Source: an uncultured Verrucomicrobiota bacterium | GTDB taxonomy: Bacteria; Verrucomicrobiota; Kiritimatiellia; RFP12; UBA3636 | Assembly: GCA_947169825.1 (NCBI GenBank) | Contig: CAMVRE010000002.1 | Coordinates: 1,248-65,247, forward strand | Length of the DNA: 64,000 bases | Direction: 5' to 3' | Shown here: one piece after another, positions 1-64,000 of the stretch | Layout: every line of letters starts with the position of its first letter | Numbering within the stretch: the stretch's first letter is position 1 | Translations under genes and position numbers: made by a program | Notes under the pieces: model-generated | Database searches by the model: none | Told to the model about the DNA's origin: nothing | What the model saw: only the letters and a program-made list of their open reading frames with translations

Positions 1-469
1 TGTTGCCCTGGATGTTCAGAGGATAGTAGTTCGTGCGCAGTTCATGCTGCTCTCTGTCCTCCGCCTCCTTGCGCGACCCCATGGTTTCCCATTGCCAGTA
101 GCAGTTCTTCCCGATGAAGTCGTTGACCGCCTTCTCCGCCTTCGTCATGTCCTTCCCCAACAAGGCGGAGAGCGTCTGCCGAAGCGTGGAGAGGTAGCCC
201 GACCGAACGGACGAATCGCTGTGGTGCTGCGACATATGCCAGCGAGCGCGCTGACGGCAGCTCTTGGCGATTCCGAAATACAGGGCGCAGTATTCCTCGC
301 CATCGATGACCTGCCGCTGGATTCTCTTTGTCTCGATTGTGCCGAGAGGCGCCAACAGACGATTGACGGACGAGGACCGGAACCACCAGGTGTATACGCC
401 GGGACGGGTCTCCACAGACGCGAATTTGTCTTTTTTCAGCGTTTCGACCGACTCGATCATTTTCTTCAT
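1..469 (-). CDS. GIY-YIG-like nuclease domain protein; C-terminus lies beyond the window edge
   Basis: Not in the ORF track because no stop lies inside the window. The reverse strand from ATG (comp. 467-469) is open to position 1: MKKMIESVETLKKDKFASVETRPGVYTWWFRSS...GEEYCALYFGIAKSCRQRARWHMSQH...LSTLRQTLSALLG...EQHELRTNYYPLNIQGN. GVY, then YFG about 30 aa later, then Arg/Glu/Asn, follow GIY-YIG order. It starts 10 nt after the stop of the 480-968 gene. Confidence 0.5.
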   Translation of the reverse strand, partial: MKKMIESVETLKKDKFASVETRPGVYTWWFRSSSVNRLLAPLGTIETKRIQRQVIDGEEYCALYFGIAKSCRQRARWHMSQHHSDSSVRSGYLSTLRQTLSALLGKDMTKAEKAVNDFIGKNCYWQWETMGSRKEAEDREQHELRTNYYPLNIQGN

Positions 470-479
470 GGCGATTGGG

Positions 480-968
480 CTAGCGGTTGTTTTTTCTAAT
501 GATTCGATTGAATTCGCTCATCTTGCGACCGATGGGCATCCCTTCGCCGACGATGCAAATGTGCTTGATGTGCTTCACAAGGTTGGCGTAGTATGCTTTT
601 CCCGTCAGGAAAACGATGCGATCCTTCTCCAGATCGACCCCCTCCTCCCGCAGTTGCTCCAGAACCTTGTCCGCCCATTCCCGACGGTAGGCCGCCGGCT
701 GTTTGGACAGAAGCATATTGTAGTTTCGCAGTTTTGTTTCCGGCTTGACGAGATGGTGCTTGGCCGAAAGGATGTAGACGGCGTCCGGCTTCATCGAGTC
801 GGCACATTCCAGAGCTTTCTTGAACAGCGGACCCGTGTACAGTTCCGCGGCCGCCAAAGGTATCTTGCTGTTTCTTTTCGTGGCCGAGCAAGGAACCAAT
901 GCAATCGTTTTCATCGAAGTTCTTTTGTGGATGTGCTTGTGCGGGTTCGAGCCCTTTGCGTTTGCCAT
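480..968 (-). CDS. DUF6884-like protein (function unknown)
   Basis: 162-aa ORF. AGGAGG lies 7 nt upstream of ATG 968. KTIALVPCSATK...AAELYTGPLFKKAL...DAVYILSAKHHLVKPETKLRNYNMLL...REWADKVLEQL...IVFLTGKAYY resembles my recollection of the DUF6884 family pattern. GC is lower than in the flanks. Confidence 0.6.
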   Translation of the reverse strand: MANAKGSNPHKHIHKRTSMKTIALVPCSATKRNSKIPLAAAELYTGPLFKKALECADSMKPDAVYILSAKHHLVKPETKLRNYNMLLSKQPAAYRREWADKVLEQLREEGVDLEKDRIVFLTGKAYYANLVKHIKHICIVGEGMPIGRKMSEFNRIIRKNNR

Positions 969-1066
969 TATGTTTCCTCCTTTGTTTTGGCGGGGGTGAT
1001 TTCGTGCCGTCGCGGCGCTCCCGCCGCAACGCCGCCAAATTTACCACCCCCGTCGTTTCGGATCAA
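969..1066 (-). promoter_or_regulatory. Portable promoter + 5' leader module, copy 1
   Basis: Minus strand reads TTGATC (comp. 1061-1066), N17, TAAATT (comp. 1038-1043). Then comes the leader GGCGGCGTTGCGGCGGGAGCGCCGCGACGGCACGAAA with a GTTGCGGCG-GGAG-CGCCGCGAC hairpin, then an SD and ATG. The same module recurs at 34320-34414, 35601-35693 and 38521-38613, and truncated at 15377-15410. Confidence 0.5.
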
Positions 1067-1128
1067 GGGAAGTTTTGCGATGCGCCCGCCGCGCATCGGC
1101 CGATTGCTCGCGGCTTCGCCGCTCGGGG

Positions 1129-1235
1129 AGGACGACGAGACGACGGGCTGGCAACGACGAGAAATCGTGCCTCGAATTCCGAAGGATCGAGGAGGCGTCT
1201 CCTGTCGTCTTGTCGTCTCGTCATCCCGTCGTCCT
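1129..1235. repeat. Repeat family A (~100-108 nt long imperfect palindrome), copy 1
   Basis: GGACGACGAGACGACGGGCTGG...GAAATCGTGCCTCGAATTCCGAAGGATCGAGGAGGCGTCTCCTGTCGTCTTGTCGTC. Outer arms are GACGACGAGACGACGGG / CCYGTCGTCTTGTCGTC; the inner stem here is CCTCGA/TCGAGG. Confidence 0.7.
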
Positions 1236-1380
1236 GGAACCAGGCGGCGCAGCCGCCCCACAAAACCTCCGCGAACTCCGCGGACTCCGCGGGAGTTTTC
1301 TCCGGCGCATGGCCCTGCAATCTCTGCGTGGCTACGGCCGGTTCTTGTTGCTTTCCACAAGAGCGGCAACCTTGTTGGAC

Positions 1381-2049
1381 CTATCCCCGCTCGCCGAACA
1401 GCTCCTCCGCAAATTCCGCGTCCATCCATGCGACTAGATCGCCTTTTTCGTCTATTGCGGAGAAGTCTCCACCGGAGTAGTTGCGGAAGAACGCGAACAC
1501 TTCCAGCAGCGTTTTCTTCGCTCGGGCAAAGATGCCCGGGGAGCCGGATTCGCGGGGGCCGGCGACGTTCAGCACGATTCCATCGGCCTGCCCGGGCCGC
1601 ACGGAGTCCTCCAGGGAAAGCATCCAGTTGCGGATCTGGGTGGCGGCGTCGGCGGCGGACAGGAGGACGACCTTGCAGGGGCGTCCGTTCTTCGCGGCAT
1701 GGTCGGCGGTGTAGGCGGTCCCGCCGACGAGCGGAAGCGCGTCGACAAGGATCAGCGTCGCGTCGGAATCGAGCACGTTTCTCCTCGTCCGCTCGCGGAA
1801 TCCGCCCGAAGGGCACTCCTTCAAGGTGTAGAACCCCTCCGGCACCACGCCGTCCTCGGCGAGACGCCCGCAGGGCATCCAGCCCCCGGTCGCGAGGCTG
1901 AACGACATCGCGGCGACGAGACCCGCACGGTCGACGCCGGTCTGTCCGCCGCTCACGATCTTCCACGGCCGGAGGTTCATGCTTTTCGACAATGGCGCTA
2001 GCGGTGTCTTCGCGTCGGTCGATTGTTCTTGATTCTCATTGTTGGACAT
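1381..2049 (-). CDS. SLOG-superfamily protein, YpsA / 'putative molybdenum carrier' type, with ~70-aa C-terminal extension
   Basis: 222-aa ORF. AAGGAG lies 8 nt upstream of ATG 2049. KIVSGGQTGVDRAGLVAA...GGWMPCGRLAEDGVVPEGFYTLKE...RTRRNVLDSDATLILV...GGTAYT matches the SGGQTGVDR...GR.AEDG...RT..NV.DSD.TL signature I know for this family. Confidence 0.7.
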   Translation of the reverse strand: MSNNENQEQSTDAKTPLAPLSKSMNLRPWKIVSGGQTGVDRAGLVAAMSFSLATGGWMPCGRLAEDGVVPEGFYTLKECPSGGFRERTRRNVLDSDATLILVDALPLVGGTAYTADHAAKNGRPCKVVLLSAADAATQIRNWMLSLEDSVRPGQADGIVLNVAGPRESGSPGIFARAKKTLLEVFAFFRNYSGGDFSAIDEKGDLVAWMDAEFAEELFGERG

Positions 2050-2716
2050 GGTTTCTTCTCCTTTCGGTTTTGCGGCCGCGCGGCGGCGGGCAGATGGTCG
2101 GAAAGAAGCACCGGTATTTCTCCAGCACTTCGATCCGATGTTCTGCGAGATACTCCGCGAGGCGGTTCGGATCCGGGCCGCGCTCCTTGTTCCAGGCGAT
2201 GATGGCGCTTTCCAGGTTGGAGCGGGAACAGCGCGGCGCGGCGCCTTCCGGACCGGCTTCCAGATACGCGAGGAGGCCGTCGCGCAGTCGTTCGTATCCG
2301 TCCCACCGGCATTCCGTTCCCGTCCGGTCGATGCCGAAGAATCCGGCGTATCCGTCCATTTGCCGCAACAGCGCCGGCTCGCCGGTCGCGAGCAGGGCGA
2401 CCAGGGAGATTTCGAACGAGAAACTGCGCCGTTCCAGATCGTCGGCCCGGCCCCAGGACTTCACCCGTCGGCTGGCGCACCAGTCGTCCTCGTCGAGCGA
2501 TTCGATCTCGACCGCGTCGTGGAGGAAGACGGCGACCTCTTCGCATTCGACCGTGTCGAAGCGGATTCCGGTCATGTAGAGCTCCCGAAGGACCGCGCCC
2601 GGTCCCGGGCCGTGCTCTTCAAACTCCTCCGCGAACCCCACCATCGTACCGAGGATCGAGCACCAGCGGTATGATTTGTCGTCCGGATAGAGATAGAGCG
2701 TGAACACGTGCGACAT
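2036..2716 (-). CDS. Hypothetical protein; its stop overlaps the SLOG gene start by 14 nt
   Basis: The ORF in the track is 2036-2761. I prefer the internal ATG at 2716 (MSHVFTLYLYPDD...) because the first 15 codons lie in repeat family F; the start remains uncertain. No motif recognised. Confidence 0.55.
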   Translation of the reverse strand: MSHVFTLYLYPDDKSYRWCSILGTMVGFAEEFEEHGPGPGAVLRELYMTGIRFDTVECEEVAVFLHDAVEIESLDEDDWCASRRVKSWGRADDLERRSFSFEISLVALLATGEPALLRQMDGYAGFFGIDRTGTECRWDGYERLRDGLLAYLEAGPEGAAPRCSRSNLESAIIAWNKERGPDPNRLAEYLAEHRIEVLEKYRCFFPTICPPPRGRKTERRRNHVQQ

Positions 2717-2747
2717 CGGGCTGAACTCTGTGTTGGACTCCGCGCGA

Positions 2748-3053
2748 TCATTTCGGCGCATGGCTCTGCGATCTCTGCGTTCTCTGCGTGTGAAAAGGAC
2801 TCCGCGCCGGCACGGCCGGGTCGAAGGTCGCGCGCTCGAGCGCGAAGAGCCCCCGCGCCGGCGCCGACGCGAGCAGCCCCGGGATCTCCTCCGGCGGGAA
2901 CGCTTCGCCCGCGTCCGCGCGCTCGACGACGCGGACGCCCCAGCGCTCCTCCGGCGTCATCGCCGCAATCGCGCGCCGCGCCGCGCGCATCTGCCGCGCC
3001 GCCTCCTCGATCCCGCCCATCGCCTCGATGGCGTTTATGAAACTCTGCATCAT
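2748..3053 (-). CDS. Small hypothetical protein (101 aa); last ~15 codons and the stop lie in repeat family F
   Basis: ORF in the track: MMQSFINAIEAMGGIEEAARQMRAARRAIAAMTPEERWG... A promoter-like TTGATC-N17-TATATT lies just upstream. Coding status is uncertain. Confidence 0.4.
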   Translation of the reverse strand: MMQSFINAIEAMGGIEEAARQMRAARRAIAAMTPEERWGVRVVERADAGEAFPPEEIPGLLASAPARGLFALERATFDPAVPARSPFHTQRTQRSQSHAPK

Positions 3054-3097
3054 CTTCGTGTTGTCTCCGGCGCAAACCGCGCGCCCACACGAGATAG

Positions 3098-3126
3098 AAT
3101 ATACCCCGGGTGTCGTTTGAGATCAA
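3098..3126 (-). promoter_or_regulatory. Sigma70-like promoter TTGATC-N17-TATATT for the 3053->1381 operon
   Basis: Minus strand: TTGATC (comp. 3121-3126), a 17-nt spacer, TATATT (comp. 3098-3103), about 45 nt upstream of ATG 3053. Confidence 0.4.
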
Positions 3127-3188
3127 TGGAGATTTTGGAAAAATTATACTTGCGAGGCCGGGCTTCGGGGGAAATCTCCCCCCGGTCG

Positions 3189-3345
3189 CGGCCGGTCGAC
3201 AAAAGGACAACAGGACACCAGGACGAAAGGTCGCGCCCCCGCCCGCCGAAGGTTCCGGGAGCGCGTTCGATCAAGTCGCCCCTCTCGCCAAAGGCATCAA
3301 GGGCGCGACCTGTTGTCCTTTCGTCCTGTTGTCGAGCGGCCGGCC
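3189..3345. repeat. Repeat family D, inverted pair (~50-nt arms, ~60-nt spacer)
   Basis: Arm 3189-3238 is GGCCGGTCGACAAAAGGACAACAGGACACCAGGACGAAAGGTCGCGCCC. Its approximate reverse complement lies at 3301-3345, and a third copy at 36469-36518. Each arm contains AGGACNNN repeated four times. Confidence 0.6.
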
Positions 3346-4911
3346 TTCGGGGGAAGATTCCCCGCACGGTGTGGGAATGAGATGAGATCGGTTACATGTT
3401 GATTGATAAAATCTCCATGCGTAATCATCTTTTTTGTTAAGGGAATGAGCACGGAACGATTGGATGAATTCCTTGACATAAACTGGGTTGATTTCCTTTT
3501 CGAGTTCCTTCTGGTTCTTCTCAATAAAACCCGCAATTTGACCATATGACAGCAAATGATACTTCCGGGACATGCTATCTTTTTGACTCTTCTTCTTGTC
3601 CTTTTCTTTGATTTCATTTTCCAAATCCTGGATTCGATAGTCTGGAGCCACTACGAAGCAAAGCGGCTTTTTCCGTCTTGGGTGTTCCGATGTTCCAATT
3701 CCCTGCCCCCACTTGTAGTAGGTATTCAGTTGGGAAATCTTCTTTCCCTCATCCACGCCATTTAACCCGCTGTCAATTTTGTTTTCGATGATTATGCGCT
3801 GAATCAAGGTCGTTTCGCCATCATCCGCATAAATGTCGGCGCATACATCCATTCGTCCTTTTGTCGCGTCATCGTCTTCAGACTTGTCTTCGTCCTCTTC
3901 GTTCTTCTCCCAGGAAGGACACTCCTTGTAAACCTTGATTTTCGTCCATTGATTTATATTGAAAACTCGATCACTATTAGGAAGCGATTTCTCGTCACGC
4001 ATGTAAGTGCAAAACTGCTTGAGCATGCTTCCATTCGCAACCCGAAGAACGGAATAGAGCATATTTGTGAATGCCTGCTCGTAGTCTTGAAGAGAAATCA
4101 CCTCCAAAAACAACGAGTTCTTTCCGGGCATCCCCTTGAACTTTTCCTCGTTAAAATACTGTTCATTGACTTGGTTTGGAATAAACTTTTCCAAATTCCC
4201 ATTCTTTATTGATCTTTCAATCTGTTGTTTGAGATTCTTGTATGCTGGATTGTCAACTACATTTGACCTTTTCCCTCTCTGTTTGTTCCAAATGTATCCT
4301 TTGTTTCGCCATTGATAGTTCATCTTGACATGAATTGGACATTTGGCTTCAAAGATTTCGTCTGCCCGGTATGTTACAGCTATATCCCAACGGTTGTCAA
4401 AACATTGATCAAGTGGTTTTCCGTTGTATTGAATATTTAATCTCTTTATCAATTCTCCAGTCAATGCTCCGTTGTCGCGCATCTGTTTGTTGCGCGTTGT
4501 CAGTCGGTGGAGTTTCTCTTTGAGCTTGACGACATACAAGATGTCAAAGGCATACATCTTATCCTCGTTCGCGTTCTTTTTGGTCATCTTTGAGTGACTG
4601 GTAAGAACCAAATACTTGGCAACACACTTTTCTTTTTCGATCCGCTCCAAAGGCCTCTCTGCAGCGCGAATGAGAGGGGGATTTTGGTTTGATTTTGCAG
4701 GACGCTGAAGATCATCCATTTCGCCGACCCAAATGTTATCGGGACAAGTTCCGGCATGTAGACCATAGATGTAGTGCTCGCCGTTGTCATCTCGTAGAAA
4801 ATCAATGATCTCGTGGGCGATATGGCCCTCAGCATCCAGCCATCCACCCAGAAATGGCTTGTTCAAAATAATCACTTCGTTGGAGTAGTCTTTATCACCT
4901 TGCGGTTTCAT
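3271..4911 (-). CDS. PD-(D/E)xK nuclease family protein with unknown ~300-aa N-terminal region (AT-rich island 1)
   Basis: Track ORF 3271-4956, trimmed to the ATG at 4911 where GC drops. The C-terminal half has GRMDVCADIYADD...LIQRIIIENKIDSGL...QLNTYYKW, i.e. a D...(I/V)ENK...QL..Y pattern typical of PD-(D/E)xK (PDDEXK) families. The last ~40 codons (below ~3385) run into GC-rich repeats D and E, so the native 3' end is probably lost. Confidence 0.6.
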   Translation of the reverse strand: MKPQGDKDYSNEVIILNKPFLGGWLDAEGHIAHEIIDFLRDDNGEHYIYGLHAGTCPDNIWVGEMDDLQRPAKSNQNPPLIRAAERPLERIEKEKCVAKYLVLTSHSKMTKKNANEDKMYAFDILYVVKLKEKLHRLTTRNKQMRDNGALTGELIKRLNIQYNGKPLDQCFDNRWDIAVTYRADEIFEAKCPIHVKMNYQWRNKGYIWNKQRGKRSNVVDNPAYKNLKQQIERSIKNGNLEKFIPNQVNEQYFNEEKFKGMPGKNSLFLEVISLQDYEQAFTNMLYSVLRVANGSMLKQFCTYMRDEKSLPNSDRVFNINQWTKIKVYKECPSWEKNEEDEDKSEDDDATKGRMDVCADIYADDGETTLIQRIIIENKIDSGLNGVDEGKKISQLNTYYKWGQGIGTSEHPRRKKPLCFVVAPDYRIQDLENEIKEKDKKKSQKDSMSRKYHLLSYGQIAGFIEKNQKELEKEINPVYVKEFIQSFRAHSLNKKDDYAWRFYQSTCNRSHLIPTPCGESSPEGRPLDNRTKGQQVAPLMPLARGAT

Positions 4912-5190
4912 TTCACGAGATCTCCCAGAGGTTCGTTCCAGTTGGCGAAGCGGCATCGCTCCGGGGGAAGAATTCTACCACAGCCCGTTGTTTCAGTTCA
5001 AGGCGAAAATGGATATAATTTGCGAAAAAGCCGGAACAGACGGACCCCGGCCCTTCGACGCAATTGACGCAGTCGACCAAGTCGGGCTTCCCCCCTCTCG
5101 CCTTCGGGGGGGGAGCGCCCGATTTCGTCGATTTCGTCGCGGCGTCGATTGCGTCGATGTTCGGCCGGACTTCGGGGGAGTCTTCCCCCC

Positions 5191-5270
5191 GGTCGACGAC
5201 ATCGACGATGCCGACGACGTCGACGAACCGCGCACGGAAGGCCGAAGGCGCGAGGTGCGACCGGAATCGG
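5191..5270. repeat. Repeat family C
   Basis: GGTCGACGACATCGACGA(YGCCGACGACRTCGACGA)ACCGCGCACGGAAGGCCGAAGG...GCGACCGGAATC. Other copies lie at 14226-14305 and 37525-37612, with a partial copy at 32745-32815. It is usually preceded by family E (CTTCGGGGG-N5-8-CCCCCGGTCG). Confidence 0.55.
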
Positions 5271-5308
5271 GTCGGCCCGGCCGCGCACGCAGTCCGCGCC
5301 GCTCGAGG

Positions 5309-5408
5309 AGGACGACGAGACGACGGGCTGACGGGACGACGAGAAATCGCGCCACCCTTTCCGAAGGTTCGGGGAGGCGGCTCCCGTCGTCTTGTCGTCC
5401 CGTCGTCG
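5309..5408. repeat. Repeat family A, copy 2
   Basis: GGACGACGAGACGACGGGCTGACGGGACGACGAGAAATCGCGCCACCCTTTCCGAAGGTTCGGGGAGGCGGCTCCCGTCGTCTTGTCGTCCCGTCGTC. Confidence 0.7.
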
Positions 5409-5526
5409 TGTCGGGAAACGGGTCTCGCGCTAGCATCAAATGCGAAATGTCCGGCCTGAGTGCAAGAAGGGTTTTTAGGATTCGGGTGCTAGGCGTCGTT
5501 TCGGGTTACGTGATTCACGAAACCTG

Positions 5527-5548
5527 ACAACAACGCGCAAGCGCGCTG
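5527..5548 (-). terminator. Possible intrinsic terminator after the 839-aa gene
   Basis: The minus strand reads CAGCGCGCTTGCGCGTTGTTGT about 20 nt after the stop at 5568. This is a GCGCGC/GCGCG stem followed by a T-rich run. Confidence 0.35.
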
Positions 5549-5567
5549 AATACCGACGGCAAGGTTG

Positions 5568-8087
5568 CTATTTCAAGAAACCGAGCGTATGCACCATAGG
5601 TCGCATTTTCGCTTCCAATGATTTGAAAAGCTTAACGAACTCGTCATAGTCTGATCTCGCGTATTCTTTGGCCAGCGCCTTTATCTGGTACCATCCGCAA
5701 TCCCAATTCAAAATTTGGTATTCCGGATGTTCTTGGTCAAACAACTCCCTATATTTGAACGTGCCTCTAACAATATCTTTAGCCTTTTCCAAAACCGCCT
5801 GTGCTTCTGCCGAAAGTGTTACGCCTTGTAACTTTGTATAAACGTATCGATCGTTTGAGGTTCTAGCATCGGCGTATGAAAGATTGAAGCCATAGTTGTT
5901 TGCCAACTGTGTCATTTCATCCTTTGACATCCAGAAAAACTCGTTTTTAATGTTCCAAGATTTTCCCTTATAGTTGACGTTTCTTAACGACGATTGATTA
6001 CTTGACGAATGAAACAATGAGAAAACGATTGAATCGTTCACGAACTCGTTGTATTTCGGGTGATCCTCGTTTGGTGCAAGGTATTCGTCCTTTGAGTTAA
6101 TCCAGTTCTTTTTGATTAGTTTGCGTGCGGAAAACAATGCGGTAATCCGCTCATAGTTTTCCTTCATAATCGAAAGTCCGTTGGCATTAGTGGAATCACA
6201 ACTTGTGAAAATGCTGACTTTTAATGTATTTTGATCAACATTATTACCCATATTGGAATAACAACCGAGCGCCATATTGTTGATTTTTGTTTTGCAATTT
6301 TTCCCCAGCTTCACAGACAAGGCACTTGACAAGGTTGGTTTGTCCTCTATGCTGATACCTTTGATTGGCTCCTTTATCCAGTTCTTTGCAGATTTTTCAC
6401 CATCAATGTTATAAACAATCTTTTGATCCATTATTGTCACTTCTCCCGCATTTTCATCAACGCAGTCGTATACAAAATTGTTTTTATCCAGAGTATTTCC
6501 ACATTTCCAGACTGAAAAAGAAATTCCCCAATCCTTTGAAACGTCGGCAAAATGACTAGCACGGAACTGACACGCCTTTTCAAATGCAAATTCTTGCAAA
6601 AAAAACTTTCGAAATACTGCCCAACTTGGTCCCGTTAAGAATAGAGTTGGAGAAAACAACCCTATATGGCAATTTGTTAAATGGTAACCTTGTTTGATTC
6701 TCATTATGCGATACAAAAATTGTGCATACAAATTCTTGCTGGCATTGCCCATTTTGTTCTTAACCATTTCTGCATAAATAGCGCTATCACAAGCTCCAGC
6801 GCCTTTGGTATTTTTTGCTCCTTTTCCATAGTCGCTACTTGCAGTTCCGTATGGCGGATTTATAAAGAACACAATTGGTTTGTCTTGTCGCAAAGCATTG
6901 AGTAATCCTTCAGGGGGTTCTTTTTGCATCGGAACAAAATCATCGGGCATAGGAATGGGGTCGTTCAAGAAATCGAACTGAAACTTTGTCGCTTCTTGGT
7001 TATAATCGGCACCTATGTTCAATTCACTTTGGAACAAGGTTGAGCAATACAGTTCTCGAAATTTGTAATCTCTTGTTAGATTCCCAGTCCCCCAACAGTT
7101 ATCCCAGACTACGCATGTTTCCTTCCAATCCAAACCAATGACATCCTCAATCATCTTATGGGCGTAATCCGCAAACAAAGTAGGTGTCCAGAAATCGCCT
7201 TTTATACGTCTTTCGGCATCTTCGATTAGTCGATCCGCAATTCCTTTAAACCTCATTGTTTCCTGTGGAGTGTAGTTTCTGTCAAAATAGCTGAAAAACG
7301 CTTTGAACGCATTTCCATCCATATTCACGTTTTTACCATTGCATACAAGGAAGTTTGGATAGCTTGGATGCGGATAGTAATTCATTTTATCACTAATGAC
7401 ACCCATAAAGATTTCAACCAAATCATGTGCGCTCAATTTAGTCTTGCCTTTCAACACGTTTCTACAGAAATAGTCAAAAATCCTGGAAAGGTTGTGTTCG
7501 GTGACCCGCACTTGTCTTTGCACGTTGTCTGCCAAATCCTTGATTTTCTCAGCGACGATTTTGAAACTGAAGTTTTCGTTGACACTGAAAACATATGGAT
7601 TGATGTTTGAATCTTGCGAAATTTTTAACACAAATTCTGGGTTAGTTGCGGCGGCGTTGGAAGGGGAAACACCCCAGTCAACGTCTTCGTCCAAGTACTT
7701 TTGCAGCGCGTTGGTTTGTAAAACAAAGCACTCATCCTTGTCCCCCACTAGGCATACATTCGGGAGTACAAGTCCGTTTTCCTCAAAACGCTTCAGATAG
7801 TATATCACTTGTATCAAGACTTTTGCCCTTGAGGCTGTGTTGTTGAGCATTTCGTTAAATTTGTACTCAATAATCAACTTGAGAGTGTTTCCTTTTTCGC
7901 TCTTCGTATCAACAAACCCGTCGCAGTTAAACGGATATTCGATACCCTTTGGGGGGTGGAAATACATATTGATGCCCTTGTTGTAAACATCCTCAACTTG
8001 GCGCTCAATGTCGGCACTCTTGATTTCGTCGTAAAACTTACTCACTGCTACCTCCGATGTGTTTCTAAAGTTTTCTTCTCGCCCCAT
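5568..8087 (-). CDS. Large N6-adenine DNA methyltransferase with N-terminal PD-ExK-like motif; putative type IIG/IIL-style restriction-modification enzyme (AT-rich island 2)
   Basis: 839-aa ORF. SAM motif I-like VVWDNCWGTGNLT and catalytic motif IV FFINPPYGTASS. The N-terminus has CDGFVDTKSEKGNTLKLIIEYKF (D-x13-E-x-K). The long C-terminal region could be a target-recognition domain. Strongly AT-rich relative to the flanks. Confidence 0.7.
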   Translation of the reverse strand: MGREENFRNTSEVAVSKFYDEIKSADIERQVEDVYNKGINMYFHPPKGIEYPFNCDGFVDTKSEKGNTLKLIIEYKFNEMLNNTASRAKVLIQVIYYLKRFEENGLVLPNVCLVGDKDECFVLQTNALQKYLDEDVDWGVSPSNAAATNPEFVLKISQDSNINPYVFSVNENFSFKIVAEKIKDLADNVQRQVRVTEHNLSRIFDYFCRNVLKGKTKLSAHDLVEIFMGVISDKMNYYPHPSYPNFLVCNGKNVNMDGNAFKAFFSYFDRNYTPQETMRFKGIADRLIEDAERRIKGDFWTPTLFADYAHKMIEDVIGLDWKETCVVWDNCWGTGNLTRDYKFRELYCSTLFQSELNIGADYNQEATKFQFDFLNDPIPMPDDFVPMQKEPPEGLLNALRQDKPIVFFINPPYGTASSDYGKGAKNTKGAGACDSAIYAEMVKNKMGNASKNLYAQFLYRIMRIKQGYHLTNCHIGLFSPTLFLTGPSWAVFRKFFLQEFAFEKACQFRASHFADVSKDWGISFSVWKCGNTLDKNNFVYDCVDENAGEVTIMDQKIVYNIDGEKSAKNWIKEPIKGISIEDKPTLSSALSVKLGKNCKTKINNMALGCYSNMGNNVDQNTLKVSIFTSCDSTNANGLSIMKENYERITALFSARKLIKKNWINSKDEYLAPNEDHPKYNEFVNDSIVFSLFHSSSNQSSLRNVNYKGKSWNIKNEFFWMSKDEMTQLANNYGFNLSYADARTSNDRYVYTKLQGVTLSAEAQAVLEKAKDIVRGTFKYRELFDQEHPEYQILNWDCGWYQIKALAKEYARSDYDEFVKLFKSLEAKMRPMVHTLGFLK

Positions 8088-8223
8088 TCGAGACGGAAAG
8101 AAAGATGTTATGTCGATTGTTTGAAAAACCGTTGGTTCTTCGTGGTTGAAACGTCATTGCCGCCGTACTCGTCCGGCAACGATGGAAACGACTTGTTGAA
8201 AAAATTGTTGACTTCTACTCGAA

Positions 8224-9324
8224 TTACACTTGACCGGCAAGCTTGTATTTCGCCAGTTGCGGCTGCGCTTTCAGAAGCCGCGCCCAGTCGTTCTCCGTGA
8301 GAGCTTTCCACATCCCCGATTTCCAGAATTCGTCCTTGCAGAGTTCCACGAATTCGGGATGCTCGCACAGAAGGTCCACCCAATCGCGATTCGTCACTTC
8401 GGACCAGTCGCACTTGTCGACGAGCTGTGGATATTTGACAAGGATCCGCACCCAGTCCTCCCCATTGATGCGCTTCCAGCTCAAATCGTAATTCTTGGCG
8501 GCCTCCTCGTAGTTCTCGAGGATCAAGTCGGCGATCTCGGCCGACGCGAGGTGCGACGTGTCCCATCTCACGACCGATTTGCCGCCTCGGTTTTCAGTGT
8601 CAGTTGGTTGTTCCGGCTTGTATTTCGCCAGTTGCGGCTGCGCTTTCAGAAGCCGCGCCCAGTCGTTCTCCGTGAGAGCTTTCCACATCCCCGATTTCCA
8701 GAATTCGTCCTTGCAGAGTTCCACGAATTCGGGATGCTCGCACAGAAGGTCCACCCAATCGCGATTCGTCACTTCGGACCAGTCGCACTTGTCGACGAGC
8801 TGTGGATATTTGACAAGGATCCGCACCCAGTCCTCCCCATTGATGCGCTTCCAGCTCAAATCGTAATTCTTGGCGGCCTCCTCGTAGTTCTCGAGGATCA
8901 AGTCGGCGATCTCGGCCGACGCGAGGTGCGACGTGTCCCATTTTCCGATCACGACCGATTTGCCGCTTTGGTTTTCAGCGTCAGTTGGTTGTTCCGGCTT
9001 GTATTTCGCCAGTTGTGGCTGCGCTTTCAGAAGTCGAGACCAGTCGTTCTCCGTGAGAGCTTTCCACATCCTCGATTTCAAGAATTCGTCCTTGCAGAGT
9101 TCCACGAATTCGGGATGCTCGCACAGAAGGTCCACCCAATCGCGATTCGTCACTTCAGACCAGTCGCACTTGTCGACGAGCTGGGGAAGTTTGACAAGAA
9201 TCCGCACCCAGTCCTCCCCGTTGATGCGCTTCCAGCTCAAATCGTATTTTTTGACGGCCTCCTCGTAGTTCTTGAGGATCAAGTCGGCAATCTCGGCCGA
9301 CGCAAGATCCGATGTGTCGAACAT
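8224..9324 (-). CDS. W-repeat protein built from three ~125-aa tandem units
   Basis: Track ORF 8224-9666, trimmed to ATG 9324 (AAGGAG 8 nt upstream); the upstream extension translates repeats. Each unit contains DW.RILVKYPQLVDKCDWSEV..RDWVDLLCEHPEFVELC...NDWARLLKAQPQLAKYK. Confidence 0.7.
   Translation of the reverse strand: MFDTSDLASAEIADLILKNYEEAVKKYDLSWKRINGEDWVRILVKLPQLVDKCDWSEVTNRDWVDLLCEHPEFVELCKDEFLKSRMWKALTENDWSRLLKAQPQLAKYKPEQPTDAENQSGKSVVIGKWDTSHLASAEIADLILENYEEAAKNYDLSWKRINGEDWVRILVKYPQLVDKCDWSEVTNRDWVDLLCEHPEFVELCKDEFWKSGMWKALTENDWARLLKAQPQLAKYKPEQPTDTENRGGKSVVRWDTSHLASAEIADLILENYEEAAKNYDLSWKRINGEDWVRILVKYPQLVDKCDWSEVTNRDWVDLLCEHPEFVELCKDEFWKSGMWKALTENDWARLLKAQPQLAKYKLAGQV
8242..9324. 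repeat. Tandem direct repeat, periods 375 and 381 bp, three copies inside the CDS
   Basis: Copy 1 (8242-8566) and copy 2 (8617-8941) look identical by eye over ~325 bp. Copy 3 (from 8998) differs by scattered substitutions and a 6-nt insertion. Confidence 0.85.
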
Positions 9325-9425
9325 GGCGTTGTCTCCTTTGCGGGTTGCTGGTTGTGAAGAGTGGATGATGCGGTGGAACGGCTGTGGCGTTTTCGCCCGC
9401 GCGCAGTGGGCGGGCAACAAGAGGA

Positions 9426-9455
9426 AGTATAGCACGCCGACGGGTGGGAGTTCAA
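9426..9455 (-). promoter_or_regulatory. Sigma70-like promoter TTGAAC-N18-TATACT upstream of the 8224-9324 gene
   Basis: Minus strand: TTGAAC (comp. 9450-9455), an 18-nt spacer, TATACT (comp. 9426-9431). Confidence 0.4.
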
Positions 9456-9474
9456 GGGTAATTTGCGGATTTGC

Positions 9475-9535
9475 AGGGCGTGGCGGGATGGAGACCCCGC
9501 CACGCCCGCATCGGCCGGGCTCCCGCGGCTTCGGC
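9475..9535. repeat. Repeat family B
   Basis: GGGCGTGGCGGG...CCCCGCCACGCCCGCATCGGCCGG...CTCGCGGCT, a CGTGGCGGGG/CCCCGCCACG hairpin with a conserved tail. Other copies lie at 13884-13960, 32666-32740 and 34416-34492, with partial copies at 1085-1128 and 35712-35735. Confidence 0.6.
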
Positions 9536-9543
9536 GCGCAAGG

Positions 9544-9651
9544 AGGACGACGAGACGACAGGCTGACGGGACGACGAGAAATCGCGCCTCCTTTGCCGGA
9601 GGATCGGGGAGGCGTCTCCCGTCGTCTTGTCGTCCCGTCGTCTTGTCGTCC
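9544..9651. repeat. Repeat family A, copy 3
   Basis: GGACGACGAGACGACAGGCTGACGGGACGACGAGAAATCGCGCCTCCTTTGCCGGAGGATCGGGGAGGCGTCTCCCGTCGTCTTGTCGTCCCGTCGTCTTGTCGTCC. Confidence 0.7.
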
Positions 9652-9707
9652 AGAGACGGCTGTCACAGGGGGAAATCCTCCCCCGCTCGCGGCCGCGTCG
9701 CGGAATC

Positions 9708-9766
9708 GGACGGACTTGCGAGCCCTAGTCGGCCCTGCGGTCGGCGCAAAGGCGGAAGGAATCCGA
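9708..9766. repeat. Repeat family G: 3' module carrying the last FGE-type codons, a stop and downstream sequence; free-standing here after ligA
   Basis: 44 nt, GGACTTGCGAGCCCTAGTCGGCCCTGCGGTCGGCGCA(A/G)AGGCGGAAG, are shared with 14340-14383, where they encode ...FRLCADRRAD-stop of the FGE gene. 31 nt are shared with 37880-37912. A related GGACTTGCGGGACC abuts the stop at 32856. Confidence 0.5.
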
Positions 9767-9767
9767 C

Positions 9768-11609
9768 CTACAAGAGCGCCAGGAACTCCTCTTCGGTGAT
9801 GATTTTCGTTCCGAGCTGCTGGGCCTTCTTGTTCTTGCTGCTGCCCGACCCGGGGTCGTTGGTCACGAGATAGGTGAGCCCCTTCGCCACCGAGGTCCGA
9901 ACCTCATATCCGGCGGCCTCGGCCCGCTTGGACGCCTCGGCGCGGGTCATGGTGTTCAATGCGCCGGTGAAGCACACGGACCCCTTTGAACCGCCCTGAC
10001 GGACATTCCCCTCGGCATTCGCAAGCACCGTGCCGTGATATCGGGAATCGCGCACGATCATCTCGACGATGGCGAAGTTCTCGGAGGCGCATGCCAGGAA
10101 GGCGTCCATCGTCTTCTGCCCGACACCCTCCGGGAAGGAGTCCGGGGGCACACGGCCATCCTGAAGATTCCGATACCCGTAATGGCCGATGATCTTCCTC
10201 AGCGTGATTTCCGCAAGGTCCTTGAACGGAAGCGCCTTGAAAAGATCGACATTGGACGCGCCCATGACGCAGCGGGATATCTCCTTCTCGAAATAGACCT
10301 CCATCTTGTACTTCGGGTTGCCGCGGAAGCCGAGCAGCTTGTCGAAGCTGTCGATGCCCCAGGCCTCCAGGGACTTGCGGCTCACGCGCTTGATGCCGAT
10401 GTTGGCGAGGAAGGTGAGAACCCTCTCGTAACCGCGGGAGGGGCAGCCCTCGTTGGGGCAGCGTATGTCGCAGCCGTCGCGGACCACGTGTGTTCCGCAG
10501 ACGGGGCACACCTTGGGAGGTCGGATGGGGGTGGTCTTGCCGCCTGCGAGGACGCGTGTGATTTTCGGGATGATGTCGCCGGACTTCACGATCTCGACGG
10601 TGCTGCCAATGCCGATGCCCATCTGCCGGATCCAGTCGACGTTGTTCAGCGTCACCCGGGAAATGGTGCTGCCGCCAATGTCGACCGGCTCGATGGTCGC
10701 CACCGGGCTCATCCGGCCGTCCTTGCTTGGCTCGCCCCATTCGATGCCGGTAATCCTGGACTGGGAAACGAGCTGATTCAGCTTGAAGGCGACCTGCGCC
10801 TGAGGGCGGTAGCGGTTCTCCGCCTTGTACAGCGGCGAGGAAAGCACCAGCCCGTCCGTGGGATAACCGAAGTCCCGCTCGGCTAGCTTCGTCAACTGGC
10901 CGACGAGGCCGGCGGGGACAGGATCGAGGCCGATTTCGGTATTCCAGGCCACGTCGAATCCGAGGGCGGCGAGGCGGGAGAACTGCTCGCCCTTGGCGAG
11001 CGCGCCTCCCATGATTTCATAGGCGACGAAGGAAATGTGCCTGAGAAGGGCCGGCTCGGCGGTCTTCTGGCTCATGATTCCCGCGCAGGCGTTGCGGGGG
11101 TTGGCGAACGGTCCGGCGATGGCGGCGAAGTCGGCGTCCTTGATGACCAGTTCCCCGCGAATGTCCAACGGCCCCCCGCGGTTCGGGACCGTGCCGGGAA
11201 CGCCGTTCCCGATGAGCTTCACCTTGTCCGTGATGTCCATGCCCGCATAGCCGTCGCCGCGCGTCGTGGCGCTGGCCAGCTTGCCCTTCTCGTAATGGAG
11301 TCGGCAGCTGATGCCGTCGATCTTGGCGCTGACCGAAAGCACGGGATTCATCGGAAGCACCCGGGAGGAAATCCAGGAAAGGAGCTTGGCCGGCTCCTCG
11401 GCCTTCATCTTGTCCAGCGACCCCATGACGAAGGGGTGGCTGACCTTGCCGGTCTCCTCGTGGAGGCTGTCGCGGAACGCCGAATACTCTTCGGGCGACA
11501 CCGTCTTCTTGTAGGCCTCGCAGAGGTCGTCGAAGGCCTGGTCGGTCATGATGGGCCGCCCAATGCGATAGGCCTTGTTCGCCTCGATGATCTGCTCTCG
11601 GATCGTCAT
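9768..11609 (-). CDS. ligA: NAD-dependent-type DNA ligase, short and divergent (613 aa)
   Basis: Adenylation motif SAKIDGIS, ATTRGDGYAGMDIT, IRGELV, Zn finger CPVCGTHVVRDGCDIRCPNEGCP, and a C-terminal BRCT-like GSVCFTGALNTMTRAEASKRAEAAGYEVRTSVAKGLTYLVTND. Whether this is the housekeeping ligase or an accessory paralogue cannot be decided from the window. Confidence 0.75.
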   Translation of the reverse strand: MTIREQIIEANKAYRIGRPIMTDQAFDDLCEAYKKTVSPEEYSAFRDSLHEETGKVSHPFVMGSLDKMKAEEPAKLLSWISSRVLPMNPVLSVSAKIDGISCRLHYEKGKLASATTRGDGYAGMDITDKVKLIGNGVPGTVPNRGGPLDIRGELVIKDADFAAIAGPFANPRNACAGIMSQKTAEPALLRHISFVAYEIMGGALAKGEQFSRLAALGFDVAWNTEIGLDPVPAGLVGQLTKLAERDFGYPTDGLVLSSPLYKAENRYRPQAQVAFKLNQLVSQSRITGIEWGEPSKDGRMSPVATIEPVDIGGSTISRVTLNNVDWIRQMGIGIGSTVEIVKSGDIIPKITRVLAGGKTTPIRPPKVCPVCGTHVVRDGCDIRCPNEGCPSRGYERVLTFLANIGIKRVSRKSLEAWGIDSFDKLLGFRGNPKYKMEVYFEKEISRCVMGASNVDLFKALPFKDLAEITLRKIIGHYGYRNLQDGRVPPDSFPEGVGQKTMDAFLACASENFAIVEMIVRDSRYHGTVLANAEGNVRQGGSKGSVCFTGALNTMTRAEASKRAEAAGYEVRTSVAKGLTYLVTNDPGSGSSKNKKAQQLGTKIITEEEFLALL

Positions 11610-11748
11610 GGAAACTCCTTCCGCTACGTTCTTTCAAGGGCAACCACCATGAACCCCTCACCATTGTGCAGTATACGGGAAACCGGTTGGAAAATCAAGG
11701 AAAAACAATAGAAATCCATTGCGCGCTGCGGGACCGGGCGGACTTGCC

Positions 11749-13845
11749 CTACGAAACGACCCAGCGGCCGTTGCGCTCTTCGCGGATTTCGTCGAGGCGG
11801 ACGAGGCCGTCCGGGCCGAGGACGAAGGTCGCCTCGACGTCCCGGTATCCGCGATGGAGCGTGAGTTCAATCGCCGGGGCTCCGTCCGTGCGGTAGGCCG
11901 TCACGTCCAGGAGCTTGACTCCCGGCTCGGTGCACGTCCACTCGAAGGTCTCGCCGGTCGCGCGCCGGACGATCCGCACGACGGTCATGTCCTCCGCCTT
12001 TGCGAGTTCTTCGTCGCGGGTGTCCTTCGCCTCGACGGCGCCGGGGCTCTTGCCGTTCACGGAAACCTCGAAGGCGTCCGGCCGGTCGCGCGCCCGCATG
12101 TCCCGCCAGGCCAGCCCCCACGCCGTTTCCGCGTCGGGGTCGCAGCCGTGCGCGAGGAGCGTGTTTTCGATCCGGGATCCCCAACCGTTGTAGAGGGTGT
12201 ACCAGAGCAGGTTGCGGCCGAGGGCGTCGACGCAGGACTTCAGGATACCGGGTTTCTTCGCCTCGGCCCGTTCCAGCCAGGCGGCCGCCTCCATCGCCTC
12301 CCAGTTCGCGCAGACGAAGAAGAGCATCCGGCGTTCGTCGAGCAGCTCCTTCGTCTTTTCGTCGTTCGCGAGCAGCCATTCCAGGGTCTTCGTCCGGTAG
12401 AGGGCCAGGACGACGGCGAGCACGCGCGCGTCGACGCGCCGGCCGGACACGGCGAGCCGCATCGCCAGCTGCGCGGGGGCGTCGGCCTTGATCGCCTTCT
12501 TCAGCTTGGGGTCGAGCCGGACCTTGTCCGCGTCCACGTCGTCGGAGTAGTCGGATCGCGCCACGCTCTTGAAGAACGCGGGGTCGGTGCAGCGCGCCTC
12601 CGCGCCGGCGGGGCCGCCGTTCTCCGCCGCCCAGCGGCGGCCGTTGCGGGTGTCGAGCAGCGCGAGGGGGACGTCGCGCGCCTCGAGGGGCGGGAGCCCC
12701 GCGAAGGGGCCGGACTCATGCCGGAGCCCCTCGTCGTCGGCCAGGCGCAGCAGCCGCGCGCGCGTCGGCTTCGGAATCTCCCGGTCGAGGATCGCGTCGG
12801 CGAGGATCCGCTCGCGCGGGCCGAAGGGGCTCGCGAGCGATTCGGGCTCGTAGTCCATCGCGAGGAGGGCGGCGATCCCCCGGTCCGGGTCCGACCGGAG
12901 GAGCGCCCGGACGCCCTCGCTTGTGGACGGAACCGGCTTCGCCCCGGGCGCGGAGGCCGGCACGAAGAGCGGCTCCGCCTCGCGGCGCGCCCGGCGCCCT
13001 GGGGCGGCGGCGGTTCCGTCCGCGGAGGGCCGGACGGCGTCCTCGGCGGCCGCTTCGACGAGATCCGTCCACGAGAACCCGTAGCGGCACTTGCGGCCGG
13101 GCTTCGCCCCGGCCTGGCGGATCAGGTCGAAGAACGCGCGGCCTTCGTCGCCGGCGAGCCATCGCGTCCAGTCCGGTCCGTCGAGCCGGGTGCAGCGCCA
13201 GGCCGCATAGAAGAGGGGCGAATAGCCGAGGGCGTCGACGAAGTCCGCCCGGCCGAGCTTTGGCCGGAGCTTCTTCAGGACGAACGCGAGGCGGGCGGCG
13301 GACGGGCAGTTCGCGCAGGCGTAGAGGAACATCTCGCGGACGGGGAAGAGCGGGGAATCCTTCTCCGCGGCCCGGAGGAAGGCGATCGCCGAAGCGGTCG
13401 ACGTCCCCCCGCGCAGGAACCGCTCGGCGCCCGCCCGGGAGGCGGGGCGTTTGGCGTCGGGGTCGTCCAGTTCCGGATGGATGCGGGAAAAGAAGCAGTC
13501 GTCCTCGAGGTTCCGGAAATCCCGGAAGCCGGGGACCCGCTTCGCGACGAGCCGGGCGAGGTAGCCCGCGACGTCCGCCTCCCCGAGGTAGCGCATCCAG
13601 ACGCGGGCCTTCTCCCTGGGCGGGACCTTGGACGCCGGCGCCGTCAGCGCCCCCTCCAGCAGATGGACCGGCGCGCGGCAGCCGCGGACGTATTCCAGGT
13701 CGAGGTCGTCGCGGAAGAGCCGCGCGAGCCGCGACGCCGCGAACGGGTGCAGCGCCTGGATCGCCTCCGCGGTGTTTCCGCCGGGATTCTCGCGGGCGGC
13801 CTTGCGTTTTGCTTCGTATTCGGACAGGATTTCGTCGGCGTTCAA
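11749..13845 (-). CDS. Hypothetical 698-aa protein with degenerate ankyrin-like repeats
   Basis: Track ORF 11749-14613, trimmed to TTG (comp. 13843-13845), which is preceded by AAGGAG at 6 nt; the upstream part translates repeats B, C and G and overlaps the FGE gene. DALGYSPLFYAAW... and DALGRNLLWYTLYNGWGSRIENTLLAHGCDPDAE resemble ANK repeats. Confidence 0.55.
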   Translation of the reverse strand: MNADEILSEYEAKRKAARENPGGNTAEAIQALHPFAASRLARLFRDDLDLEYVRGCRAPVHLLEGALTAPASKVPPREKARVWMRYLGEADVAGYLARLVAKRVPGFRDFRNLEDDCFFSRIHPELDDPDAKRPASRAGAERFLRGGTSTASAIAFLRAAEKDSPLFPVREMFLYACANCPSAARLAFVLKKLRPKLGRADFVDALGYSPLFYAAWRCTRLDGPDWTRWLAGDEGRAFFDLIRQAGAKPGRKCRYGFSWTDLVEAAAEDAVRPSADGTAAAPGRRARREAEPLFVPASAPGAKPVPSTSEGVRALLRSDPDRGIAALLAMDYEPESLASPFGPRERILADAILDREIPKPTRARLLRLADDEGLRHESGPFAGLPPLEARDVPLALLDTRNGRRWAAENGGPAGAEARCTDPAFFKSVARSDYSDDVDADKVRLDPKLKKAIKADAPAQLAMRLAVSGRRVDARVLAVVLALYRTKTLEWLLANDEKTKELLDERRMLFFVCANWEAMEAAAWLERAEAKKPGILKSCVDALGRNLLWYTLYNGWGSRIENTLLAHGCDPDAETAWGLAWRDMRARDRPDAFEVSVNGKSPGAVEAKDTRDEELAKAEDMTVVRIVRRATGETFEWTCTEPGVKLLDVTAYRTDGAPAIELTLHRGYRDVEATFVLGPDGLVRLDEIREERNGRWVVS

Positions 13846-13978
13846 GTCGTTCTCCTTTCTTTGCGGCCTCGCAGGTTTCGCGGCCTCGCAGGGCGTGGCG
13901 GGGTCTCCGCCCCGCCACGCCCGCATCGGCCGGATGCTCGCGGCTTCGCCGCTCGGGGATTTCCCGCGGTTATGTTCC

Positions 13979-14007
13979 AGTATACCGACCGGCGGCGGAG
14001 AGTTCAC
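13979..14007 (-). promoter_or_regulatory. Possible promoter GTGAAC-N17-TATACT; leader would contain a family B hairpin
   Basis: Minus strand: GTGAAC (comp. 14002-14007), a 17-nt spacer, TATACT (comp. 13979-13984). Confidence 0.35.
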
Positions 14008-14350
14008 CCCGGCGGCCGGTCTTTTCCGGTGCCGGGTCTTCGGGTTGCCGGGTTTTCGGGATTTCGCTCCGGGTTGTCGGCGCGCGGCGAGGCCGCGCTT
14101 GTTCGGGACTTCGCGAAAACTGCCCTGCGGCGGCGAACGCCGCACGAAACCCCGGGGCGAAAACCCGGAAAAGGCGCCGCGAGCGGCGCCGGCCGAAAAC
14201 CCAAAACCGGGAAGACCTCGCAGCCGGTCGACGACATCGACGACCCGCGCACGGAAGACCGAAGGCCGGGCGTGCGCGGAGCGAAGCGGAGAGACAACGC
14301 CCGGCCGTGCGCGCGGCGGAGCCGTCGCGCACGAGCCGGACTTGCGAGCC

Positions 14351-15376
14351 CTAGTCGGCCCTGCGGTCGGCGCAGAGGCGGAAGCCGAGGTCGTCCATCG
14401 CGGAGACGAAACACTTGAGATTGCACTCGTAAGCCGGTTGGCGCTCGCGACTGGAAGCCTTCGCCCGCCGGCCGCCGCAGTAGATTCCTTTGTACCCGCA
14501 GTTGCTCGCGGTCCATTCCCCGACCAAGCCGAGCATGTCGTGGAGGCCGAACGCATTGGCGCGCTTTCTGCCGACCGGCGGCAAATCTTCAGAAGTGCCA
14601 TTCCACTCGCCATCGCCCCATGAGACGGTATCGAGGTTCTCTTCCGTGATCTCCACGCCGTCTTCCCGAAGGCAGTAGTCGCCCTTCGATCCGGCGCGAC
14701 AGGCGTATTCCCACTCCTCCGCCGTCGGGAGGCGGAACGAGAGTCCCGAGCTCTTCACGGCGTCCAGTTCGTTCAGCTTCTCGAGAAAACGCTCGCACAC
14801 GCCGTCGTAGGCAATCACCATGTAACGCCGCCACACGTCCTCCCACTCTTCTTCCCCATAATATTCCCGGAACTCATCCTCCCCCTGGTCCTCGAAGGGG
14901 TAGTAGTCGCGCGGGCAGTCCGTGTGGGGAAGGTCGGCGTCGGCCTTCCTCGGGCGAGCGCCGCCCAAAACGGCCCACCATTGCCTGTTCGTCACGGGGA
15001 AAACGCCCATGAACAGTCCCGACGGGAGTTCCTTCATCACGAGGTCGACGCCCTTTCGGGGTAGCGGAACGGTCACGGTCTGAAGAGCCTTTCCGCGGTT
15101 GCGCGCGATTCCGTCCGCGATCTTCTTTTCCGCCTCCGCCTTCGCATCCCGCTCGGCGATCTTCTTGAGAAGGTGCTCGCGGATGCCCTCCATGGTATCG
15201 CCAAGCATGAGCAGCCCGGCCAGGCTTTCCCTAGCCCGTTCCGGAGTCATCCCCGACTCGATCGCGAGCTCTTCGAGGGTCATCGAGGAATAGTCCGGCG
15301 CCGCCTTCTTGACGGATGCCTTCTTCGCGGGAGTTTTCGTAGGTGCCTTCTTCGCGGGCGTCTTCTTCTGTGCCAT
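14351..15376 (-). CDS. FGE/SUMF1-family (formylglycine-generating-enzyme fold) domain protein with Lys/Ala/Pro-rich N-terminal tail
   Basis: Track ORF 14351-15724, trimmed to ATG 15376 (AGGAG upstream). N-terminus MAQKKTPAKKAPTKTPAKKASVKKAAP. The FGE blocks are GVFPVTNRQWW..., SGLSFRLPTAEEWEYACRAGS, NAFGLHDMLGLVGEWT and GFRLCADRR. Confidence 0.8.
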   Translation of the reverse strand: MAQKKTPAKKAPTKTPAKKASVKKAAPDYSSMTLEELAIESGMTPERARESLAGLLMLGDTMEGIREHLLKKIAERDAKAEAEKKIADGIARNRGKALQTVTVPLPRKGVDLVMKELPSGLFMGVFPVTNRQWWAVLGGARPRKADADLPHTDCPRDYYPFEDQGEDEFREYYGEEEWEDVWRRYMVIAYDGVCERFLEKLNELDAVKSSGLSFRLPTAEEWEYACRAGSKGDYCLREDGVEITEENLDTVSWGDGEWNGTSEDLPPVGRKRANAFGLHDMLGLVGEWTASNCGYKGIYCGGRRAKASSRERQPAYECNLKCFVSAMDDLGFRLCADRRAD

Positions 15377-15410
15377 TTTGGTTTCTCCTGTGCCGTCGCG
15401 GCGCTCCCGG
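15377..15410 (-). promoter_or_regulatory. Truncated copy of the portable leader module (promoter part missing) between the recD stop and the FGE start
   Basis: The minus strand reads CTAG-CCGGGAGCGCCGCGACGGCACAGGAGAAACCAAA-ATG. Only the 3' half of the leader hairpin and the SD survive, abutting the recD stop at 15411. Confidence 0.45.
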
Positions 15411-17369
15411 CTAGAGGGAGACTCCGGTGTCGCGCGTCTCCTTGCGGGCGAGGGCGGCGTCGAGCGCGGCGTCCGTCGCGAGCAGGACGGCTCGCTTCTC
15501 GGCGCGCGTGACTCCGGTGTAGAGGATCTTCCGGGTGAGCAGCGGGCAGGCCGCCGAGACGGGCAGCACGACGAGAACGTTGAGATACTGCGAACCCTGG
15601 CTCTTGTGGATGGTGGACGCATAGGCCAGCTCGTGCTCCGGCAGAAGCGCGGTGGAACACGCGACGACGGACTCCCCGCGCTCGAAGACCGCGGTCGGAA
15701 CACCGTCCGCACCGCGGACGACAATGCCGACGTCGCCGTTGTAGAGATGCCGGTCCGGCGTGTTGTGCGTGACGATCACCGGGACGCCCGGCAGGTCGAG
15801 CGGCCGTGGATGCGCCTTGCCGCGCTCCGCGGCAAGGCGCTTTCGGGACAGGCGCCTGTTGATGGCGCGCACGCCGAACGGACCTCCGTGGACGGCGGCG
15901 AGGATGCGGGAGCGTTCGAGCATCTTGAAAAGCGCGTTCGACTTCTCCGTGGCCGGGAACGTGCCGTCCTCGCCGGGAACCGGCGCGCGGAACTCCTTCG
16001 CCGCGCGCACAAGCGCGCCGTCCGCGGCGCAAAGCCCGAAGCGGTCGGCCCAGGCGTCAACCGCCTCGCGGGCGGCCCTCGCGGCCGCCTCCGCGTCCTC
16101 GGGGAGCGTCCGCAGGAAGAACTCGCCCTCCGGGGGCGGGGACTTGGCGTCGAAGCCGTCGGTCCAGCTGTCGCCGTCGCGCCGTGACTCCGGCGCGCGC
16201 AGAACGGCGTCCGATCCGGCGTTGATGCCCTCGGCGGCGTCCTTCAGGCGGCCGTTGAAGCGGTGCGTGTTCCCGAGGCGGACGACGAACGGGGCCTGCG
16301 CCTCGCCGACGAGGTCGCCGAGGATGGCGCCCGTCTCGACGGACGGCAGCTGGTCCGAGTCGCCGATGAGGACGAGACGGCAGTCCCCCGGCAGCGCCCC
16401 GAGGAGCGCCCGCATGAGGGGGACGCCGACCATCGAGACCTCGTCGACGACGACGAGCCGGTGCGGCAGCGGATTGTCCGCGTGGTGCGCGAAGCGCGGC
16501 GCGAGGCCGCCGAGGAGCGTGTGGACGGTCGAGTGCCCGAGGCTCCGCAGCGCCTGCCGCGTCCCGTCGTCGAGCCCGAGCGCCTTCCCGCACTCCTTGA
16601 TGATCGCCTCGCCCATGCGCTGCGCCGCGCGTCCCGTCGGGGCCGCGAGCGCGATCTGGTCGGGGCGGAGCGTCCCCGAGGAGAGCAACGCGCGGAGGAT
16701 GGCGCAGACGATCGTGGTCTTGCCGGTGCCGGGACCGCCGGTGATCACGACAAAGCGGCTGGAGGCGGCGCGCTCCACGGCGGCCCGCTGGTACTCGTCG
16801 AGGTCGAACGTGAAGCGCATGGCGCCCTCGAGGAACGCTGGCGCGACGGGCGCGACGTCGGCAGAGCCGGCCGCGCCGTCGCGGAGGCCCCCCAGCAGCG
16901 CGTTGACGGCGTCCACGTCGCGCCACTGGCGCTGGAAGGCGAGCGTCCCGGGGCCGAACGAGTCCACGACCGGGTCGTGCGCGAAAAGCCCGAGGTGCGG
17001 GGCGGCGAAGGCCTCCCACGCGGAGCGCGCGGCCTTCGCGGCGGCTTTGTTGGCATCATCGTCCTCGTCCGGCGACCAGGCGGCGCGGGCGAGGAGCTCG
17101 GGGGCCGCGGCGGTCCGCAGGAAGGAGCTGCCGCCGTGCAGGGCGCGGCAAAGCGCGGCGACGAGCAGCGCGTGGCCCGCACGGGCCTTGAGCTCCGGGC
17201 GCAGATTCGCCAGGTCGCGGGCGAGCTGGAGGTCGGCGAACCGGATGGCGTTCGTGGAGAGCATCCGGGCGAGAACGGCGCGGACTTCGCGTTCGCCGTC
17301 GCTCCCGGAGGAGGGGATGCCTGCGGCGGCGAGCCGGGCGGAAAGCGTTTCGATCGAGGGCGTGGGCAT
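15411..17369 (-). CDS. recD: Exodeoxyribonuclease V alpha subunit RecD
   Basis: 652 aa. SF1 helicase motifs VITGGPGTGKTT, LAAPTGRAAQRM, LVVVDEVSMVG, LIGDSDQLPSVETG, ASTIHKSQGSQY, LYTGVTRA. Confidence 0.85.
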   Translation of the reverse strand: MPTPSIETLSARLAAAGIPSSGSDGEREVRAVLARMLSTNAIRFADLQLARDLANLRPELKARAGHALLVAALCRALHGGSSFLRTAAAPELLARAAWSPDEDDDANKAAAKAARSAWEAFAAPHLGLFAHDPVVDSFGPGTLAFQRQWRDVDAVNALLGGLRDGAAGSADVAPVAPAFLEGAMRFTFDLDEYQRAAVERAASSRFVVITGGPGTGKTTIVCAILRALLSSGTLRPDQIALAAPTGRAAQRMGEAIIKECGKALGLDDGTRQALRSLGHSTVHTLLGGLAPRFAHHADNPLPHRLVVVDEVSMVGVPLMRALLGALPGDCRLVLIGDSDQLPSVETGAILGDLVGEAQAPFVVRLGNTHRFNGRLKDAAEGINAGSDAVLRAPESRRDGDSWTDGFDAKSPPPEGEFFLRTLPEDAEAAARAAREAVDAWADRFGLCAADGALVRAAKEFRAPVPGEDGTFPATEKSNALFKMLERSRILAAVHGGPFGVRAINRRLSRKRLAAERGKAHPRPLDLPGVPVIVTHNTPDRHLYNGDVGIVVRGADGVPTAVFERGESVVACSTALLPEHELAYASTIHKSQGSQYLNVLVVLPVSAACPLLTRKILYTGVTRAEKRAVLLATDAALDAALARKETRDTGVSL

Positions 17370-17423
17370 GGGAAGGGCGGGGCTGTGGATGGGACGGGGG
17401 TTGCAAGGACGTGTCCGCCGGCG

Positions 17424-20400
17424 TCATTCGACGGCGCAGAGGGCGGCGGCGGCGTTTTCGCGGAAGCGGTCGCGCCAGCCGGGGGCGAAGCGTTCGCGGA
17501 AGACGGCCGGCCCGGCGCCATGCTCGCCGCCGCGGACGAACAGATAGACGGCGCCGCCGAGCTTCTCCTCGCCGCCCAGCCAGTCGGCGACGGCGAGGGC
17601 GTAGAGCCGGTACTGCAGCTTGTAGCCGCAGTCGTCCATCTCGGCCTCGGCGTTTTTCTCGTCGTAGGCGTCCAGGGCGTTGGTTTTCCAGTCGAGGATG
17701 AAGAACTTCCCGCCGCGTCCGGCGCGGAAGACCAGGTCGACGGCTCCCTTCAGGAAGCCGTCGCGTTCCGTGGTCCCGGCCACGTGGCGCTCGTCCGCGA
17801 TGAACGGCACCTCGGCGCGGCGGTCGCCGCGCGCGACGTCGGCGAGGCGGCGCGGGCCGTCCGCGAACGGCAGCGGCGCGCGGAGCGCGGCCCAGGCCAT
17901 GCGGCCGAGCGCGCGTTCGGTCGCGCATCCGTCCGCGCCCACGAGCCTCCCGAGCCCCTCCGTGCGCATGGCGTCGGCGACGAGCTTGCGAAGGGCCTCG
18001 TTGTCGGCCCAGAGCTTGTCGAAGTCGTCCGCGCTTCCGACGGACACGAAGCCCGGGCTGCCGGGTTCGTCCGTGCCGTTGCAAAGCGACTCCATCACAT
18101 TGTGGAACGCGTTGCCGCCGGGTTTTCCGCCCGGAACGGCCGAACCGGGGATGGCGTCGGTCCCGGCGTCCGTGGACTCGATGCCGCCCTCGCGATCCTC
18201 GTCGTCTTCCCGGTCCTCGATTTCCGGTTCCGGCTTCAGGTCCGCGGCCTTGTCGGCGCCGCGATCGTGGAGGGAGGAGAACGAGTCCTTGTGCAGACGC
18301 CGGTCGAAAAGATTCCCGAGACCCTTTCCGTCGAGCAGAACGGGCTCGGGCCCGGCTTCGGCGGCGGCGGCTCCTGCCGCGACTTCGGCGATCGGGGCGT
18401 CGAACGCCTCCTTCGGGTCGGCGGTACCGAGATTCGGTTTGCCTTCGGTGAGGTTCGCGACGGCGGCGGCCGCCTCCTGGACGCCTTCGAAATGCCGCAG
18501 AACCGCCTTGCAGAGGAACCCGTCGCGCAGGGCGGAGCCCTCGCTGCCGATGCCCGACGCGGACGCCTTGGCCGACCAGGGCAGGTAGAGCTTCATGCGG
18601 GCGCGGGTCAGGACGACGTAGATCAACCGCCGTATGTTGCGTTTCTCCTCCTCCTCCGCAAGCTTCTCCAGGTCGCCTTCGAGCGGCTTTCCGTCGATCC
18701 GGAAGACGCGGCGGCGGCGGTCGTCGGCGTCGGTCAGGAGTACGCTGTCGGGCTTGAATTTTCCCGTTGTGGAGACGATCTGGGAGAAGCCGTAGGGGAC
18801 GAAGACGACGGGGAACTCGAGGCCCTTGGAGGCGTGCATCGTCATGATCTGCACGCGGTCCTCGTCGGTCTCGCGTTCGCGCAGCGAGGCTTCGTCGCCC
18901 GCGTCCGCGTCGCCGTCGCGCCATGCGCGGAGCGTGTCGGCGAAGTCCTCCAGGACGAGCGCGGAGGAACCCTTGGCGGCGAGCAGGTCGTCGAGGATCT
19001 GCCGCACGCCGGCGAAGCGGCGGTCGAACTCGCGGTCGTCCGGGCCGCGGGGGCTCCGGAGCGCGGTGTCGAAGACGAACGAGTCGAAGAGGCGGCTCCA
19101 TTTGCGCTCGCCGGCGAGCTTCGTCCAGTCCCGGACGAGCTTCGCGACTTCGGGCGGATCGTTCGAGAGCGCGGACTCGAGCTCGTCGAGGCGGACGCCG
19201 AAGAAGGGCGAGAGCAGCGCCGCCGCGCGAAGGCCGCGGCGGTGGGGGCTGGCGACGAAGTCGAGGAGCGCGAGGACGGACTCCGCCTCGGCCGAGGCGA
19301 AGAGTCCCGGCTCCTTGTAGAAGGTGTGCCGGATGTCGAGCCTGTCGAGCTCCCGCTGGATGTGCCGGGCGTGCTTCTTCGCCTTGACGAGGAAGCAGAA
19401 GTCCCCGGGCTTGAAGCGGGTGCGGACGACCCTCCCCTCCTTGTCCCGGAACACGAACGCTCGGTCGCCGAGGTCCAGGAGGCGGCGGATCTCCTCCGCG
19501 GCGTTGCGGACGAACACGGGCAGGCACTGGTCCTGGTTGCCCCAGCCGGCCTTGGCGTCCGCGCCGGCGTCGCGCAACGCCTTGGGCAGCGATTCGAGCA
19601 GCGTGACGGGGCCGCGCCCGGTGCCGTCCGGGTCGCCGTCGCGGTAGCGCTTCTGGTCTTCCGGGGGCGGCGGATCGACGCCACGGTAGACGATGCGGTC
19701 GCCGTCGTCGCCGTCGGCCCCGCCATCCGGCGCGGCGTCGAACCAGTCCGGATCGGAGAACATGTCGTTGAACGCGTCGAGCAGCTGCTTCGGGCTGCGG
19801 AACGAGAATTTCAGCTTGTGCAGCTGTCCCGTCGCCGGATCCGCGAGCACCTTGCGCGCGTCGAGGTAGGTGCCGACGTCCGCGCCGCGGAACCCGTAGA
19901 TCGCCTGCTTTGGGTCGCCCACGGCGAGAAGCAGGCGGGGGCCGCCGGAACCGTCGGACGGCATCGCGACGGCGTGGCGGAACAGCGTCGAGAAGATGCT
20001 CCACTGCAGGCCGTCCGTGTCCTGGAACTCGTCGACGAGCGCGACGCGGTAGGCCTCGCGCAGCTTGGCGCGGAGGGCCTCGCTCTCCGGGCGCGCGACG
20101 ATGTCCGCCGTCCGGTGGATCATGTCGTCGTAGCTGAGCAGCCCCGCCTCGTCCACGCGCCTGCGGAACGCGGCGACGGCGCGGTCGAACAGGTCGCGGA
20201 GGAAGGCCGCGGAGGCTTCCTCCGCGACGAGGCGACCCGCTTCCGGCACGGACTTGCCGACCGCGTCCGCAAGCTTCTCGCACAGCGCGACCGCCTCGGG
20301 TCGGATATTGGCAAGCCATACGTTTTTGCCCCGCCCGGTCACGATGGGGTTCCGGGCTCCGGCAAGGTCGAAGCGGAGGGACCGTGCGGCGATGATGGCG

Positions 20401-21188
20401 GACTTCCAGTCCCCGCCGTCCGCGAGTCCGTCGCGAAGCGCGGGAAGCCCGGAATAGAGCGCAACCGCGTTGTCCCGGCTATTGCTTCTCAGATCGATGC
20501 CGTCGAGCGCCGTCGCGAGCGCGCCGATATCATCGCCGCGTTCTTCCGCCTCGCGAAACACGCGGCGGATTTCGTCCACTTTGCCGCGGAGGAGGCCCGG
20601 CAGAAGGATCTCGAGCGGCGCGTCCCACTCGTAGGAGCGGAACGCGGCGACGGACTTCGCCACGCGGGTCGCGAAGTCGTCGGCGGACGGACTTTCCGCG
20701 GCCTTCAGGAAGTCGCCGAAGTCCTTGCCCCATGCATCGCGGAAGGCCGTCGAGCGGAGCGTGTCGACGACGGCCGCGCGGGCGATGGCGGCGAGCGCTT
20801 CGGACGCGACGACCTCGGCGGCCATCGGGAGGCCGTTCTCGAAGGCGTATTCGCGCAGGACGCGCTGGCAGAAGGAATGGATGGTGCTGATGGTGGCGTC
20901 GTCGAAGCCGCGAAGGGCCTCCTTGAGGCGCTTCTGGTCGCCCTTGCCGGCGGCGAGCTCCTTCTCGAGCGCGTCGCGAATGCGGTCCCTGAGCTCGCCG
21001 GCCGCCTTCTCGGTGAAGGTGACGAGGAGGATCTTCTCGATCGGGACGCCCTCGTCCGCGACGAGGCGCAGGACGAGCTTCTGGAGCGTGTGGGTCTTCC
21101 CGGTTCCGGCGGACGCCTCGACGATGGCGTCCCTTCCGAAGTCGATCCTGTCCCAGACGGGCGGTTGCGGTGCGTTCCGGTCCGGCAT
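17424..21188 (-). CDS. recB: Exodeoxyribonuclease V beta subunit RecB (UvrD-type helicase plus C-terminal PD-(D/E)xK nuclease)
   Basis: Last 1254 codons of track ORF 17424-24860, starting at MPDRNAPQPPVWDRIDF... Motifs EASAGTGKTHTL and LLVTFTEKAAGELR; nuclease motif GAVDLVFRAGRGGKFFILDWKTN. The start lies 2 nt after the recC stop. Confidence 0.85.
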   Translation of the reverse strand: MPDRNAPQPPVWDRIDFGRDAIVEASAGTGKTHTLQKLVLRLVADEGVPIEKILLVTFTEKAAGELRDRIRDALEKELAAGKGDQKRLKEALRGFDDATISTIHSFCQRVLREYAFENGLPMAAEVVASEALAAIARAAVVDTLRSTAFRDAWGKDFGDFLKAAESPSADDFATRVAKSVAAFRSYEWDAPLEILLPGLLRGKVDEIRRVFREAEERGDDIGALATALDGIDLRSNSRDNAVALYSGLPALRDGLADGGDWKSAIIAARSLRFDLAGARNPIVTGRGKNVWLANIRPEAVALCEKLADAVGKSVPEAGRLVAEEASAAFLRDLFDRAVAAFRRRVDEAGLLSYDDMIHRTADIVARPESEALRAKLREAYRVALVDEFQDTDGLQWSIFSTLFRHAVAMPSDGSGGPRLLLAVGDPKQAIYGFRGADVGTYLDARKVLADPATGQLHKLKFSFRSPKQLLDAFNDMFSDPDWFDAAPDGGADGDDGDRIVYRGVDPPPPEDQKRYRDGDPDGTGRGPVTLLESLPKALRDAGADAKAGWGNQDQCLPVFVRNAAEEIRRLLDLGDRAFVFRDKEGRVVRTRFKPGDFCFLVKAKKHARHIQRELDRLDIRHTFYKEPGLFASAEAESVLALLDFVASPHRRGLRAAALLSPFFGVRLDELESALSNDPPEVAKLVRDWTKLAGERKWSRLFDSFVFDTALRSPRGPDDREFDRRFAGVRQILDDLLAAKGSSALVLEDFADTLRAWRDGDADAGDEASLRERETDEDRVQIMTMHASKGLEFPVVFVPYGFSQIVSTTGKFKPDSVLLTDADDRRRRVFRIDGKPLEGDLEKLAEEEEKRNIRRLIYVVLTRARMKLYLPWSAKASASGIGSEGSALRDGFLCKAVLRHFEGVQEAAAAVANLTEGKPNLGTADPKEAFDAPIAEVAAGAAAAEAGPEPVLLDGKGLGNLFDRRLHKDSFSSLHDRGADKAADLKPEPEIEDREDDEDREGGIESTDAGTDAIPGSAVPGGKPGGNAFHNVMESLCNGTDEPGSPGFVSVGSADDFDKLWADNEALRKLVADAMRTEGLGRLVGADGCATERALGRMAWAALRAPLPFADGPRRLADVARGDRRAEVPFIADERHVAGTTERDGFLKGAVDLVFRAGRGGKFFILDWKTNALDAYDEKNAEAEMDDCGYKLQYRLYALAVADWLGGEEKLGGAVYLFVRGGEHGAGPAVFRERFAPGWRDRFRENAAAALCAVE

Positions 21189-21190
21189 GG

Positions 21191-24100
21191 CTAGGCCCCC
21201 TTCTCCTTGATTCCGGCGATCATCTGCGCGAACCGTTTTCCGGCGATCGCCCGCAGTTTGTCCTCCGGCAGATCCTCCAGATCGCGGACGAGCGTGTCCG
21301 CGAGCGTTTCGACCGCGAGCTCCGACGCGGTCCGGCCGCCGCCTCCGTCCCACTCGGACGGCGGGCTGCGCAGCGCCTTCAGCGTCTCGGGCCAGTCCGT
21401 CTTCGCGAAACGGCCGGCGTCCGGAGCGGGCTTCCCTTTCGCCTTTTCCGGCCACGCCCACGCCTTCGCGAAGTCCGTCCAGCCGAACGAGAAGACATGG
21501 CCATCCGCATCCAGGCGGTCGGAATCCGCGAAGGAGAGCCAGTCGGCCGCGAGGCCGGCGAGGAAGCCGCGGGCCTCGTCCGCCTGCGGCGTCTCCCACC
21601 GCCAGGCGCCGAAGCGTTCGTTCGGCTGCTTTGCGTTCAGGTTGACGACCGCGACCCGGAGCGGCGGCGGCGCCTTGCCGTCCGCGCAGGCGGCGAGCCA
21701 GACGAGCAGCGGCCCGGCCGCGACGTCGGGCGCCAGGACGGCATCCGAATCGAACTTGCGGAAGAAGAGCGCCGTCGCGGCCGTCTCCGTCCCGGCCGGC
21801 GGATACCAGGCCGGCGTGTCGCCGACGAAGCGGAAGGAGCGGGTTCCGCCCGCCGTGGCGACATCGATCGAGGGACGGACGCGCAGCGGCTCGGGCGTTC
21901 TCGGCCCCGCCGCGCGAAGGCCCGTCCGGCGCAGCGCGTCGAGCCAATCGCCGAGCGTCGCCTCGTTGCCGAGCGAGCGGCCCCGTTCGTAGTCGCCGAG
22001 GAAGCCCTCCGGCGCCGCGGCGCGGCGCTGGAGTCCGGCGAACAGCTCCCTGGCCTTCGCGGCGAGCGCGTCCGCGTCCGGCTCCACGGGCTCCGAGAGG
22101 AAGAACGAGGCGAGCTCGCCCTGGACGCCCCAGAAGTCCGGTCCGTAGGAGAGCGAGAGCGCAGGATCGTCCGCCGGCGCCTTGTCCTGCCAGCCCTTCC
22201 TTTCGATGCCGAACCGACGCGAGAGGATCGCCTTGAGCGGATCCGCCAGGAACTCGGCGAGGTCGCGGAGGCGGATGTCCCCGGATTCGGCCCCTCCGGC
22301 TCCGCCGGACCGGATCGTCGCGAAGCGCGCCGGCGGCGAATCGAGGCCGGCGCGGATGCGGGCCGCCTCGCGGATCTCGGCGCGGTAGGTCGGGAGCAGG
22401 CCCGCGAGCGGGCCGTCCCGGACGGGATCGGGCCTGCACGTGCACGCCGGGTCGCTTTCGAGGAGCGGGATGTCGGCCGCGGGCAGCGGGCCGCTCCCGG
22501 GCGGCAGCACGTTCTCCTCGACGAACCGCCTCAGGTCCCGGACGACCGAGCAGGGGAAGAGGTCCGCGTCCTTGCGGAGGTCCTTCGAGACCCAGGAGAG
22601 GACGAGGCGGTCGCGCGCGGCCATGAGCGTCTCGAGGAAGAGGTAGCGGTTGATGTCCGGCATGCGCGCGTCGCCCACCGCGCGGCCGAGGCCGCGCAGG
22701 TCGAGCGTGGAGTCGGATACGGTCCCCGGGAACCGCCCCTCGTTGAGCCCCAGCACGAAGACCTGGCGGAACGGCACGGGGCGCATCGGCTGCAGCGAGG
22801 CGACCGTGACGCCGCTCGTGAGGTAGCCCCCGCGGCGCGAGGGCATCGCGCCCACGAACTGCTCGATGCACTGCGCGACGAACGGCAGGCGCAGCGCGCC
22901 GAAGCCCTCGAGCGAGCGGAGGGTCGAGAGGACGGCGCGGCGGACGGCGGCCTCGAGCTTGTCGTCCGGCGCGACGGCAAGGAACCGGGCGGCCAGCCGC
23001 TCGACGGCCTCGAGCCAGCAGGACGGATCCTTCCCATCGCCCGCGAACTCCGCGACGGCCGGCAGCGCGGCGCGGTCGCGCAGCGGCGCGAGGGACAGGA
23101 AGAGCTCCTCCACGATCTCGGGGAAGCGCAGGTCCTCCCCGTCCGCGCGCTCCGGCAGCGGCAGCGGCGCCCCATCCGCGCCGGCGGCCTCCTCGGCCAC
23201 GGCGGAGAGGCGCAGGCGCGAGAGCGCGTAGTCCCAGGTTCCGTTCGCCGCGTCCGCGAGGCCGTGGGCCTCCGCGTCGGCCGCGTCGAACCAGCGGAAC
23301 GCGCCGGTCTCCTCCGCGCGGTCGCGCCAGGCGCGGAGGTCGTCCGGCGAGAAGCGCAGCGCGCGCTGCACGCAGGGGTTCGCCAGGACGTCGAAGATCG
23401 CCGAGCGCGAGAGCCCCCCGGCGGCGAGGCGGAACAGCGCGAGCAGGCCGCGCAGCAGCGCGCTGTCCTGCGAGGCGGCGCCGTCGACGAGCCCGTAGGG
23501 GATCTGCCCGCGGCCGTCGAACACCTCCTCGATCACGGGCCTGTAAGTGGCCATGTCGGGGACGAGCACCGCAATGTCGGAGAAGGTGGGGCCGTCCCCG
23601 CCATCCGCCTCGCCGGGCCGCCAGACCGCGCCGAGGATCGCGTTGTAGACCGTCTCCACCTCCCGTCGGACGCTTTGCGCCTTCACGAGCTGCAGCGAGG
23701 CGTCCGGGGCGACGCGCCGCAGCTCCGACGTGCGCGTTCGCACCGACGACTGGACGGTCGAGAGCACCGTCGGCTCGCGGACGTCCGGCGCGGGGTCGAG
23801 CGCGCGGATGTCCAGACTCACGTCGCGGTTCTCCTCCTCGAGGTCCACCAGCAGCCGCATCGTCTCGCGGCCGGCTTGCCCCCAGGCGGAAAGCAGCTCG
23901 TTGTCCGAGCCGATGTCGCCGGGATCCGTCGCGCCGGCCTGGCGCGCGCGCTCCCACGGCGATTCGATGTCGCCCCAGTATTCGAGGCAGACGGTGAGGT
24001 GGTAGAAGACCACCGCGTGCGTCTTCGCGAGCCAGTGGAGAATCCGGGCGTGGAGCAGCGAGAGGGACGACTGGCCGAAGAAGAACAGCGTGCGCGCGGG

Positions 24101-24760
24101 GCCCTGGGGCGGATTTGCGCGGACAAGGTCGAAGAGCTGGCGCAGGGAGGGGTTCTCCGCGCCGGCGGCCGCGGGAAAGCGGCCGCCTTCGCCGAAGAGG
24201 GCGCGAGCGAGCGAGCGCTCGGCGCGCTCGACGGCGCCGGCGGGCCCGGACGAACCGCCCGCGAGCCACTCCGCGACCATGTCGGGCCGGCGCAGGTCGT
24301 ATTCGCCCGAGAGCGTCGCGAGGCGGTCGGAAAGCTGCCAGAGCTTGCGCGCCGCATCGTCCGTGTCCGGCGCGAGGGGCTTCCCCGGCTTCGCCGCCGG
24401 ATCGACGTAGCGGCGCAGCGGCGCGAGGTCGGGGTCCCTGCCCTCGACCAGCAGCCGCGCGATCTCGTTGCGGAGGCGGTCCCCGGGGAGCAGCGCCTTG
24501 GGGCGCCGATCGGCCGGGACGTTCTCCGAGAGGACGTTGAAGAGCAGCTTGTCGAGGAACGGGAACTCCACACCCGCGGCGAGCGCCGGCTCGTCCGCGA
24601 ACGCGCGGACGCGGAGCCAGTTTTCGAGGTTGCGGTTCGGAACCGCGACGGGCGCGGAGTCGAACGGGTCGTCGACGGCTTCGTTGCGTTCGCGCAGCCG
24701 TTTCTTCAAATCGGCGGCCAGATCGGCGACGCGGTCGGAGTAAAGGATGGAGAGCGGCAT
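21191..24760 (-). CDS. recC: Exodeoxyribonuclease V gamma subunit RecC
   Basis: Track ORF 21191-25234, trimmed to MPLSILYSDRVADLAADL... (ATG 24760), 5 nt after the sbcDC stop. The N-terminal pattern (VAVPNRNLENWLR, GVEFPFLDKLL) and ~1190-aa size are typical of RecC, as is its position before recB-recD. Confidence 0.8.
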   Translation of the reverse strand: MPLSILYSDRVADLAADLKKRLRERNEAVDDPFDSAPVAVPNRNLENWLRVRAFADEPALAAGVEFPFLDKLLFNVLSENVPADRRPKALLPGDRLRNEIARLLVEGRDPDLAPLRRYVDPAAKPGKPLAPDTDDAARKLWQLSDRLATLSGEYDLRRPDMVAEWLAGGSSGPAGAVERAERSLARALFGEGGRFPAAAGAENPSLRQLFDLVRANPPQGPARTLFFFGQSSLSLLHARILHWLAKTHAVVFYHLTVCLEYWGDIESPWERARQAGATDPGDIGSDNELLSAWGQAGRETMRLLVDLEEENRDVSLDIRALDPAPDVREPTVLSTVQSSVRTRTSELRRVAPDASLQLVKAQSVRREVETVYNAILGAVWRPGEADGGDGPTFSDIAVLVPDMATYRPVIEEVFDGRGQIPYGLVDGAASQDSALLRGLLALFRLAAGGLSRSAIFDVLANPCVQRALRFSPDDLRAWRDRAEETGAFRWFDAADAEAHGLADAANGTWDYALSRLRLSAVAEEAAGADGAPLPLPERADGEDLRFPEIVEELFLSLAPLRDRAALPAVAEFAGDGKDPSCWLEAVERLAARFLAVAPDDKLEAAVRRAVLSTLRSLEGFGALRLPFVAQCIEQFVGAMPSRRGGYLTSGVTVASLQPMRPVPFRQVFVLGLNEGRFPGTVSDSTLDLRGLGRAVGDARMPDINRYLFLETLMAARDRLVLSWVSKDLRKDADLFPCSVVRDLRRFVEENVLPPGSGPLPAADIPLLESDPACTCRPDPVRDGPLAGLLPTYRAEIREAARIRAGLDSPPARFATIRSGGAGGAESGDIRLRDLAEFLADPLKAILSRRFGIERKGWQDKAPADDPALSLSYGPDFWGVQGELASFFLSEPVEPDADALAAKARELFAGLQRRAAAPEGFLGDYERGRSLGNEATLGDWLDALRRTGLRAAGPRTPEPLRVRPSIDVATAGGTRSFRFVGDTPAWYPPAGTETAATALFFRKFDSDAVLAPDVAAGPLLVWLAACADGKAPPPLRVAVVNLNAKQPNERFGAWRWETPQADEARGFLAGLAADWLSFADSDRLDADGHVFSFGWTDFAKAWAWPEKAKGKPAPDAGRFAKTDWPETLKALRSPPSEWDGGGGRTASELAVETLADTLVRDLEDLPEDKLRAIAGKRFAQMIAGIKEKGA

Positions 24761-24765
24761 GTCTT

Positions 24766-27700
24766 TCAGGTGCCTTTCTTTGACTTTCCGTCGGCGGAGT
24801 CGGGCGCGGGCGGATTGCCCGGGCTGTCGCTCCAGTCGACCCAGCGGTTGCCGCCGCCACGGTCCTGCAGACGGCTGGAACGGCTTCCCTTGACGGCCTC
24901 GAGGACGGTGTCGGCGGCCGACAGGACGGCCTCGACGTGCGTGACGACGCCGACGAGCGTGCCGGACGTGCCGATGCGGTCGAGCACCTCGATCGCCGCG
25001 TCGAGCGATTCGCGGTCGAGCGTGCCGAACCCTTCGTCGAGGAACAGGTTCCCGCACGCGCCGCCGCCCCGCAGCGCCGCGAAGCCGAGCGCGAGGGCGA
25101 GCGACGCGAAGAACGACTCGCCGCCGGAGAGGTTCGAGACGGGGCGCGTGCCGTCCTGCTCCGCGTCGATGACGCGCAGGGATTCGTCCCGGAGCTTGCC
25201 CGACTCCGTGAGGCTTACGCCGCCGGACGACCACGCGAAGCGGTAGCGCTTGCCGGACAGGGCCTGCAGGTGAGGGTCCGCCGCCAGGACGAGATTCCGG
25301 AAGTTGAGCCTCTGCGCGAAGAGCTGGAACGCCTTTCCTTCATTGCCGCCGAGCATCGCGTCGAGATCCTTCCAGTCGTCCGCCGTCTTCTTGAGCGGGG
25401 CGAGCGCATCCTTGTCCGCCTCGACCTCCGCCGCGAGCGCATCGTATGCCGCAAGCTCGTTCCTGGCCGCGCCGGCCTTCTGGTCTGCATCGCTCTGGGC
25501 CTTTTCGGCGGGGGCGAGCTCGGCCCGGACGGTCGCCTCGGCCCGCCGGGTCGGGGGCTTGTCCTTGTCGCCATCGAGCAACCTGGATTCCCGCTCCAGT
25601 CGATCCTTTTCGCCGGCGGTTCCGTCCGCGCCGTAGAGCCGGATGGATTCGTTGTGGAGAATGCTCTCCTTGTTTTCGAGAGTCTGGAAATCGCCGTCGT
25701 CAAGCTGCGCGGCATTCCAGTCCGCGTCCGTTGCGAATCCGGCGTTGGTGCGCTTCGCGTCGAAGCCGGCTCGAAGAGTGGCGGCGTCGGACTTCGCCTT
25801 GGACTCGTCATTCGTCAATTTCGTTCGGTCCGCCTGCCAGTTCGCCAGATTCGTGTTCGCGGCATCCAGATTGGCCTTTGCCGTCGCGGCCGTCTTGTCC
25901 GCGACGGCCTTCCCTCCGTTCAGCCGGTCCCGTTCATCCTGCGGTTTCTTCGTGCCGTAGAGATCGGAGCGGGCCTTTTCGAGGGCGGCGAGACGTTCCT
26001 TCTCCCTGTCGACTTTCTCCTGGGCCGTCTTCAAATCGGTCGCGGTCTGATTTACGGAATCCCTCAGCTGCGGGAGGGCGGCGGCCTTGGTGTCCGCGTC
26101 CTGCTTCGCGGCGGCGACGTCGGAGATCGCGTTCTGGATATCCCGGTCCGCAGTCGCTTGAACCGTCTGGAGGTTGTTCTTCGCCGTGTTCGTGGCGGCA
26201 ACGGCCTTCTGCCAGGCCTGGAAAAGACCGTCGGTTCTGACGACGAGGGCCTGGACGGCGGCGTCGCCGTCCTGGATTTCCTTCGCGTACTTGGACGAAG
26301 GCGGCAGGCTGACGGCGGGAATCGCGTTGGCGTCCTTGTGGTGGATGACGCCGCAGACAGGGCAGGGTTCGCCGTCGACAAGGTGCGCGCGCATGGTCTC
26401 GGCGTTCTGGCTTTCGGTCTGGACGGCGAGGAATCGGAGTGCCTCCTTCTCGGCCCGTTCTACCTTCCACTTGTCCGCGGCGGCATCGGAATTCGTCTTG
26501 GCAAGGTCGTAGTCCCGCTTCTTCGCCGACGCGGCTTCTTCAAGGTCGCCGATCGGGTCCCGCGCCGCCTTGATGCGGTTCTGTGCATCGCGCGCGCTTG
26601 CAATGGTTTGGAATAGGGGTTCGTCTTTCCACTTCTTGTCGGGATCCGTTCCGTTCGTCCAGTACGCGTCCGCGGCGTCGGCGCGCTCGGCCGCCGTCTG
26701 CGCGGCCGTTTTCGCAGCGGAAAGATCGGTCGAAGCCTTGGTCGCCGCGGATTGTTTTCCGGCAAGGGCGGTGTCAAGCCGCAGGACCTCGCTCCGCTGG
26801 TCGGCGATGACCTTGTCCCGCGCGTCGATGTCGTCGAGGAACGCCTTGCGGTCGACGATGGCCTTCTGCGCCCGTTCGACGGCCGTCCGGGCCTTTTCGT
26901 CGCACTCCTTCAGTCCGGGCAGGGCGTCTTGGGCCGTTTTGATCTTCCCGTCGAGCTGTCGGATCTGATTGACCAGATTTGTCTCCCTGCTCTCCGCGAG
27001 CGATAGCGTGTTCCAGTCGGCTAGCAGGGAGGCCGCCTTGCGGGCGGCGTCGAGGCGAGCCTGGTCCGGCGCGAAGTCGGCTTTGTCGTCCGCGAGTTTC
27101 TTCGCGTCCGCTTTGAAGGTTCCCCGGTCCGTGTCGAGACGGTCGGCTCGTTTCGTCCAGGCGAGTTCGCCGCGGAGTTTTTCCGCCGCGGCCTTCGCCC
27201 GGGTGGCGGTCTCGTTCGCAGCGGCCAGCCGCTCTTCCAGCTCCTGGCGCTCGCCCGACTTCTCCAGCAGTTCCAGTCGGGTTCCGGCCGCGGTCTTTTT
27301 CTGATCGAACGCGGCGACGGCTTCGAGCTTGCGGCGATTGATTTCGGCGCCGATGAGCCCGAACTGGGGCGAGTCGGTGACCTTCTCGAGAATCGCGGCG
27401 CGAGTTTCCTCGTCGGCCTTGAGGAACTGGTCGAATCGGCCCTGGGAGAGCAGGACGATGCGCGTGAACTCGCCGTAGGTGAATCCGAGCCGAGCGGCGA
27501 CGATCGCGGCGCAGTCCTTCGACTTTTTGCCCCCGTAGATGGATTTCGGCGAGCCGTTCGCCGCCCGGTCGGTTTCGTCCCACAGTTCGTGGCGGTATGG
27601 GTCGAGCCCGTCCTTCTTCTTCGGTTTCCGTCGCTGGGCCCAGACGGCGCGGTAGGTGTGTCCGTCGATGCCGACGAAACGAACGGCGGCGCGGCAGAAC

Positions 27701-29232
27701 GTGGCAGTGCGGGCCATGACCTCGTTTTCGTTCTGCGTGATTTCCTTTTCCTGCCGGGCCGTCTGGCCGTAGAGCGCGAGCGTGATGGCGTCGAGGACGG
27801 TCGTCTTTCCCGCGCCGGTGTCGCCCGCGATGGCGAACGTCCCGCCATGCTCGCGGAGCTTCTCGAAGTCGATCTCCGCGCGGCCCTTGAGGCTGTTGAG
27901 GTTGGAGAGTTCGACGGAGAGGAGGCGGGGTGTCGCCCGGCGTTCGGGAGCGCCGCCGCCGGCGGCGGCCGCCGCATTGGACGGGGCCGCGGCGGCGGCC
28001 TCGCGGACGAGGGCGAGGAGCTCGTCGGCACGCGCCGGCGAGACTTTCGACGCGTCGAAGCGCAGCTTCGCGACGCCCTCCGGGTCGAGTTTCGCGAACG
28101 TGGCGGGGTCGAAGGCGGGCAGCGCGGCCGCGCCCGTCCGCTCCCGGCCGTCGCGCAGGCCGAAGAATTCGGCGCCGGACCCCTCGACCGCCTTTTCGAG
28201 ATTCGCGGTAAGCTCCTCGAGCGAGCCCTCGCCATCGGTGATCTTCGCCGTGAACCAGGCGGCGGCGACGGGATTTTCGTCCGTGTCCGCGCCGGGATTC
28301 CTCGAGACAAGACGCTTCGCCTCGCGGACGATGTCGTCCGACGTCCCCTCCAGCACGCGAATCTTGCGCAGGACCTTCGGGTCCACGAGGATGGGGTCGA
28401 CGGAGACGGCGCCGTCGTCCGCGAACGCCACGAACGGGACGGACTTGGGCGTCGCGAGCTCGCCCGTCCCGACCGCGTAGGGGGAGCCGGCATAGAAGGC
28501 CCTGCCGCACGGGACGGCGACACCCTGCGGGATGTGCAGATGCCCGAGCGCGGCGTAGTCGGCCGCCGGCAGGGCGGAGGCGGGGACCTCGACCACGTTG
28601 CCGACGACCCGGAGCTCGGCGCCCCGCGCGTCGAACGCCTTCGCGCCCTGCACGGCGCAGTGGGCGACGACGACGAGCGGCGATCCGGCGTGCGCGGCGG
28701 CGCGGGCGCGCTCCGCGGTGCGCTCGAAGTGCGCGCGGAAGCCCGCCTGGAGCGCGTCCGCCGGATCCGTCCCGGCGGGCGCCTCGTTGCGCAGCCGCGA
28801 TTCGCGCAGGAACGGAACGGCCGCGACGGCGAGCGCACCGCCGTCCGCGCAGGGGACGGCGAACGCCTCGTCATCCTCGAGCGAGGGGCCGTCCGCCACG
28901 ATGCGGATGCCGCTGTGCCGCGCGAGTCCGCCCGCGCAGCGGAGCGCGGGGGCGGAGTCGTGGTTGCCGGCGATGGCCACGACCGCGCCGACGAGCGGGT
29001 CGGCCGGATCCCGCAGGCGCGCGAGGAAGTCGTACCAGACCTGGCGGGCGGCGGGGGAGGGGGCGTGGCCGTCGAAGACGTCGCCCGCGACGACGAGCAG
29101 GTCGGCGCGCGGAGTCTCGTCGGCGAGGCGTCCGCAAAGCCAGTGGAGGAAATGCCGCTGCTCGGCGAGCCGTTCGTGGTTGTGGAGCGTGGCGCCGAGA
29201 TGCAGATCGGCGAGATGGACGAGTTTCTTCAA
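24766..29232 (-). CDS. sbcCD: SbcD-SbcC fusion protein (Mre11-type nuclease fused to Rad50-type ATPase), 1488 aa
   Basis: N-terminus: MKKLVHLADLHLG, VVAGDVFD and AIAGNHD (calcineurin-like phosphoesterase motifs). From about residue 440: LLSVELSNLNSLKGRAEIDF...FAIAGDTGAGKTTVLDAITLALYG (Walker A), long coiled-coil regions, Zn hook GEPCPVCG, signature LSGGESF and Walker B LFLDEGFGTLD. There is no stop between the two parts. The start codon is TTG. Confidence 0.8.
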   Translation of the reverse strand: MKKLVHLADLHLGATLHNHERLAEQRHFLHWLCGRLADETPRADLLVVAGDVFDGHAPSPAARQVWYDFLARLRDPADPLVGAVVAIAGNHDSAPALRCAGGLARHSGIRIVADGPSLEDDEAFAVPCADGGALAVAAVPFLRESRLRNEAPAGTDPADALQAGFRAHFERTAERARAAAHAGSPLVVVAHCAVQGAKAFDARGAELRVVGNVVEVPASALPAADYAALGHLHIPQGVAVPCGRAFYAGSPYAVGTGELATPKSVPFVAFADDGAVSVDPILVDPKVLRKIRVLEGTSDDIVREAKRLVSRNPGADTDENPVAAAWFTAKITDGEGSLEELTANLEKAVEGSGAEFFGLRDGRERTGAAALPAFDPATFAKLDPEGVAKLRFDASKVSPARADELLALVREAAAAAPSNAAAAAGGGAPERRATPRLLSVELSNLNSLKGRAEIDFEKLREHGGTFAIAGDTGAGKTTVLDAITLALYGQTARQEKEITQNENEVMARTATFCRAAVRFVGIDGHTYRAVWAQRRKPKKKDGLDPYRHELWDETDRAANGSPKSIYGGKKSKDCAAIVAARLGFTYGEFTRIVLLSQGRFDQFLKADEETRAAILEKVTDSPQFGLIGAEINRRKLEAVAAFDQKKTAAGTRLELLEKSGERQELEERLAAANETATRAKAAAEKLRGELAWTKRADRLDTDRGTFKADAKKLADDKADFAPDQARLDAARKAASLLADWNTLSLAESRETNLVNQIRQLDGKIKTAQDALPGLKECDEKARTAVERAQKAIVDRKAFLDDIDARDKVIADQRSEVLRLDTALAGKQSAATKASTDLSAAKTAAQTAAERADAADAYWTNGTDPDKKWKDEPLFQTIASARDAQNRIKAARDPIGDLEEAASAKKRDYDLAKTNSDAAADKWKVERAEKEALRFLAVQTESQNAETMRAHLVDGEPCPVCGVIHHKDANAIPAVSLPPSSKYAKEIQDGDAAVQALVVRTDGLFQAWQKAVAATNTAKNNLQTVQATADRDIQNAISDVAAAKQDADTKAAALPQLRDSVNQTATDLKTAQEKVDREKERLAALEKARSDLYGTKKPQDERDRLNGGKAVADKTAATAKANLDAANTNLANWQADRTKLTNDESKAKSDAATLRAGFDAKRTNAGFATDADWNAAQLDDGDFQTLENKESILHNESIRLYGADGTAGEKDRLERESRLLDGDKDKPPTRRAEATVRAELAPAEKAQSDADQKAGAARNELAAYDALAAEVEADKDALAPLKKTADDWKDLDAMLGGNEGKAFQLFAQRLNFRNLVLAADPHLQALSGKRYRFAWSSGGVSLTESGKLRDESLRVIDAEQDGTRPVSNLSGGESFFASLALALGFAALRGGGACGNLFLDEGFGTLDRESLDAAIEVLDRIGTSGTLVGVVTHVEAVLSAADTVLEAVKGSRSSRLQDRGGGNRWVDWSDSPGNPPAPDSADGKSKKGT

Positions 29233-29254
29233 GGGAAAACAATGCTTGGACTTG

Positions 29255-30667
29255 CTAACCGCCGACTTCCTGCCAGCCCTTCTTGACGTTCGCCGCGATG
29301 TCGGCGTCCATCAGGGCTGCGAGCTGCTCGCGCGAGGAGGAGATCCGGATGACGCGGTCGAGCGGCTTCGCGCGGCCGGAGCTGTAGTCCGTGAAGTGGT
29401 AGACGTAGGCCGGATACCGCGGGTCGGTCCCCTCCTTGTTGGTCTTCCAGAGCAGGTACTTCTGCACCATCAGCTTCGCGGGCTTGTCCCCCTTCGCGGG
29501 CGTCTCCTTCACGAAGACGCGGCGCGCGAGGATCTCGCTCTTCGGCAGGTCCGCGGCCGCGGCCGTCTTCGGCGCCGCGAACGGGCAGAGGTCCGTGATC
29601 TGCCGCTCGGCCACGAGCGCCGGGTCCGGCGTCTTGTCCTCGCGCAGGCGCTCGAAGACGGGGCTCTTCACCGAGACGCCCGCGCTCAGCCCGCGCGAGG
29701 TCCACCCCGCGGCGGGGTCCCACGTCGCGACCGGGTTCGTCTTCGGCCGCCCGTCCGAGCCCTCGGCGACGAACTCCGCGACCGAGATCTCCGCCACGAT
29801 CTCCGGCCTTGCCATCCGGAACGCGACGCCGTCGCGGTCCGCCTGGACGAACCGCGAGGGGCAGTCGAGCGCGCGCAGCCGTTCGAGGAGCGCCTTGCGG
29901 TCCTCCGCGGAGAACCCGCCCCCGACGATCCCCGCGATCCGGTAGTCGCCCGCCTCGTCGCGCACGGCGAAGAGCGCGTTGCGCAGCCCCAGGTCGCCCA
30001 CGGTGTAGCCGACGAGCACGGCGTCGATCGTGTGCCGGGGCTTCATCTTCCAGACGAACCCCGACGGCGCGTGGATCACGAGCCCCTCGGCGCCCTCGCC
30101 CTCCACCCAGTCGCGGTAGATCTCCTCGATGCCCTCCAGGTCCGCCGCCTCGCGGCGCTCGACGGGCCGCACGGCCTCGTCCTTGAACCACGCCGAGAGC
30201 TTCGCGTGGACCGCCGCGTAGCCCTTCTCCGCGAAGGGCGCGCCGTCGATCTCCGCGATGCCGAACGGCGCGAGCCTCAGCTCGCCGACGCGCTTCGGGT
30301 CGGCCAGCGCCGAGAGCGCGTCGCCCACGCGCGGGCGGCCGTTCGCGACGGGCAGGTAGAGCTCGCAGACCACCGTCGCGGACTGCACGCCCGCCGCGCG
30401 CAGCGCCGCCGCGAGCACCTCCGCGCACGGCGCCTCGAGCGCCTTGCCGCCGCTGCCGACGAGCGTCGCGGCGCCGTCGCGGAAGAACGCGCATGCCATC
30501 ACGCCGTCGATCTTGCGCGTGACCTGGAACGTCTCCTTCCCGCCGCCGCGGATGTGCTCCTTGGCCGTGGCGGGGTCCACGAGGTAGAAGCGGTTGGACA
30601 TGTTCTTCTTGCAGTCGGCCGCCGCCTTGCGCAGCTCGGCCGGGACTTCCGCCGTCTTGTCAGCCAT
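29255..30667 (-). CDS. ATP-dependent DNA ligase with ~100-aa C-terminal extension
   Basis: 470 aa. Motif I TRKIDGVMA, III VVCELYL, IV EGLVIHA, V FVWKMKP, VI FERLREDK. The tail ...YPAYVYHFTDYSSGRAKPLDRVIRISSSREQLAALMDADIAANVKKGW is loosely WGR-like (unverified). The start overlaps the upstream gene by 8 nt (ATGGCTGA). Confidence 0.75.
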   Translation of the reverse strand: MADKTAEVPAELRKAAADCKKNMSNRFYLVDPATAKEHIRGGGKETFQVTRKIDGVMACAFFRDGAATLVGSGGKALEAPCAEVLAAALRAAGVQSATVVCELYLPVANGRPRVGDALSALADPKRVGELRLAPFGIAEIDGAPFAEKGYAAVHAKLSAWFKDEAVRPVERREAADLEGIEEIYRDWVEGEGAEGLVIHAPSGFVWKMKPRHTIDAVLVGYTVGDLGLRNALFAVRDEAGDYRIAGIVGGGFSAEDRKALLERLRALDCPSRFVQADRDGVAFRMARPEIVAEISVAEFVAEGSDGRPKTNPVATWDPAAGWTSRGLSAGVSVKSPVFERLREDKTPDPALVAERQITDLCPFAAPKTAAAADLPKSEILARRVFVKETPAKGDKPAKLMVQKYLLWKTNKEGTDPRYPAYVYHFTDYSSGRAKPLDRVIRISSSREQLAALMDADIAANVKKGWQEVGG

Positions 30668-31367
30668 TGGGAAGCTCCTTGAGTTCGAGGTTCGTGAGGT
30701 GCAGCAGGAGCAGGTATCTGTCGCCGTCCACGCGCCCCTCCAGGAAGCCGCGGTAGGGCGTCCCGTTCCGGTCCAGCACGAGCGGCCCGGCCCCCTTCTC
30801 GCCGGCGCCCACGAGCATCATCGCCCTCTTGGACGCGAGCGTCTCCGCCATCTCGCGGAGGAACTTGTAGGTGAGCCCGTTCACGTGCCGCAGCGCGAGG
30901 CAGCGCCCGAAGGCGAACCGCCGGATCGCGGCCTTCTTCGGGAAGAGCTTGCCCGTCCAGCGGACCGGGAGCTTCTCCAGCGCCACGTTCGCGGGCGTCT
31001 CCGCGGGGGCGCGCTCCTCCTTCACCGTTCCGTCCGGGGCGACCACGCGCTCCCGGAGCGCCACGTCGAAGGCGACCTCGCCCGCGTCCGTCACGTAGAC
31101 CTTGTGCAGCCCCTCCAGCCGGCGGCCGGCGAGCTCGAGGTCGATCTCCGGGTCGCCCTCGACGATGCGCCGCCCGAGCGCCACCGCGTCGGGCGTCTCC
31201 TTCCGGAGCGCCTCGACCGTCGTGCCCGCGGTCTCGTCGAGGATCCGCCCCGACTCGAACGCGACGCCGCCCGGCGCCGCCCTGCGGACGGTTCTCTTCG
31301 CCCGGACCGGCTCGAACCCGACCTCGGCGTCGAGCCGCTCCGCGTTTGCCAAATGGATCGTTCTCAC
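30660..31367 (-). CDS. Hypothetical 235-aa protein, translationally coupled on both sides
   Basis: GTG start with GGAGGA 7 nt upstream, overlapping the stop of the 403-aa gene. No motif recognised (MRTIHLANAERLDAEVGFEPV...LLLLHLTNLELKELPNG). Confidence 0.6.
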   Translation of the reverse strand: MRTIHLANAERLDAEVGFEPVRAKRTVRRAAPGGVAFESGRILDETAGTTVEALRKETPDAVALGRRIVEGDPEIDLELAGRRLEGLHKVYVTDAGEVAFDVALRERVVAPDGTVKEERAPAETPANVALEKLPVRWTGKLFPKKAAIRRFAFGRCLALRHVNGLTYKFLREMAETLASKRAMMLVGAGEKGAGPLVLDRNGTPYRGFLEGRVDGDRYLLLLHLTNLELKELPNG

Positions 31368-31379
31368 GTTCGCTTCCTC

Positions 31380-32591
31380 CTACATCATCCCGAAATCGAG
31401 CTCTTCCTCTTCGCCGGACGCCTCCTCCGGCTCCTCCTCCAGCTCGCCGGCCTGCTCGAGCCCGACGAACTCCCGCGCCACCGGGTCGCCGGCGAAGAGC
31501 CAGGCGACGCCGCCCGACGCGAGCAGGCACGCCTCCCTGGGCGCCGGCCCCGCGCGATAGTTGAACGGGAAGCGGAAGATCCGCTCCCCCACCGCCGCCG
31601 CGAGGTCCGGATTGGAGAGCTGGTAGACGGAATCCCAGACGTGGTCGAGGAACGCCTCCTCGTCCGCCTCCTCCGCCATCGTCCCGGCGCGGCAGGCGAA
31701 CTCCGACTCCTCCGCCGTCGGCAGGCGGAAGACCAGCCCGGACGCCTTCGCGGCGGGCAGCGCATTGAGCTTCTCCAGGAACTCCCGGCAGTCGTCCCAC
31801 GAGACGTTCTCCACCGGATTCTCCGCACCATTGAACTTGGCGGGGTTCTCGCCCATTACGGCCTCCCATTGCGCCTGCGTGACCGGGAACCGTCCCATCG
31901 AGTGTCCCTTTCCGGGAATCGGGACCATCGCGAGCTCGACGCCGCCGGGCAGAGAGAGCGTCGCCGGCGCGGCGGACGCGGATTCGGCGCAAAGACGCAA
32001 GCCGATGAAGTCGTCCCGAAGCGAAGGCAGACCCGTGTCCGCAGCACAGGGCACACAGTACTCGGCCGTGCTGCGCCAGCTGCCCCCGCGCAAGATGCAC
32101 CACACCGTTCCGTCCTCGTTCTCTTCCTGCGTCGAAGTCCACTCCGCCACGTTGCCGAGCGCGTCGTAGAGGCCGAACGAATTCGGCCTCTTCTGCCCGA
32201 CGGGATGCGTCGTGCCGCCGGAGTTGTCCGCGAACCACGCCACCTCGCCGAGCGGCGCCGTCGCGATCGCGACGGCGCCGTCCGGGGGCGTCAGCGCGAC
32301 CGGCGCATCGAACGTGGACGGGACGGTCGGCAGCTCGTTGCCGGCCTCGTCCACGTACGTGAGCGCGTCGGCGTCCAGCCAGGTGCCGTCGGCGGCGAGG
32401 GTCGCGTTCGCGGTCCCGCTCGCGGGGACGACGAGCGAGCCGTCGGGGTCGAGCCACGCCTTCCGGCACGGCGCCCCCGCGGCGTCCATCGCCACGATCT
32501 CGGTCTTCCCGTAAAGCTTGTCCCGGTCCAGTTTCACGGGCTCGGCCTGGAAGGCCGTCCCGCCCAAATCGAATGTCAGCGCTCTCGCCAT
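31380..32591 (-). CDS. FGE/SUMF1-domain protein with permuted (C-half then N-half) domain order and acidic tail
   Basis: 403 aa. Residues ~105-195 are AWFADNSGGTTHPVGQKRPNSFGLYDALGNVAEWT...RGGSW...IGLRLC, the usual C-terminal half. Residues ~215-300 are MVPIPGKGHSMGRFPVTQAQWEAVMGENPAKFNGAENPVENVSWDDCREFLEKLNA...LVFRLPTAEESEFACRAGT, the usual N-terminal half, ~75% identical by eye to the 37849-38520 protein. Confidence 0.7.
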   Translation of the reverse strand: MARALTFDLGGTAFQAEPVKLDRDKLYGKTEIVAMDAAGAPCRKAWLDPDGSLVVPASGTANATLAADGTWLDADALTYVDEAGNELPTVPSTFDAPVALTPPDGAVAIATAPLGEVAWFADNSGGTTHPVGQKRPNSFGLYDALGNVAEWTSTQEENEDGTVWCILRGGSWRSTAEYCVPCAADTGLPSLRDDFIGLRLCAESASAAPATLSLPGGVELAMVPIPGKGHSMGRFPVTQAQWEAVMGENPAKFNGAENPVENVSWDDCREFLEKLNALPAAKASGLVFRLPTAEESEFACRAGTMAEEADEEAFLDHVWDSVYQLSNPDLAAAVGERIFRFPFNYRAGPAPREACLLASGGVAWLFAGDPVAREFVGLEQAGELEEEPEEASGEEEELDFGMM

Positions 32592-32626
32592 ATCGTTCCT
32601 TTCCGCTTGTGTTCGGTGATGGGGGA

Positions 32627-32655
32627 AGTATACCCCGCCGCGGCCGGAAAATCAA
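32627..32655 (-). promoter_or_regulatory. Sigma70-like promoter TTGATT-N17-TATACT at the head of the 32591->15411 gene string
   Basis: Minus strand: TTGATT (comp. 32650-32655), a 17-nt spacer, TATACT (comp. 32627-32632), about 35 nt before ATG 32591. Confidence 0.45.
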
Positions 32656-32855
32656 CCGAGCATGGCGGCCTCGCGGGGCGTGGCGGGGTCCGCACCCCGC
32701 CACGCCCGCATCGGCCGGATGCTCGCGGCTCCGCCGCTCGGCGCCGCTCCGCGCACGGAAGCCCGAAGGCCGGGCGTGCGCGGAGCGAAGCGGAGAGCCA
32801 ACGCCCGTTCGGTCCCGCGGCGTTGCGCCGCGGGACAGGACGGACTTGCGGGACC

Positions 32856-34319
32856 TCACTTCCCCTTCCGCTTCTTCGCGAACTGCGGCTGCGCGGCGAG
32901 GAGCGTCTTCCAGTCCGCGGCCTTGAGCGTCTTCCAGACGCACTTGTCCGCGAACTCCGGCCGCGCCGAGAGCAGCGCCGCCCAGTCCGCGCCCGACAGC
33001 TCGGCCCATTTGTTGCACCACTCCGCCATCTCGGGGCGGGCGACCAGCAGCTTCACCAAGTTCCCGGGGGACAGGCTGCTCCGAAGGTCGAGTCGATCCT
33101 CCTTGCGGAGCTTGGAGATGTCGCACCGGGCCGCGAATTGCGGCTGGGTCGCAAGAAGACTGGCCCAGTTCCCGCCGCTGAGCTTCGACCATTTGCACCG
33201 ATCCGCGAACTGCGGTTGACTCCTCAGCAGATACACCCAGTCGTCGCCGCTGAGCTTCGACCACCAGCACCGCTCCGCGAACTGCGGTTGCGCGGGGCCG
33301 CCGTTTCCGGTGAGGAGACTCGCCCAGTCCCAGCCTTTTAGCTTCGACCAGTCGCAATGGTCCGCGAGCAGCGGCTGCTGGGCGAGGAGACATTTCCAGT
33401 CGTTCCCGTCCAGCTTCGACCAGTCGCATTTGTCCGCGAACTGCGGCTGCTTGGCGAGGAGTTTCGCCCAGTCGCCGCCGTCCAGCGTCGACAAGTCGCA
33501 CTTGTCCGCGAACTGCGGTTGCGCAGCAAGGAGCTCGGCCCAAAACCCGCCGAACGGTCTGCCTAGCCAGCCGCGTCCCAGCTTTGACCAGTCGCACTTG
33601 TCCGCGAACTGCGGCTGCTCGGCGAGGAGACTCGCCCAGTCGCCGCCGCCCAGCGTTGATAAGTCGCACTTGTCCGCGAACTGCGGCTGCGCGGCAAGGA
33701 GCCTGGTCCAGTAGTAGCGGTCCAGCTTCTCCAAGTCGCAATGGGCGGCGAGTTGCGGCTGCTTGATCAGAAGTTTGAACGCCTCCTCCACGCGGTCGCT
33801 CTCCTCCCAGGAGTTGTCCTTCCTCGTGAAGTAGAAGATGTCGGCCCATTTGTCGCATAGGTCGGCGAACTGCGGCTGCGCCGTCAGCAGACGGATCCAG
33901 GACCGAGCGGACAGTTCGGCCCATTTGTCGCATCGGTCCGCGAACTGCGGCTGCTCGGCGAGGAGGTTCGCCCAACCCTCGCCGTCCAGCTTCGGCCATT
34001 TCGGCATCGATTCGGCCATGGACGGATGCCTCCCGAGGAGCTGGCTCCAGTCATCGGACTCCATCTTGGACGGGGCGCATCGGCCGACGAACTGCGGCTG
34101 CGCCTGAAGGAGCTGGAACCAGTGGCGACGGACCAGCTTGCCCCAGTCCACCGGCCGGCACTCGGCGGCGCGTTCCGGATGCTTGGCCAGGAGCGCGGCA
34201 AGATTGTCCGCGGACAGGCGCGACAGAGAGGCGGGTGGCTTCTTTGCGGACGGCGCGGGCTGGTTCGGAGCGGGCTTCTTCGCAGCGGTCTTTGCGGTCG
34301 TTTTCTTCTTCTGTGCCAT
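32856..34319 (-). CDS. W-repeat protein: about 15 tandem 24-residue repeats, Lys/Ala/Pro-rich N-terminal tail
   Basis: Track ORF 32856-34625, trimmed to ATG 34319 (MAQKKKTTAKTAAKKPAPNQPAPSAKKPP). Example repeats: DWAKLLAKQPQFADKCDWSKLDGN, DWKCLLAQQPLLADHCDWSKLKGW, DWVYLLRSQPQFADRCKWSKLSGG. Confidence 0.7.
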   Translation of the reverse strand: MAQKKKTTAKTAAKKPAPNQPAPSAKKPPASLSRLSADNLAALLAKHPERAAECRPVDWGKLVRRHWFQLLQAQPQFVGRCAPSKMESDDWSQLLGRHPSMAESMPKWPKLDGEGWANLLAEQPQFADRCDKWAELSARSWIRLLTAQPQFADLCDKWADIFYFTRKDNSWEESDRVEEAFKLLIKQPQLAAHCDLEKLDRYYWTRLLAAQPQFADKCDLSTLGGGDWASLLAEQPQFADKCDWSKLGRGWLGRPFGGFWAELLAAQPQFADKCDLSTLDGGDWAKLLAKQPQFADKCDWSKLDGNDWKCLLAQQPLLADHCDWSKLKGWDWASLLTGNGGPAQPQFAERCWWSKLSGDDWVYLLRSQPQFADRCKWSKLSGGNWASLLATQPQFAARCDISKLRKEDRLDLRSSLSPGNLVKLLVARPEMAEWCNKWAELSGADWAALLSARPEFADKCVWKTLKAADWKTLLAAQPQFAKKRKGK

Positions 34320-34414
34320 TTTTGGTTTCTCCCGTGGCGGGGTCTGCTTCGTACCCTCGCGACGCCCCCGCCGCAACGCCGTCCAGTCTACCACCGCGCG
34401 CGCTTCCGAATCAA
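34320..34414 (-). promoter_or_regulatory. Portable promoter + leader module, copy (TTGATT-N18-TAGACT)
   Basis: Minus strand: TTGATT (comp. 34409-34414), TAGACT (comp. 34385-34390), leader GGACGGCGTTGCGGCGGGGGCGTCGCGAGGGTACGAAG...GGGAGAAACCAAAA-ATG. The hairpin is kept with one G-T wobble. Confidence 0.5.
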
Positions 34415-34493
34415 GCGGCCTCGCAGGGCGTGGTGGGGTCTGCACCCCGCCACGCCCGCATCGGCCGGAATCTCGCGGCTCGCCGCTCGTGGG

Positions 34494-34592
34494 GGACGAC
34501 GAGACGACGGGCTGACGGGACGACGGGAAATCGCGCCTCCTTTCCCGAAGGATCAAGGAGGCGTCTCCCGTCGTCTTGTCGTCCCGTCGTCC
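34494..34592. repeat. Repeat family A, copy 4
   Basis: GGACGACGAGACGACGGGCTGACGGGACGACGGGAAATCGCGCCTCCTTTCCCGAAGGATCAAGGAGGCGTCTCCCGTCGTCTTGTCGTCCCGTCGTCC. The inner stem is CGCCTCCTT/AAGGAGGCG. Confidence 0.7.
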
Positions 34593-34682
34593 TTGGACGG
34601 CCGTCACACGGGGCGGCTTTCCCACACGGCGGCCGATTCTATGGGTTTCGTGCCGTGCGGGGCCAATCGATCTTTGGGAAAA

Positions 34683-35600
34683 TCACTTGCTGCGCAGTTG
34701 GCGAAGGGGATGCAGTTGGCAAAGGGGTTTAATGAGTGACGGCTTTAGTTTTTCGTCCATTTCGTCCGTGATATACTTGATACATTTGCAGGGCGCCTTG
34801 CTCTTCTTGTTTTTCGCGGCAATCGCAAACAGAAACATTTCCAATTCGCCGATGGAGATTCCTTTGTTCCGACATTTTTTGGAGTAATCGTATGTTCCTT
34901 TTAACAGTTGACAATACCTTTCGTACGTTTCGCGCTTGGAGTAATAGAATTTGTCGACGGCGAAATTCTTGTAGGCCAAGTTGAAAATGGTTTCTTGATC
35001 GTGTATGTCCATGTCACCATTTCGGGCGGCAGGTTGTCTGAAAAACATCATCTCGCCACCGTCTATTGTATGCCATCCATTGGTAAAGATCAGCCAGTTC
35101 AACGTGAATGCAACGCGAGAGTCGTACACGGGATATTTTTCGCTGTCGAGAAATGAAGCGACCTTCGAAAGGGACGAAATTCCGTCGAAGCCAATGACAC
35201 CGGCATAATCGTCCGAATTGTTCTTTTTGTCTTTGATTGTATTTCGCAATTCATTGAGCGAATCTTCTTTGGGAACTGAATTGATCTTGCCCCACTCGCC
35301 AACGATCCATTTTGCAATTTTCAAATATGTCTCATCGTCTTGTTTTGACAAAATCTTCGAGAATCTGGATTTTGCTTCCAAGGTTAGTCTGGCCGGGTTA
35401 TCTTTGAATTTTGCGAGTGCCTTTTTGATTTTGTCACATTCAGCCAATTCCATTCCACTGAGAGAATTCAATGGAAAGGGCCAAACGTAGTAGCCTTTGA
35501 GTTCCGTGTTCAACTCGACCTCGAACTTTTCCAGCAGGGCCTTGTAAACTGTTTCCGGAAACAAGCTGGTTTCATTCGAGGGTTCGTTATGCTTCGCCAT
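34683..35600 (-). CDS. Hypothetical 305-aa protein (AT-rich island 3)
   Basis: Track ORF 34683-36197, trimmed to ATG 35600 (MAKHNEPSNETSLF...) at the GC drop. IAKWIVGEWGKINSV...GISSLSKVASFLDSEKYPVYDSRVAFTLNWL is faintly reminiscent of 'OGG-fold' glycosylase-like hypothetical proteins; confidence in that function is very low. Confidence 0.65.
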   Translation of the reverse strand: MAKHNEPSNETSLFPETVYKALLEKFEVELNTELKGYYVWPFPLNSLSGMELAECDKIKKALAKFKDNPARLTLEAKSRFSKILSKQDDETYLKIAKWIVGEWGKINSVPKEDSLNELRNTIKDKKNNSDDYAGVIGFDGISSLSKVASFLDSEKYPVYDSRVAFTLNWLIFTNGWHTIDGGEMMFFRQPAARNGDMDIHDQETIFNLAYKNFAVDKFYYSKRETYERYCQLLKGTYDYSKKCRNKGISIGELEMFLFAIAAKNKKSKAPCKCIKYITDEMDEKLKPSLIKPLCQLHPLRQLRSK

Positions 35601-35693
35601 TTTGTTCTTTGTTTTAGCGGGGTTGGTTTCGTGCCGTCGCGGCGCTCCCGCCGCAACGCCTCCCAGTCTACCACCGCGCGCGCTGCGGTTCAA
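35601..35693 (-). promoter_or_regulatory. Portable promoter + leader module, copy (TTGAAC-N17-TAGACT)
   Basis: Minus strand: TTGAAC (comp. 35688-35693), TAGACT (comp. 35665-35670), leader GGGAGGCGTTGCGGCGGGAGCGCCGCGACGGCACGAAACCAACCCCGC...ATG. Confidence 0.5.
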
Positions 35694-35734
35694 GGGAGAT
35701 TCGCGGCGCGGCGGCCTCGCAGGGCGTGGCGGAT

Positions 35735-36310
35735 TCAGGGACGGCGGGCCAGGTGGCTCCCGGGGTCCAGCAGGAACGGAACGAGGCCGATGGTTTCGAT
35801 GCCCGTCTCGTCCGTCCACGGCTTCTCGAAGCCGCCGGTCACGACGATCTTCCGGAAGAAGTCCCCCGTTTTGCGCAGGGATTCCGTCTCCTGCCTGCGC
35901 TTTTCCGCGTCGGGGACCGCGTAGGCCGACTGGATGTAGACCTTCCCGGCCCCGTCGTTCACGACGAAATCGATCTCCCGCCGGACGTGTTCCTTGTCCG
36001 GTCCGGAGCCTTCCGTGGTCTCGACGACGCCGACGTCGACCGAACAGCCGCGCCCGACGAGTTCGTTGTAGAGGACGTTCTCCATGAGGTGCGCCGGCTC
36101 CTGCTGCCGGAAGTTCGTCCGAGCGTTGCGCAGGCCGACGTCCGTCGCGTACCACTTGGAGGGCGCGGACAGATAGCGCCCGCCCTTCACGTCCCACCGG
36201 TCGGCCCTTTGGAACAGGAAGGCGTCCTCGAAATACTTTAGGAACTTCCGGTGGAAACCCACCGCCCCTGAAAACGACTGGCAGTTAGAAGAGGTTTGGC
36301 GAATTGTCAA
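35735..36310 (-). pseudogene. 5'-truncated AAA-ATPase gene (DUF4143-type C-terminal part only)
   Basis: KFLKYFEDAFLFQRADRWDVKGGRYL..KWYATDVGLRNA...HLMENVLYNELVGRGCSVDVG...REIDFVVNDGAGKVYIQSAY matches the C-terminal part of AAA_14/DUF4143 ATPases. The Walker A/B part is absent, and repeats D and the CCCGTCATT motifs lie upstream. Confidence 0.55.
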
Positions 36311-36371
36311 GCGTTATTTTCCAATCTGGTGGAATTCCACCGGATCGGAAAATTCATACCGCCAACGGCGG

Positions 36372-36425
36372 CCCGTCATTTGCCGGCGAGCCGGCACCCG
36401 TCATTCCGCCGAAGGGGACCGTCAT
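36372..36425. repeat. Short CCCGTCATT + hairpin array (3 units)
   Basis: CCCGTCATT at 36372 and 36397 and a degenerate GACCGTCATT at 36417, separated by TGCCGGCGAGCCGGCA and CCGCCGAAGGGG. Confidence 0.6.
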
Positions 36426-36596
36426 TCCGGCGAAGGCTGCCCCCGCGAAGCGGACTTCCCCCGCACCGCGGCCGGTCGACGAAAGGACAACAGGACACCA
36501 GGACAAAAGGTCGCGCCCCGCTCGCCGAAGGGACAAGGGGCCGTGCGACCAGGTCGCCCGCGCGCCTTCGGCGGAGGGCCGTCAGCCGGAGAACCT

Positions 36597-37366
36597 TCAA
36601 CGGGCCGGCTGCAGGAACATCGCCATGTAGTGCGGAAGCGTAATCTTCTTTCCGACGACTCCGACGTTTCCCCCCGTGAGCTTGTAGCCGAACGGGATCG
36701 ACGGATTGGCGAGAAGCTTGTCCAGCGAGAGTGTCGCCCCCGTTTTCGCCTTCACTTCAACCGGGACGACGCCGTCCGCCGACTCGACGAGGAACTCCAT
36801 CTCGAGCCGTCCGCCGTCTTTGCTGTGGTAGAGCAGGGGGAAGCCGTTGCGCTCCAGGACGCCCGCGACGAGGTTCTCGTAGACGCCGCCCTTGAGCGAG
36901 CCGGCGAGCGTGCCTGCGCGCACTGCACGTCGCCGAAGTGCGGTTCGTCGACGAACCCCGAGACGACTTCCGGCATTCCCCCGACGACGGCGTATTCGCG
37001 CAGCAGCCGGTGGAACGTTTCGTTCACGGCCTCGGGCACCTTTTCGCGCCGTTCGAAATACGGGCGAAGGACATCGATCCGTTCATCGTCCCAGCCCTTC
37101 GCCCACAGGTATTCCCGGAACGAGAGCGAGTGCATCGTGACCTGCCGCTCGAACCCGACGGGGACGGACTTGGGCTGCCGGTCCTTGCGGCGCTTGTACT
37201 TGATGCCCAGCAGCGAGCCGGACGCGACCACGTCGCACCGGCCGTCCTGCGCGAGGAACTTCATCGCCGTCCGGGCGTTCGGGCATTCCTGGATCTCGTC
37301 GAGGAAGAGCAGCGTGCCGTAGAATTCCCGTTTCAGTTCGGCCATGGCGTCTCTTTCCCCATCCAC
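36597..37366 (-). pseudogene. Second DUF4143-type ATPase gene: 5'-truncated, frameshifted, internally shortened
   Basis: Two overlapping frames are involved. Frame 36752-37366 reads LLFLDEIQECPNA (Walker B)...SGSLLG...SFREYL...VVGGMPEVV. Frame 36597-36923 reads KGGVYENLVAGVLERNGFPLLYH...LEMEFLVESADGVVPVEVKAKTG. There is no Walker A region and the frames switch near 36905-36925. Confidence 0.6.
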
Positions 37367-37634
37367 CCGTCTTCGGCGGTGGAAAACGGCGCGATTCTAC
37401 GCCGTGTTGCATCTTTTTGCAACTTGAAAAACGTCCATGTGCAACTTTTTGCAAGATACATTTTCGGAGAATGCCGGTTTTTGCGGGCCGGGCTTCGGGG
37501 GAGGCCAGCCCCCGCGCCACGGCCGGTCGATGACATCGACGACGCCGACGACATCGACGACCCGCGCACGGAAGGCCGAAGGTCGATGGTGCGACCGGAA
37601 TCAGAGCCGCCCGGCTCCGCCGGCGGAGCCGGCA

Positions 37635-37875
37635 CCCGTCATTCCGCGAAGGCGGCCCGTCATTTGCCGGCATAGCCGGCACCCGTCATTCCGCCGAAGG
37701 CGGCCCGTCATTTCCGCGAAGCGGACCCGTCATTTGCCGGCAAGCCGGCACCCGTCATTTCCGCGAAGCGGACCCGTCATTCCGCCGGAGCCGGCACCCG
37801 TCATTCCGCCAAAGGCGGCCCGTCATTTGCCGGCAGAGCCGGCACCCGTCATTCCGCCGAAGGCGGCCCGTCATT
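37635..37875. repeat. Array of 11 direct CCCGTCATT motifs, each separated by a 12-17-nt GC mini-hairpin
   Basis: Motif starts at 37635, 37656, 37682, 37704, 37726, 37751, 37773, 37797, 37819, 37845 and 37867 (spacing 21-26 nt). The spacers are CCGCGAAGGCGG, TGCCGGCATAGCCGGCA, CCGCCGAAGGCGG, TCCGCGAAGCGGA, TGCCGGCAAGCCGGCA and so on; all are self-complementary. Confidence 0.85.
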
Positions 37876-38520
37876 GGATGCGGCCCTGCGGTCGGCGCAG
37901 AGGCGGAAGCCGATCGCGATGTCCCAGAGCCAGTGCCGGTCCGCGGCCCGGTAGGAGGACTCCACCGCCGCGTTCAACCAGCTGCCGCCGCAATAGACGC
38001 GGCCATTGCCACTCGTGGCGGTGTTCGTCCACTCCCACACGTTGCCGTGCATGTCGTAAAGCCCGAACGCATTCGGCTTCTTCAGTCCGACAGGATGCGT
38101 CTTTCCGTCCGAGTTGTCCCTGTACCACGCGACCTTGCCGAGCGTCTTCCCCGTGATTTCCGTCCCGTCCGCGAGCTTGCAGTAGTCGCCCTTCGCGCCG
38201 GCGCGGGCGGCGAACTCCCACTCCTCATCCGTCGGCAGGCGGAACACCAGGCCGGACCCCTTCGCGGCGGGCTGTGCGTTGAGCGTCTCCAGAAACTCCC
38301 GGCAATCATCGCACGAAACGCGCTCCACGGGATTCTTCGCGCCCTTGAACCGAGCGGAGTTCCAGCCCATCACGGCCTCCCACTCCGCCTGCGTGACCGG
38401 GAACCGGCCCATCCGGAAGCCCCTGCTGGGAATCGGGACCATCGAGGCGACGATGTCCTCGACGACCGCGGGATCGACGGAGGCGGCCTCCTTCTTCGTG
38501 ACGATCTTCTCCTGTTCCAT
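37849..38520 (-). CDS. FGE/SUMF1-family domain protein (223 aa, domain only)
   Basis: Track ORF 37849-38940, trimmed to ATG 38520 (GGAGGAG upstream). GRFPVTQAEWEAVMG, NPVERVSCDDCREFLETLNA, LVFRLPTDEEWEFAARAG, NAFGLYDMHGNVWEWT, CGGSW, GFRLCADRR. The last 11 codons and the stop lie in the first unit of the CCCGTCATT array. Confidence 0.8.
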   Translation of the reverse strand: MEQEKIVTKKEAASVDPAVVEDIVASMVPIPSRGFRMGRFPVTQAEWEAVMGWNSARFKGAKNPVERVSCDDCREFLETLNAQPAAKGSGLVFRLPTDEEWEFAARAGAKGDYCKLADGTEITGKTLGKVAWYRDNSDGKTHPVGLKKPNAFGLYDMHGNVWEWTNTATSGNGRVYCGGSWLNAAVESSYRAADRHWLWDIAIGFRLCADRRAASNDGPPSAE

Positions 38521-38613
38521 TCTGGCTCCTCCTGTGGCGGGGTCGTTTTCGTGCCGTCGCGGCGCTCCCGCCGCAACGCCGCCCAGTCTACCACCGCGCG
38601 CGATACGGTTCAA
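38521..38613 (-). promoter_or_regulatory. Portable promoter + leader module, copy (TTGAAC-N17-TAGACT)
   Basis: Minus strand: TTGAAC (comp. 38608-38613), TAGACT (comp. 38585-38590), leader GGGCGGCGTTGCGGCGGGAGCGCCGCGACGGCACGAAAACGACCCCGCCACAGGAGGAGCCAGA-ATG. Confidence 0.5.
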
Positions 38614-38904
38614 GGAAGTTTTCGGCCGCCACCGGGGGGCGGGGGAGCGCCCCGCACCGCGGCCGTGATTCGTCCGCGCTATGGCGCCAGCAGCGTGTCG
38701 GCCGGGACGAGGAAGTCGAACCACCCCCGGCGAACGACGGACGGCGCCAGCTCCCCGTCGTAGACGAGCGCGGTCCGGACCGAAAGGCCCGAGGCGGGGA
38801 AGAAGCGACTTGAGGTTGTTCGGGTGTCGGCTGCGGGAGAAGTTTCCCTGTCTTCCTTGTTCGACGGACAGGATCCGGCCGGGGGGGGGAGCCAGCCGTC
38901 CGAG

Positions 38905-39160
38905 ATCTGGAGCAAACGGTCTGGAATGCGATGCCGTCATCCACCTTCATGGCGGACGGTACGGACTCGTCGAAATCAAGCTCGGCGGCAAGGAGCTGGT
39001 CGAGAAAGGGGCTTCCTCCCTGAAGAAGCTTTCCTCGAAGCTCGACACGTCGAAAATGCGCAAGCCCTCGTTCCTGATGGTCTTGACCGCGGTGGGCGAT
39101 GTCGCTTACCGGCGCGAGGACGGCGTTGTGGTCTGCCCGATCTCCGCGCTGAAACCCTGA
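38905..39160 (+). pseudogene. Third DUF4143-type ATPase remnant (extreme C-terminus only)
   Basis: End of track ORF 38681-39160: ...LECDAVIHLHGGRYGLVEIKLGGKELVEKGASSLKKLSSKLDTSKMRKPSFLMVLTAVGDVAYRREDGVVVCPISALKP. This is the E.D....iEvKlg...L..L pattern of the nuclease-like C-terminal domain, with nothing homologous upstream. Confidence 0.45.
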
Positions 39161-39263
39161 ACTCGCGTCGCGGTGCCGACTGCGTCGATGCCCGGCCGGG
39201 AGAGGGGGGGCGGCTTCCCCCGGAGACCGGCCGGTCGACGCGGTCGGACCCGCACACTCGCGC

Positions 39264-39452
39264 CTATCCTCCGGCGAGTTTCAGCAACAGCAGGAACCCG
39301 AGGCCGAGAAGGATGAAGCCGATGACGGTTTTCGAAAGTTCGTAGGCGATGCGGAACGTCCCCTTGAGGATCTTGAACCCGGTCGCCGCCAGCGCCGAGA
39401 CGAAGGCGACGGCAACGACGATTCCGAGGAGGACGAGGAGGGCCGTTTTCAT
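39264..39452 (-). CDS. Small two-helix membrane protein (62 aa)
   Basis: MKTALLVLLGIVVAVAFVSALAATGF...TVIGFILLGLGFLLLLKLAGG. The ATG overlaps the amidohydrolase stop (ATGA). Confidence 0.45.
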   Translation of the reverse strand: MKTALLVLLGIVVAVAFVSALAATGFKILKGTFRIAYELSKTVIGFILLGLGFLLLLKLAGG

Positions 39453-40201
39453 CGTCCGCGGAGGAATCGGAAGAAGTTGCCCGACATCACGGCCTCTGAA
39501 TAGCCGTATTCCTTCGCGCCTTCGAGGTCGTTGGCGTAGAGTTCGTCGATCGTGCCTTCGTAGAATCCGGCCTGGAGCGGCAGGTCCGTTCCGAACATCA
39601 CGCGGTCTTCAACGCCCGCCGCGACGAGTTCCGGGTAGCTTTCCGGAGACATGAAGGCGGTGTCCGTGAAGAGGTTCGGACATTCCTTCAGGCAGTCGAT
39701 CGTTTCCCGGACGGGGCGACAGTGCGCGAAGTCGATGCGAAGCCGCGGATGGCGCTTCGCGAACGGCAGAAGTTCGTGCGGATAGCAGCCCGCGTCCTCG
39801 CCCGTGTGGAACTGGACCGGCACGCCCCGCTCCTCGAGCAGGGAAAGAATCCGGTCGAGGTCCTTCGGGCGCTTCTTGACCCACGGCGTCTCCTTCTCGT
39901 GCAGCTTCACGCCCTCCCAGAGCCCGGAGTTGAGGGTCTTCAGATCGGGATCGGCATCGTAGAAGCGCCCGGCGAGCCAGTAGAAGGCGTGCGCTCCCTC
40001 GCCGAACGCCGCCTTCGTCTCGACGGCGTCGCGTTCGATGGTCTCGAAGGGCAGCCCCTTCTGCGCGTTCATCGACGAGAAGATGAACTCATCCACCCCC
40101 TGTCGCTTGAGAATCTCGGCGATTTCCGAGGCCTTGAAGTCCTTCACGGACCGCTCGTCGCCGATGTCCCCCACATGTACGTGTGCGTCGCAGATTTTCA
40201 T
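39449..40201 (-). CDS. Metal-dependent TIM-barrel amidohydrolase family protein
   Basis: 250 aa. N-terminal CDAHVHVG, a central FHTGE and a C-terminal MFGTDLP follow the Amidohydro_2-type pattern. Confidence 0.7.
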   Translation of the reverse strand: MKICDAHVHVGDIGDERSVKDFKASEIAEILKRQGVDEFIFSSMNAQKGLPFETIERDAVETKAAFGEGAHAFYWLAGRFYDADPDLKTLNSGLWEGVKLHEKETPWVKKRPKDLDRILSLLEERGVPVQFHTGEDAGCYPHELLPFAKRHPRLRIDFAHCRPVRETIDCLKECPNLFTDTAFMSPESYPELVAAGVEDRVMFGTDLPLQAGFYEGTIDELYANDLEGAKEYGYSEAVMSGNFFRFLRGR

Positions 40202-40231
40202 TTCGTTCGTTTTCCTTTCTTGGTTGTTCGT

Positions 40232-41035
40232 TTACCGTGGCCCTCGTGGAATGTTGTTTTCCATGTTCAGATCCTCGTATTTCATTCCCATACAGGATTC
40301 GAATCGGTCCTTGAACTCCGGCTGGCTCCGCAATAGTGTGCGCCAGTCATCGATGCCAAGTTTCTTCCAGTCGCAAAAATGCTGGAATTCGATTCTGGGC
40401 TTCTTCGACAGGAGTTCCGACCAGTCCTTGCCGTCGAGCAGACTCCATTTGCACGGCATGAAAACGGCGTTCAGCACGAATCCCGGGACGCCGCGCATCC
40501 AGAAGTGCAGAAGGAAGTCCCGCCAGTCCCGGCCCGTGAAGTGATTGAACCGGCATCGGGAGAGGTCGTGGTTCCAGTTGAGGATCATCGCCTGGACCGC
40601 CCCTCCCTGTTTTCCGGCGTCCACGAGTTCCAGTTTTTTTAGGAGCGGCCGCCGGGGCTGCATCCATTTGCGTCGCGTCTTTTCGTTCGCTTCTTCGAGG
40701 CTGAACGATGTTTTCCCAGGATGGGCCGGGTCTCGGACATTCATCCCTTCGAATCCCATCGTTTCGAGGTCGCCTCCGTCGAATTCCTCCCAGCGGTCGC
40801 ATTTCTCCGCGAGCTGCGGCTGCCGACTGAGCAGCGCGGCCCAGTCCTCCTTGCTCCATTCCGCGGCGGACGACCAGTCCCACCGTGCGGCGAACCCGGG
40901 TCGTCTGCACAGCAGGTAGTGCCAGGCCTTTCCGTCGAACGACATCCAGTCGCACTCGTCCGCCGCTCCCGATCGTTCGCAGAGCAGCTTCGCCCATTCG
41001 ATCCCCGTCCGTGGGACGGTCTTGTTCTCTTTCAT
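40232..41035 (-). CDS. W-repeat protein paralogue (267 aa)
   Basis: IEWAKLLCERSGAADECDWMSFDGKAWHYLLCRRPGFAARWDWSS...EDWAALLSRQPQLAEKCDRWEEF...KDWSELLSKKPRIEFQHFCDWKKLGIDDWRTLLRSQPEF. The start lies 1 nt after the GT9 stop. Confidence 0.65.
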   Translation of the reverse strand: MKENKTVPRTGIEWAKLLCERSGAADECDWMSFDGKAWHYLLCRRPGFAARWDWSSAAEWSKEDWAALLSRQPQLAEKCDRWEEFDGGDLETMGFEGMNVRDPAHPGKTSFSLEEANEKTRRKWMQPRRPLLKKLELVDAGKQGGAVQAMILNWNHDLSRCRFNHFTGRDWRDFLLHFWMRGVPGFVLNAVFMPCKWSLLDGKDWSELLSKKPRIEFQHFCDWKKLGIDDWRTLLRSQPEFKDRFESCMGMKYEDLNMENNIPRGPR

Positions 41036-41036
41036 T

Positions 41037-42047
41037 TCAGGCTCCGTTGTCGGCCGACACCAAACGCTTCGCTTCCTGCACGGCGGCGGAGACCGGCACC
41101 TCGCCGATGCACGCCCGCCGGCAGTCGCCGCACCGGGAGCCCGTTCTGATTCCGCAGTCCGGCATCAGGATTCCATGCCGCGCGACATCGTAGCAAAACC
41201 AGTTGTCCGCCCCGGAATTCGAAAAGAACTGGAGCGTCGGAACATCGAACGCGGCCGCGAAGTGCATGGGGCCGGAATCGTTGCCTATGACCAGTCTGGC
41301 ATGCACGATCAACCACGCGAGTTCGGCAAACGGCAAGCTGCGGAACGCCTTTCTCCCGAGTTCCGCGAGTTCCGCATCGACGCCCGTGTCCATTGAGCCG
41401 ATCGCGAAAACTGCGGACAAACCGATGTCGCGCAACGCGCGGGCAACCTCTTCGACCTTCCGAACGGGGTAGATTTTGCAGTCGCTCGAGGCGCCCGGCA
41501 GAAACAGCGCATAGTCGCCCTCGGGCGGATCGTCCGGCGGAATGCACCGGTAGTTGGCTTCCGTCAGCCGAGCCGGACCTCCCTCGAAATCCGGATTCAC
41601 GAGGCGGATCAGTTCGGCATACTGGTTCGGAACGAACCGACGCTTCTTCAGCGTCATGTTTTCCCAGTAGTCGAGAGACACCCACTTGTCGAAGACTTCG
41701 GCGCATGTCGCGGGCGGGCGTTTCGTTTCCTCCATTCCGTATGACCGGCCGTCCCGACTCTTCAAACGACGGACCAGTTCCGTACACCAGGAATCGTAGC
41801 CGTGGTTGAAAACGGCGTCGAACCGTTCTTCGAATGCTTTCGGGAGCGAAAAGATTCCCGGCGGGCCTTGTTCAAGTGCCACGACATGGTCGCAGGGTGC
41901 ATAATTGGAATAGAGGCTGGCGATTGATGGCGTCGCGAAGACAGTGGTTTCGCAAGGCGCGTACAGTCGCTTGAGTTCTTCCAGTTCGCCCATCAGGAGA
42001 ACCGAATCCCCGAGGGGAGCGAAGGGAATGAAGGCGATCCGCTTCAT
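41037..42047 (-). CDS. Glycosyltransferase family 9 (heptosyltransferase-like)
   Basis: 336 aa. The N-terminal PLGDSVLLMGELEELKRLYP-type motif and VIGNDSGPMHFAAAFDVPTLQFF match the GT9 GNDSGPMHLAAA signature. Confidence 0.75.
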   Translation of the reverse strand: MKRIAFIPFAPLGDSVLLMGELEELKRLYAPCETTVFATPSIASLYSNYAPCDHVVALEQGPPGIFSLPKAFEERFDAVFNHGYDSWCTELVRRLKSRDGRSYGMEETKRPPATCAEVFDKWVSLDYWENMTLKKRRFVPNQYAELIRLVNPDFEGGPARLTEANYRCIPPDDPPEGDYALFLPGASSDCKIYPVRKVEEVARALRDIGLSAVFAIGSMDTGVDAELAELGRKAFRSLPFAELAWLIVHARLVIGNDSGPMHFAAAFDVPTLQFFSNSGADNWFCYDVARHGILMPDCGIRTGSRCGDCRRACIGEVPVSAAVQEAKRLVSADNGA

Positions 42048-42053
42048 TTCGCC

Positions 42054-43502
42054 TCACTGCCCGGCGTCGTGCCTGCGCTTGAACTCCTCCACGATTTCGC
42101 GGTTGATTCGTGCAACCTTGCAGAAATGGTCGCTCACCTTGAGCATATTGCCCGTCTCGTTGAAGTTGCGAACGAGACATGTCGCGCAGAACGTCCGGTC
42201 TGGGCATCCAATGCATTGCGGGATGTCCTTTTTCCGCAGTCCGCGTAAGTAGAGAATCGCTGGCGACTTTTCCCAGACTTCCCGCAGCGTCTTCTCGTGG
42301 CAGTTCCCGAGCGGGTAGTCCTGGAAGCCCGAGCAGGGATAGTAGTTGCCGTCGGCGTTGAGACAGATCGCATCGATCCCGACGCCGCACATCGGGAGAT
42401 TCCCCCATTCCTCCACGCTCATTTCCTTCGACGGATCGTAGTTGGGAATTTCCGCGGCGAACGACGGATCGTGTTCGGCGATCGTGGTGATGATTTCCCG
42501 CGTCTCGTCGAGCGAAAGACGGTTCGCGAGATTGTCGGTCGTGTGGTCGCTCCGCGCCATCATGATGAAGTCCGTATAGGCCTTGCACTTGAGCGAAACG
42601 CCGTAGTCGAGGACGGCCTGGTAGCCCTTGTAGTTTCCCTTCATCGTCGGGCAGGAGATCTGGACTGGAACGTTCAGCGCGTGGAGCCTCTCGATGGCCG
42701 CTTTCGTCTTCGCGAACGAGCCGGGCAGCTGCGTGATGGCGTCGTGCGTCGCCGCATCCATGCTGTAGAGCGAAACCTGGACGAGTGAAAGATTCTGCGT
42801 GGCGAGGAAGCGGCACGTCCTCTCGTCGCAGAGCGTGAGGTTGGACAGCACCGAGACCGAAAGGTCCTTCCCGCGCGCGTGAGCGAGAATTCGCTTGAAG
42901 TCCGGGTGCAGCATGCATTCGCCGCCCGAAAGCGTGATCGAGAGACCTCCCATCTCGCGGAATTCATCGATTACGCGCAAGGCGCTCTCGGTTTCCATCG
43001 TGAAGTGCCGGTCGCGGGGAACGTAGCAGTGGACGCACTTCTCCGTGCAGCGCGACGTGAGATCGAGGTGGAGGGAGAACGGCGTCGGATGCGACTCGAA
43101 ATACTCGTGCAGTTCCGCATGTTCGCGGGCCTGCTGCCGCTCCTGCTCCGTGATGTTGCCGAGGTCGAACGCCGTCGAGGGAACTTCAATGTCGTAGGTG
43201 AAGGACGGATCCTTCCGATCCAGTTCCTCTGGCGTCGCGCCTTCGACGACGAAATTCTCCTCCACGAGCGGTTGCAGCAACTCCGCGAAGTCCCGACCGA
43301 CCTGCGCCGGATTGGCGTCCGCAAACAGCGCGGCGATTCGCTCCACGGCGTCCGCAACGGCGACCGGCGTCCGCCCGATGAACCGGAGGAACGGCTCCGC
43401 GTCCTTCAGGTCCAGGTCGGATTTCGTGAGCTGGTTGAAAATGTGCGTGTAGGGCCCGTATTGGCGGACGAACGCATTTTTGGAGAGACGAAGAAGTTTC
43501 AT
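42054..43502 (-). CDS. Radical SAM / SPASM-domain peptide-maturase-like enzyme with PqqD/RRE-like N-terminal region
   Basis: 482 aa. CxxxCxxC cluster SRCTEKCVHCYV. C-terminal SPASM cysteines: CGVGIDAICLNADGNYYPCSG...QCIGCPDRTFCATCLVRNF. The N-terminal ~110 aa (...RTPVAVADAVERIAALF...VGRDFAELLQPLVEENFVV) look PqqD-like. Confidence 0.85.
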   Translation of the reverse strand: MKLLRLSKNAFVRQYGPYTHIFNQLTKSDLDLKDAEPFLRFIGRTPVAVADAVERIAALFADANPAQVGRDFAELLQPLVEENFVVEGATPEELDRKDPSFTYDIEVPSTAFDLGNITEQERQQAREHAELHEYFESHPTPFSLHLDLTSRCTEKCVHCYVPRDRHFTMETESALRVIDEFREMGGLSITLSGGECMLHPDFKRILAHARGKDLSVSVLSNLTLCDERTCRFLATQNLSLVQVSLYSMDAATHDAITQLPGSFAKTKAAIERLHALNVPVQISCPTMKGNYKGYQAVLDYGVSLKCKAYTDFIMMARSDHTTDNLANRLSLDETREIITTIAEHDPSFAAEIPNYDPSKEMSVEEWGNLPMCGVGIDAICLNADGNYYPCSGFQDYPLGNCHEKTLREVWEKSPAILYLRGLRKKDIPQCIGCPDRTFCATCLVRNFNETGNMLKVSDHFCKVARINREIVEEFKRRHDAGQ

Positions 43503-43571
43503 GTCGGAAGAATTGCGGAAAAATCCCGCCGGTCGGAAGCACGAGCTTCCGACCGGCGGGTGTGGTATCCT

Positions 43572-43700
43572 CTACCGCGTACGTTCGCAAGAACGGCAGT
43601 TGCCGTGTCCGCTGCCGTCCGTTCCGAACGTCGGGCAGCCGGCGACGAACGAACGCTGGGCAGCGGACTTCGCCACGATCTGGGGTTTCTTGTAGGCCAT
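43572..43700 (-). CDS. Candidate RiPP precursor peptide (42 aa), not in the ORF track
   Basis: The reverse strand reads AAGGAGACCATAAA-ATG GCC TAC AAG AAA CCC ... CGG TAG, giving MAYKKPQIVAKSAAQRSFVAGCPTFGTDGSGHGNCRSCERTR. It has a strong SD, ends 69 nt upstream of the rSAM/SPASM gene and carries three Cys in the C-terminal half. Confidence 0.55.
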   Translation of the reverse strand: MAYKKPQIVAKSAAQRSFVAGCPTFGTDGSGHGNCRSCERTR

Positions 43701-43802
43701 TTTATGGTCTCCTTTGTGTTTGTTGTTGTTTTGTTTTTCCCCGCGCCGGCACCCGCCGGGCGGGAAGGGGATTAGAAGTCGCCGTTACCCTCGTCCGACT
43801 TG

Positions 43803-45206
43803 TCAAGAGGAGAACGACTTCCAGAAATTCGGGTCGCCGAGCGCCGCGATTCCACGCTCGACGGCCGCGTCGTCATGGTGATAAGTGTGTTTTTTGCCCT
43901 CTTCGTCCTCGTACGTTTCGTCCCACACCTTGTATCGCCGCAGTTTCGGGCACCGCGCGACAATCCGGTCCGCGGCATCTTCGGGCAGGTCTCCCCAGCG
44001 GCATTTATTCGCGAACTGCGGTTGTTTCGGCAAGAGGAAGATCCAATCCTCCGGCGAAAAACCGGACCAGCCGTCGAAAAACTCGGCTTCCTCCGGATGT
44101 TCCGCGAGGCGGGCCGCCCAGTCGGAAACGGCTTCCCGCTCCCGTTCCTCTTCCTCTTCCCGGCGTCGCCGCTCTTCTTCCTCCTGCTGGCGTCTCCTCG
44201 CCGCTTCTTCCTCCCGGCGTTTTCGCCGCTCTTCCGCTTCCTGGCGCTTCCGCGCCTCTTCCGCCTCCCGACGCTTTCTCTCCGCTTCCTCCTTCTGCCG
44301 GATCCGCTCCTTTTCCGCCTCCACCTCCTCGGACCATTCCTTCGGGAGAGACGCGACGGCCGGACGCTTGTCCGGCCCCTTCGCCAGGCGCAGGGCGGCG
44401 TCGAGAGCTGGCTGCATTTCGTCCGTGGCGTCGCGCGGGAAACCCAGGCGCTCCAGCGCTCCGGGAAGGCACGCCTTGTATGCGACCCGTTTTGTCGAGG
44501 CGGCACGTTCCGTCCGGATCGCCGCGACGATCTCCTCGAGCGGAATCCGGTCGAACGCGCGCCGTGAGCGCGGGTCGAGCGTCGGGGCGCGGAACCGATC
44601 ATAGGCGGCCGGATCCGCGCCGGCGGGCCAGAAGACCAATTCGTCGAGGCGCGACGTGAGCGGTCCCAACGACTCGATGGCAAGGCAAAGGCCCGCGTGG
44701 AAGACGAGGCGGCGTTGATCGTCGGTTTGATCGCCCGTCCACCATTCTTCCATCGCCCGCTCGAAAAGAAGACTTTCCGTAACGGGTCCTTCCTTCCCGA
44801 CAATCCGAAGAATCTGGTCGCGGATGATGGCCGGTCCCGCGGTAAGATTGAATTTGGACGAGTGGTAGGTTTTCCCTTTTTCCTCCGGCTCGTAAGGCGT
44901 CGCCCCCGCGCGCCTGATCCGCTCCAGCGCCTCGGCTTCCTCCCGCGCCTTCTTCTCCGCGGCCGCCTTTCGCTCGGCCTCCCGGCGGGCCAGGGCGGCC
45001 TCCTCGCGGGCCCGGGCGGCCGCCGCGGCTTCCGCCCGCTTGCGCGCCGCCTCGGCTTCGGCGGCCTTTTTCCGCTCCTCCTCGGCCTTCGCCTCGGCGA
45101 TGGCCGTCTCGACCGCGGACTTGGCGTTCTTGACGGCCTTGACCCCGGTTTCGGCCGCGGCGATGCCCGTGCGGACGATTTTCTTCAGCAATGATTCAAA
45201 GCGCAT
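43803..45206 (-). CDS. Hypothetical 467-aa protein: two charged coiled-coil segments, a central domain, and a C-terminal W-repeat module
   Basis: Track ORF 43803-45632, trimmed to ATG 45206 (MRFESLLKKIV...). It has two E/R/K/A-rich stretches. The central region GPVTESLLFERAMEEWW...LVFWPAGADPAAYDRFRAP...IPLEEIVAAI is faintly DUF3320-like. The C-terminus has SDWAARLAEHPEEAEFFDGWSGFSPEDWIFLLPKQPQFANKCRWGDL. Confidence 0.6.
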   Translation of the reverse strand: MRFESLLKKIVRTGIAAAETGVKAVKNAKSAVETAIAEAKAEEERKKAAEAEAARKRAEAAAAARAREEAALARREAERKAAAEKKAREEAEALERIRRAGATPYEPEEKGKTYHSSKFNLTAGPAIIRDQILRIVGKEGPVTESLLFERAMEEWWTGDQTDDQRRLVFHAGLCLAIESLGPLTSRLDELVFWPAGADPAAYDRFRAPTLDPRSRRAFDRIPLEEIVAAIRTERAASTKRVAYKACLPGALERLGFPRDATDEMQPALDAALRLAKGPDKRPAVASLPKEWSEEVEAEKERIRQKEEAERKRREAEEARKRQEAEERRKRREEEAARRRQQEEEERRRREEEEEREREAVSDWAARLAEHPEEAEFFDGWSGFSPEDWIFLLPKQPQFANKCRWGDLPEDAADRIVARCPKLRRYKVWDETYEDEEGKKHTYHHDDAAVERGIAALGDPNFWKSFSS

Positions 45207-45222
45207 GGAAATCCTTCCTGGT

Positions 45223-45831
45223 TCATTCGTCGGCGTCGTTGGATGAGCTCTTTTCCTTCTTGGCGAGTGTGTCGAGGAGGCGGAAGGACGCGGACGACGA
45301 AACGCCGGGTTCGTCTTTCGCGGCGCGGGCTTCGTCCATCGCCTGGCGGACGAGTTCAGGGTCCTTGCCCTGCTCGACGAGCATCTCGGCCGTCTGCCGC
45401 AGGCCTTCTTCGTCCTTCCGGGCGTCGCGATGCGCGAGAGCGGCCGCGACGAACGGAATCCTGCCCGCAACATGGGCCGCGAGGCCGACAAGGGCCGCGA
45501 CCGTCCAGAGCGTCCAGAACTGGCCGCGGACGATCCAGAAGAAGAGGGCGGCGAGGGCCGCGTCGAGGAAGAGCGCGCCGTAGCTCGCGGAGGTGGCCGT
45601 GTTCTTGGCGCCATACGTGAGGCCGACCGCAAAGAGGAACGCGGCGACGAAGCCGACGAGATGGAAGACGCCGTAGAAGGATTCCCAGCCGAGCCATTCG
45701 AAGAGAAGGCAGCCGAGCCACCAGACGCCGAACGGGATGCCCATGCAGAAGATGCCGACGACGAGCAGCTCGTTGAAGGCGACGTTCGGACATTCGTCCA
45801 TATCGAGATACTTGATCCGGGTTGTGCTCAT
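45223..45831 (-). CDS. Integral membrane protein (about 4 TM helices)
   Basis: Track ORF 45223-45942, trimmed to ATG 45831 (MSTTRIKYLDMDECPNVAFNELLVVGIFCMGIPFGVWWLGCLLF...). Its stop lies 16 nt before the next gene's start. Confidence 0.6.
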   Translation of the reverse strand: MSTTRIKYLDMDECPNVAFNELLVVGIFCMGIPFGVWWLGCLLFEWLGWESFYGVFHLVGFVAAFLFAVGLTYGAKNTATSASYGALFLDAALAALFFWIVRGQFWTLWTVAALVGLAAHVAGRIPFVAAALAHRDARKDEEGLRQTAEMLVEQGKDPELVRQAMDEARAAKDEPGVSSSASFRLLDTLAKKEKSSSNDADE

Positions 45832-46093
45832 TGGGTCGGCTGGGTGCGGGGTGCAAACGAGGAAGGGCCCTTCCGTCGCGGTTCCCCTGAGGCCCTGGAA
45901 AAGCCCGATCAAGAAACGCGAAGGAAGGGACGTGCAATGCACGCACCCTGCCGACAGGCCGCCTTTGATCTTTTGAACTTTCCAGGTTTCAGGGGATCGG
46001 CGGTTTGCAGCGGTGCAAATCTGGCGCGAAGTCTAGCAGACCCGCGTCGGCAAATCAACACCGTTTTCGCGCTTCTTGATCGGGGAGAATGCA

Positions 46094-46152
46094 AGGTTGA
46101 AGGGGGGAAGGGGTTGAAGGGGTTGAAAGGGGTTGAAGGGGTTGAAAGGGGA
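46094..46152. repeat. Tandem GGGGTTGAA(A) 9-10-nt repeats (5 GTTGAA cores)
   Basis: GTTGAA at 46096, 46113, 46122, 46132 and 46141. The minus strand reads CCCTTTCAACCCCTTCAACC... The array lies between the kinase stop and the membrane-protein gene. Confidence 0.7.
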
Positions 46153-46383
46153 AATCGCTGGTTGCGCGCGGGGGCGCGGCACGCGCTCACAGAGAATAGA
46201 GACGCCGGCCCGCCGATTCTTACGCGGGCCATTTCGAACGCGATCGCTTCGCGACGCAATTCTTGGCGAAGCCCGGTCCGCCCCGCAATGGCCGCTGCGC
46301 GGCCGGGCGGAACCGGTCTTCGCCATGGTACAACGCCCGCAGCGCGGACGCGCCGCCGCGACGATGAAATGCAAGCGGAAAAT

Positions 46384-48831
46384 TCAGGGAGACACGCGGA
46401 GCGCGGCGGCTTCGGCTTCGAGGGCGCGGGCGCGGTCCTCGTCGCCGAGGAGACGGTGGGCGCGGACGAGGTTGTCGAGGATCTCGGCGATGACGGGGCG
46501 GTAGCGCGCGGGATCGGAGACGAGGAGCGGCGCGAGGAGGCCGCGCATCTCGTCCCAGGCGGAGACGGCTTCCTCGTAGCGCTCCTGCTCGGCGCAGGTC
46601 CGGGCGAGACGGCCAAGGGCCTGCGCGCAGGCGAGGCGGTAGCCCTCGCCGTGAGCCTTGAAAAGATCCCGCCAGAGTTCGGTGGCCCGGCGGTAGGCCG
46701 CGATGGATTCGAGGCGGGCTCCGGTCTCCCGGTGCAGCTCGCCGAGGCGGTAGTGGCAGCCGGCGAGGAGGTCGAGAAGCGGCTGCTCCGCAGCCGCAGT
46801 GACAAGTGACGAGTGACGAGTGACGAGTGAGCCCGAGCGAGAGGCGTTCGGTGTTTCGACCGGAGAAGGGGTCTCGTTCGGGAAGAGGAAGGGCTCGAGG
46901 GCCTCGATGGCGCGGGAGGTCATCGTGAGGGCGGCGGCGGTTTCGCCGGCCCGATGGAGCATCCCGCCGAGGGCGGCCGCCAGGACGAAGAGCTGCGCCT
47001 TGCAGCCCGGATCGTCCGCCGGCGCGTAGCGGGCCCAGAGCAGCCCCGCTTCTTGGAGATCGGCGGCGGATTCGCGGAAGCGGCCCTCCATGCATTCCAT
47101 GTAGGCGCGCTCGGAGAGAAGCCAGGAGCGGAGCGGCCCGTAGCGCGCGGGATCGGACTCCACGAGCGGATCGATGGTGGCGAGGGCGTCGCGATAGGGC
47201 GCGTCGGCCGCGCCTTGGTCGGCGTTGGCGACGTAGGTCCACGAGAGACGGGCGAGGCAGAGGGCGAGGCGGACGCGCGCCGCGGGGGCGGCGTTGGTGG
47301 CTGCGGCGGCCCTCCGGGCGGTTTCGACGGCTTCGAACCAGGCGCTGTTCGCGCGCCCGATGGCGGCGCGATCCTGTCTCCAGGAGGACCAGGCGCCGTC
47401 CCCTTCGCGAACTTTGAGGAGAAGCTCCGCGTCCCCGCCGGAGAAGGCCTCGGCCTCAAAACGAACGATGGGGAGCAGCCGAAACGTGCCGAGCAGCTGC
47501 AGGGGGCCGCGGTCCTCGCCCTGCCAGACCGAATCGAGGCGCGGCGGCATCGGATGGGCGGGGAAGACGATGGCAACGGGAGGAGGCTGCGCCTCCCCCG
47601 AACCCCCACCAGCGAGGACAGGCTCTGCGGCCTCTGCGCTCTCTGCGTGAGAACCTATGGGAGGAGGCTGCGCCTCCCCCGAACCCCTTTCGGAAACGGA
47701 ACCGGGCTCTGCGTGGAAGCGGATGGTGACGGCCGCGGCTGCCGCTACGGCCGCGACGGCGGCGAGGGCGGCCCGCGCCGCGCGGCGCCGGCTTCGCGTG
47801 GCGGGGTCGATGGCGCGGCCGATCGCATCCAGTCTCCGCGTGATGGCGGCGGGGTCGGCGAGGCGGCGGGCGGGATCGGGATCGAGCAGGTCGCGCAGGA
47901 AGGGATCCCAGGCGCGGACGATGCGCGAAGGATCGTAGGAGGAGGGCGGGCGCAGGGAGCGCGGGCGATCGCCGGTGAGCGCCTCGTAGAGGACGGCGCC
48001 GAAGGAATACCAGTCGAGGGCCGGCGTGAGTTCCGCGCCGGCGCGGAACTGCTCGGGCGCGGCGTAGGCGGGGGAGCCGAGGAACTTGCGCGCACCGGAT
48101 TCGTCGAGGGAGATGGAATCGGGGGCCTCCGCGGCCCCCGAACCCCTCTCTGGCCGGGACGGAGCCCGGCCATCAGGACTCGCCGGAGCCCGGCCATCAG
48201 GACTCTCTGCGGACTCTGCGTGAGACCCTCCTCCTCCGCGTGTGAACTTCGCGAGGCCGAAGTCGGCGAGGAGGGCGCGGCCGGAGGCGTCGAAGAGGAC
48301 GTTGGAGGGCTTGACGTCGCGATGGAGGATGCCGACGGCGTGGGCGGCGGCGAGCGCGCCCGCAAGGTCGCGCGCGATGCGCAGCACGGCGGCCTCGGGC
48401 AGCGCCTTGCCGCCGTCGAGGAGGGCGGCAAGCGGGAGGGGACGAGGGGCGCCGGCGCCGCCCTCCGCCCCCTCCGGCGCGAAGCCATGGGGATAGGGGC
48501 AGAGGAGGACCTCGTCGCAGAGGCGGGCGATCTCGGACGGGGAGAGGAGGACGGCCGGCGTGACGAGATAGCGAAGGCCCGTGGCGGGGTCTTCCCCGGC
48601 GTGCAGGACGGGGAGGATCGACGGATGGTCGAGGGCGGCGAGGGCGCGGGCCTCGCGCTCGAAGCGGCGGGTGCGCGTGGCGCTGTCCGAGGGCCTCATC
48701 GCCTTGAGCGCCACGTCGCGGCCGAGCGCGCGATCGCGCGCCAGCCAGACCTCCCCCATGCCGCCCTCGCCGATCGGACGGAGAAGCGCGAAGGAGTTGT
48801 CGATGACGAGGCCAGGACGAAGGTCTTTCAA
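46384..48831 (-). CDS. Ser/Thr protein kinase with one TM segment and a large helical-repeat (TPR-like) C-terminal domain
   Basis: 815 aa, TTG start. GEGGMGEVWLARD, VALKAM, HRDVKPSNVLF, DFGLAKF, GSPAYAAPEQ. TM helix AALAAVAAVAAAAAVTIRF. The linkers contain in-frame copies of repeat family F and other short duplications. Confidence 0.85.
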   Translation of the reverse strand: MKDLRPGLVIDNSFALLRPIGEGGMGEVWLARDRALGRDVALKAMRPSDSATRTRRFEREARALAALDHPSILPVLHAGEDPATGLRYLVTPAVLLSPSEIARLCDEVLLCPYPHGFAPEGAEGGAGAPRPLPLAALLDGGKALPEAAVLRIARDLAGALAAAHAVGILHRDVKPSNVLFDASGRALLADFGLAKFTRGGGGSHAESAESPDGRAPASPDGRAPSRPERGSGAAEAPDSISLDESGARKFLGSPAYAAPEQFRAGAELTPALDWYSFGAVLYEALTGDRPRSLRPPSSYDPSRIVRAWDPFLRDLLDPDPARRLADPAAITRRLDAIGRAIDPATRSRRRAARAALAAVAAVAAAAAVTIRFHAEPGSVSERGSGEAQPPPIGSHAESAEAAEPVLAGGGSGEAQPPPVAIVFPAHPMPPRLDSVWQGEDRGPLQLLGTFRLLPIVRFEAEAFSGGDAELLLKVREGDGAWSSWRQDRAAIGRANSAWFEAVETARRAAAATNAAPAARVRLALCLARLSWTYVANADQGAADAPYRDALATIDPLVESDPARYGPLRSWLLSERAYMECMEGRFRESAADLQEAGLLWARYAPADDPGCKAQLFVLAAALGGMLHRAGETAAALTMTSRAIEALEPFLFPNETPSPVETPNASRSGSLVTRHSSLVTAAAEQPLLDLLAGCHYRLGELHRETGARLESIAAYRRATELWRDLFKAHGEGYRLACAQALGRLARTCAEQERYEEAVSAWDEMRGLLAPLLVSDPARYRPVIAEILDNLVRAHRLLGDEDRARALEAEAAALRVSP
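46798..46832. repeat. Heptanucleotide tandem repeat (AGTGACG)n inside the kinase CDS
   Basis: AGTGACA AGTGACG AGTGACG AGTGACG AGTGAGC, encoding ...GSLVTRHSSLVT... on the minus strand. The unit length is not a multiple of 3. Confidence 0.7.
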
Positions 48832-48945
48832 GGGTAAAGTTGAAAGGGAAAAGTGTAAAGTTGAAAAGGTTGAAGGGGTTGAAGAGTTGAAAAGCGAACA
48901 ACTTTAGACTTTAAACTTTAGACTTTAAACTTTCAACTTCTGCAT
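48832..48945. repeat. AT-rich simple-repeat block: 5 GTTGAA cores, then (AAACTTTAGACTTT)~2.5 and an inverted TTCAAC
   Basis: GTTGAA at 48839, 48860, 48869, 48878 and 48886; ACTTTAGACTTTAAACTTTAGACTTTAAACTTTCAAC spans 48901-48937. The block covers the kinase upstream region, the sigma-factor stop and the last ~10 sigma codons. Confidence 0.7.
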
Positions 48946-49597
48946 CGTCTTCTTCCAGTTTCTCCAAGAGGTCGGCGGCGGAGAGGCGGCCGCGGCCGAA
49001 GCGGTCGAGCTCCTCGCGGACGGCGCGCAGGATGCGGTTGCGGATCTGGTAGACGGCGTTGGGCTTGAGCTTGAACTCGCGTCCGACGTCGGCCGGAGCC
49101 TCGCCCTCCAGCGCGACGCGGCGGAAGACGGCCTGCGTGTTCGGCGAGAAGCGTCCGGAGCGGAAGACGCGCTTGAGGGCGAGCGTCCAGATCCGGAGCA
49201 GGGTCTCCGACTCGCCGTCGGCGGCGGGCGGAGGCGCGGGGAGGGCGTCCGCGAGCGAGGGCGGAACGGGCGCCGGGCGGCGCTGGAGGCGGAGGACGGC
49301 GTTGCGGACGGCGCGCCGCAGGTAGGCGCGGAAGGAGCTGCGCCCGGGCACGTAGCGGAAGCCCGGCAGGGCGGAGCGTACGGCGAGGAAGACCTCCTGC
49401 ACGAGGTCGTCGCGGTCGAACGGCTGGATCGGCTCGTGCCCGATGCGGGACGCCGCCACGTAGCGGCGCAGGACCGGCTCGTAGAGCCGCGCGAACGCCT
49501 CCGCGCGCGGCGAGGCGGGGTTCGCGGCGAGTTCGCGCAGCAGCGTCTCGGAGGTGGTGGGCGTGCGCTCGTCCGCCGGGCGGTCCCGGCCGCTCAT
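48911..49597 (-). CDS. ECF-type sigma-70 family RNA polymerase sigma factor
   Basis: Last 228 codons of the artefactual 2706-aa track ORF. MSGRDRPADE...; region 2-like DDLVQEVFLAVRSALPGFRY...FRAYLRRAVRNAVL; region 4-like VFRRVALEGEAPADVGREFKLKPNAVYQIRNRILRAVREEL. The start overlaps the RND stop (ATGA). Confidence 0.8.
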   Translation of the reverse strand: MSGRDRPADERTPTTSETLLRELAANPASPRAEAFARLYEPVLRRYVAASRIGHEPIQPFDRDDLVQEVFLAVRSALPGFRYVPGRSSFRAYLRRAVRNAVLRLQRRPAPVPPSLADALPAPPPAADGESETLLRIWTLALKRVFRSGRFSPNTQAVFRRVALEGEAPADVGREFKLKPNAVYQIRNRILRAVREELDRFGRGRLSAADLLEKLEEDDAEVESLKSKV

Positions 49598-52500
49598 GCG
49601 CGCCTCCGGCGCTCGGCGATGTAGTAGAGGGTCGGGACGAGGACGAGGGAGACGACGGAGGCGAGGGCGAGGCCGCCCACGACGACGAGCCCGAGCGGAC
49701 GCCAGGTCGCGGAGCCGTCGCCGTGGCTCGTCGCCATCGGCATCATGCCGAGCACCGTGGTGCAGGTGGTGATCATCACCGGGCGCAGGCGCTGGCGGCC
49801 GCCCTCGACGATGGCCTCGCGCAGCGCCCGGCCGCGCGAGCGCAGGAGGTTCACGTAGTCCACGAGCACGATGGAGTTGTTCACGACGACGCCCACCAGC
49901 AGCACCATGCCGATGTAGGCCGACATCGAGAGCGGCGTCCCCGTGAGGTGCAGCACCGCCACGACGCCCGAGAAGGCGAACGGCACGCTGAACATGATGA
50001 GCAGCGGATGCAGCAGCGACTCGAACTGCGCCGCCATCACCATGTAGACGAGCACGATGCCGAGCAGGATCATCATCGTGAGCGCCTTCTCGCTCTTCTC
50101 TTGCTCCTCGATCATGCCGCCGTATTCCACGGAGACGCCGTTCGGCAGCACGATCTGCTCCGCGACGCGCCGGCGCACGTCCGCCATCACGTCGCCCTCG
50201 GGGCGGGCGTCGGTGGCGTCGAACTCGACGCTGACGACGCGCTGCTGGTTCTTGCGCGTGATGGTGACGGGCCCGGAGCCCTCGACGACCTGCGCGATGG
50301 CGTCGAGCCGCACGCGCCCGCCGCCGGGCAGCGGCAGCTCCGTGCGCCGGATGTCCTCGATCGACGCGCGGTCGGGCGCGGCGAGGCGCAGCGTGATGTC
50401 GTACTCGTCCTCGCCCTCGCGGTACTGCGAGGCGTCGTCGCCCTGGAAGAGCGCGGAGACGGTCTCCGTGATCTCCTGCATCGTGAGCCCCATCGCGGAG
50501 GCCTTGGCGCGGTCGATCGCGATCGAGAGCTCGGGCTTGCCCATGTCCTGCGAGACGCGCACGTCGCGCGAGCCGGGCGTCTCCTGCGCGATCCGCTTGA
50601 TGCGCTCGGCGATGGCGGTCGTCTCGTCGAGGTCCCAGCCGTAGACCTCGACGAGCAGGTTCGCGCCGCCGCCCATCAGGATGCGGTTGAGGAAGTTGCC
50701 GGAGTTGGAGAAGACCTTGACGATCTCCGGCCACCGCGAGACCTCGCGAGTGATCTCGTCGCCGTATTCGTCGGCGGTCTTGTCGCGGTATTTGGCATCG
50801 ACGAGCCGCAGGCGGATCGTGCCGGCGTGCGAGCCGCCGCCGCCGCCGAACCCGCCCGAGCCGCCGGCGCGGAGCATCTCGGAGACGATCTTGTCGTCGC
50901 CGCACACGCGGTGGACGACCTCGAGGATGCGGCGGCCGGTCTCGGCCGTGATCTCGTAGCGCGTGCTGAGCGGGAGCTGGTAGCTGATCGAGAGCTGGCC
51001 GGTGTCCTCCTTGCCCATGAACTCGCTGCCGAGCGAGCGGAAGCCCCAGACCGTGAGCGCGACGACGCCGACGGCGGCGAGCACGACGAGCCAGCGCGCG
51101 TGGAGCGCGCCGGAGAGCAGCCGCGCGTAGCCGCGCTCGAGCGCGGCGAGGCGCCCCTCGCTCCAGGCGTAGAAGCGCGCGTAGGCGCCGCGGCCCGCCG
51201 GCGGCGGGCGCAGCAGCTTCGAGGCGAGCATCGGCGTGAGGAGGAGCGAGCAGACGACCGACGCGACGAGCGTCGCCGTCACGATGCCGCCGAGCTGCCC
51301 GAGCATGATGCCCGTCACGCCGTCCACGAAGACGAGCGGCACGAACACGACGATCGTCGTCAGGGTCGAGGCGAGGATCGCCGTGCCGACCTCGTCCGCG
51401 CCGAACATCGCGGCTTCGCGCCGGCCCGTGCCGCGCGAGACGTGGGAGATGACGTTCTCGAGCACCACGACCGCGTTGTCGACGACCATGCCGACCGCGA
51501 GCGCGAGCGCCGAGAGGCTCATCAGGTTGATCGTCCAGCCCTTGAGGAACATGAACACCGACGCGATGATGAGCGAGAAGGGGATCGTGAGCGCGATGAC
51601 GAGCGAGGTGCGCGCCGAGCGCAGGAAGAAGAGCGTCACCAGGACGACGAAGAGGCCGCCCCACAGCACGGTCTTCCCGACCGAGCGGATCGACTTGCCG
51701 ATCATGTCGCTCGTGTCGAACACGAGGTCGATCGAGTAGTCCGCCGGGAGGTTCGCCTTGATCTCCTCGAGCTTGTCCATCACGCGGCGCGCGACGGCCA
51801 TCGTGTTCTCGCCCGAGCGCTTCTGCACGTCGACCATCATGCCGGCGCGGCCCATGCGCTCCACGACGCGCGTCTCCTCCGCGAAGCCGTCCTCCACGCG
51901 CGCCACGTCGGAGACGCGCACGACCTTGTCGCCGTCGCGCTTCACCACGACGAGACCGACCTCCTCCGGCGTCGCGAACTCGCCCGGCACGCGGATCGTG
52001 TAGTCGACCGTGCCGATCTTCACGTTGCCCGCCGGCTCCGTCTGGTTGTCCGCGTCGATCGCCGCCGCGATCGCGGCGACCGAGAGGCCGTGGGCCGAGA
52101 GCTTCGCGGGATCGAGGTGGACGTTGATCTGGCGCTCCAGGCCGCCGAACGCCTCCGCCGTGCCGACGCCGGGGACGCGCTTGAGGACGTCGACGATGTC
52201 GTCGTTCACCGTGTCCTCGAGCTTCTCGATGTTCTCGGTCGCGGTGACGGAGAAGCCGAGGATCGGCATGTTGGCGGTGTTGAACTTGAACATCACCGGG
52301 TCGTCGGCGTCGTCCGGCAGGCGGCGCTTGGCGCGCTCGAGCAGGTCGCGCATGTCGTTCGCGGCCTCCCCCAGCTCCGTGCCCCACTTGAACTTGCACG
52401 TCACGCGCGAGACGCCCTCGCTCGTCGTCGAGGTGATCTCGTCGAGGTCGGTGACGGAGCCGAGCGCGCTCTCGATGACGCGGGTGATCTGCTGCTCGAC

Positions 52501-52674
52501 GTCCTCGGTCGAGGCGCCGTCCCAGCGCGTGAAGACGGAGATCGACGGGCTCTCGATCTCGGGCATCATGTCGATCGCGAGGCGCTGCCACGCGATGACG
52601 CCGAGGAGGAACACCGCGACGAACGCCATGAGCGTCGCCACGGGCCGTTTGACGCCGGTCTCGGAAAGCTTCAT
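49594..52674 (-). CDS. RND-family efflux transporter permease (AcrB/HAE1-like)
   Basis: 1026 aa. MKLSETGVKRPVATLMAFVAVFLLGVIAWQRLAIDMMPEIESPSISV... The 12-TM, two-large-loop organisation and its size are typical of this family. Confidence 0.9.
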   Translation of the reverse strand: MKLSETGVKRPVATLMAFVAVFLLGVIAWQRLAIDMMPEIESPSISVFTRWDGASTEDVEQQITRVIESALGSVTDLDEITSTTSEGVSRVTCKFKWGTELGEAANDMRDLLERAKRRLPDDADDPVMFKFNTANMPILGFSVTATENIEKLEDTVNDDIVDVLKRVPGVGTAEAFGGLERQINVHLDPAKLSAHGLSVAAIAAAIDADNQTEPAGNVKIGTVDYTIRVPGEFATPEEVGLVVVKRDGDKVVRVSDVARVEDGFAEETRVVERMGRAGMMVDVQKRSGENTMAVARRVMDKLEEIKANLPADYSIDLVFDTSDMIGKSIRSVGKTVLWGGLFVVLVTLFFLRSARTSLVIALTIPFSLIIASVFMFLKGWTINLMSLSALALAVGMVVDNAVVVLENVISHVSRGTGRREAAMFGADEVGTAILASTLTTIVVFVPLVFVDGVTGIMLGQLGGIVTATLVASVVCSLLLTPMLASKLLRPPPAGRGAYARFYAWSEGRLAALERGYARLLSGALHARWLVVLAAVGVVALTVWGFRSLGSEFMGKEDTGQLSISYQLPLSTRYEITAETGRRILEVVHRVCGDDKIVSEMLRAGGSGGFGGGGGSHAGTIRLRLVDAKYRDKTADEYGDEITREVSRWPEIVKVFSNSGNFLNRILMGGGANLLVEVYGWDLDETTAIAERIKRIAQETPGSRDVRVSQDMGKPELSIAIDRAKASAMGLTMQEITETVSALFQGDDASQYREGEDEYDITLRLAAPDRASIEDIRRTELPLPGGGRVRLDAIAQVVEGSGPVTITRKNQQRVVSVEFDATDARPEGDVMADVRRRVAEQIVLPNGVSVEYGGMIEEQEKSEKALTMMILLGIVLVYMVMAAQFESLLHPLLIMFSVPFAFSGVVAVLHLTGTPLSMSAYIGMVLLVGVVVNNSIVLVDYVNLLRSRGRALREAIVEGGRQRLRPVMITTCTTVLGMMPMATSHGDGSATWRPLGLVVVGGLALASVVSLVLVPTLYYIAERRRRA

Positions 52675-52680
52675 GGCGGG

Positions 52681-53763
52681 CTACTCCACGACGCGGACCG
52701 CGGCGCCGTCGGCGAGGCGGTGGAGACCGTCGACGACGATCTCGTCGCCCTCGGAAAGGCCGGAGACGATCTCCACGACGTCGTCGTGGCGGAGGCCGAC
52801 CGTAACATCGGCGAGGACCGCTTTGCCGCCTGCGACCTTGTAGACGCAGCGGCGGTCGCGGATGCGGAGCACCGCCTCGAACGGGACGACGAGCACGTCC
52901 GCGCGCTCGTCGAGCGCGAAGGCGCCGGTGGCATACATCCCGGGACGGAACTTGCCGTCGGGGTTCGGGAGGAGCGCGCGGACCGTCACGGTTCGCGTGG
53001 CGGGGTCCGCCGCGGGATAGGCCTCGTCGACGACGAGGTCGGCGGGATCGTCCGGGTAGGCGTCCACCGTCACGCGGACCTTCGTCTCGCCGGGCCTGAG
53101 GAGCGGCAGCGCCGTCGTCGGCACCTCGAAGAGCGCGCGCAGCGGATCGGTCGCGACAACCGTGTAGATCTCGCTCGTGGCGGTGACCATCGCGCCGGGA
53201 TGGAGGCGCTTGGCGGCGACGACGCCGTCCATCGGCGCGCGCACGACGCACTCCTCCAGGTCGAGCTCCGCCTTCGCGAGTCCTCCCTCGGCCTGGGCGA
53301 GCGAGGCGGCGGTGCGGTCGCGCGCGAAGCGGGCGACATCGAACTCCTGCTCCGTGGAGACCTTCGCCGCGCGGAGCTTCTCCGTGCGGGCGAACTCGCT
53401 CGCGGCGTCCTCCGCGAGCGCGCGGGCCGCCTCGGCGGCGGCCTTGGCGGAGTCGCGGGCGATGCGGTACTCGCGGTCGTCGAGGCGGGCGACGGCGTCG
53501 CCCTTCCGGACGCGCGCGCCCTCCTCGACGGGCGTGCCGTCGTCGAGCGCGGTCGAGGCGAGGCGCCCCGGGACCTTCGCGCAGAGCGAGACCTCGGCGG
53601 GCGCGGCGAGCGAGCCGGTCTTGACGAGCGTCTGCGCGATCGTGCGGCGCTCGGGCCGCGCGGTGCGCACGGCGAAGACCTTCGCCGCCGCCGGCTCCTG
53701 CGCGGCGGCGCCCGCCGCGACGAGCGCCGCGGCCAGCGCCGGAAAGAGTGAATGTCCGTTCAT
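52681..53763 (-). CDS. RND efflux periplasmic adaptor (membrane fusion protein)
   Basis: 360 aa. It has a signal-like N-terminus, then the lipoyl/hairpin/beta-barrel pattern (VKTGSLAAPAEVSLCAKVPGRL..., VRKGDAVARLDDREY, ...RAPMDGVVA...) and sits immediately upstream of the RND gene. Confidence 0.85.
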   Translation of the reverse strand: MNGHSLFPALAAALVAAGAAAQEPAAAKVFAVRTARPERRTIAQTLVKTGSLAAPAEVSLCAKVPGRLASTALDDGTPVEEGARVRKGDAVARLDDREYRIARDSAKAAAEAARALAEDAASEFARTEKLRAAKVSTEQEFDVARFARDRTAASLAQAEGGLAKAELDLEECVVRAPMDGVVAAKRLHPGAMVTATSEIYTVVATDPLRALFEVPTTALPLLRPGETKVRVTVDAYPDDPADLVVDEAYPAADPATRTVTVRALLPNPDGKFRPGMYATGAFALDERADVLVVPFEAVLRIRDRRCVYKVAGGKAVLADVTVGLRHDDVVEIVSGLSEGDEIVVDGLHRLADGAAVRVVE

Positions 53764-53820
53764 GGGAGGAAGAATACCAGAAACGGGGCCGCCTTGCCAG
53801 TCCGGGGACGGGCGGGGCGG

Positions 53821-54750
53821 CTAGCCCGCGAAGGCGGCCGCAGCGGCCTCGACCGAGGAAACGGAGTTCGCGTTGAGGAGCTTGGCGCCGGGAAGGGCTC
53901 GCTTCAGCATGCCCGTGAGGACGGCGCCGGGGCCGAACTCGACGAACGTGCCGGCGCCGAGCGCGGACATCGCGGCGGTGTCGTCGGTCCAGCGCACGGG
54001 GTGCGCGATCTGGGCGAGCATCGCGGCGCGGATGTCGTCGGGCGAGCCGTGCGGGCGCCCGGTGTAGTTGGAGAGGACGGGGACGGCGGGGGCGCGGAAG
54101 GCGACCCCGGCGAGGACGGGGGCGAGCTTTTCCGCGGCGGGGGCCATGAAGGGGCTGTGGTAGGCGCCGGCGGTCTGGAGGACGACCCCGCGGCCGCCGC
54201 GCGCCGTCGCGGCGGCCGCGGCGGCGGCGACCTGCTCGCGCGTGCCGCCGAGGACCGTCTGGAGCGCGGCGTTGTAGTTCGTGACGGCGCAGCCCGTCTC
54301 CGCGGCGATCGCCTCGCACGCGGCGGGGTCGAGCTTGAGGATCGAGACCATGGCGGAGGGGTTCGCCTCGCACGCCTCCTGCATGAAGCGGCCGCGCGCG
54401 GCGAGGACGCGCACGGCGTCGTCGAACGACACGGCCCCGGCGGCCCAGAGCGCGGTCCACTCGCCGAGACTGAGGCCGGCCATCGCGGCGAACGGCACGT
54501 CCGGCGCGAGCGCGCGGAAGGCGGTCCAGGCGGCCGCGCTCGCGACGAAGATCGCGGGCTGGCAGACGTCGGTGCGGGTGAGGCGCTCGACGGGCCCCTC
54601 GAAGACGGCTTCGGAGAGGGACCAGCCGAGGATGGAGTCGGCGCGGTCGAAGAGGGCGCGGCATTCGGGGCGGGACTCGGCCAGGTCGCGGCCCATGCCG
54701 ACGGCCTGGGCGCCCTGGCCGGCGAAGAGAGCGGCGTTCTTGTCGTTCAT
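53821..54750 (-). CDS. fabD: Malonyl-CoA:ACP transacylase
   Basis: 309 aa. FAGQGAQAVGMG, the active-site motif GLSLGEW, and YHSPFM. Confidence 0.9.
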   Translation of the reverse strand: MNDKNAALFAGQGAQAVGMGRDLAESRPECRALFDRADSILGWSLSEAVFEGPVERLTRTDVCQPAIFVASAAAWTAFRALAPDVPFAAMAGLSLGEWTALWAAGAVSFDDAVRVLAARGRFMQEACEANPSAMVSILKLDPAACEAIAAETGCAVTNYNAALQTVLGGTREQVAAAAAAATARGGRGVVLQTAGAYHSPFMAPAAEKLAPVLAGVAFRAPAVPVLSNYTGRPHGSPDDIRAAMLAQIAHPVRWTDDTAAMSALGAGTFVEFGPGAVLTGMLKRALPGAKLLNANSVSSVEAAAAAFAG

Positions 54751-54834
54751 GGCGGCGATTGGGGGATCGGGGTTCGGAAGGGCGCGGATTCTCGCACAAA
54801 ACCCCGGATTTGTGAACTCCGAAATCGGAGGCGG

Positions 54835-57762
54835 CTACGGGCGGGCGGCGGGCGGGCCGAGAAGCCGGTCGACCAGGCCGAGCCGGAAACGGACCTCGGC
54901 GCGGAGGGCGTCGACCTCGGCGGCGAAGTCGGTCGCGCCGCCCAGGGGCGGGACGACGCGGTAGTCCTCGTCCATGAAGGGCTCGAGGGCCGGCGCCCGC
55001 TCGTCGATCCACGCGTCGAGCGACGACTCGGCGAGCGGTCCCTCGCGCAGCTCCCTCCACCGCCGGCGGACGCGTTCCCGGAACCCGGGGACGGACGAGA
55101 AGAGCCGCCCGAAGAGGGGCGAGACGAGGAGCGACGTCCGGGCGTAGGCGCCGGCGGGGGCGACGAGGAACGTCTTGTCGTAGTCCCACGGCAGGAGCTC
55201 CCAGCGGCCGTCCTCGGCGCGGAGGCCGGCGTATTGGTTGGTGACGCGGCCGTCCTCGTTGCCGGTGAAGTTGACGAGGAGGAAGAAGTCGACCAGCTCG
55301 TCCAGGTCGAAGCGCTCCGCGGCGGCGGCGGCGAACGCGGCGGCGTCCGACTCCGCGACGAACCGCGCGATGTCGAGGAACGGCCCGTAGGGGTTCGCGC
55401 CGGGGCCGCCTTCCCCGTCGCCGCGGTCCACGCGGTCGACGACCTCGGCGGAGGCGCCCGCGGAGAGCCAGAGCCCGGTCGGGGCGCGGACCTTGTAGAG
55501 CGCGGAGAAGGGCTCGGAGAGCACGTCCTGCAGGCGCGGGCAGCATTCCCAGACCCCCGCGTAGGCGCCGTTCACAAAGACCTCGGTCCAGAAGACGGGG
55601 GCCGCGCGGGCCGTCCCCTCGGGCGACACGGCCCGGAAGGCGTCGAAGGAGAGGGCGTTGCGAAGGCGCGTCGCGTCGGAGTAGCCGGAGAGCAGCAGCA
55701 GGTGCCGGACGGGCTCCGGCGCGCCGGGAAACTGGACGGGCGCGTCGAACTTGAGGTTGATCGAACGCCGCCTGCCGGCGACGTAGCTGGTGTTGCCGCG
55801 CAGCTTCGCGCCGCCGCCGCCGGCGCCGGTGCCGGAGAGCCAGACGGGCTCCGGGTCGTCGCCCGCGGAGACGCGGAGGCAGACGAAGTCGGTGCGCGCG
55901 AGCTTGTCGAGCGGCCGTCCGAAATGGAGGAAGAGGGCGGGCAGTCCGGGCTCCTCCGGCATGACGCGGAACCGGTAGGTCCGCTCGGGGCGGCCCGGGG
56001 CGGACGCCGCGAGCTCGACGAAGCGCGGGCGGCCGTCCTCCGGGCGCCGGACGCGGCCCTTCGGGGAGATCGTGGCGGGGTCGGAGCTCCGCCACGCGAC
56101 GCCGGGGCCGGCGGCGTCGAGATCGAGGTCCTCCGTGACGTAGAGCGCGGCGCGGTTTCCGCCGAGGAGAGCGTCGGGGCCCGGCTCCGGCTCGGGCAGG
56201 AGGTAGGTCTCGCGGTTGCGGACGTGGCGCTTCTCGAGCGCGGCGGCCTCGGCGGGCCCGAGGGGGAACGAGGGGTCGGTCCGAAGCAGCGAGAGCATTC
56301 GGTTCCACGCCTTGTCGCGTTCGGGGCCCGTGAGCCCGGCGCCGGAGGCGGGATCGGTCGCGGGCGCGGAGAAGTGCATCCGGTCGGGGCGCGTGACGTC
56401 GCGGGCGCCGGTGGCGAACCACGGCGCGGCGGGCCCTTCGAACGGGACGAGGCAGTAGAGCCCGAGGAAGTCGCCGTCGAGATGGAGGCGGACGAGGACG
56501 GAGGGGTCGAGCGGGAGCGGGCGGGCGGCGTCCGGGTGGCGCGCGCCGAACTGTTCGGGGGGGAAGAGGCGGACGAGGCCGGAGCCGTCGCCGAAGAGCC
56601 CTCCCTCCGCGGCGAGGACGAACGCCGGGCGCGCGGCGCCGGGGGCGCCGGGGACGATCTCGTCGAGCCAGGCGCCGATGCGCTCCGTGCGGCCGCGGAA
56701 GGAGGCCTGGACGCGGCGGGCCTTGGCGCCGCGGTCCGTCCGGAACCCCGACGCGAGCGCCTCCAGGTGGGCGGCGCGGAAGTGGCGCGCGTCGGCGCGG
56801 GAGAGCCGCAGCTCGAGGGCGGGGATCGAGCGGTTGAGGAGGGCGGGGGCCGTCCCGGCGGCGCGGAACGCGCCGAGCGTTCCGAGCAGCGAGCGGAAGG
56901 ATGCGGCCCGGGCCTCGCGGGCCCTCAGGCGCGCGGCGAGGCGCGGCTCGAGCAGGTCCGGGATCGGCCGGCGCGCGGCGGCGAGCCGGGCGACCTCGGC
57001 GGCGTCGAGCGCGCGGCGGAAGGCGCACCATTCGTCCACGTCCATCGAGGGCGGAAAGTGGCCGTCCGTCCCGAACGAGACGTGGTGGGGCCGGAAGGAG
57101 AGGGGAGGGGAGGCGGCGCAGGAGTCGTCCGCGGCGCCGTCCACGTAGAGCGCGGCGCCGCCCTCGCCGATCGCGAGGGCGACGTGGGCGAAGCGCCCGG
57201 GCGCCGGGGCGGGCGCCGAGAGGACGCGGAGGCCGGAGGCGTCGCCGAAGGAGGCCTCCAGGCGCCCGTCGAGAAGGCGGAGGCCGAGGCCGGTCGTCTC
57301 GTCCCGGTCCCAGACGAGCCGGCGCTCGCCGGCGGAGTCGCCCTCCTCCGGGAACCGCGCCCAGAACGCCAGCGTGATCCCGCCGCGCGCGAAGGGCGAC
57401 CAGCGCTGCTTGAGGGCGACGAGGTTCTCGCCGGGGCGGCCGTCGAACCGGCGCGCCGAGCCGAAGACGCCCGGGACGCGGACGGCGGCCGTCCCGAGCA
57501 GCGGGATGCCCGTGACGAGGTCCGCCGGCGCGCGTTCGTCGAGCGGCGCGTAGAACTCGAGCCCGTGACCGTTCCGGAGCGCCGAGACGAGACGGCCGCG
57601 CGCGCGGTCCGTCTTGCGGTCGAGGCTCGCGAGGATCTTCGCGGCGAAGATCCAGGAGGACGCGAGCGCCGCGGCCGCGATCGCGAGGATCGCGAGCGAG
57701 GCGATGCGCGCGGCGCGGGCGATCGCGACGCGGGTGCCGGTGCCGGAGCGGGCGGTGCGCAT
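54835..57762 (-). CDS. CotH-family protein with N-terminal membrane anchor and LamG/concanavalin-like region
   Basis: 975 aa. N-terminal TM helix IASLAILAIAAAALASSWIF. The LamG-like block is ITLAFWARF...GLGLRLLDGRLEASFGD...HVALAIGEGGAALYVDGA. The CotH-like C-terminal region ends ...NQYAGLRAEDGRWELLPWDYDKTF. Confidence 0.7.
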   Translation of the reverse strand: MRTARSGTGTRVAIARAARIASLAILAIAAAALASSWIFAAKILASLDRKTDRARGRLVSALRNGHGLEFYAPLDERAPADLVTGIPLLGTAAVRVPGVFGSARRFDGRPGENLVALKQRWSPFARGGITLAFWARFPEEGDSAGERRLVWDRDETTGLGLRLLDGRLEASFGDASGLRVLSAPAPAPGRFAHVALAIGEGGAALYVDGAADDSCAASPPLSFRPHHVSFGTDGHFPPSMDVDEWCAFRRALDAAEVARLAAARRPIPDLLEPRLAARLRAREARAASFRSLLGTLGAFRAAGTAPALLNRSIPALELRLSRADARHFRAAHLEALASGFRTDRGAKARRVQASFRGRTERIGAWLDEIVPGAPGAARPAFVLAAEGGLFGDGSGLVRLFPPEQFGARHPDAARPLPLDPSVLVRLHLDGDFLGLYCLVPFEGPAAPWFATGARDVTRPDRMHFSAPATDPASGAGLTGPERDKAWNRMLSLLRTDPSFPLGPAEAAALEKRHVRNRETYLLPEPEPGPDALLGGNRAALYVTEDLDLDAAGPGVAWRSSDPATISPKGRVRRPEDGRPRFVELAASAPGRPERTYRFRVMPEEPGLPALFLHFGRPLDKLARTDFVCLRVSAGDDPEPVWLSGTGAGGGGAKLRGNTSYVAGRRRSINLKFDAPVQFPGAPEPVRHLLLLSGYSDATRLRNALSFDAFRAVSPEGTARAAPVFWTEVFVNGAYAGVWECCPRLQDVLSEPFSALYKVRAPTGLWLSAGASAEVVDRVDRGDGEGGPGANPYGPFLDIARFVAESDAAAFAAAAAERFDLDELVDFFLLVNFTGNEDGRVTNQYAGLRAEDGRWELLPWDYDKTFLVAPAGAYARTSLLVSPLFGRLFSSVPGFRERVRRRWRELREGPLAESSLDAWIDERAPALEPFMDEDYRVVPPLGGATDFAAEVDALRAEVRFRLGLVDRLLGPPAARP

Positions 57763-57778
57763 GGCGGGCGCGGGCGCG

Positions 57779-58480
57779 CTAGCGGATGCCGCCGGGCCGC
57801 TCGAGGAAGACGTTCACCGCGGCGAACGGCGCGGCGGCGAAGAGCGCCTTCTGGAGCTCCGACGCGTCGCGCAGGCCGCCGAAGACGTATTGGTTGGTGG
57901 ACATCCCGTTGCGCGTCGAGGCGCTCTCGAGCGTGTAGCGCGGCAGGTGCGCCGCGAGGGCCTTCTCGATCTCGTCCGCCTTCGCGAGCGCGGCCTCGGC
58001 GGGGAGGGTGAGGACCAGCACGCCGTCGCGCCGCAGCCAGCGCACCGCCGCCGCGCCGCGCGCCGCGACGAGCGCCGCGAGCGCGAAGAGGTAGAGGTAG
58101 AGGATGAAGGCGAACTGCTTCGTCGCCGCGCAGATCGCCGCCGCGATGACGAGCATGATGAACCCGACCTCCTCCGGCTCCTTGATCGGCGTGCGGAAGC
58201 GGATGATCGAGAGCGAGCCGAGCAGGCCCAGGGAGAGCGGCAGCGAGAGCTGCACGCCGATGAAGAGCGTCGTCACCGCGAGCGAGAGCAGCGGGAAGGC
58301 GCGGTGGATCTGGCTCCCGGTGCCGCGACGCTCGTAGAAGAAGCGGTAGAGCAGCGACGCGGCGGCGGCCGCGGCGAGCGAGACGAGCAGCGCGGCGAGG
58401 AAGTCGCCGACGGACATCTGCTCCTGGACGGCGAGGAAGCCGTCGCCGACCGAGTCGGGGGAGAAGGCGGAGAGTTTCAT
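57779..58480 (-). CDS. DUF4956-family membrane protein
   Basis: 233 aa. LSLGLLGSLSIIRFRTPIKEPEEVGFIMLVIAAAI matches the GALSIVRFRT.IKDP signature of DUF4956. Confidence 0.7.
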   Translation of the reverse strand: MKLSAFSPDSVGDGFLAVQEQMSVGDFLAALLVSLAAAAAASLLYRFFYERRGTGSQIHRAFPLLSLAVTTLFIGVQLSLPLSLGLLGSLSIIRFRTPIKEPEEVGFIMLVIAAAICAATKQFAFILYLYLFALAALVAARGAAAVRWLRRDGVLVLTLPAEAALAKADEIEKALAAHLPRYTLESASTRNGMSTNQYVFGGLRDASELQKALFAAAPFAAVNVFLERPGGIR

Positions 58481-58481
58481 T

Positions 58482-59192
58482 TCAGGGGATCCCGTTTGTG
58501 ATGCGAAGCATGCATTCGCCGTATTTGGAGAACGATCGGAGGCGGAGCCCGGCGCCCTGCAGCGCCTCCGACCACCGCGGCGGCGCTCCGCCGCGGTTCT
58601 TGAATTCGCAGACCAGCGCGTCGAGCGCGACGGGCGCGGCCCAGGGGAAGCGCTCCTCGTTCGGGAAGCCCTCGACGTTCCAGTCGACGGACACGCGGCT
58701 CCCGTTCTCGAGGTCGTTGTAGCGGACGCGGTCGTATTCGATCCGGCAGACCGGCGCCCACTCCGGCCCGACCGGCTCGCCGAGCGCCTCCGCGTGCGCC
58801 GCGAAGAGCGCCGGCCAGCGCGGGTCGGCGAGCGGCGCGCGCAGCAGCAGGTCCGTCGGCGCGCGGACCTCGGCGCGGACCTTGTTCCGCGCGGATCCGA
58901 TGCGGTGCTTGAGCTCGAGGAAGACCGGCGTCTCCGGCCCGGCGAGGTCCTCCGGCCGCCCGTACCAGCGCGCGCGCACCTTGCACTTGAGGTTGTCGCC
59001 GTCGTCCTTCTCGCGCCACGCGCGGAGCCCCGGCGTGTCGAAGTAGACGCTGTTGATCCGCCCCGTCTCGTGGTAGCGGTCCGGCAGCAGCCGCGCGTCC
59101 AGCAGCGCCAGCACGAACGGCAGGTCGCGCGCGTCGCCCACGAACTTGCGCTCGTTGACGAGATCGGGCTTCTGGGAGACGAGACCGGGCAT
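58482..59192 (-). CDS. VTC-domain (polyphosphate-polymerase-like) protein
   Basis: Track ORF 58482-59807, trimmed to ATG 59192 (MPGLVSQKPDLVNERKFVGD...). NSVYFDTP, KVRARWY, FLELKHR and RIEYDRVRY follow the VTC-domain pattern. Confidence 0.75.
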   Translation of the reverse strand: MPGLVSQKPDLVNERKFVGDARDLPFVLALLDARLLPDRYHETGRINSVYFDTPGLRAWREKDDGDNLKCKVRARWYGRPEDLAGPETPVFLELKHRIGSARNKVRAEVRAPTDLLLRAPLADPRWPALFAAHAEALGEPVGPEWAPVCRIEYDRVRYNDLENGSRVSVDWNVEGFPNEERFPWAAPVALDALVCEFKNRGGAPPRWSEALQGAGLRLRSFSKYGECMLRITNGIP

Positions 59193-59206
59193 CGTTCGCT
59201 CCCGCG

Positions 59207-59713
59207 TCACCTCCGTGCCGGCAGGTCCCGGACGACGAGGATCTCCTCCGTCCGGACGGCCTGGTTGCGGCGGGGCGCGCGAATCTTCTCCTGGAGCGTC
59301 CGGAGGATCCGGAGCTCGACGGGGTTCGCTTCCGGATGGGAGTCGATCAGGTCGCCGAGCGTCACCTCGAGCTTCTCGATGGTGACGGCGTCCTGCAGCG
59401 AGAGAAGGTTGCGGCCGGGCGCGATCTCGACGAGCGTCAGCCACGGGATGGCGGCCAGGAGGCGGCTTTTCGGGACGACCAGCAGCGTCTCGTCCTTCGC
59501 CACGCGAAGCTCGCCGACCGATTCCCCGGTCGCGGTCTCCGAGCCGGAGAGCGCCGTCTCGACGGCCTTCACGACGGCCTTTGCCCGGTCCGCGTCGATC
59601 GCCTCGAGCCATTTGAGGATCCGGTCGGGAAGCGTGATCGTGACCGGATGGCTCGGTTCGTCGAACTTGGCGGGGCGCCCGCCCCTTCCGATTTCTCGTG
59701 TCTTCGTCTTCAT
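59207..59713 (-). CDS. Hypothetical 168-aa protein
   Basis: Track ORF 59207-59755, trimmed to ATG 59713 (MKTKTREIGRGGRPAKFDEPSHPVTITLPDRILKWLEAID...). No motif recognised and the start is uncertain. Confidence 0.5.
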   Translation of the reverse strand: MKTKTREIGRGGRPAKFDEPSHPVTITLPDRILKWLEAIDADRAKAVVKAVETALSGSETATGESVGELRVAKDETLLVVPKSRLLAAIPWLTLVEIAPGRNLLSLQDAVTIEKLEVTLGDLIDSHPEANPVELRILRTLQEKIRAPRRNQAVRTEEILVVRDLPARR

Positions 59714-59778
59714 GGTGTTGCGCGGACGGCGTGGCCCGCGATCGCCCGGAGGCATCCTTTTTTCTCGGTTGCGGGGAT

Positions 59779-59807
59779 AATTTATGTTGAAATGGATTTG
59801 AAGTCAA
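59779..59807 (-). promoter_or_regulatory. Sigma70-like promoter TTGACT-N17-TAAATT in the AT-rich divergent intergenic region
   Basis: Minus strand: TTGACT (comp. 59802-59807), a 17-nt spacer, TAAATT (comp. 59779-59784). It heads the long minus-strand gene run. Confidence 0.4.
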
Positions 59808-59880
59808 GTTTTTTCATAAAAACCAGATCGCTTGCCTGCGGCGGCGTTCGGTGGTATGCTCCGGCGAAGAAGGAACGCAC

Positions 59881-60720
59881 ATGAAAGTCTGCCGCACCAA
59901 GAAGTCCCTCTCCGCCCTGTCCGCCGCCTGGCACCGGGCCGGAGAGACCGTCGCCCTCGTCCCCACGATGGGCTTCCTGCACGAGGGGCACCTCTCCCTC
60001 GTCCGCCTCGCGAAGAAGAAGGCGAGGCGCGTCGTCGTCTCCGTCTTCGTGAACCCGACCCAGTTCGGGCCGAACGAGGACTTCGCGCAGTATCCGCGCG
60101 ACGAGCGGCGCGACTTCGCGCTCCTGCGCGCCGAGGGGGTCGACGCCGTCTTCGCCCCGACCCCGGAGGAGATGTACGGCGCGGAGGCGACCGTCTCGCT
60201 CGTCGAGTCGAAGCTCTCGAAGGTGATGTGCGGCGCGTTCCGCCCCATCCACTTCGCCGGCGTCCTCACGGTCGTGCTGAAGCTCTTCAACGCCTCCCGC
60301 GCCGACGTGGCGGTGTTCGGACGCAAGGACGCGCAGCAGCTCGCCGTCATCCGCCGGATGGTGCGCGACCTCGACGTCCCGGTGCGGATCGTCGGCGCGC
60401 CGCTCGTCCGCGAGAAGGACGGCCTCGCGCTCTCCTCGCGCAACACCTACCTCTCGCCCGCCGAGCACGAGCGCGCGCTCGCGCTGCACGAGGCGCTCGA
60501 CGAGGCCGAGGCCGACTACAAGGCCGGCCGCACCGACCCGAGGCGCTCGGTCGCGAAGATCGAGAAGGCGCTCGCGAAGGCGTGCGACAGGGTCGACTAC
60601 GTCGTCGCCGTCGACGCCGACACGCTCGAGCCCGTGAAGAAACTCGGCCCGAACACCCTCCTCGCCCTCGCCGCCTACGTCGGGAAGACCCGCCTCATCG
60701 ACAACCACGTCCTCCGCTAG
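59881..60720 (+). CDS. panC: Pantoate--beta-alanine ligase
   Basis: Track ORF 59851-60720, trimmed to MKVCRTKKSL... VALVPTMGFLHEGHLSLV, VVSVFVNPTQFGPNEDF, FGRKDAQQ, REKDGLALSSRN. Confidence 0.9.
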   Translation: MKVCRTKKSLSALSAAWHRAGETVALVPTMGFLHEGHLSLVRLAKKKARRVVVSVFVNPTQFGPNEDFAQYPRDERRDFALLRAEGVDAVFAPTPEEMYGAEATVSLVESKLSKVMCGAFRPIHFAGVLTVVLKLFNASRADVAVFGRKDAQQLAVIRRMVRDLDVPVRIVGAPLVREKDGLALSSRNTYLSPAEHERALALHEALDEAEADYKAGRTDPRRSVAKIEKALAKACDRVDYVVAVDADTLEPVKKLGPNTLLALAAYVGKTRLIDNHVLR

Positions 60721-62981
60721 TGCCGCCAGCCGCGCCCCGCCAGAACGCCCCGACCGAGTCGCTCGCCGGCTCGGTGAAGAGCGTCGTCTTCCACAACGAG
60801 GAGACGGGCTGGTTCGTCGCCACGGTCGCCGTCGACGGCGGCGCGCCTGGCGGCGGCGAGACGGCGCAGCTCGTCGGCAAGTGCCCCACGATCTGGCAGG
60901 GCGAGGAGATCCGCGCCGTCGGCTCGTGGCGGCAGCACCCGACGCACGGGCTCGAGTTCGAGGCGACCGCCGTCGAGTGCGTCGCCCCCACCTCCGCGCG
61001 CGGCATCGAGCGGTATCTGGCGAGCGGGATCGTCCGCGGCATTGGCGAGAAGTGGGCGAAGAAGATCGTCGAGCGGTTCGGAGAGAACACGCTCGACGTG
61101 CTTGAGCGCGACTCCGGCCGCCTGGCGGAGGTGAAGGGCCTCGGCCCGGCGCGCCGCGCGGCGATCAAGCGCGCCTGGGAGGCGAACCGCGGCACGCGCG
61201 ACGCGATGATCTTCCTGCAGGGCCACGGCATCACGACCGGCGCGTCGGCCAAGATCTACCGCCAGTACGGCGCCAACACCGTCGCGACGGTGAAGCAGAA
61301 CCCCTACCGCCTCTGCGCGGACATCGACGGCATCGGGTTCCTCAAGGCCGACGAGATCGCGCGCAAGGTCGGCATCGAGCGGGATTCGCCGCTGCGCGCC
61401 CGCGCCGGGCTCTACCACACGCTCCAGACGCTCGCCGAGGAGGGCCACTGCTACTGCGAGAGGCCCGAGCTGCTGCTCGTCGCCGGGAACCTGCTCGGCA
61501 TCTCCGTCGACATCCTCGAGGCGGCGCTCGCCGAGGAGCTCGAGGGCTCGCGCCTCGCGGACGACGGCGGCCGCATCTACCTGCGGCGCCTCCTGCGCGC
61601 CGAGCGCCGCGTGGCGGGGTGCGTCCTCGCGATCCTCGACACGCGGCCCTCGTTCCGGCCGATCGACGTCCCCGCCGCGCTCGCGTGGGTCTCGCGCAAG
61701 CTCTCCTTCGAGCTCTCGCCGGCCCAGCGCAAGGCCGTCGAGATGGCGCTCGGGAGCAAGTTCTCGGTCGTGACCGGCGGCCCCGGCGTCGGCAAGACGA
61801 CGATCATCCGCGCGCTGCTCGACGTCTGGCGCGCGCGCGGCCTGCGCGTCTCGCTCGTCGCGCCGACCGGCCGCGCCGCGCGCCGCATGGCCGAGTCGAC
61901 CGGCGGCGAGGCGAGTACCGTCCACCGCCTCCTCAAGTGGAACCCGCAGAAGGGCGGCTTCGTCCACAACGCCGAGAACCCGCTCGACGCCGACGTCTTC
62001 GTCGTCGACGAGAGCTCGATGCTCGACGTCGAGCTCGCCGCGTCGCTGCTCTCGGCCGTGAAGCCCTCCTCGGCCGTCGTCCTCGTCGGCGACACCGACC
62101 AGCTCCCCTCCGTCGGCCCGGGCAACGTCCTGCGCGACATCATCGCCTCGGGCGTCGTCCCCTACGCGCGCCTCGACTTCATCTTCCGCCAGAAGAGCGG
62201 CGGCTGGATCGTCCGCAACGCCCACCGCGTGAACCAGGGCGAGGGCTTCCTGCTTCCGCCCGCGGGCGAGCCCTCCGACTTCTTCTTCGTCCCGTGCGAG
62301 GACCCGTCGCGCACGCTCGCGCTCGTCCTGGAGCTCGTCGAGCACCGCATCCCGCGGCGCTACAACCTCTCGCCGCTCGCGGACATCCAGGTCCTCACGC
62401 CGATGCGCAAGAACGACCTGGGGACCGAGAACCTCAACGCCGTGCTGCAGCGCGCGCTCAACCCCTCGGGGCCCGCGCTGCAGCGCTTCGGGCGCGCCTA
62501 CCGCGTCGGCGACCGCGTGATGCAGATCCGCAACGACTACGACAAGGACGTCTTCAACGGCGACATCGGGTTCGTCCGGACCGTCTCGCCCGACGGCTCC
62601 TCGCTCGACGTGGACTTCGACGGCCGGATCGTGGTCTACGCCGCCTCGGAGCTCGACGCGCTCGTGCACGCCTACGCGACGAGCATCCACAAGTCGCAGG
62701 GCAGCGAATACCCGGCCGTGGTGATCGTCGTGGCGAACCAGCACTACGTCCTGCTGGAGCGCAACCTGCTCTACACGGCGATCACGCGCGGGCGGAAGCT
62801 CGTGTGCGTCGTGGGCTCGCGCTTCGCGGTGAAGAAGGCGATCGAGACGACCACGACGCGCGAGCGCCACACCGCGCTGGCCGACCGCCTCCGCTCCCCC
62901 GGCGGCCGCCTTCCGCCCCTCGCCCCCGTCCCGCAGGACGCGAAGGCGCCGCTCGCGCCGGCCGACGCCCCGCACGCATAG
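60720..62981 (+). CDS. recD2: RecD2-like SF1B ATP-dependent DNA helicase
   Basis: In frame with track ORF 59832-62981. The proposed GTG start at 60720 overlaps the panC stop (TAGTG). N-terminal OB-like GSVKSVVFHNEETGWFVA, HhH region LAEVKGLGPARRAAI, VVTGGPGVGKTT, LVAPTGRAARRM, VFVVDESSMLD, LVGDTDQLPSVGPG, ATSIHKSQGSEY, LYTAITRG. Confidence 0.85.
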   Translation: MPPAAPRQNAPTESLAGSVKSVVFHNEETGWFVATVAVDGGAPGGGETAQLVGKCPTIWQGEEIRAVGSWRQHPTHGLEFEATAVECVAPTSARGIERYLASGIVRGIGEKWAKKIVERFGENTLDVLERDSGRLAEVKGLGPARRAAIKRAWEANRGTRDAMIFLQGHGITTGASAKIYRQYGANTVATVKQNPYRLCADIDGIGFLKADEIARKVGIERDSPLRARAGLYHTLQTLAEEGHCYCERPELLLVAGNLLGISVDILEAALAEELEGSRLADDGGRIYLRRLLRAERRVAGCVLAILDTRPSFRPIDVPAALAWVSRKLSFELSPAQRKAVEMALGSKFSVVTGGPGVGKTTIIRALLDVWRARGLRVSLVAPTGRAARRMAESTGGEASTVHRLLKWNPQKGGFVHNAENPLDADVFVVDESSMLDVELAASLLSAVKPSSAVVLVGDTDQLPSVGPGNVLRDIIASGVVPYARLDFIFRQKSGGWIVRNAHRVNQGEGFLLPPAGEPSDFFFVPCEDPSRTLALVLELVEHRIPRRYNLSPLADIQVLTPMRKNDLGTENLNAVLQRALNPSGPALQRFGRAYRVGDRVMQIRNDYDKDVFNGDIGFVRTVSPDGSSLDVDFDGRIVVYAASELDALVHAYATSIHKSQGSEYPAVVIVVANQHYVLLERNLLYTAITRGRKLVCVVGSRFAVKKAIETTTTRERHTALADRLRSPGGRLPPLAPVPQDAKAPLAPADAPHA

Positions 62982-62990
62982 AGAATCCGG

Positions 62991-64000
62991 ATGAACCCCG
63001 TCACGCTCAAGGAGCTGCGCCAGCTCACCCGCTCCCGCACGATCGCCGGCGCGATCGTCGGGTTCTTCCTCGTCCAGCTGCTCGCCGCGGCCCTCGTCGT
63101 CGTCGCGGAGACGAATTCGCACGGCGAGCTCGACGACGACTGCGGCGAGATGGTCTTCGCCTGGCTCGCCGCCCTCCTCGGTCCGATCCTCGCCTTCGTC
63201 GTCCCCGGCAACATCTTCTCGCGCCTCGTCTCGGAGCACGGCCCCGGGCGCGCGGAGCTGCTCGCCGCCACCGCCCTGCGCCCCTCCGCCCTCGTCGACG
63301 GCAAGATCCGCTCCGGCCTCGCGATGCTCGCGCTCTTCCTCGCCGGCGCGCTGCCGTTCCTGCTCTGCTCCTACCTGCTCGGCGGCGTCGACGTTCTCTT
63401 CGTGCTCTCCTGGACCCTCGCCGTCGCCGTCTGCGCCTCGACCGCCGTCCACCTCTCGCTCTTCCTCGGCTCGCTCCGCCTCTCCGCCCCCTTCCGCTGG
63501 TGCATCTGGGCCTTCTGCGCCATCCCCTGCATCCCCTTCGCCGTCCTCTCCGCGACCGGCTACGAGGAACTCGACTGGAACGAATGGGATTGGATTCTGC
63601 CCATGGCGGGACTTTTCGTCACCGCGAACTTCCTCCTCCGCGGCCTCGCCATCGCCCTCCTCGCCCCGCCCGCCACCGACCGCGTCCGCCCGCTGCGCCT
63701 CACCGCCGCCGCGCTGTGGCTCGCCTGGCTCGCGGTCATTGTCCTCCTGTCGCTCCATGGCAACACCGGGACGTCGTCCGTCGTCGAAGACATCGTGATG
63801 CTCCTGTCCTTCGCGGGCGTGGAAGTCCTCGCGCTCGCGGCGTTCGACCTTTCCTCGCCCTCCGGCCCCACGCGCCGCGTCCTGCTCGACCGCCCGCGCT
63901 CGCGCCTGCGCCGGTTGCTGCGCTTCCCCTTCACGACGGGCGCCGAAAGCGGCCTCGCCTTCGCGCTGCTGTTCCTCGGCACCGGTGCGGCGGTCGCCGG
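62991..64000 (+). CDS. Polytopic membrane protein, possibly ABC-2-type permease-like; continues past the window end
   Basis: Not in the track because it has no stop. ATG 62991 reads MNPVTLKELRQLTRSRTIAGAIVGFFLVQLLAAALVVV... and stays open through 64000, with strong third-position G/C and several hydrophobic helices. Confidence 0.6.
   Translation, partial: MNPVTLKELRQLTRSRTIAGAIVGFFLVQLLAAALVVVAETNSHGELDDDCGEMVFAWLAALLGPILAFVVPGNIFSRLVSEHGPGRAELLAATALRPSALVDGKIRSGLAMLALFLAGALPFLLCSYLLGGVDVLFVLSWTLAVAVCASTAVHLSLFLGSLRLSAPFRWCIWAFCAIPCIPFAVLSATGYEELDWNEWDWILPMAGLFVTANFLLRGLAIALLAPPATDRVRPLRLTAAALWLAWLAVIVLLSLHGNTGTSSVVEDIVMLLSFAGVEVLALAAFDLSSPSGPTRRVLLDRPRSRLRRLLRFPFTTGAESGLAFALLFLGTGAAVA

Follow-up and report, generated by a model that had tools for sequence, protein, structure and literature searches.

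The CGTC-tagged REPs, which include dRS3 of Neisseria and RPE-4/RPE-6 of Rickettsia, have a stem of 8–9 bp that starts with A/T pairs and a loop of 4–5 nt, and they occur mostly as head-to-head dimers, the head-to-tail arrangement being negligible (Di Nocera, De Gregorio, Rocco 2013, PMC3733652). REPs are located mostly downstream of ORFs and their termini can supply stop codons (PMC3733652), and, according to work cited in a further paper, E. coli REPs near a stop codon can stall ribosomes (PMC12306157). The second described class comprises the NTS repeat (CGTCATTCCCGCGMAVGCGGGAATCYRG) and the Ssn-related motif (SRM) (Chenal et al. 2025, PMC11893778). The 94-aa GIY-YIG nuclease SsnA binds NTS as ssDNA only and on one strand, and cuts it just upstream (PMC11893778). 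Cleavage depends on the three bases that precede the palindrome; binding depends above all on the C that follows it and also on the stem sequence (PMC11893778).

The array described here was found in a 64-kb window, the term being used for the whole stretch of DNA that was analysed, and it belongs to a repeat family that shares several features with these classes. All 11 heads of the window carry an unpaired CGTC tag 5′ of the palindrome (CC-CGTC-ATT) and, as in the CGTC-tagged REPs, this tag precedes a GC-rich hairpin and a C-rich tail follows it. Like these REPs, the family is multi-copy and located mostly by gene ends, with some copies in ORFs or giving stop codons, its paired arrays face head-to-head and no dedicated transposase is known. 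With NTS/SRM, it shares an identical CGTCATT head (arrays in other phyla carry it as CCCGTCATT), a C that follows the palindrome, a purine loop rich in G on the head-bearing strand, an asymmetry between the strands and clustering near genes for exported or surface proteins. The REP/BIME elements of E. coli and the NIMEs of Neisseria are similar in being clusters of small palindromes at gene boundaries with a copy number that varies between strains, and in marking mosaic, reshuffled intergenic regions; protection of mRNA 3′ ends and ribosome stalling near the stop are proposed for such elements (PMC12306157).

The array and its neighbouring genes

The main array contains 11 exact copies of CCCGTCATT in direct orientation, a number that comes from the short-read assembly of 240 bp of near-repeats and could be some units off. 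The copies start on the plus strand at 37635, 37656, 37682, 37704, 37726, 37751, 37773, 37797, 37819, 37845 and 37867, with spacings of 21, 26, 22, 22, 25, 22, 24, 22, 26 and 22 nt; the number and the 21–26-nt spacing are those claimed in an earlier sequence-only reading of this DNA. The base composition predicts 0.41 copies of this 9-mer in the whole 64-kb window, and the array was also called by Tandem Repeats Finder. The same reading had taken every spacer to be self-complementary, which is right for nine of the ten. These nine form perfect hairpins of three recurring types, namely type A (CCGCC-GAA/AAA-GGCGG, with a single copy that is one base shorter, CCGC-GAAG-GCGG), type B (TGCCGGC-ATA/AA/AGA-GCCGGCA) and type C (TCCGC-GAA-GCGGA). 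The exception, spacer 7 (CCGCCGGAGCCGGCA), has the left half of A and the right half of B and is self-complementary in part only; such a hybrid is what a small deletion between adjacent units would leave. The head strand is antisense to both flanking genes, which lie on the minus strand, and on this gene strand the array reads as hairpin followed by AAUGACGGG. The features of the region are listed in the table.

Coordinates of the array, the mini-array and the neighbouring features in the window
Feature	Position	Strand	Description
Main array	37635..37875	+	11 exact CCCGTCATT heads separated by 10 spacers, nine of them hairpins of type A, B or C and one an A/B hybrid
Palindrome CCGGCTCCGCCGGCGGAGCCGG	37611..37632	+	Perfect, 22 nt; abuts the first head of the main array
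FGE-sulfatase domain gene	38520->37849	-	223 aa; PF03781, E = 6.3e-33; domain ends at residue 207
9-nt tandem repeats (CGACGACAY)	37528..37561		Between the main array and the next promoter
Sigma-70-like promoter TTGCAA-17-TAGAAT	37394..37422	-	Consensus match only; ATPase pseudogene downstream
AAA_14/DUF4143 ATPase remnant	36597..37345	-	Frameshifted; between both arrays
Decaying mini-array	36359..36456	+	Leading hairpin CCGCCAACGGCGG, two exact heads, one mismatched head, imperfect hairpins

The array supplies the C-terminal tail and the stop codon of the FGE gene. The last eight codons and the TGA stop (37849–37851) are array sequence, giving the residues NDGPPSAE*, which are encoded by AATGACGGG-hairpin-AATGA. 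The array had been read as beginning in the last codons of this gene, and this was correct except for the gene length, which had been given as 224 aa. Downstream of the FGE gene on the minus strand, the rest of the array is followed by the 9-nt repeat block, the promoter-like site, the ATPase remnant, the mini-array and the next promoter-like region. The 9-nt repeat block is part of a portable flank common to the window, G004 and L222–L224, and where the window has the palindrome CCGGCTCCGCCGGCGGAGCCGG, its relatives (G004 and metagenome contigs) have an A-type hairpin. The pieces of the ATPase remnant match fragments of AAA_14 and DUF4143 only, in agreement with the dead ATPase gene that had been noticed between the two arrays. 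A three-unit version of the array had been placed at 36372–36425; it is present with its heads at 36372–36426, of which the third (ACCGTCATT) has one mismatch, and its later hairpins are degenerate. When read on the minus strand, the last hairpin of the mini-array is followed by a T-rich tail, and the gene strand has no U-tract past the main array.

No Rfam match at E <= 1 was obtained over 36000–39200, and the folding energy of the whole array was better by no more than a modest margin than that of shuffles matched for GC (z = -1.8 for RNA and -2.5 for DNA). Because the DNA has 69% GC, the folding energy of the whole array is uninformative and covariation was used instead. A coding repeat was ruled out, the periods not being multiples of three and every unit carrying a TGA on the gene strand, and a 239-aa plus-strand ORF was rejected as a gene for being antisense to the strong FGE domain match. 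CRISPR, which the earlier reading had also discounted, was rejected since the constant part is 9 nt against repeats of about 23–50 nt and the spacers are palindromic and of three recurring types.

Two further species of the genus and eight metagenome contigs have the same junction where the last head meets the FGE gene (CGTCATTGGATKCGGCCCTG; fuller form CGTCATTGGAT(G/T)CGGCCCTG), with an FGE-side identity to the window of 74–83%. The comparison of array length that had been proposed gave 3 to 11 heads at this one gene-array junction, with four in G007, five in G004, three to six in the metagenome contigs and 11 in the window, which is the longest seen. The heads at the related junctions are nearly all exact, the variants being CCTTCATT as the first head in several of them and CCCGACATT once, and the hairpins are of types A, B and C throughout, in differing order and number. 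The shared junction together with the differing orders and numbers of the same hairpins points to a single acquisition at the 3′ end of the FGE gene, followed by gain, loss and reshuffling of units. The ATPase-promoter-array-FGE layout of the window recurs in L222 with a left flank of 94% identity. Three mutually unrelated flanks, of which one is an antisense array, were seen on the promoter side of the junction arrays, and the junction array is a breakpoint for swapping of the neighbouring module.

Distribution, structure and context of the repeat family in the genus

The whole genome (G000, a 3.08-Mb assembly) contains 27 exact copies of CCCGTCATT against ~17 expected, of which 11 are in the main array and three more pairs are elsewhere. 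The heads might have been scattered singly over the genome, and the motif count spoke against this: outside arrays, exact heads are about as frequent as expected by chance, and it is the arrays that contain the copies in excess of chance. This genome has about nine family arrays only, the main array being the largest, and such a number indicates that they are not general terminators. The strict pattern CCCGTCATT-N12-17-CCCGTCATT matched G000 and nine of the 11 further genomes of its genus. It had no match in 49 genomes that represent 24 other genera of the family and order, and the reversed-pattern control gave 0 everywhere. Among the relatives searched, the family is apparently restricted to the genus, an uncultured one of gut and rumen. 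A looser pattern gave up to 53 adjacent unit pairs per genome of the genus; these genomes are fragmented short-read MAGs of 56–96% completeness, and the true numbers of arrays are probably higher because many arrays are at contig ends.

The structure of the unit was determined from 209 units of this genome and of fetched loci. The consensus is CC(G/T)TCATT followed by a hairpin of 5–8 bp with a C-GNA-G loop, and the period peaks at 24 nt (104 of 209 units; range 20–30 nt). The head is CCCGTCATT in 95 units and CCCTTCATT in 38. The hairpin begins right after TCATT in 184 of the 207 units in which one was found, a perfect stem of at least 5 bp is present in 189 of 209 units, and the stems comprise 69 distinct sequences. 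The loop is GAA, GCA, GGA or GTA in 152 units and of the complementary type in ~5, and this bias is strand specific as GNA tracks the head strand regardless of gene direction. When 83 distinct 24-nt units were aligned, the six stem pairs were formed in 95.6% of the cells compared with 62.5% after shuffling, with 143 double-sided stem changes, and none of 500 shuffles was as good. Sliding the partners against each other reduced the pairing to 25–61%. The same alignment shows no variation in TCATT, and 74 of the 83 units retain the closing C:G pair. Since the stems covary and TCATT, the C:G pair and GNA are kept, the fold, the loop and the linker are constrained and the stem letters are free. 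The d(C-GNA-G) loops are known as exceptionally stable DNA mini-hairpins (PMC3201870, PMC13037366), so the favoured loop corresponds to the DNA optimum on the head strand.

The context of the arrays was assigned by crude gene calls in ~100 kb of fetched loci, a gene being taken as an open frame rich in GC at the third position, and the strand-flip control of this classifier was partly confounded by short intergenic distances. On this basis, 44 of 66 arrays lie sense in the 5′ end of an ORF and/or antisense right after a stop codon (22 sense, 16 antisense, 6 both), and 22 were unplaced. The antisense arrays start at the stop or within ~120 nt past it, and the main array of the window falls into this class. 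The antisense bias after stop codons is roughly 16 to 5, which is a tendency and not a rule. Antisense and sense arrays are often adjacent, with the heads facing across a promoter region (G009:C10, G011:C301 and G010:C136). The head strand of the unit is stop-free in all frames and the opposite strand has a TGA in each unit, which explains the orientation pattern in part.

The sense arrays are positioned between the ATG and the hydrophobic core of a signal peptide (for example MKHTILRPCLDAARHSAATPPPFIRRVAAPFICGGAAPFIRRAAALVILATL...). The frame shifts between the units of these leader arrays (RHS / PSF / PFI / PVI), and as the reading frame differs from unit to unit, their conservation is at the nucleotide level. 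In the genes checked by eye (G000:C47 from 3927; G009:C8, ORF at L049 8621), no in-frame ATG, GTG or TTG was found between the leader array and the hydrophobic core, and the leader array accordingly appears to be translated. In one gene family, an ATG arises from the variant head GATGTCATT; a start there would yield a short signal peptide of canonical form (MSLRRAAALVI...), and the units upstream of this ATG may be 5′ UTR. The leader length in three orthologue pairs differs by in-frame amounts, namely 24 nt (one unit) in two and 21 nt in the third, and periods divisible by three make up 62% of the sense-array units against 35% of the antisense ones, a difference of little weight as the arrays are kin to one another. 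A phase-variable contingency repeat of the type of the Neisseria opa leader pentamers did not fit, as the window array is located after a stop and the leader orthologues differ by in-frame amounts.

Relation to the described palindromic repeats

Two copies of CCCGTCATT close to each other were looked for in prokaryotes, each species being represented by one genome, and the matches listed are spread over many phyla; one of them, L093, is the same sequence as G004:C166 of the genus. Nearly all of the pairs listed from other phyla are the heads of canonical hairpins such as CCCGTCATTCCCGCGAAGGCGGGAATCC, a hairpin described both as the CGTC-tagged REP (PMC3733652) and as NTS/SRM (PMC11893778), and among these matches the canonical hairpin of the CCCGTCATTCCCGCGAAGGCGGGAATCC type is often preceded by several tandem, 3′-truncated copies of its own head region. 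Unit A together with the head (CGTCATTCCGCCGAAGGCGG) differs from the start of NTS in two of 20 positions. The published degenerate SRM pattern, used as a regular expression, had no match in 37600–37900; its 24 matches in the whole genome, compared with 6 for the reversed control, include no canonical one.

The family differs from the CGTC-tagged REPs in that its stems are of 5–8 bp, GC only and of 69 types, its loops are of 3 nt (G-N-A) closed by C:G, and the ATT after CGTC is unpaired. Its units are arranged head-to-tail in arrays of up to 11, and it is whole arrays alone that pair head-to-head. As the 8–9 bp stem starting with A/T pairs is absent, it is the head, the loop and the facing orientation of paired arrays that speak for a descent from the CGTC REPs. 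Unlike NTS/SRM, the family has no outer ATTCCC...GGGAAT stem and its stems vary, whereas SsnA needs a fixed stem sequence. BIMEs are distinguished by alternating orientation and by fixed REP sequences that are served by RAYT transposases. The family has no GTAG tag as in the GTAG REP / RAYT (REPIN) elements, in which the repeats flank a Y1 (RAYT) transposase gene, and no RAYT was found beside its arrays; PF01797 gave weak partial matches (2–11 per genome), and the six loci inspected were without arrays. In NIMEs, dRS3 lies between filler units of 50–150 bp, whereas the units of the family are of 22–26 nt, abut each other and have one orientation. The STRR-type heptanucleotide repeats (CGTCATT / AATGACG) have the same heptamer and likewise form inverted pairs around intergenic cassettes and occur in gene leaders, but they are without interleaved hairpins; runs of the heptamer replace the hairpin units at an orthologous place within the genus (G000:C29 vs G009:C8).

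A small ssn gene encoding a GIY-YIG protein of the cd10448 type, which in the Ssn system the repeats usually flank, was not found in the 12 genomes of the genus (MAGs of 56–96% completeness). PF01541 gave one match per genus genome except G002, which had none, in frames of UvrC size (534–853 aa where not cut by a contig end). The small GIY-YIG genes in other genera of the order adjoin tRNA genes and are without CGTCATT repeats. With the SRM pattern unmatched in the array and PF01541 confined to UvrC-sized frames in these incomplete genomes, membership of the Ssn system was rejected, and so was a phage link of the family, since viral contigs hold the ordinary SRM type only. The head, tail, loop and layout are shared and the tests of membership fail, so the arrays are best set as a variant that works like, and probably descended from, the CGTC/SRM class and not as a member of the Ssn system. 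By its head, the family is most likely an offshoot of the CGTC-tagged REP / NTS-SRM class.

Explanations of the array and their bearing on the genus

Among the options of the sequence-only reading, an expansion-prone REP cluster fitted best, as seen from the 3 to 11 heads at one junction, the shuffled units and a head that is that of the CGTC-tagged REPs and NTS-SRM. We consider it probable, with some reserve, that the array is a locally expanded head-to-tail cluster of genus-specific tagged mini-hairpin repeats, that is, a REP-like stack that changes its length by slippage and marks a gene boundary. Each unit consists of a constant unpaired CC-CGTC-ATT head and a short GC hairpin, of which the stem sequence is free and the pairing, the closing C:G pair and the G-N-A loop are kept. 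The hairpins would extrude on the CGTCATT strand when it becomes single-stranded in replication, repair or transcription, and slipped-strand mispairing or unequal recombination between the identical 9-mers could then lead to units being gained, lost or reordered in place. The outcome would be about ten stable hairpins between the FGE gene and the promoter of the next gene, which by analogy with REP/BIME elements may protect or trim the 3′ end of the FGE message, attenuate it or insulate it. We infer both a boundary function and an ongoing instability of the array.

The near-invariance of the 9-mer across species is unexplained by the expanded REP-like cluster, and a trans-acting factor was for this reason kept as a live rival. 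In one form of it, the array is the target of an enzyme that reads ssDNA structure, in an NTS-like system without the GIY-YIG nuclease, with the head and the C-GNA-G loop as recognition signal and the arrays controlling recombination and cassette shuffling at gene boundaries. The 9-mer hardly varies between species in which the adjoining gene is ~80% identical, the kept positions (the head and the C after the palindrome) are those needed for cutting or binding by SsnA (PMC11893778), the loop bias is strand specific, and the break in synteny, with three different left flanks, falls exactly on the edge of the array that faces the promoter. In addition, a subfamily of PF05635 four-helix-bundle genes lies between antisense and sense arrays in five genomes, which echoes NTS-ssnA-NTS. 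Nevertheless, we regard such an enzyme as unlikely. The search yielded no candidate nuclease, PF01541 matching UvrC-sized frames only, the inspected loci with Y1 transposase-like matches are without arrays, and for SsnA the fold is not enough without the stem sequence (PMC11893778), whereas the stems of the family vary freely. Moreover, inverted 7–9-nt repeats of quite different sequence flank further members of this gene family in the genus, so the link of PF05635 is to inverted short repeats in general. It is quite unlikely, too, and here offered as a speculation, that the arrays are the cis element of an undescribed Ssn-independent system. A structure-reading protein, with the Avd / 23S-IVS-type four-helix bundle as candidate, would recognise C-GNA-G mini-hairpins on CCCGTCATT linkers in ssDNA, and the arrays would serve as modular gene punctuation in which antisense copies close genes with a stop and a hairpin stack and sense copies are read as the N-terminal region of signal peptides.

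The array may also act mainly at the RNA level, whether by terminating or stabilising the FGE message or as a decoy with 11 single-stranded AAUGACGGG sites that pair with CCCGUCAUU linkers in the mRNA leaders of secreted proteins. That the array starts in the final codons of the gene, ahead of the promoter that follows, suits this, antisense arrays elsewhere begin 0–80 nt past stop codons, and the 9-mers of the 3′ and leader arrays are exactly complementary, so that antisense/sense pairs on one strand could make long interrupted stems. A hairpin stack in the 3′ UTR, as the earlier reading had suggested, is plausible for the main array. As the primary role, an RNA element is doubtful, since the loops on the gene strand are UNC, the complement of the favoured GNA, and the loop preference therefore follows the DNA head strand and not the transcript; the Rfam search, the weak z-score of the RNA fold and the gene strand past the main array likewise give it no help. 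A constant 9-mer in direct repeats about two helical turns apart had invited the reading as iterons, a centromere or a multi-site operator, with a protein bound to the 9-mers on one face of duplex DNA. This we consider very improbable, because the spacing, which is 21–26 bp in the array, a variation of as much as half a helical turn, and 20–30 bp in the family, destroys the helical phasing. The stems covary, which is not required of a duplex-binding site, dozens of arrays are present per relative genome, many of them inside ORFs, and the contig is chromosomal, carrying repair operons, with no replication or partition gene adjoining the array. There is also a slight chance that the length of 11 units is partly an assembly artefact of a shorter array, the repeat family itself being real. 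All ten related junctions have three to six heads and many family arrays are at contig ends in short-read MAGs; against this, the array is internal to a 66-kb contig and its units differ (loops ATA, AA, AGA, AAA and GAA, and one hybrid), and non-identical units give unique paths through the repeat.

Taken as an expanded cluster of tagged mini-hairpins, the array indicates that a pan-bacterial hairpin-repeat head can persist, diversify its stems and form long tandem arrays where the expected nuclease was not found, and the family bears on the question of what maintains and spreads CGTC-type repeats. Within the genus, the repeat seems to be accepted, or exploited, as coding sequence before signal peptides and as a gene end that contains the stop codon. 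For annotation, such arrays yield long spurious ORFs and altered C-termini and may be confused with CRISPR. The 3 to 11 units at a single conserved junction form a natural series for hairpin-driven repeat instability.

Repeat arrays in signal-peptide leaders

In many secreted proteins, sense arrays of the CGTCATT-hairpin unit separate the ATG from the hydrophobic core of the signal peptide, and the reading frame differs between successive units of these leader arrays. The final unit often encodes ...IRRAAALVI..., which supplies both the positively charged start and the first residues of the hydrophobic core. Signal peptides appear to be partly read from REP-like DNA. A head variant, GATGTCATT, creates an in-frame ATG at two of the fetched loci (L numbers). 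Because this ATG would yield a canonical short signal peptide (MSLRRAAALVIAAL...), the units upstream of it in that gene family may be 5' UTR and not coding sequence.

Positions of repeat arrays and associated features (G000, the genome of the window; G002-G011, same-genus MAGs; C, contigs; L, fetched loci)
Feature	Source	Position or locus	Strand
Leader arrays	G000	C47:1798-1829, C47:3966-4022, C90:8101-8129, C206:2498-2526, C315:3115-3143	sense
Leader arrays	fetched loci	L049, L050, L051, L063, L065, L066	sense
GATGTCATT heads	fetched loci	L049 6384-6500, L065 900-1038	
Four-helix-bundle genes	relatives	L051 (G002:C281), L060 (G003:C374), L212 (G008:C291), L050 (G011:C184), L049 14333-14877 (G009:C8)	
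Four-helix-bundle genes, further	G000, fetched loci	C29:8100-8700; L206-L209, L211	
SRM/NTS hairpins with tandem heads	fetched loci	L110, L092, L105, L118, L133, L136, L075, L228, L231 and others	
Y1-like partial matches	G000	C65:1580-1762, C113:1049-1231, C53:62-244	
ATPase remnant, second copy of part	G000	C78:4723-5129	
Duplicated modules	G000	C78:4049-7083 (window 36580-38500)	
7-9-nt repeat blocks	window	1204-1233, 5192-5226, 5311-5413, 9546-9651, 34493-34592, 36484-36510, 37528-37561, 46095-46151, 46798-46830, 48830-48939	
Four-unit array with preceding blocks	G000	C21:1520-1700	minus

Inverted blocks around four-helix-bundle genes

Small four-helix-bundle genes (PF05635, the Avd/23S rRNA intervening-sequence protein family) are flanked by an antisense block on one side and a sense block on the other, in the order gene, antisense block, four-helix-bundle gene, sense leader block, gene. 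In five genomes both blocks consist of CGTCATT-hairpin arrays; at the gene on contig C29 of G000 they are plain AGTGACG/CGTCACT heptamers, and at other loci they are unrelated 8-nt repeats. On a single transcript, such inverted blocks could pair into a long stem looping out the four-helix-bundle gene, by analogy with rRNA intervening sequences.

Tandem heads, transposase-like ORFs and the wider repeat environment

The canonical CGTC-headed hairpins (SRM/NTS), targets of the Ssn nuclease (Chenal et al, 2025; PMC11893778), often follow a tandem series of 2-10 exact copies in units of 12-25 nt, each made up of the hairpin's own head, part of its left arm and a few flanking bases, and the series closes with one full hairpin. 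The loci come from many phyla and from some viral contigs. A word search of Chenal et al (2025) found neither "tandem" nor "arrays", and head-to-tail dimers of CGTC-tagged REPs were described as negligible (Di Nocera et al, 2013; PMC3733652).

Multi-copy ORFs matched the Y1 (IS200/RAYT-type) transposase domain over its first half only (E ~1e-6), at 2-11 places per genome across the genus, most of the open frames being ~100-680 aa; no CGTCATT array was found beside them at the six loci inspected.

On contig C78 of G000, part of the frameshifted ATPase remnant recurs at 99% identity, together with copies of neighbouring modules and FGE-sulfatase paralogues at 79-92% identity; the ATPase-FGE region is a mosaic, duplicated and reshuffled.

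On contig C21 of G000, repeated GCAGAGAGCGCAGAGAACGCAGAG and CGTCTCG blocks stand ahead of a four-unit array, and the same HAESAENAE-type repeat also forms the C-terminal tail of a protein encoded on C47. Other tandem repeat blocks with units of 7-9 nt crowd the window's intergenic regions, frequently in inverted pairs (for example GTCGTCTC/GACGACGA, AGTGACG, GGTTGAAGG and AACTTTA). The CGTCATT-hairpin array belongs to a broader short-repeat habit of the genus.

Follow-up and report, generated by a model that had tools for sequence, protein, structure and literature searches.

The window, a 64,000-nucleotide stretch of DNA, carries on its minus strand a six-gene cassette that we regard as probably a ribosomal-peptide modification cassette, whose conserved core comprises a precursor peptide, an RRE–radical-SAM–SPASM maturase and an Amidohydro_2 enzyme. 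That judgement applies jointly to the whole explanation developed below, all mechanistic steps included. Most likely, a small cysteine-containing peptide is modified by the radical-SAM enzyme of its own cluster. Sequence comparisons point to a real, uncharted radical-SAM RiPP-type family, and the cassette family is very large, with members in gut and rumen bacteria; we found no description of the peptide family in the literature searched and no Pfam or NCBIfam model for it. The earlier note on this DNA had proposed a RiPP-type operon of a peptide and its maturase, and this proposal is borne out as far as comparative genomics reaches, the peptide being conserved beside maturases and the enzyme combining RRE, radical-SAM and SPASM parts. 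All six genes that it listed are present on one strand, and the intergenic gaps recomputed from coordinates (69, 6, 1, 30 and −4 nt) match those first given (Table 1).

Table 1. Features of the cassette and its upstream neighbourhood, in window coordinates
Feature	Position	Strand	Evidence
Cassette, six genes	39264-43700	minus (all)	ORF list, Pfam
62-aa hydrophobic protein	39264..39452	minus	ORF; 4-nt overlap of its start with the amidohydrolase stop
Amidohydro_2 (PF04909) metal-dependent hydrolase or decarboxylase-type enzyme, 250 aa	39449..40201	minus	Pfam E=1.4e-17
Trp/Cys-repeat protein, 267 aa	40232..41035	minus	repeat positions
GT9-family glycosyltransferase, 336 aa	41037..42047	minus	Pfam PF01075 Glyco_transf_9 E=8e-17
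Radical-SAM/SPASM peptide maturase, 482 aa	42054..43502	minus	Pfam, AlphaFold2, Foldseek
Terminator or attenuator-like hairpin	43518..43560	minus	scan and fold
Precursor peptide gene, 42 aa	43572..43700	minus	ORF, homologues, profile search
Ribosome-binding site AAGGAG, 8 nt before peptide ATG	43709..43714	minus	read from sequence
Likely regulators (sigma factor; Ser/Thr kinase with TPR)	46384..49597	minus	Pfam
Ser/Thr kinase with TPR	46384-48831	minus	Pkinase E=1e-28
Sigma factor, Sigma70_r2	48911-49597	minus	Pfam E=8e-10

The precursor (MAYKKPQIVAKSAAQRSFVAGCPTFGTDGSGHGNCRSCERTR) is the 42-residue ORF first noted with AAGGAG at −8 and lying 69 nt upstream of the radical-SAM gene, all of which we confirmed from the sequence. 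Our comparison set comprised 80 species genome loci (81 maps with the window included), spanning roughly ten phyla, and in 68 of the 80 a peptide homologue lies upstream of the homologous radical-SAM gene on the same strand. Such recurrence shows that the small ORF did not arise by chance, and it answers the earlier worry that the peptide might not be conserved next to homologous maturases. The 5′ UTR of the peptide gene is also conserved in two relatives (L081 and L088). In the window peptide, a conserved, leader-like N-terminal part runs up to S-F-V-A-G-C-P, next comes a hypervariable loop, and the C-x-x-C-E-R-T-R end is again conserved; the family pattern is M-x-Y-K-K-P-x-I-V-A-K-N…G-S-Y-A-A-G-C-P…loop…C-x-x-C-E-R-T-x. 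Across 73 distinct peptides we found invariant Tyr, Lys, Ala, Ser and Gly-Cys-Pro residues together with C-terminal Cys positions, the G-C-P cysteine being present in all 73 and the C-terminal cysteines in 53 and 68. A profile search retrieved 2081 peptide clusters, compared with 2773 radical-SAM hits. The precursor matched nothing in Pfam or NCBIfam even at E<=10, in agreement with the initial remark that it belongs to no named family. At least three tail cysteines occur in 12/16 peptides of cassettes with two tandem radical-SAM paralogues and in 13/55 of single-radical-SAM cassettes (Fisher p=3e-4, phylogeny not corrected for), a correlation that would suit the cysteines as the enzyme's target but is confounded by shared ancestry.

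The maturase has clear Radical_SAM (E=3.9e-20) and SPASM (E=1.1e-9) domains, and both the CxxxCxxC cluster (C152-C156-C159) and the full SPASM cysteine set reported at the outset are present, with C372, C390, C430, C433, C439, C442 and C461 invariant in 18 homologues. Its N-terminus had been called PqqD-like. By sequence this is weak, with PF05402 (PqqD) at E=0.016 and 16 bits, under the 23.4-bit cutoff; by predicted structure it holds up better, as residues 3–97 of the AlphaFold2 model (pLDDT 89 overall, around 90 here) form four beta-strands followed by helices, and the Foldseek matches bear RREs. We therefore read about residues 1–100 as a predicted RRE-like domain. Full-length Foldseek matches were led by SuiB (with bound peptide), SkfB, CteB, TigE and PqqE, and the best solved relatives by sequence search were SkfB, PqqE and SuiB (5v1q). 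The enzyme reached no NCBIfam equivalog: MftC scored 80 bits (cutoff 265), PqqE 82 (381), PapB 61 (340) and AlbA 65 (850), with further weak matches to the StsB and SkfB models. NirJ2 and AhbD, which are heme-pathway enzymes, gave the best NCBIfam similarities, at about 100 bits, far under their cutoffs and slightly above the peptide maturases ScmE, ScmF and PqqE; these similarities and the sub-threshold PqqD match count against our main reading. An anSME-type assignment was considered and rejected: a grouping with anaerobic sulfatase maturases had been named as a possible objection, and the maturase is closer to SuiB, SkfB, CteB and PqqE by sequence and structure.

Between the peptide and maturase genes lies a conserved hairpin whose 16-bp stem includes 13 G-C pairs and is capped by a 4-nt loop, with ATTTTT coming after it (fold −40.3 kcal/mol, z=−6.5). 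Both arms of the stem differ from the window in L081, L088 and L084, in changes that appear compensatory by eye from the alignment rather than by a count of pairs, and terminator-like hairpins follow 32/75 family peptides versus 35/225 random sites. A terminator directly 3′ of the ORF could suggest that the ORF has a regulatory role as leader peptide or attenuator, or else encodes a lipoprotein signal with a lipobox-like A-G-C, rather than a substrate, the radical-SAM protein being an anSME- or heme-type metabolic enzyme, as its top NCBIfam matches would allow. V/A-A-G-C does fit the lipobox pattern. We give this account very little credence. The peptide is conserved at the amino-acid level, C-terminal cysteines included, in ten or so phyla, and exists in tandem copies; the stretch before the G-C-P cysteine is not hydrophobic (mean Kyte-Doolittle −0.3 to 0.4, versus 2.2 for a stretch taken as the E. 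coli Lpp signal h-region); the sulfatase motif C-x-P-x-R is absent from the peptide, which has G-C-P instead; and the enzyme has the RRE-like domain that anSME is without, anSME aligning over about 385 columns in Foldseek against about 490 for SuiB.

The loop after the first Cys ranges from 13 to 38 residues across the family. Between the window and its closest relative, L081, the leader of the peptide gene is 67/69 (97%) identical in DNA, the loop 10/33 (about 30%) and the C-terminal motif 21/27, and such turnover between strains with 93% identical radical-SAM enzymes looks like diversification, not neglect. Single genomes can bear a pair of cassettes that encode different peptides (L050/L053 and L016/L024), and several loci hold two or three tandem peptide genes. 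This variability speaks against a reading that we consider unlikely, namely that the product is an intracellular cofactor or small molecule derived from the peptide and akin to PQQ or mycofactocin, in which conserved residues at the C-terminus would be modified by the radical-SAM enzyme, the amidohydrolase would excise the modified part and the loop would be an unconstrained spacer. A conserved leader and C-terminus around a variable spacer do resemble MftA and PqqA, and mycofactocin biosynthesis likewise unites a radical-SAM/SPASM enzyme with a glycosyltransferase and a peptidase of amidohydrolase type. In most cassettes (80 loci and the window; ABC transporters in a few loci), the three-gene core also has no exporter, protease or immunity gene of its own, which is unusual for a secreted bacteriocin and counts against our main reading. 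The weak matches to MftC and PqqE would suit the cofactor reading too. However, they fail their cutoffs, no cofactor-dependent enzyme recurs near the cassettes in the 81 maps, neighbouring genes vary across ten or so phyla, and the G+C of the window cassette is below that of its flanks.

The amidohydrolase had been viewed, together with GT9, as part of an unusual combination of tailoring enzymes. For the amidohydrolase this did not hold: the gene is the family's third core gene, present in 63 of the 68 loci with enough downstream sequence and immediately after the radical-SAM gene in 50. D5, H7, H9, K99, H101, H132, H160, D180 and D206 are invariant in 63 homologues, and the metal-binding and catalytic residue set is intact. 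No close solved structure was found for the enzyme, ACMSD matching at E about 0.03. Characterised PF04909 members are mostly small-molecule decarboxylases, lactonases or oxygenases rather than peptide-acting enzymes (PMC13154177, and general knowledge), which counts against our main reading.

For the GT9 enzyme, likewise first cast as a tailoring enzyme, the picture is divided. It is a rare, optional accessory module, absent from L081 and found only in Lentisphaeria-type cassettes; its clade is nevertheless tightly linked to the cassette. The clade numbers only 13 clusters among 5.8 billion proteins, after which scores fall to 62 bits, and is sharply separate from generic heptosyltransferases. 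In each of the eight examined loci from relatives (L001, L003 and L087–L092, two of the eight being short duplicates from other samples), the clade member is part of the cassette, placed either after the radical-SAM gene or after the amidohydrolase gene, and it overlaps or nearly abuts its neighbours, with a 4-nt overlap with at least one neighbouring cassette gene in L087–L092. The AlphaFold2 model (pLDDT 89.7) has the GT-B fold of 3tov, WaaC and WaaF (TM 0.72–0.74) and matches TibC, a heptosyltransferase-fold enzyme able to glycosylate proteins, at TM 0.55; all NCBIfam heptosyltransferase equivalogs were missed (46 bits versus a cutoff of 185), and phmmer against the PDB returned nothing at E<=0.01. 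That the nearest folds are LPS enzymes, that the closest relative lacks the gene and that the literature search turned up no case of a GT9 enzyme glycosylating a RiPP would fit a core as we describe it accompanied by an envelope (LPS or glycan) heptosyltransferase that travels with the operon and does not act on the peptide. We regard this as possible, if rather doubtful, since confinement to the cassette, in two different positions, is not easily accounted for unless the two are functionally connected. The absence from the closest relative and the usual action of GT9 enzymes on LPS nonetheless count against our main reading.

The two remaining genes are lineage-specific. The Trp/Cys-repeat protein, possibly a binding scaffold, repeats a unit of about 25 aa, DWxxLLxxxPxxxxxCDW, six times and is conserved in cassettes of close relatives (L081, L084 and L087/L088). 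The 62-aa protein has two hydrophobic stretches by eye, predicted to be membrane helices; a nearly identical gene occupies the same position in L081/L082 and L087/L088, and no homologue was found in 80 more distant loci. Upstream, the sigma factor would be of ECF type, and the kinase may be membrane-anchored, as its kinase domain is followed by a hydrophobic segment; from their co-location alone, both are likely regulators of the cassette. In 20/81 maps (80 genome loci and the window), a kinase homologue is found no more than 7 kb from the cassette. These kinases and the hypervariable loop could also fit a conflict or defence island in which the modified peptide is an intracellular toxin, decoy or signal tied to kinase and STAND-type proteins. 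By eye, variable neighbours resemble HipA-, AAA-ATPase- and GIY-YIG-type proteins. Near L087/L088 an nSTAND1 gene was called, and an FRG-domain gene lies inside the operon of close relatives; the W-repeat also occurs in 634 representative proteins, and three of the five longest, which were scanned, have TIR and/or AAA_16/nSTAND1 domains. We judge such an island highly unlikely, as PADLOC matched no specific model on the locus (only generic radical-SAM-to-viperin and kinase-domain matches), the neighbours are not conserved across loci, and hypervariable cores are equally typical of bacteriocins.

Among known systems, ranthipeptides/SCIFF (CteA-CteB, Tte1186 and PapB-freyrasin) and sactipeptides (SkfB and AlbA) likewise pair a short Cys precursor with a radical-SAM enzyme that starts with an RRE and ends with a SPASM or twitch domain, and SkfB and CteB rank among the top matches by sequence and by structure. 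However, the StsB, AlbA, PapB and SkfB models all score far below cutoffs, the precursor matches neither SCIFF nor other peptide models, and its layout differs, the conserved G-C-P lying some 21 residues in and being followed by a hypervariable loop and then C-x-x-C-E-R-T. These systems also lack the Amidohydro_2 enzyme that is an obligatory partner here, and a thioether is a predicted feature here. Streptide SuiB, the best structural match, shares the RRE, radical-SAM and SPASM architecture over about 490 columns; its sequence identity is 14–16%, and it makes a Lys-Trp carbon-carbon crosslink, whereas the conserved residues here are cysteines. Mycofactocin (MftA/B/C/E/F) and PQQ (PqqA/D/E) follow a similar logic of small peptide, radical-SAM/SPASM enzyme with RRE, amidohydrolase-type hydrolase (MftE) and glycosyltransferase (MftF). 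The RRE is separate there and fused here, the hydrolase is creatininase-type rather than PF04909, the glycosyltransferase is GT2 rather than GT9, and the window peptide has no G-V-Y or E-x3-Y end. Bottromycin BotAH/PurAH, an amidohydrolase-superfamily enzyme that removes a RiPP follower peptide (PMC10885120), offers a precedent in role for such processing; it belongs to another Pfam family and to a YcaO-based actinobacterial pathway.

From the genes, we infer the following course for the peptide modification cassette. The precursor would be transcribed in excess owing to the strong hairpin terminator before the enzyme genes, which would act as an attenuator, and the RRE-like domain would bind its N-terminal stretch Y-K-K-P-x-I-V-A-K…. 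The radical-SAM core, aided by two auxiliary Fe-S clusters, could then modify the peptide at or through the invariant G-C-P and C-x-x-C-E-R-T cysteines, most likely forming thioether-type (sulfur-to-carbon) crosslinks, by which the hypervariable loop would be cyclised. The metal-dependent amidohydrolase would perform a hydrolytic step, most simply leader removal or end trimming. In the Lentisphaeria lineage, the dedicated GT9 may add a sugar to the peptide, by family precedent a heptose from ADP-heptose, the weakest step of the scheme, and the glycosylated thioether peptide first suggested is a conjecture about the product's chemistry. More speculatively, the Trp/Cys-repeat and 62-aa membrane proteins may help, in this lineage, with binding, immunity or export. 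Hypervariability of the loop, together with multiple cassettes in one genome, favours a diffusible or antagonistic product (a bacteriocin or signal, for instance) over a housekeeping cofactor, and the family is a good lead for genome mining.

The conserved core of the cassette is a trio of genes, encoding a small peptide, a radical-SAM (rSAM)/SPASM enzyme and an Amidohydro_2 protein, with operon membership judged by clustering the ORFs of 80 genome loci and the window. The window carries this trio within six genes that, as the earlier note had it, form one operon: all lie on the minus strand, the gaps of 69, 6, 1, 30 and −4 nt match, and the proposed AAGGAG ribosome-binding site is found 8 nt 5′ of the peptide ATG. 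Other ORFs are numerous in this G+C-rich DNA and are without Pfam support of the kind listed in the table. A sigma-70 promoter scan returned none 5′ of the peptide gene, a result that is uninformative for this organism. The hairpin between the peptide and rSAM genes is absent from the earlier note. It is kept among the window and the related cassette loci L081, L088 and L084, and both stem arms vary between these relatives in the alignment, changes that we read as probably compensatory. Rfam gave no match across 38–50 kb of the window.

Features of the cassette and its 5′ neighbours in the window
Feature	Position	Strand	Remarks
Precursor peptide gene	43572-43700	-	42 aa
Hairpin, G+C-rich	43560-43518		Between peptide stop and rSAM start; 16-bp stem, then T-run; fold -40.3 kcal/mol, z=-6.5
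rSAM/SPASM enzyme gene	42054-43502	-	482 aa; Pfam Radical_SAM and SPASM
GT9 gene	41037-42047	-	336 aa; Pfam Glyco_transf_9
Trp/Cys-repeat (W-repeat) protein gene	40232-41035	-	267 aa
Amidohydro_2 gene	39449-40201	-	250 aa; Pfam Amidohydro_2
Hydrophobic protein gene	39264-39452	-	62 aa
Ser/Thr kinase with TPR repeats	46384-48831	-	5′ of cassette; read as membrane-anchored
Sigma factor with Sigma70_r2 domain	48911-49597	-	5′ of cassette; read as ECF-type

Scanning a single genome for each species recovered 585 loci with an rSAM homologue, and our locus comparison took in the best 80 of these, with taxa as given in record titles. The earlier note would have given up its RiPP reading had the small ORF not been conserved beside related maturases; tblastn with the 42-aa peptide instead found a same-strand homologue in 68/80 loci, almost always 5′ of the rSAM gene and in three loci just 3′ of it, and many of the loci without a match end at a contig edge. 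The 73 distinct peptides have a Tyr and a Lys close to the start, an invariant Ala, a common S-[YF]-[AV]-A-G-C-P motif (its Cys in 73/73) and a tail of 13–38 residues; most end C-x-x-C-E-R-T-x, and a Lentisphaeria/Akkermansia subgroup ends C-x6-C-M-C-G-P-L-K. A profile built from 40 peptides retrieved 2081 clusters at 90% identity, nearly all unnamed or ‘hypothetical protein’, with the name ‘Bacteriocin’ coming from one submitter; two Treponema primitia copies are hypothetical in RefSeq. Pfam and NCBIfam (June 2026) returned zero family matches for five family peptides, even at E ≤ 10. We set aside a lipoprotein signal peptide, as the region is non-hydrophobic, and a leader peptide acting only as an attenuator, given that it is the amino-acid sequence that is conserved and that the gene can occur in tandem. 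The peptide motif is G-C-P-x-x and not the sulfatase-type C-x-P-x-R.

One segment of the peptide, the loop, is hypervariable. When the peptide regions of the window, L081, L088 and L084 are aligned, the 5′ UTR and leader are near-identical and the loop is at random-level identity; between the window and L081, the closest relative, matches run to 55/63 in the 5′ UTR, 67/69 in the leader, 10/33 in the loop and 21/27 in the C-x-x-C-E-R-T-x codons. In several loci the peptide genes form tandem pairs or triplets, and single genomes (Treponema primitia ZAS-10 and one Prevotellaceae MAG) hold two cassettes with differing peptides. A cofactor-type pathway like that of mycofactocin or PQQ would fit the absence of exporters (no dedicated exporter or protease is conserved across the 80 loci and the window, and ABC transporters occur in few loci only), but it sits badly with multi-copy, hypervariable peptides; the maturase also falls short of the models for those pathways (MftC 80.6 bits versus 265, PqqE 82.4 versus 381), and the peptide matches nothing in NCBIfam or Pfam.

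The best 80 loci come nearly all from gut, rumen or termite-gut samples and span Lentisphaeria/Victivallales, Kiritimatiellia, Akkermansiaceae, many Bacteroidales and Prevotellaceae, Fibrobacter, Treponema and other spirochaetes, Clostridia and Lachnospiraceae, and Elusimicrobiota. Bins with the labels Desulfuromonadaceae, Chloroherpeton, Flexilinea and Alphaproteobacteria contribute one locus each, and a few further bin labels among these 80 look implausible. The cassette itself has a G+C content of 59–64%, as against 70–73% in the flanking genome. From the sequences, it resembles a module that moves horizontally and makes a product probably under diversifying selection.

The maturase has the domains expected of a peptide-modifying enzyme. 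Its radical-SAM domain (PF04055, E = 3.9e-20) contains a CxxxCxxC cluster (C152, C156, C159) and its SPASM domain (PF13186, E = 1.1e-9) the cysteines C372, C390, C430, C433, C439, C442 and C461, all invariant across 18 homologues; the SPASM set would suffice for two auxiliary Fe–S clusters. The protein collection holds 2773 homologues, and full-length relatives are 45 to 93% identical. In an AlphaFold2 model made with the 18 homologues (pLDDT 89), residues 3–97 form a separate domain ahead of the rSAM barrel and SPASM region, with four strands (3–6, 10–15, 18–23, 28–33) followed by helices (36–39, 49–58, 65–81) at a pLDDT of about 90. The top Foldseek matches are SuiB (peptide-bound), SkfB, CteB, TigE and PqqE, over ~490 aligned columns, and the nearest solved sequences are SkfB, PqqE and SuiB (5v1q). 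The ‘PqqD-like N-terminus’ of the earlier note finds its support in structure: the modelled domain and the matches to RRE-bearing SuiB and CteB favour it, but the Pfam PqqD hit (E = 0.016) lies below cutoff, so the predicted RRE is drawn mainly from the model. With an rSAM domain, a SPASM domain, this putative RRE and an adjoining candidate precursor, the core gene set has the make-up of an RRE-dependent rSAM/SPASM RiPP system.

The same note had seen an anaerobic sulfatase maturase (anSME) as an identity that would undo its reading. Such maturases have no RRE and act on a sulfatase C/S-x-P/A-x-R motif. We reject that identity: the cassette enzyme extends N-terminally by a further domain of ~100 residues, peptide maturases rank above anSME in Foldseek, where anSME aligns over the core only (~385 columns), and scores stay far from every NCBIfam equivalog, the best (NirJ2, AhbD, ScmE, ScmF, PqqE and MftC) reaching 80–104 bits against cutoffs of 265–500. 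Because no equivalog is approached, the maturase family appears to be a clade of its own. An exact protein look-up of the window enzyme returned no record. An FGE-sulfatase-domain protein does lie near the cassette (37849-38940, minus strand), unrelated to the rSAM enzyme.

About 16 loci have a second, tandem rSAM paralogue, and at least three tail cysteines are found in 12/16 of these versus 13/55 single-rSAM loci (p = 3e-4, uncorrected for shared ancestry). Two tandem paralogues together with peptides ending C-x6-C-M-C-G-P-L-K are seen in L001, L003, L011, L027, L035, L089-L092 and others. Two database proteins of ~825 aa (P0022 and P0029) seem to be fused double rSAM enzymes.

The third member of the core, the amidohydrolase, occurs in 63 of the 68 loci that have at least 1.5 kb downstream, and in 50 of those 68 its gene begins no more than 400 nt past the rSAM gene on the same strand. 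It scores 64.8 bits against PF04909 (cutoff 26.4), the family of Amidohydro_2 metal-dependent hydrolases/decarboxylases, and is distant from all solved structures. D5, H7, H9, K99, H101, H132, H160, D180 and D206 are invariant across 63 homologues, and the amidohydrolase-type metal site (HxH, His, His, Asp: H7, H9, H132, H160, D206) is intact as judged from these residues. PF04909 also includes AROs, O2-dependent dinuclear oxygenases in which an N-terminal D-x-H replaces H-x-H and the C-terminal motif is D-x-P-H-x-D/E (PMC13154177). An oxygenase of this type was rejected here, as D5-A-H7-V-H9 keeps the H-x-H, D206-L-P-L-Q-A has no His, and the hosts are gut anaerobes.

The GT9 is a predicted PF01075 member (61.8 bits versus a cutoff of 22) with a WaaC/WaaF-like GT-B fold: its model (pLDDT 89.7) gives TM scores of 0.72–0.74 to a Veillonella GT9, WaaC and WaaF (3tov, 6dfe, 1psw) and 0.55 to the protein heptosyltransferase TibC. 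It does not reach the LPS heptosyltransferase I/II/III equivalog score (best TIGR02193, 46.3 bits versus 185.3). Only two of the best 80 loci carry it, both from Victivallaceae. Its clade comprises 13 clusters at 123–753 bits; the next match, at 62 bits, belongs to ordinary heptosyltransferases. An envelope enzyme that hitch-hikes with the operon is an alternative reading of the GT9, but every member with readable context (L087/L088, L089/L090, L091/L092, L001 and L003) lies inside the cassette, after the rSAM gene or after the amidohydrolase gene, and in L087-L092 the GT9 gene overlaps one or more of the adjoining cassette genes. L081, with an rSAM enzyme 93% identical, has the same operon minus GT9. 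As it is missing there and cassette-bound elsewhere, the GT9 is thus an optional yet dedicated module. L081 has an extra 323-aa gene between peptide and rSAM genes, whose counterpart in L087/L088 is called an FRG-domain protein; those two loci have both it and GT9. This FRG-type gene (~325 aa, PF08867 in L087/L088) runs at 1946-2917 in L081, 3638-4615 in L087 and 3375-4352 in L088, and is absent from the window.

Beyond the window, the W-repeat and 62-aa proteins turn up solely in its near relatives (L081, L084 and L087/L088), and Pfam has no family for the former. Its ~25-aa repeat, DWxxLLxxxPxxxxxCDW, occurs in six copies there and also in three other window ORFs on the minus strand (8404-9210, 32934-33974 and 43995-44045). 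It is found in 634 representative proteins, many of them 1000–1800 aa long with 10–17 matched stretches, and three of the five longest scanned have TIR and/or AAA_16/nSTAND1 domains; it looks like an undescribed, putatively sensor-type repeat of STAND NTPases. The 609-aa ORF 5′ of the peptide (43803-45942, minus strand) is probably over-called: one 360-aa gene in L087 joins a membrane N-terminus to a coiled-coil, single-W-repeat C-terminus, whereas in the window the membrane N-terminus sits in a separate frame (45223-45942), a split that could stem from a frameshift or from rearrangement of the gene. On the 3′ side, a ~24-nt repeat, CCCGTCATTCCGCCGAAGGCGGCC, with at least nine copies in two clusters (36364-36441 and 37602-37875), flanks ORF fragments.

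The wider region, 33000-46000, has a G+C content of 53–66% against flanks of 70–73%, which suggests a horizontally acquired island. This context and the STAND-type repeat make an intracellular defence or conflict role of the cassette possible, but the PADLOC matches were all generic (viperin-like and kinase-domain), with nothing specific. Homologues of the neighbouring kinase lie within 7 kb of the cassette in 20 of the 81 maps (the window and the 80 related loci), paired in Bacteroidales with a different protein of ~200 aa, and the kinase and sigma-factor neighbours may tie the cassette to regulation or sensing. Away from the window, the genes around the cassettes vary. The other recurrent neighbours, mostly unannotated and several by eye of HipA, AAA-ATPase, GIY-YIG and Sel1 type, are treated as island background outside the system.

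We propose a mechanism whose overall outline we consider probable. The RRE would bind the N-terminal Y-K-K-P-x-I-V-A-K segment of the peptide, and the rSAM/SPASM enzyme, of which the peptide is very probably the substrate, would crosslink it via its cysteines. When enzymes of this class act on Cys-rich substrates, they most often form thioethers, and for this peptide we see that outcome as evenly poised between right and wrong. A sactipeptide- or ranthipeptide-like crosslink from Cys sulfur to an alpha, beta or gamma carbon gains indirect support from the invariant cysteines and from a Cys count that follows the number of rSAM genes. The amidohydrolase would then carry out a hydrolytic maturation step, and the hairpin could keep the ratio of precursor to enzyme high. 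In this lineage GT9 might glycosylate the product, although action on the peptide itself is a tentative assignment that we rate slightly below an even chance.

The system is of the RRE-dependent rSAM/SPASM RiPP kind, with ranthipeptides/SCIFF, sactipeptides and streptide nearest to it, and the maturase stays well below the sactipeptide and ranthipeptide models (PapB 61 bits versus 340, AlbA 65 versus 850, SkfB 58 versus 300, StsB 67 versus 625). The rSAM ‘BGC8’ of a Bacteroidales mining paper is another system, having YcaO, a GG-leader and PCAT. The open-access papers and bioRxiv preprints searched yielded no description of the family; we found no counterpart to the obligatory PF04909 partner or to the dedicated GT9 clade, and the precursor family is uncurated. 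Uncharacterised rSAM-RiPP families are not rare. A bolder reading, which we think unlikely, is that the trio constitutes a new class of RiPP with distinct chemistry, that the loop works as a signal or weapon specific to each strain within gut and rumen communities, perhaps read by the neighbouring receptor-type Ser/Thr kinases, and that the Lentisphaeria version is the first RiPP decorated by a heptosyl-type GT9. One possibility for such chemistry would be a head-to-tail-like ring, from the G-C-P Cys to the C-x-x-C-E-R-T end, followed by the TIM-barrel hydrolase.

If our inference is right, this would be among the larger uncharacterised families of rSAM-modified peptides, with more than 2000 distinct precursors in Bacteroidales, Prevotellaceae, Akkermansia, Fibrobacter, Treponema, Lentisphaeria, Clostridia and other gut, rumen and termite-gut bacteria. 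It is unusual in its obligatory PF04909 partner and built-in hypervariable loop, with no curated model or published chemistry found. For natural-product and microbiome researchers, the three core genes offer a compact target for heterologous expression, and the GT9-bearing variant of the window a test of whether heptosyltransferase-family enzymes tailor ribosomal peptides. The family is large, ecologically prominent and experimentally tractable, and the Ser/Thr kinase that often adjoins the cassette points to a testable connection with regulation or sensing.
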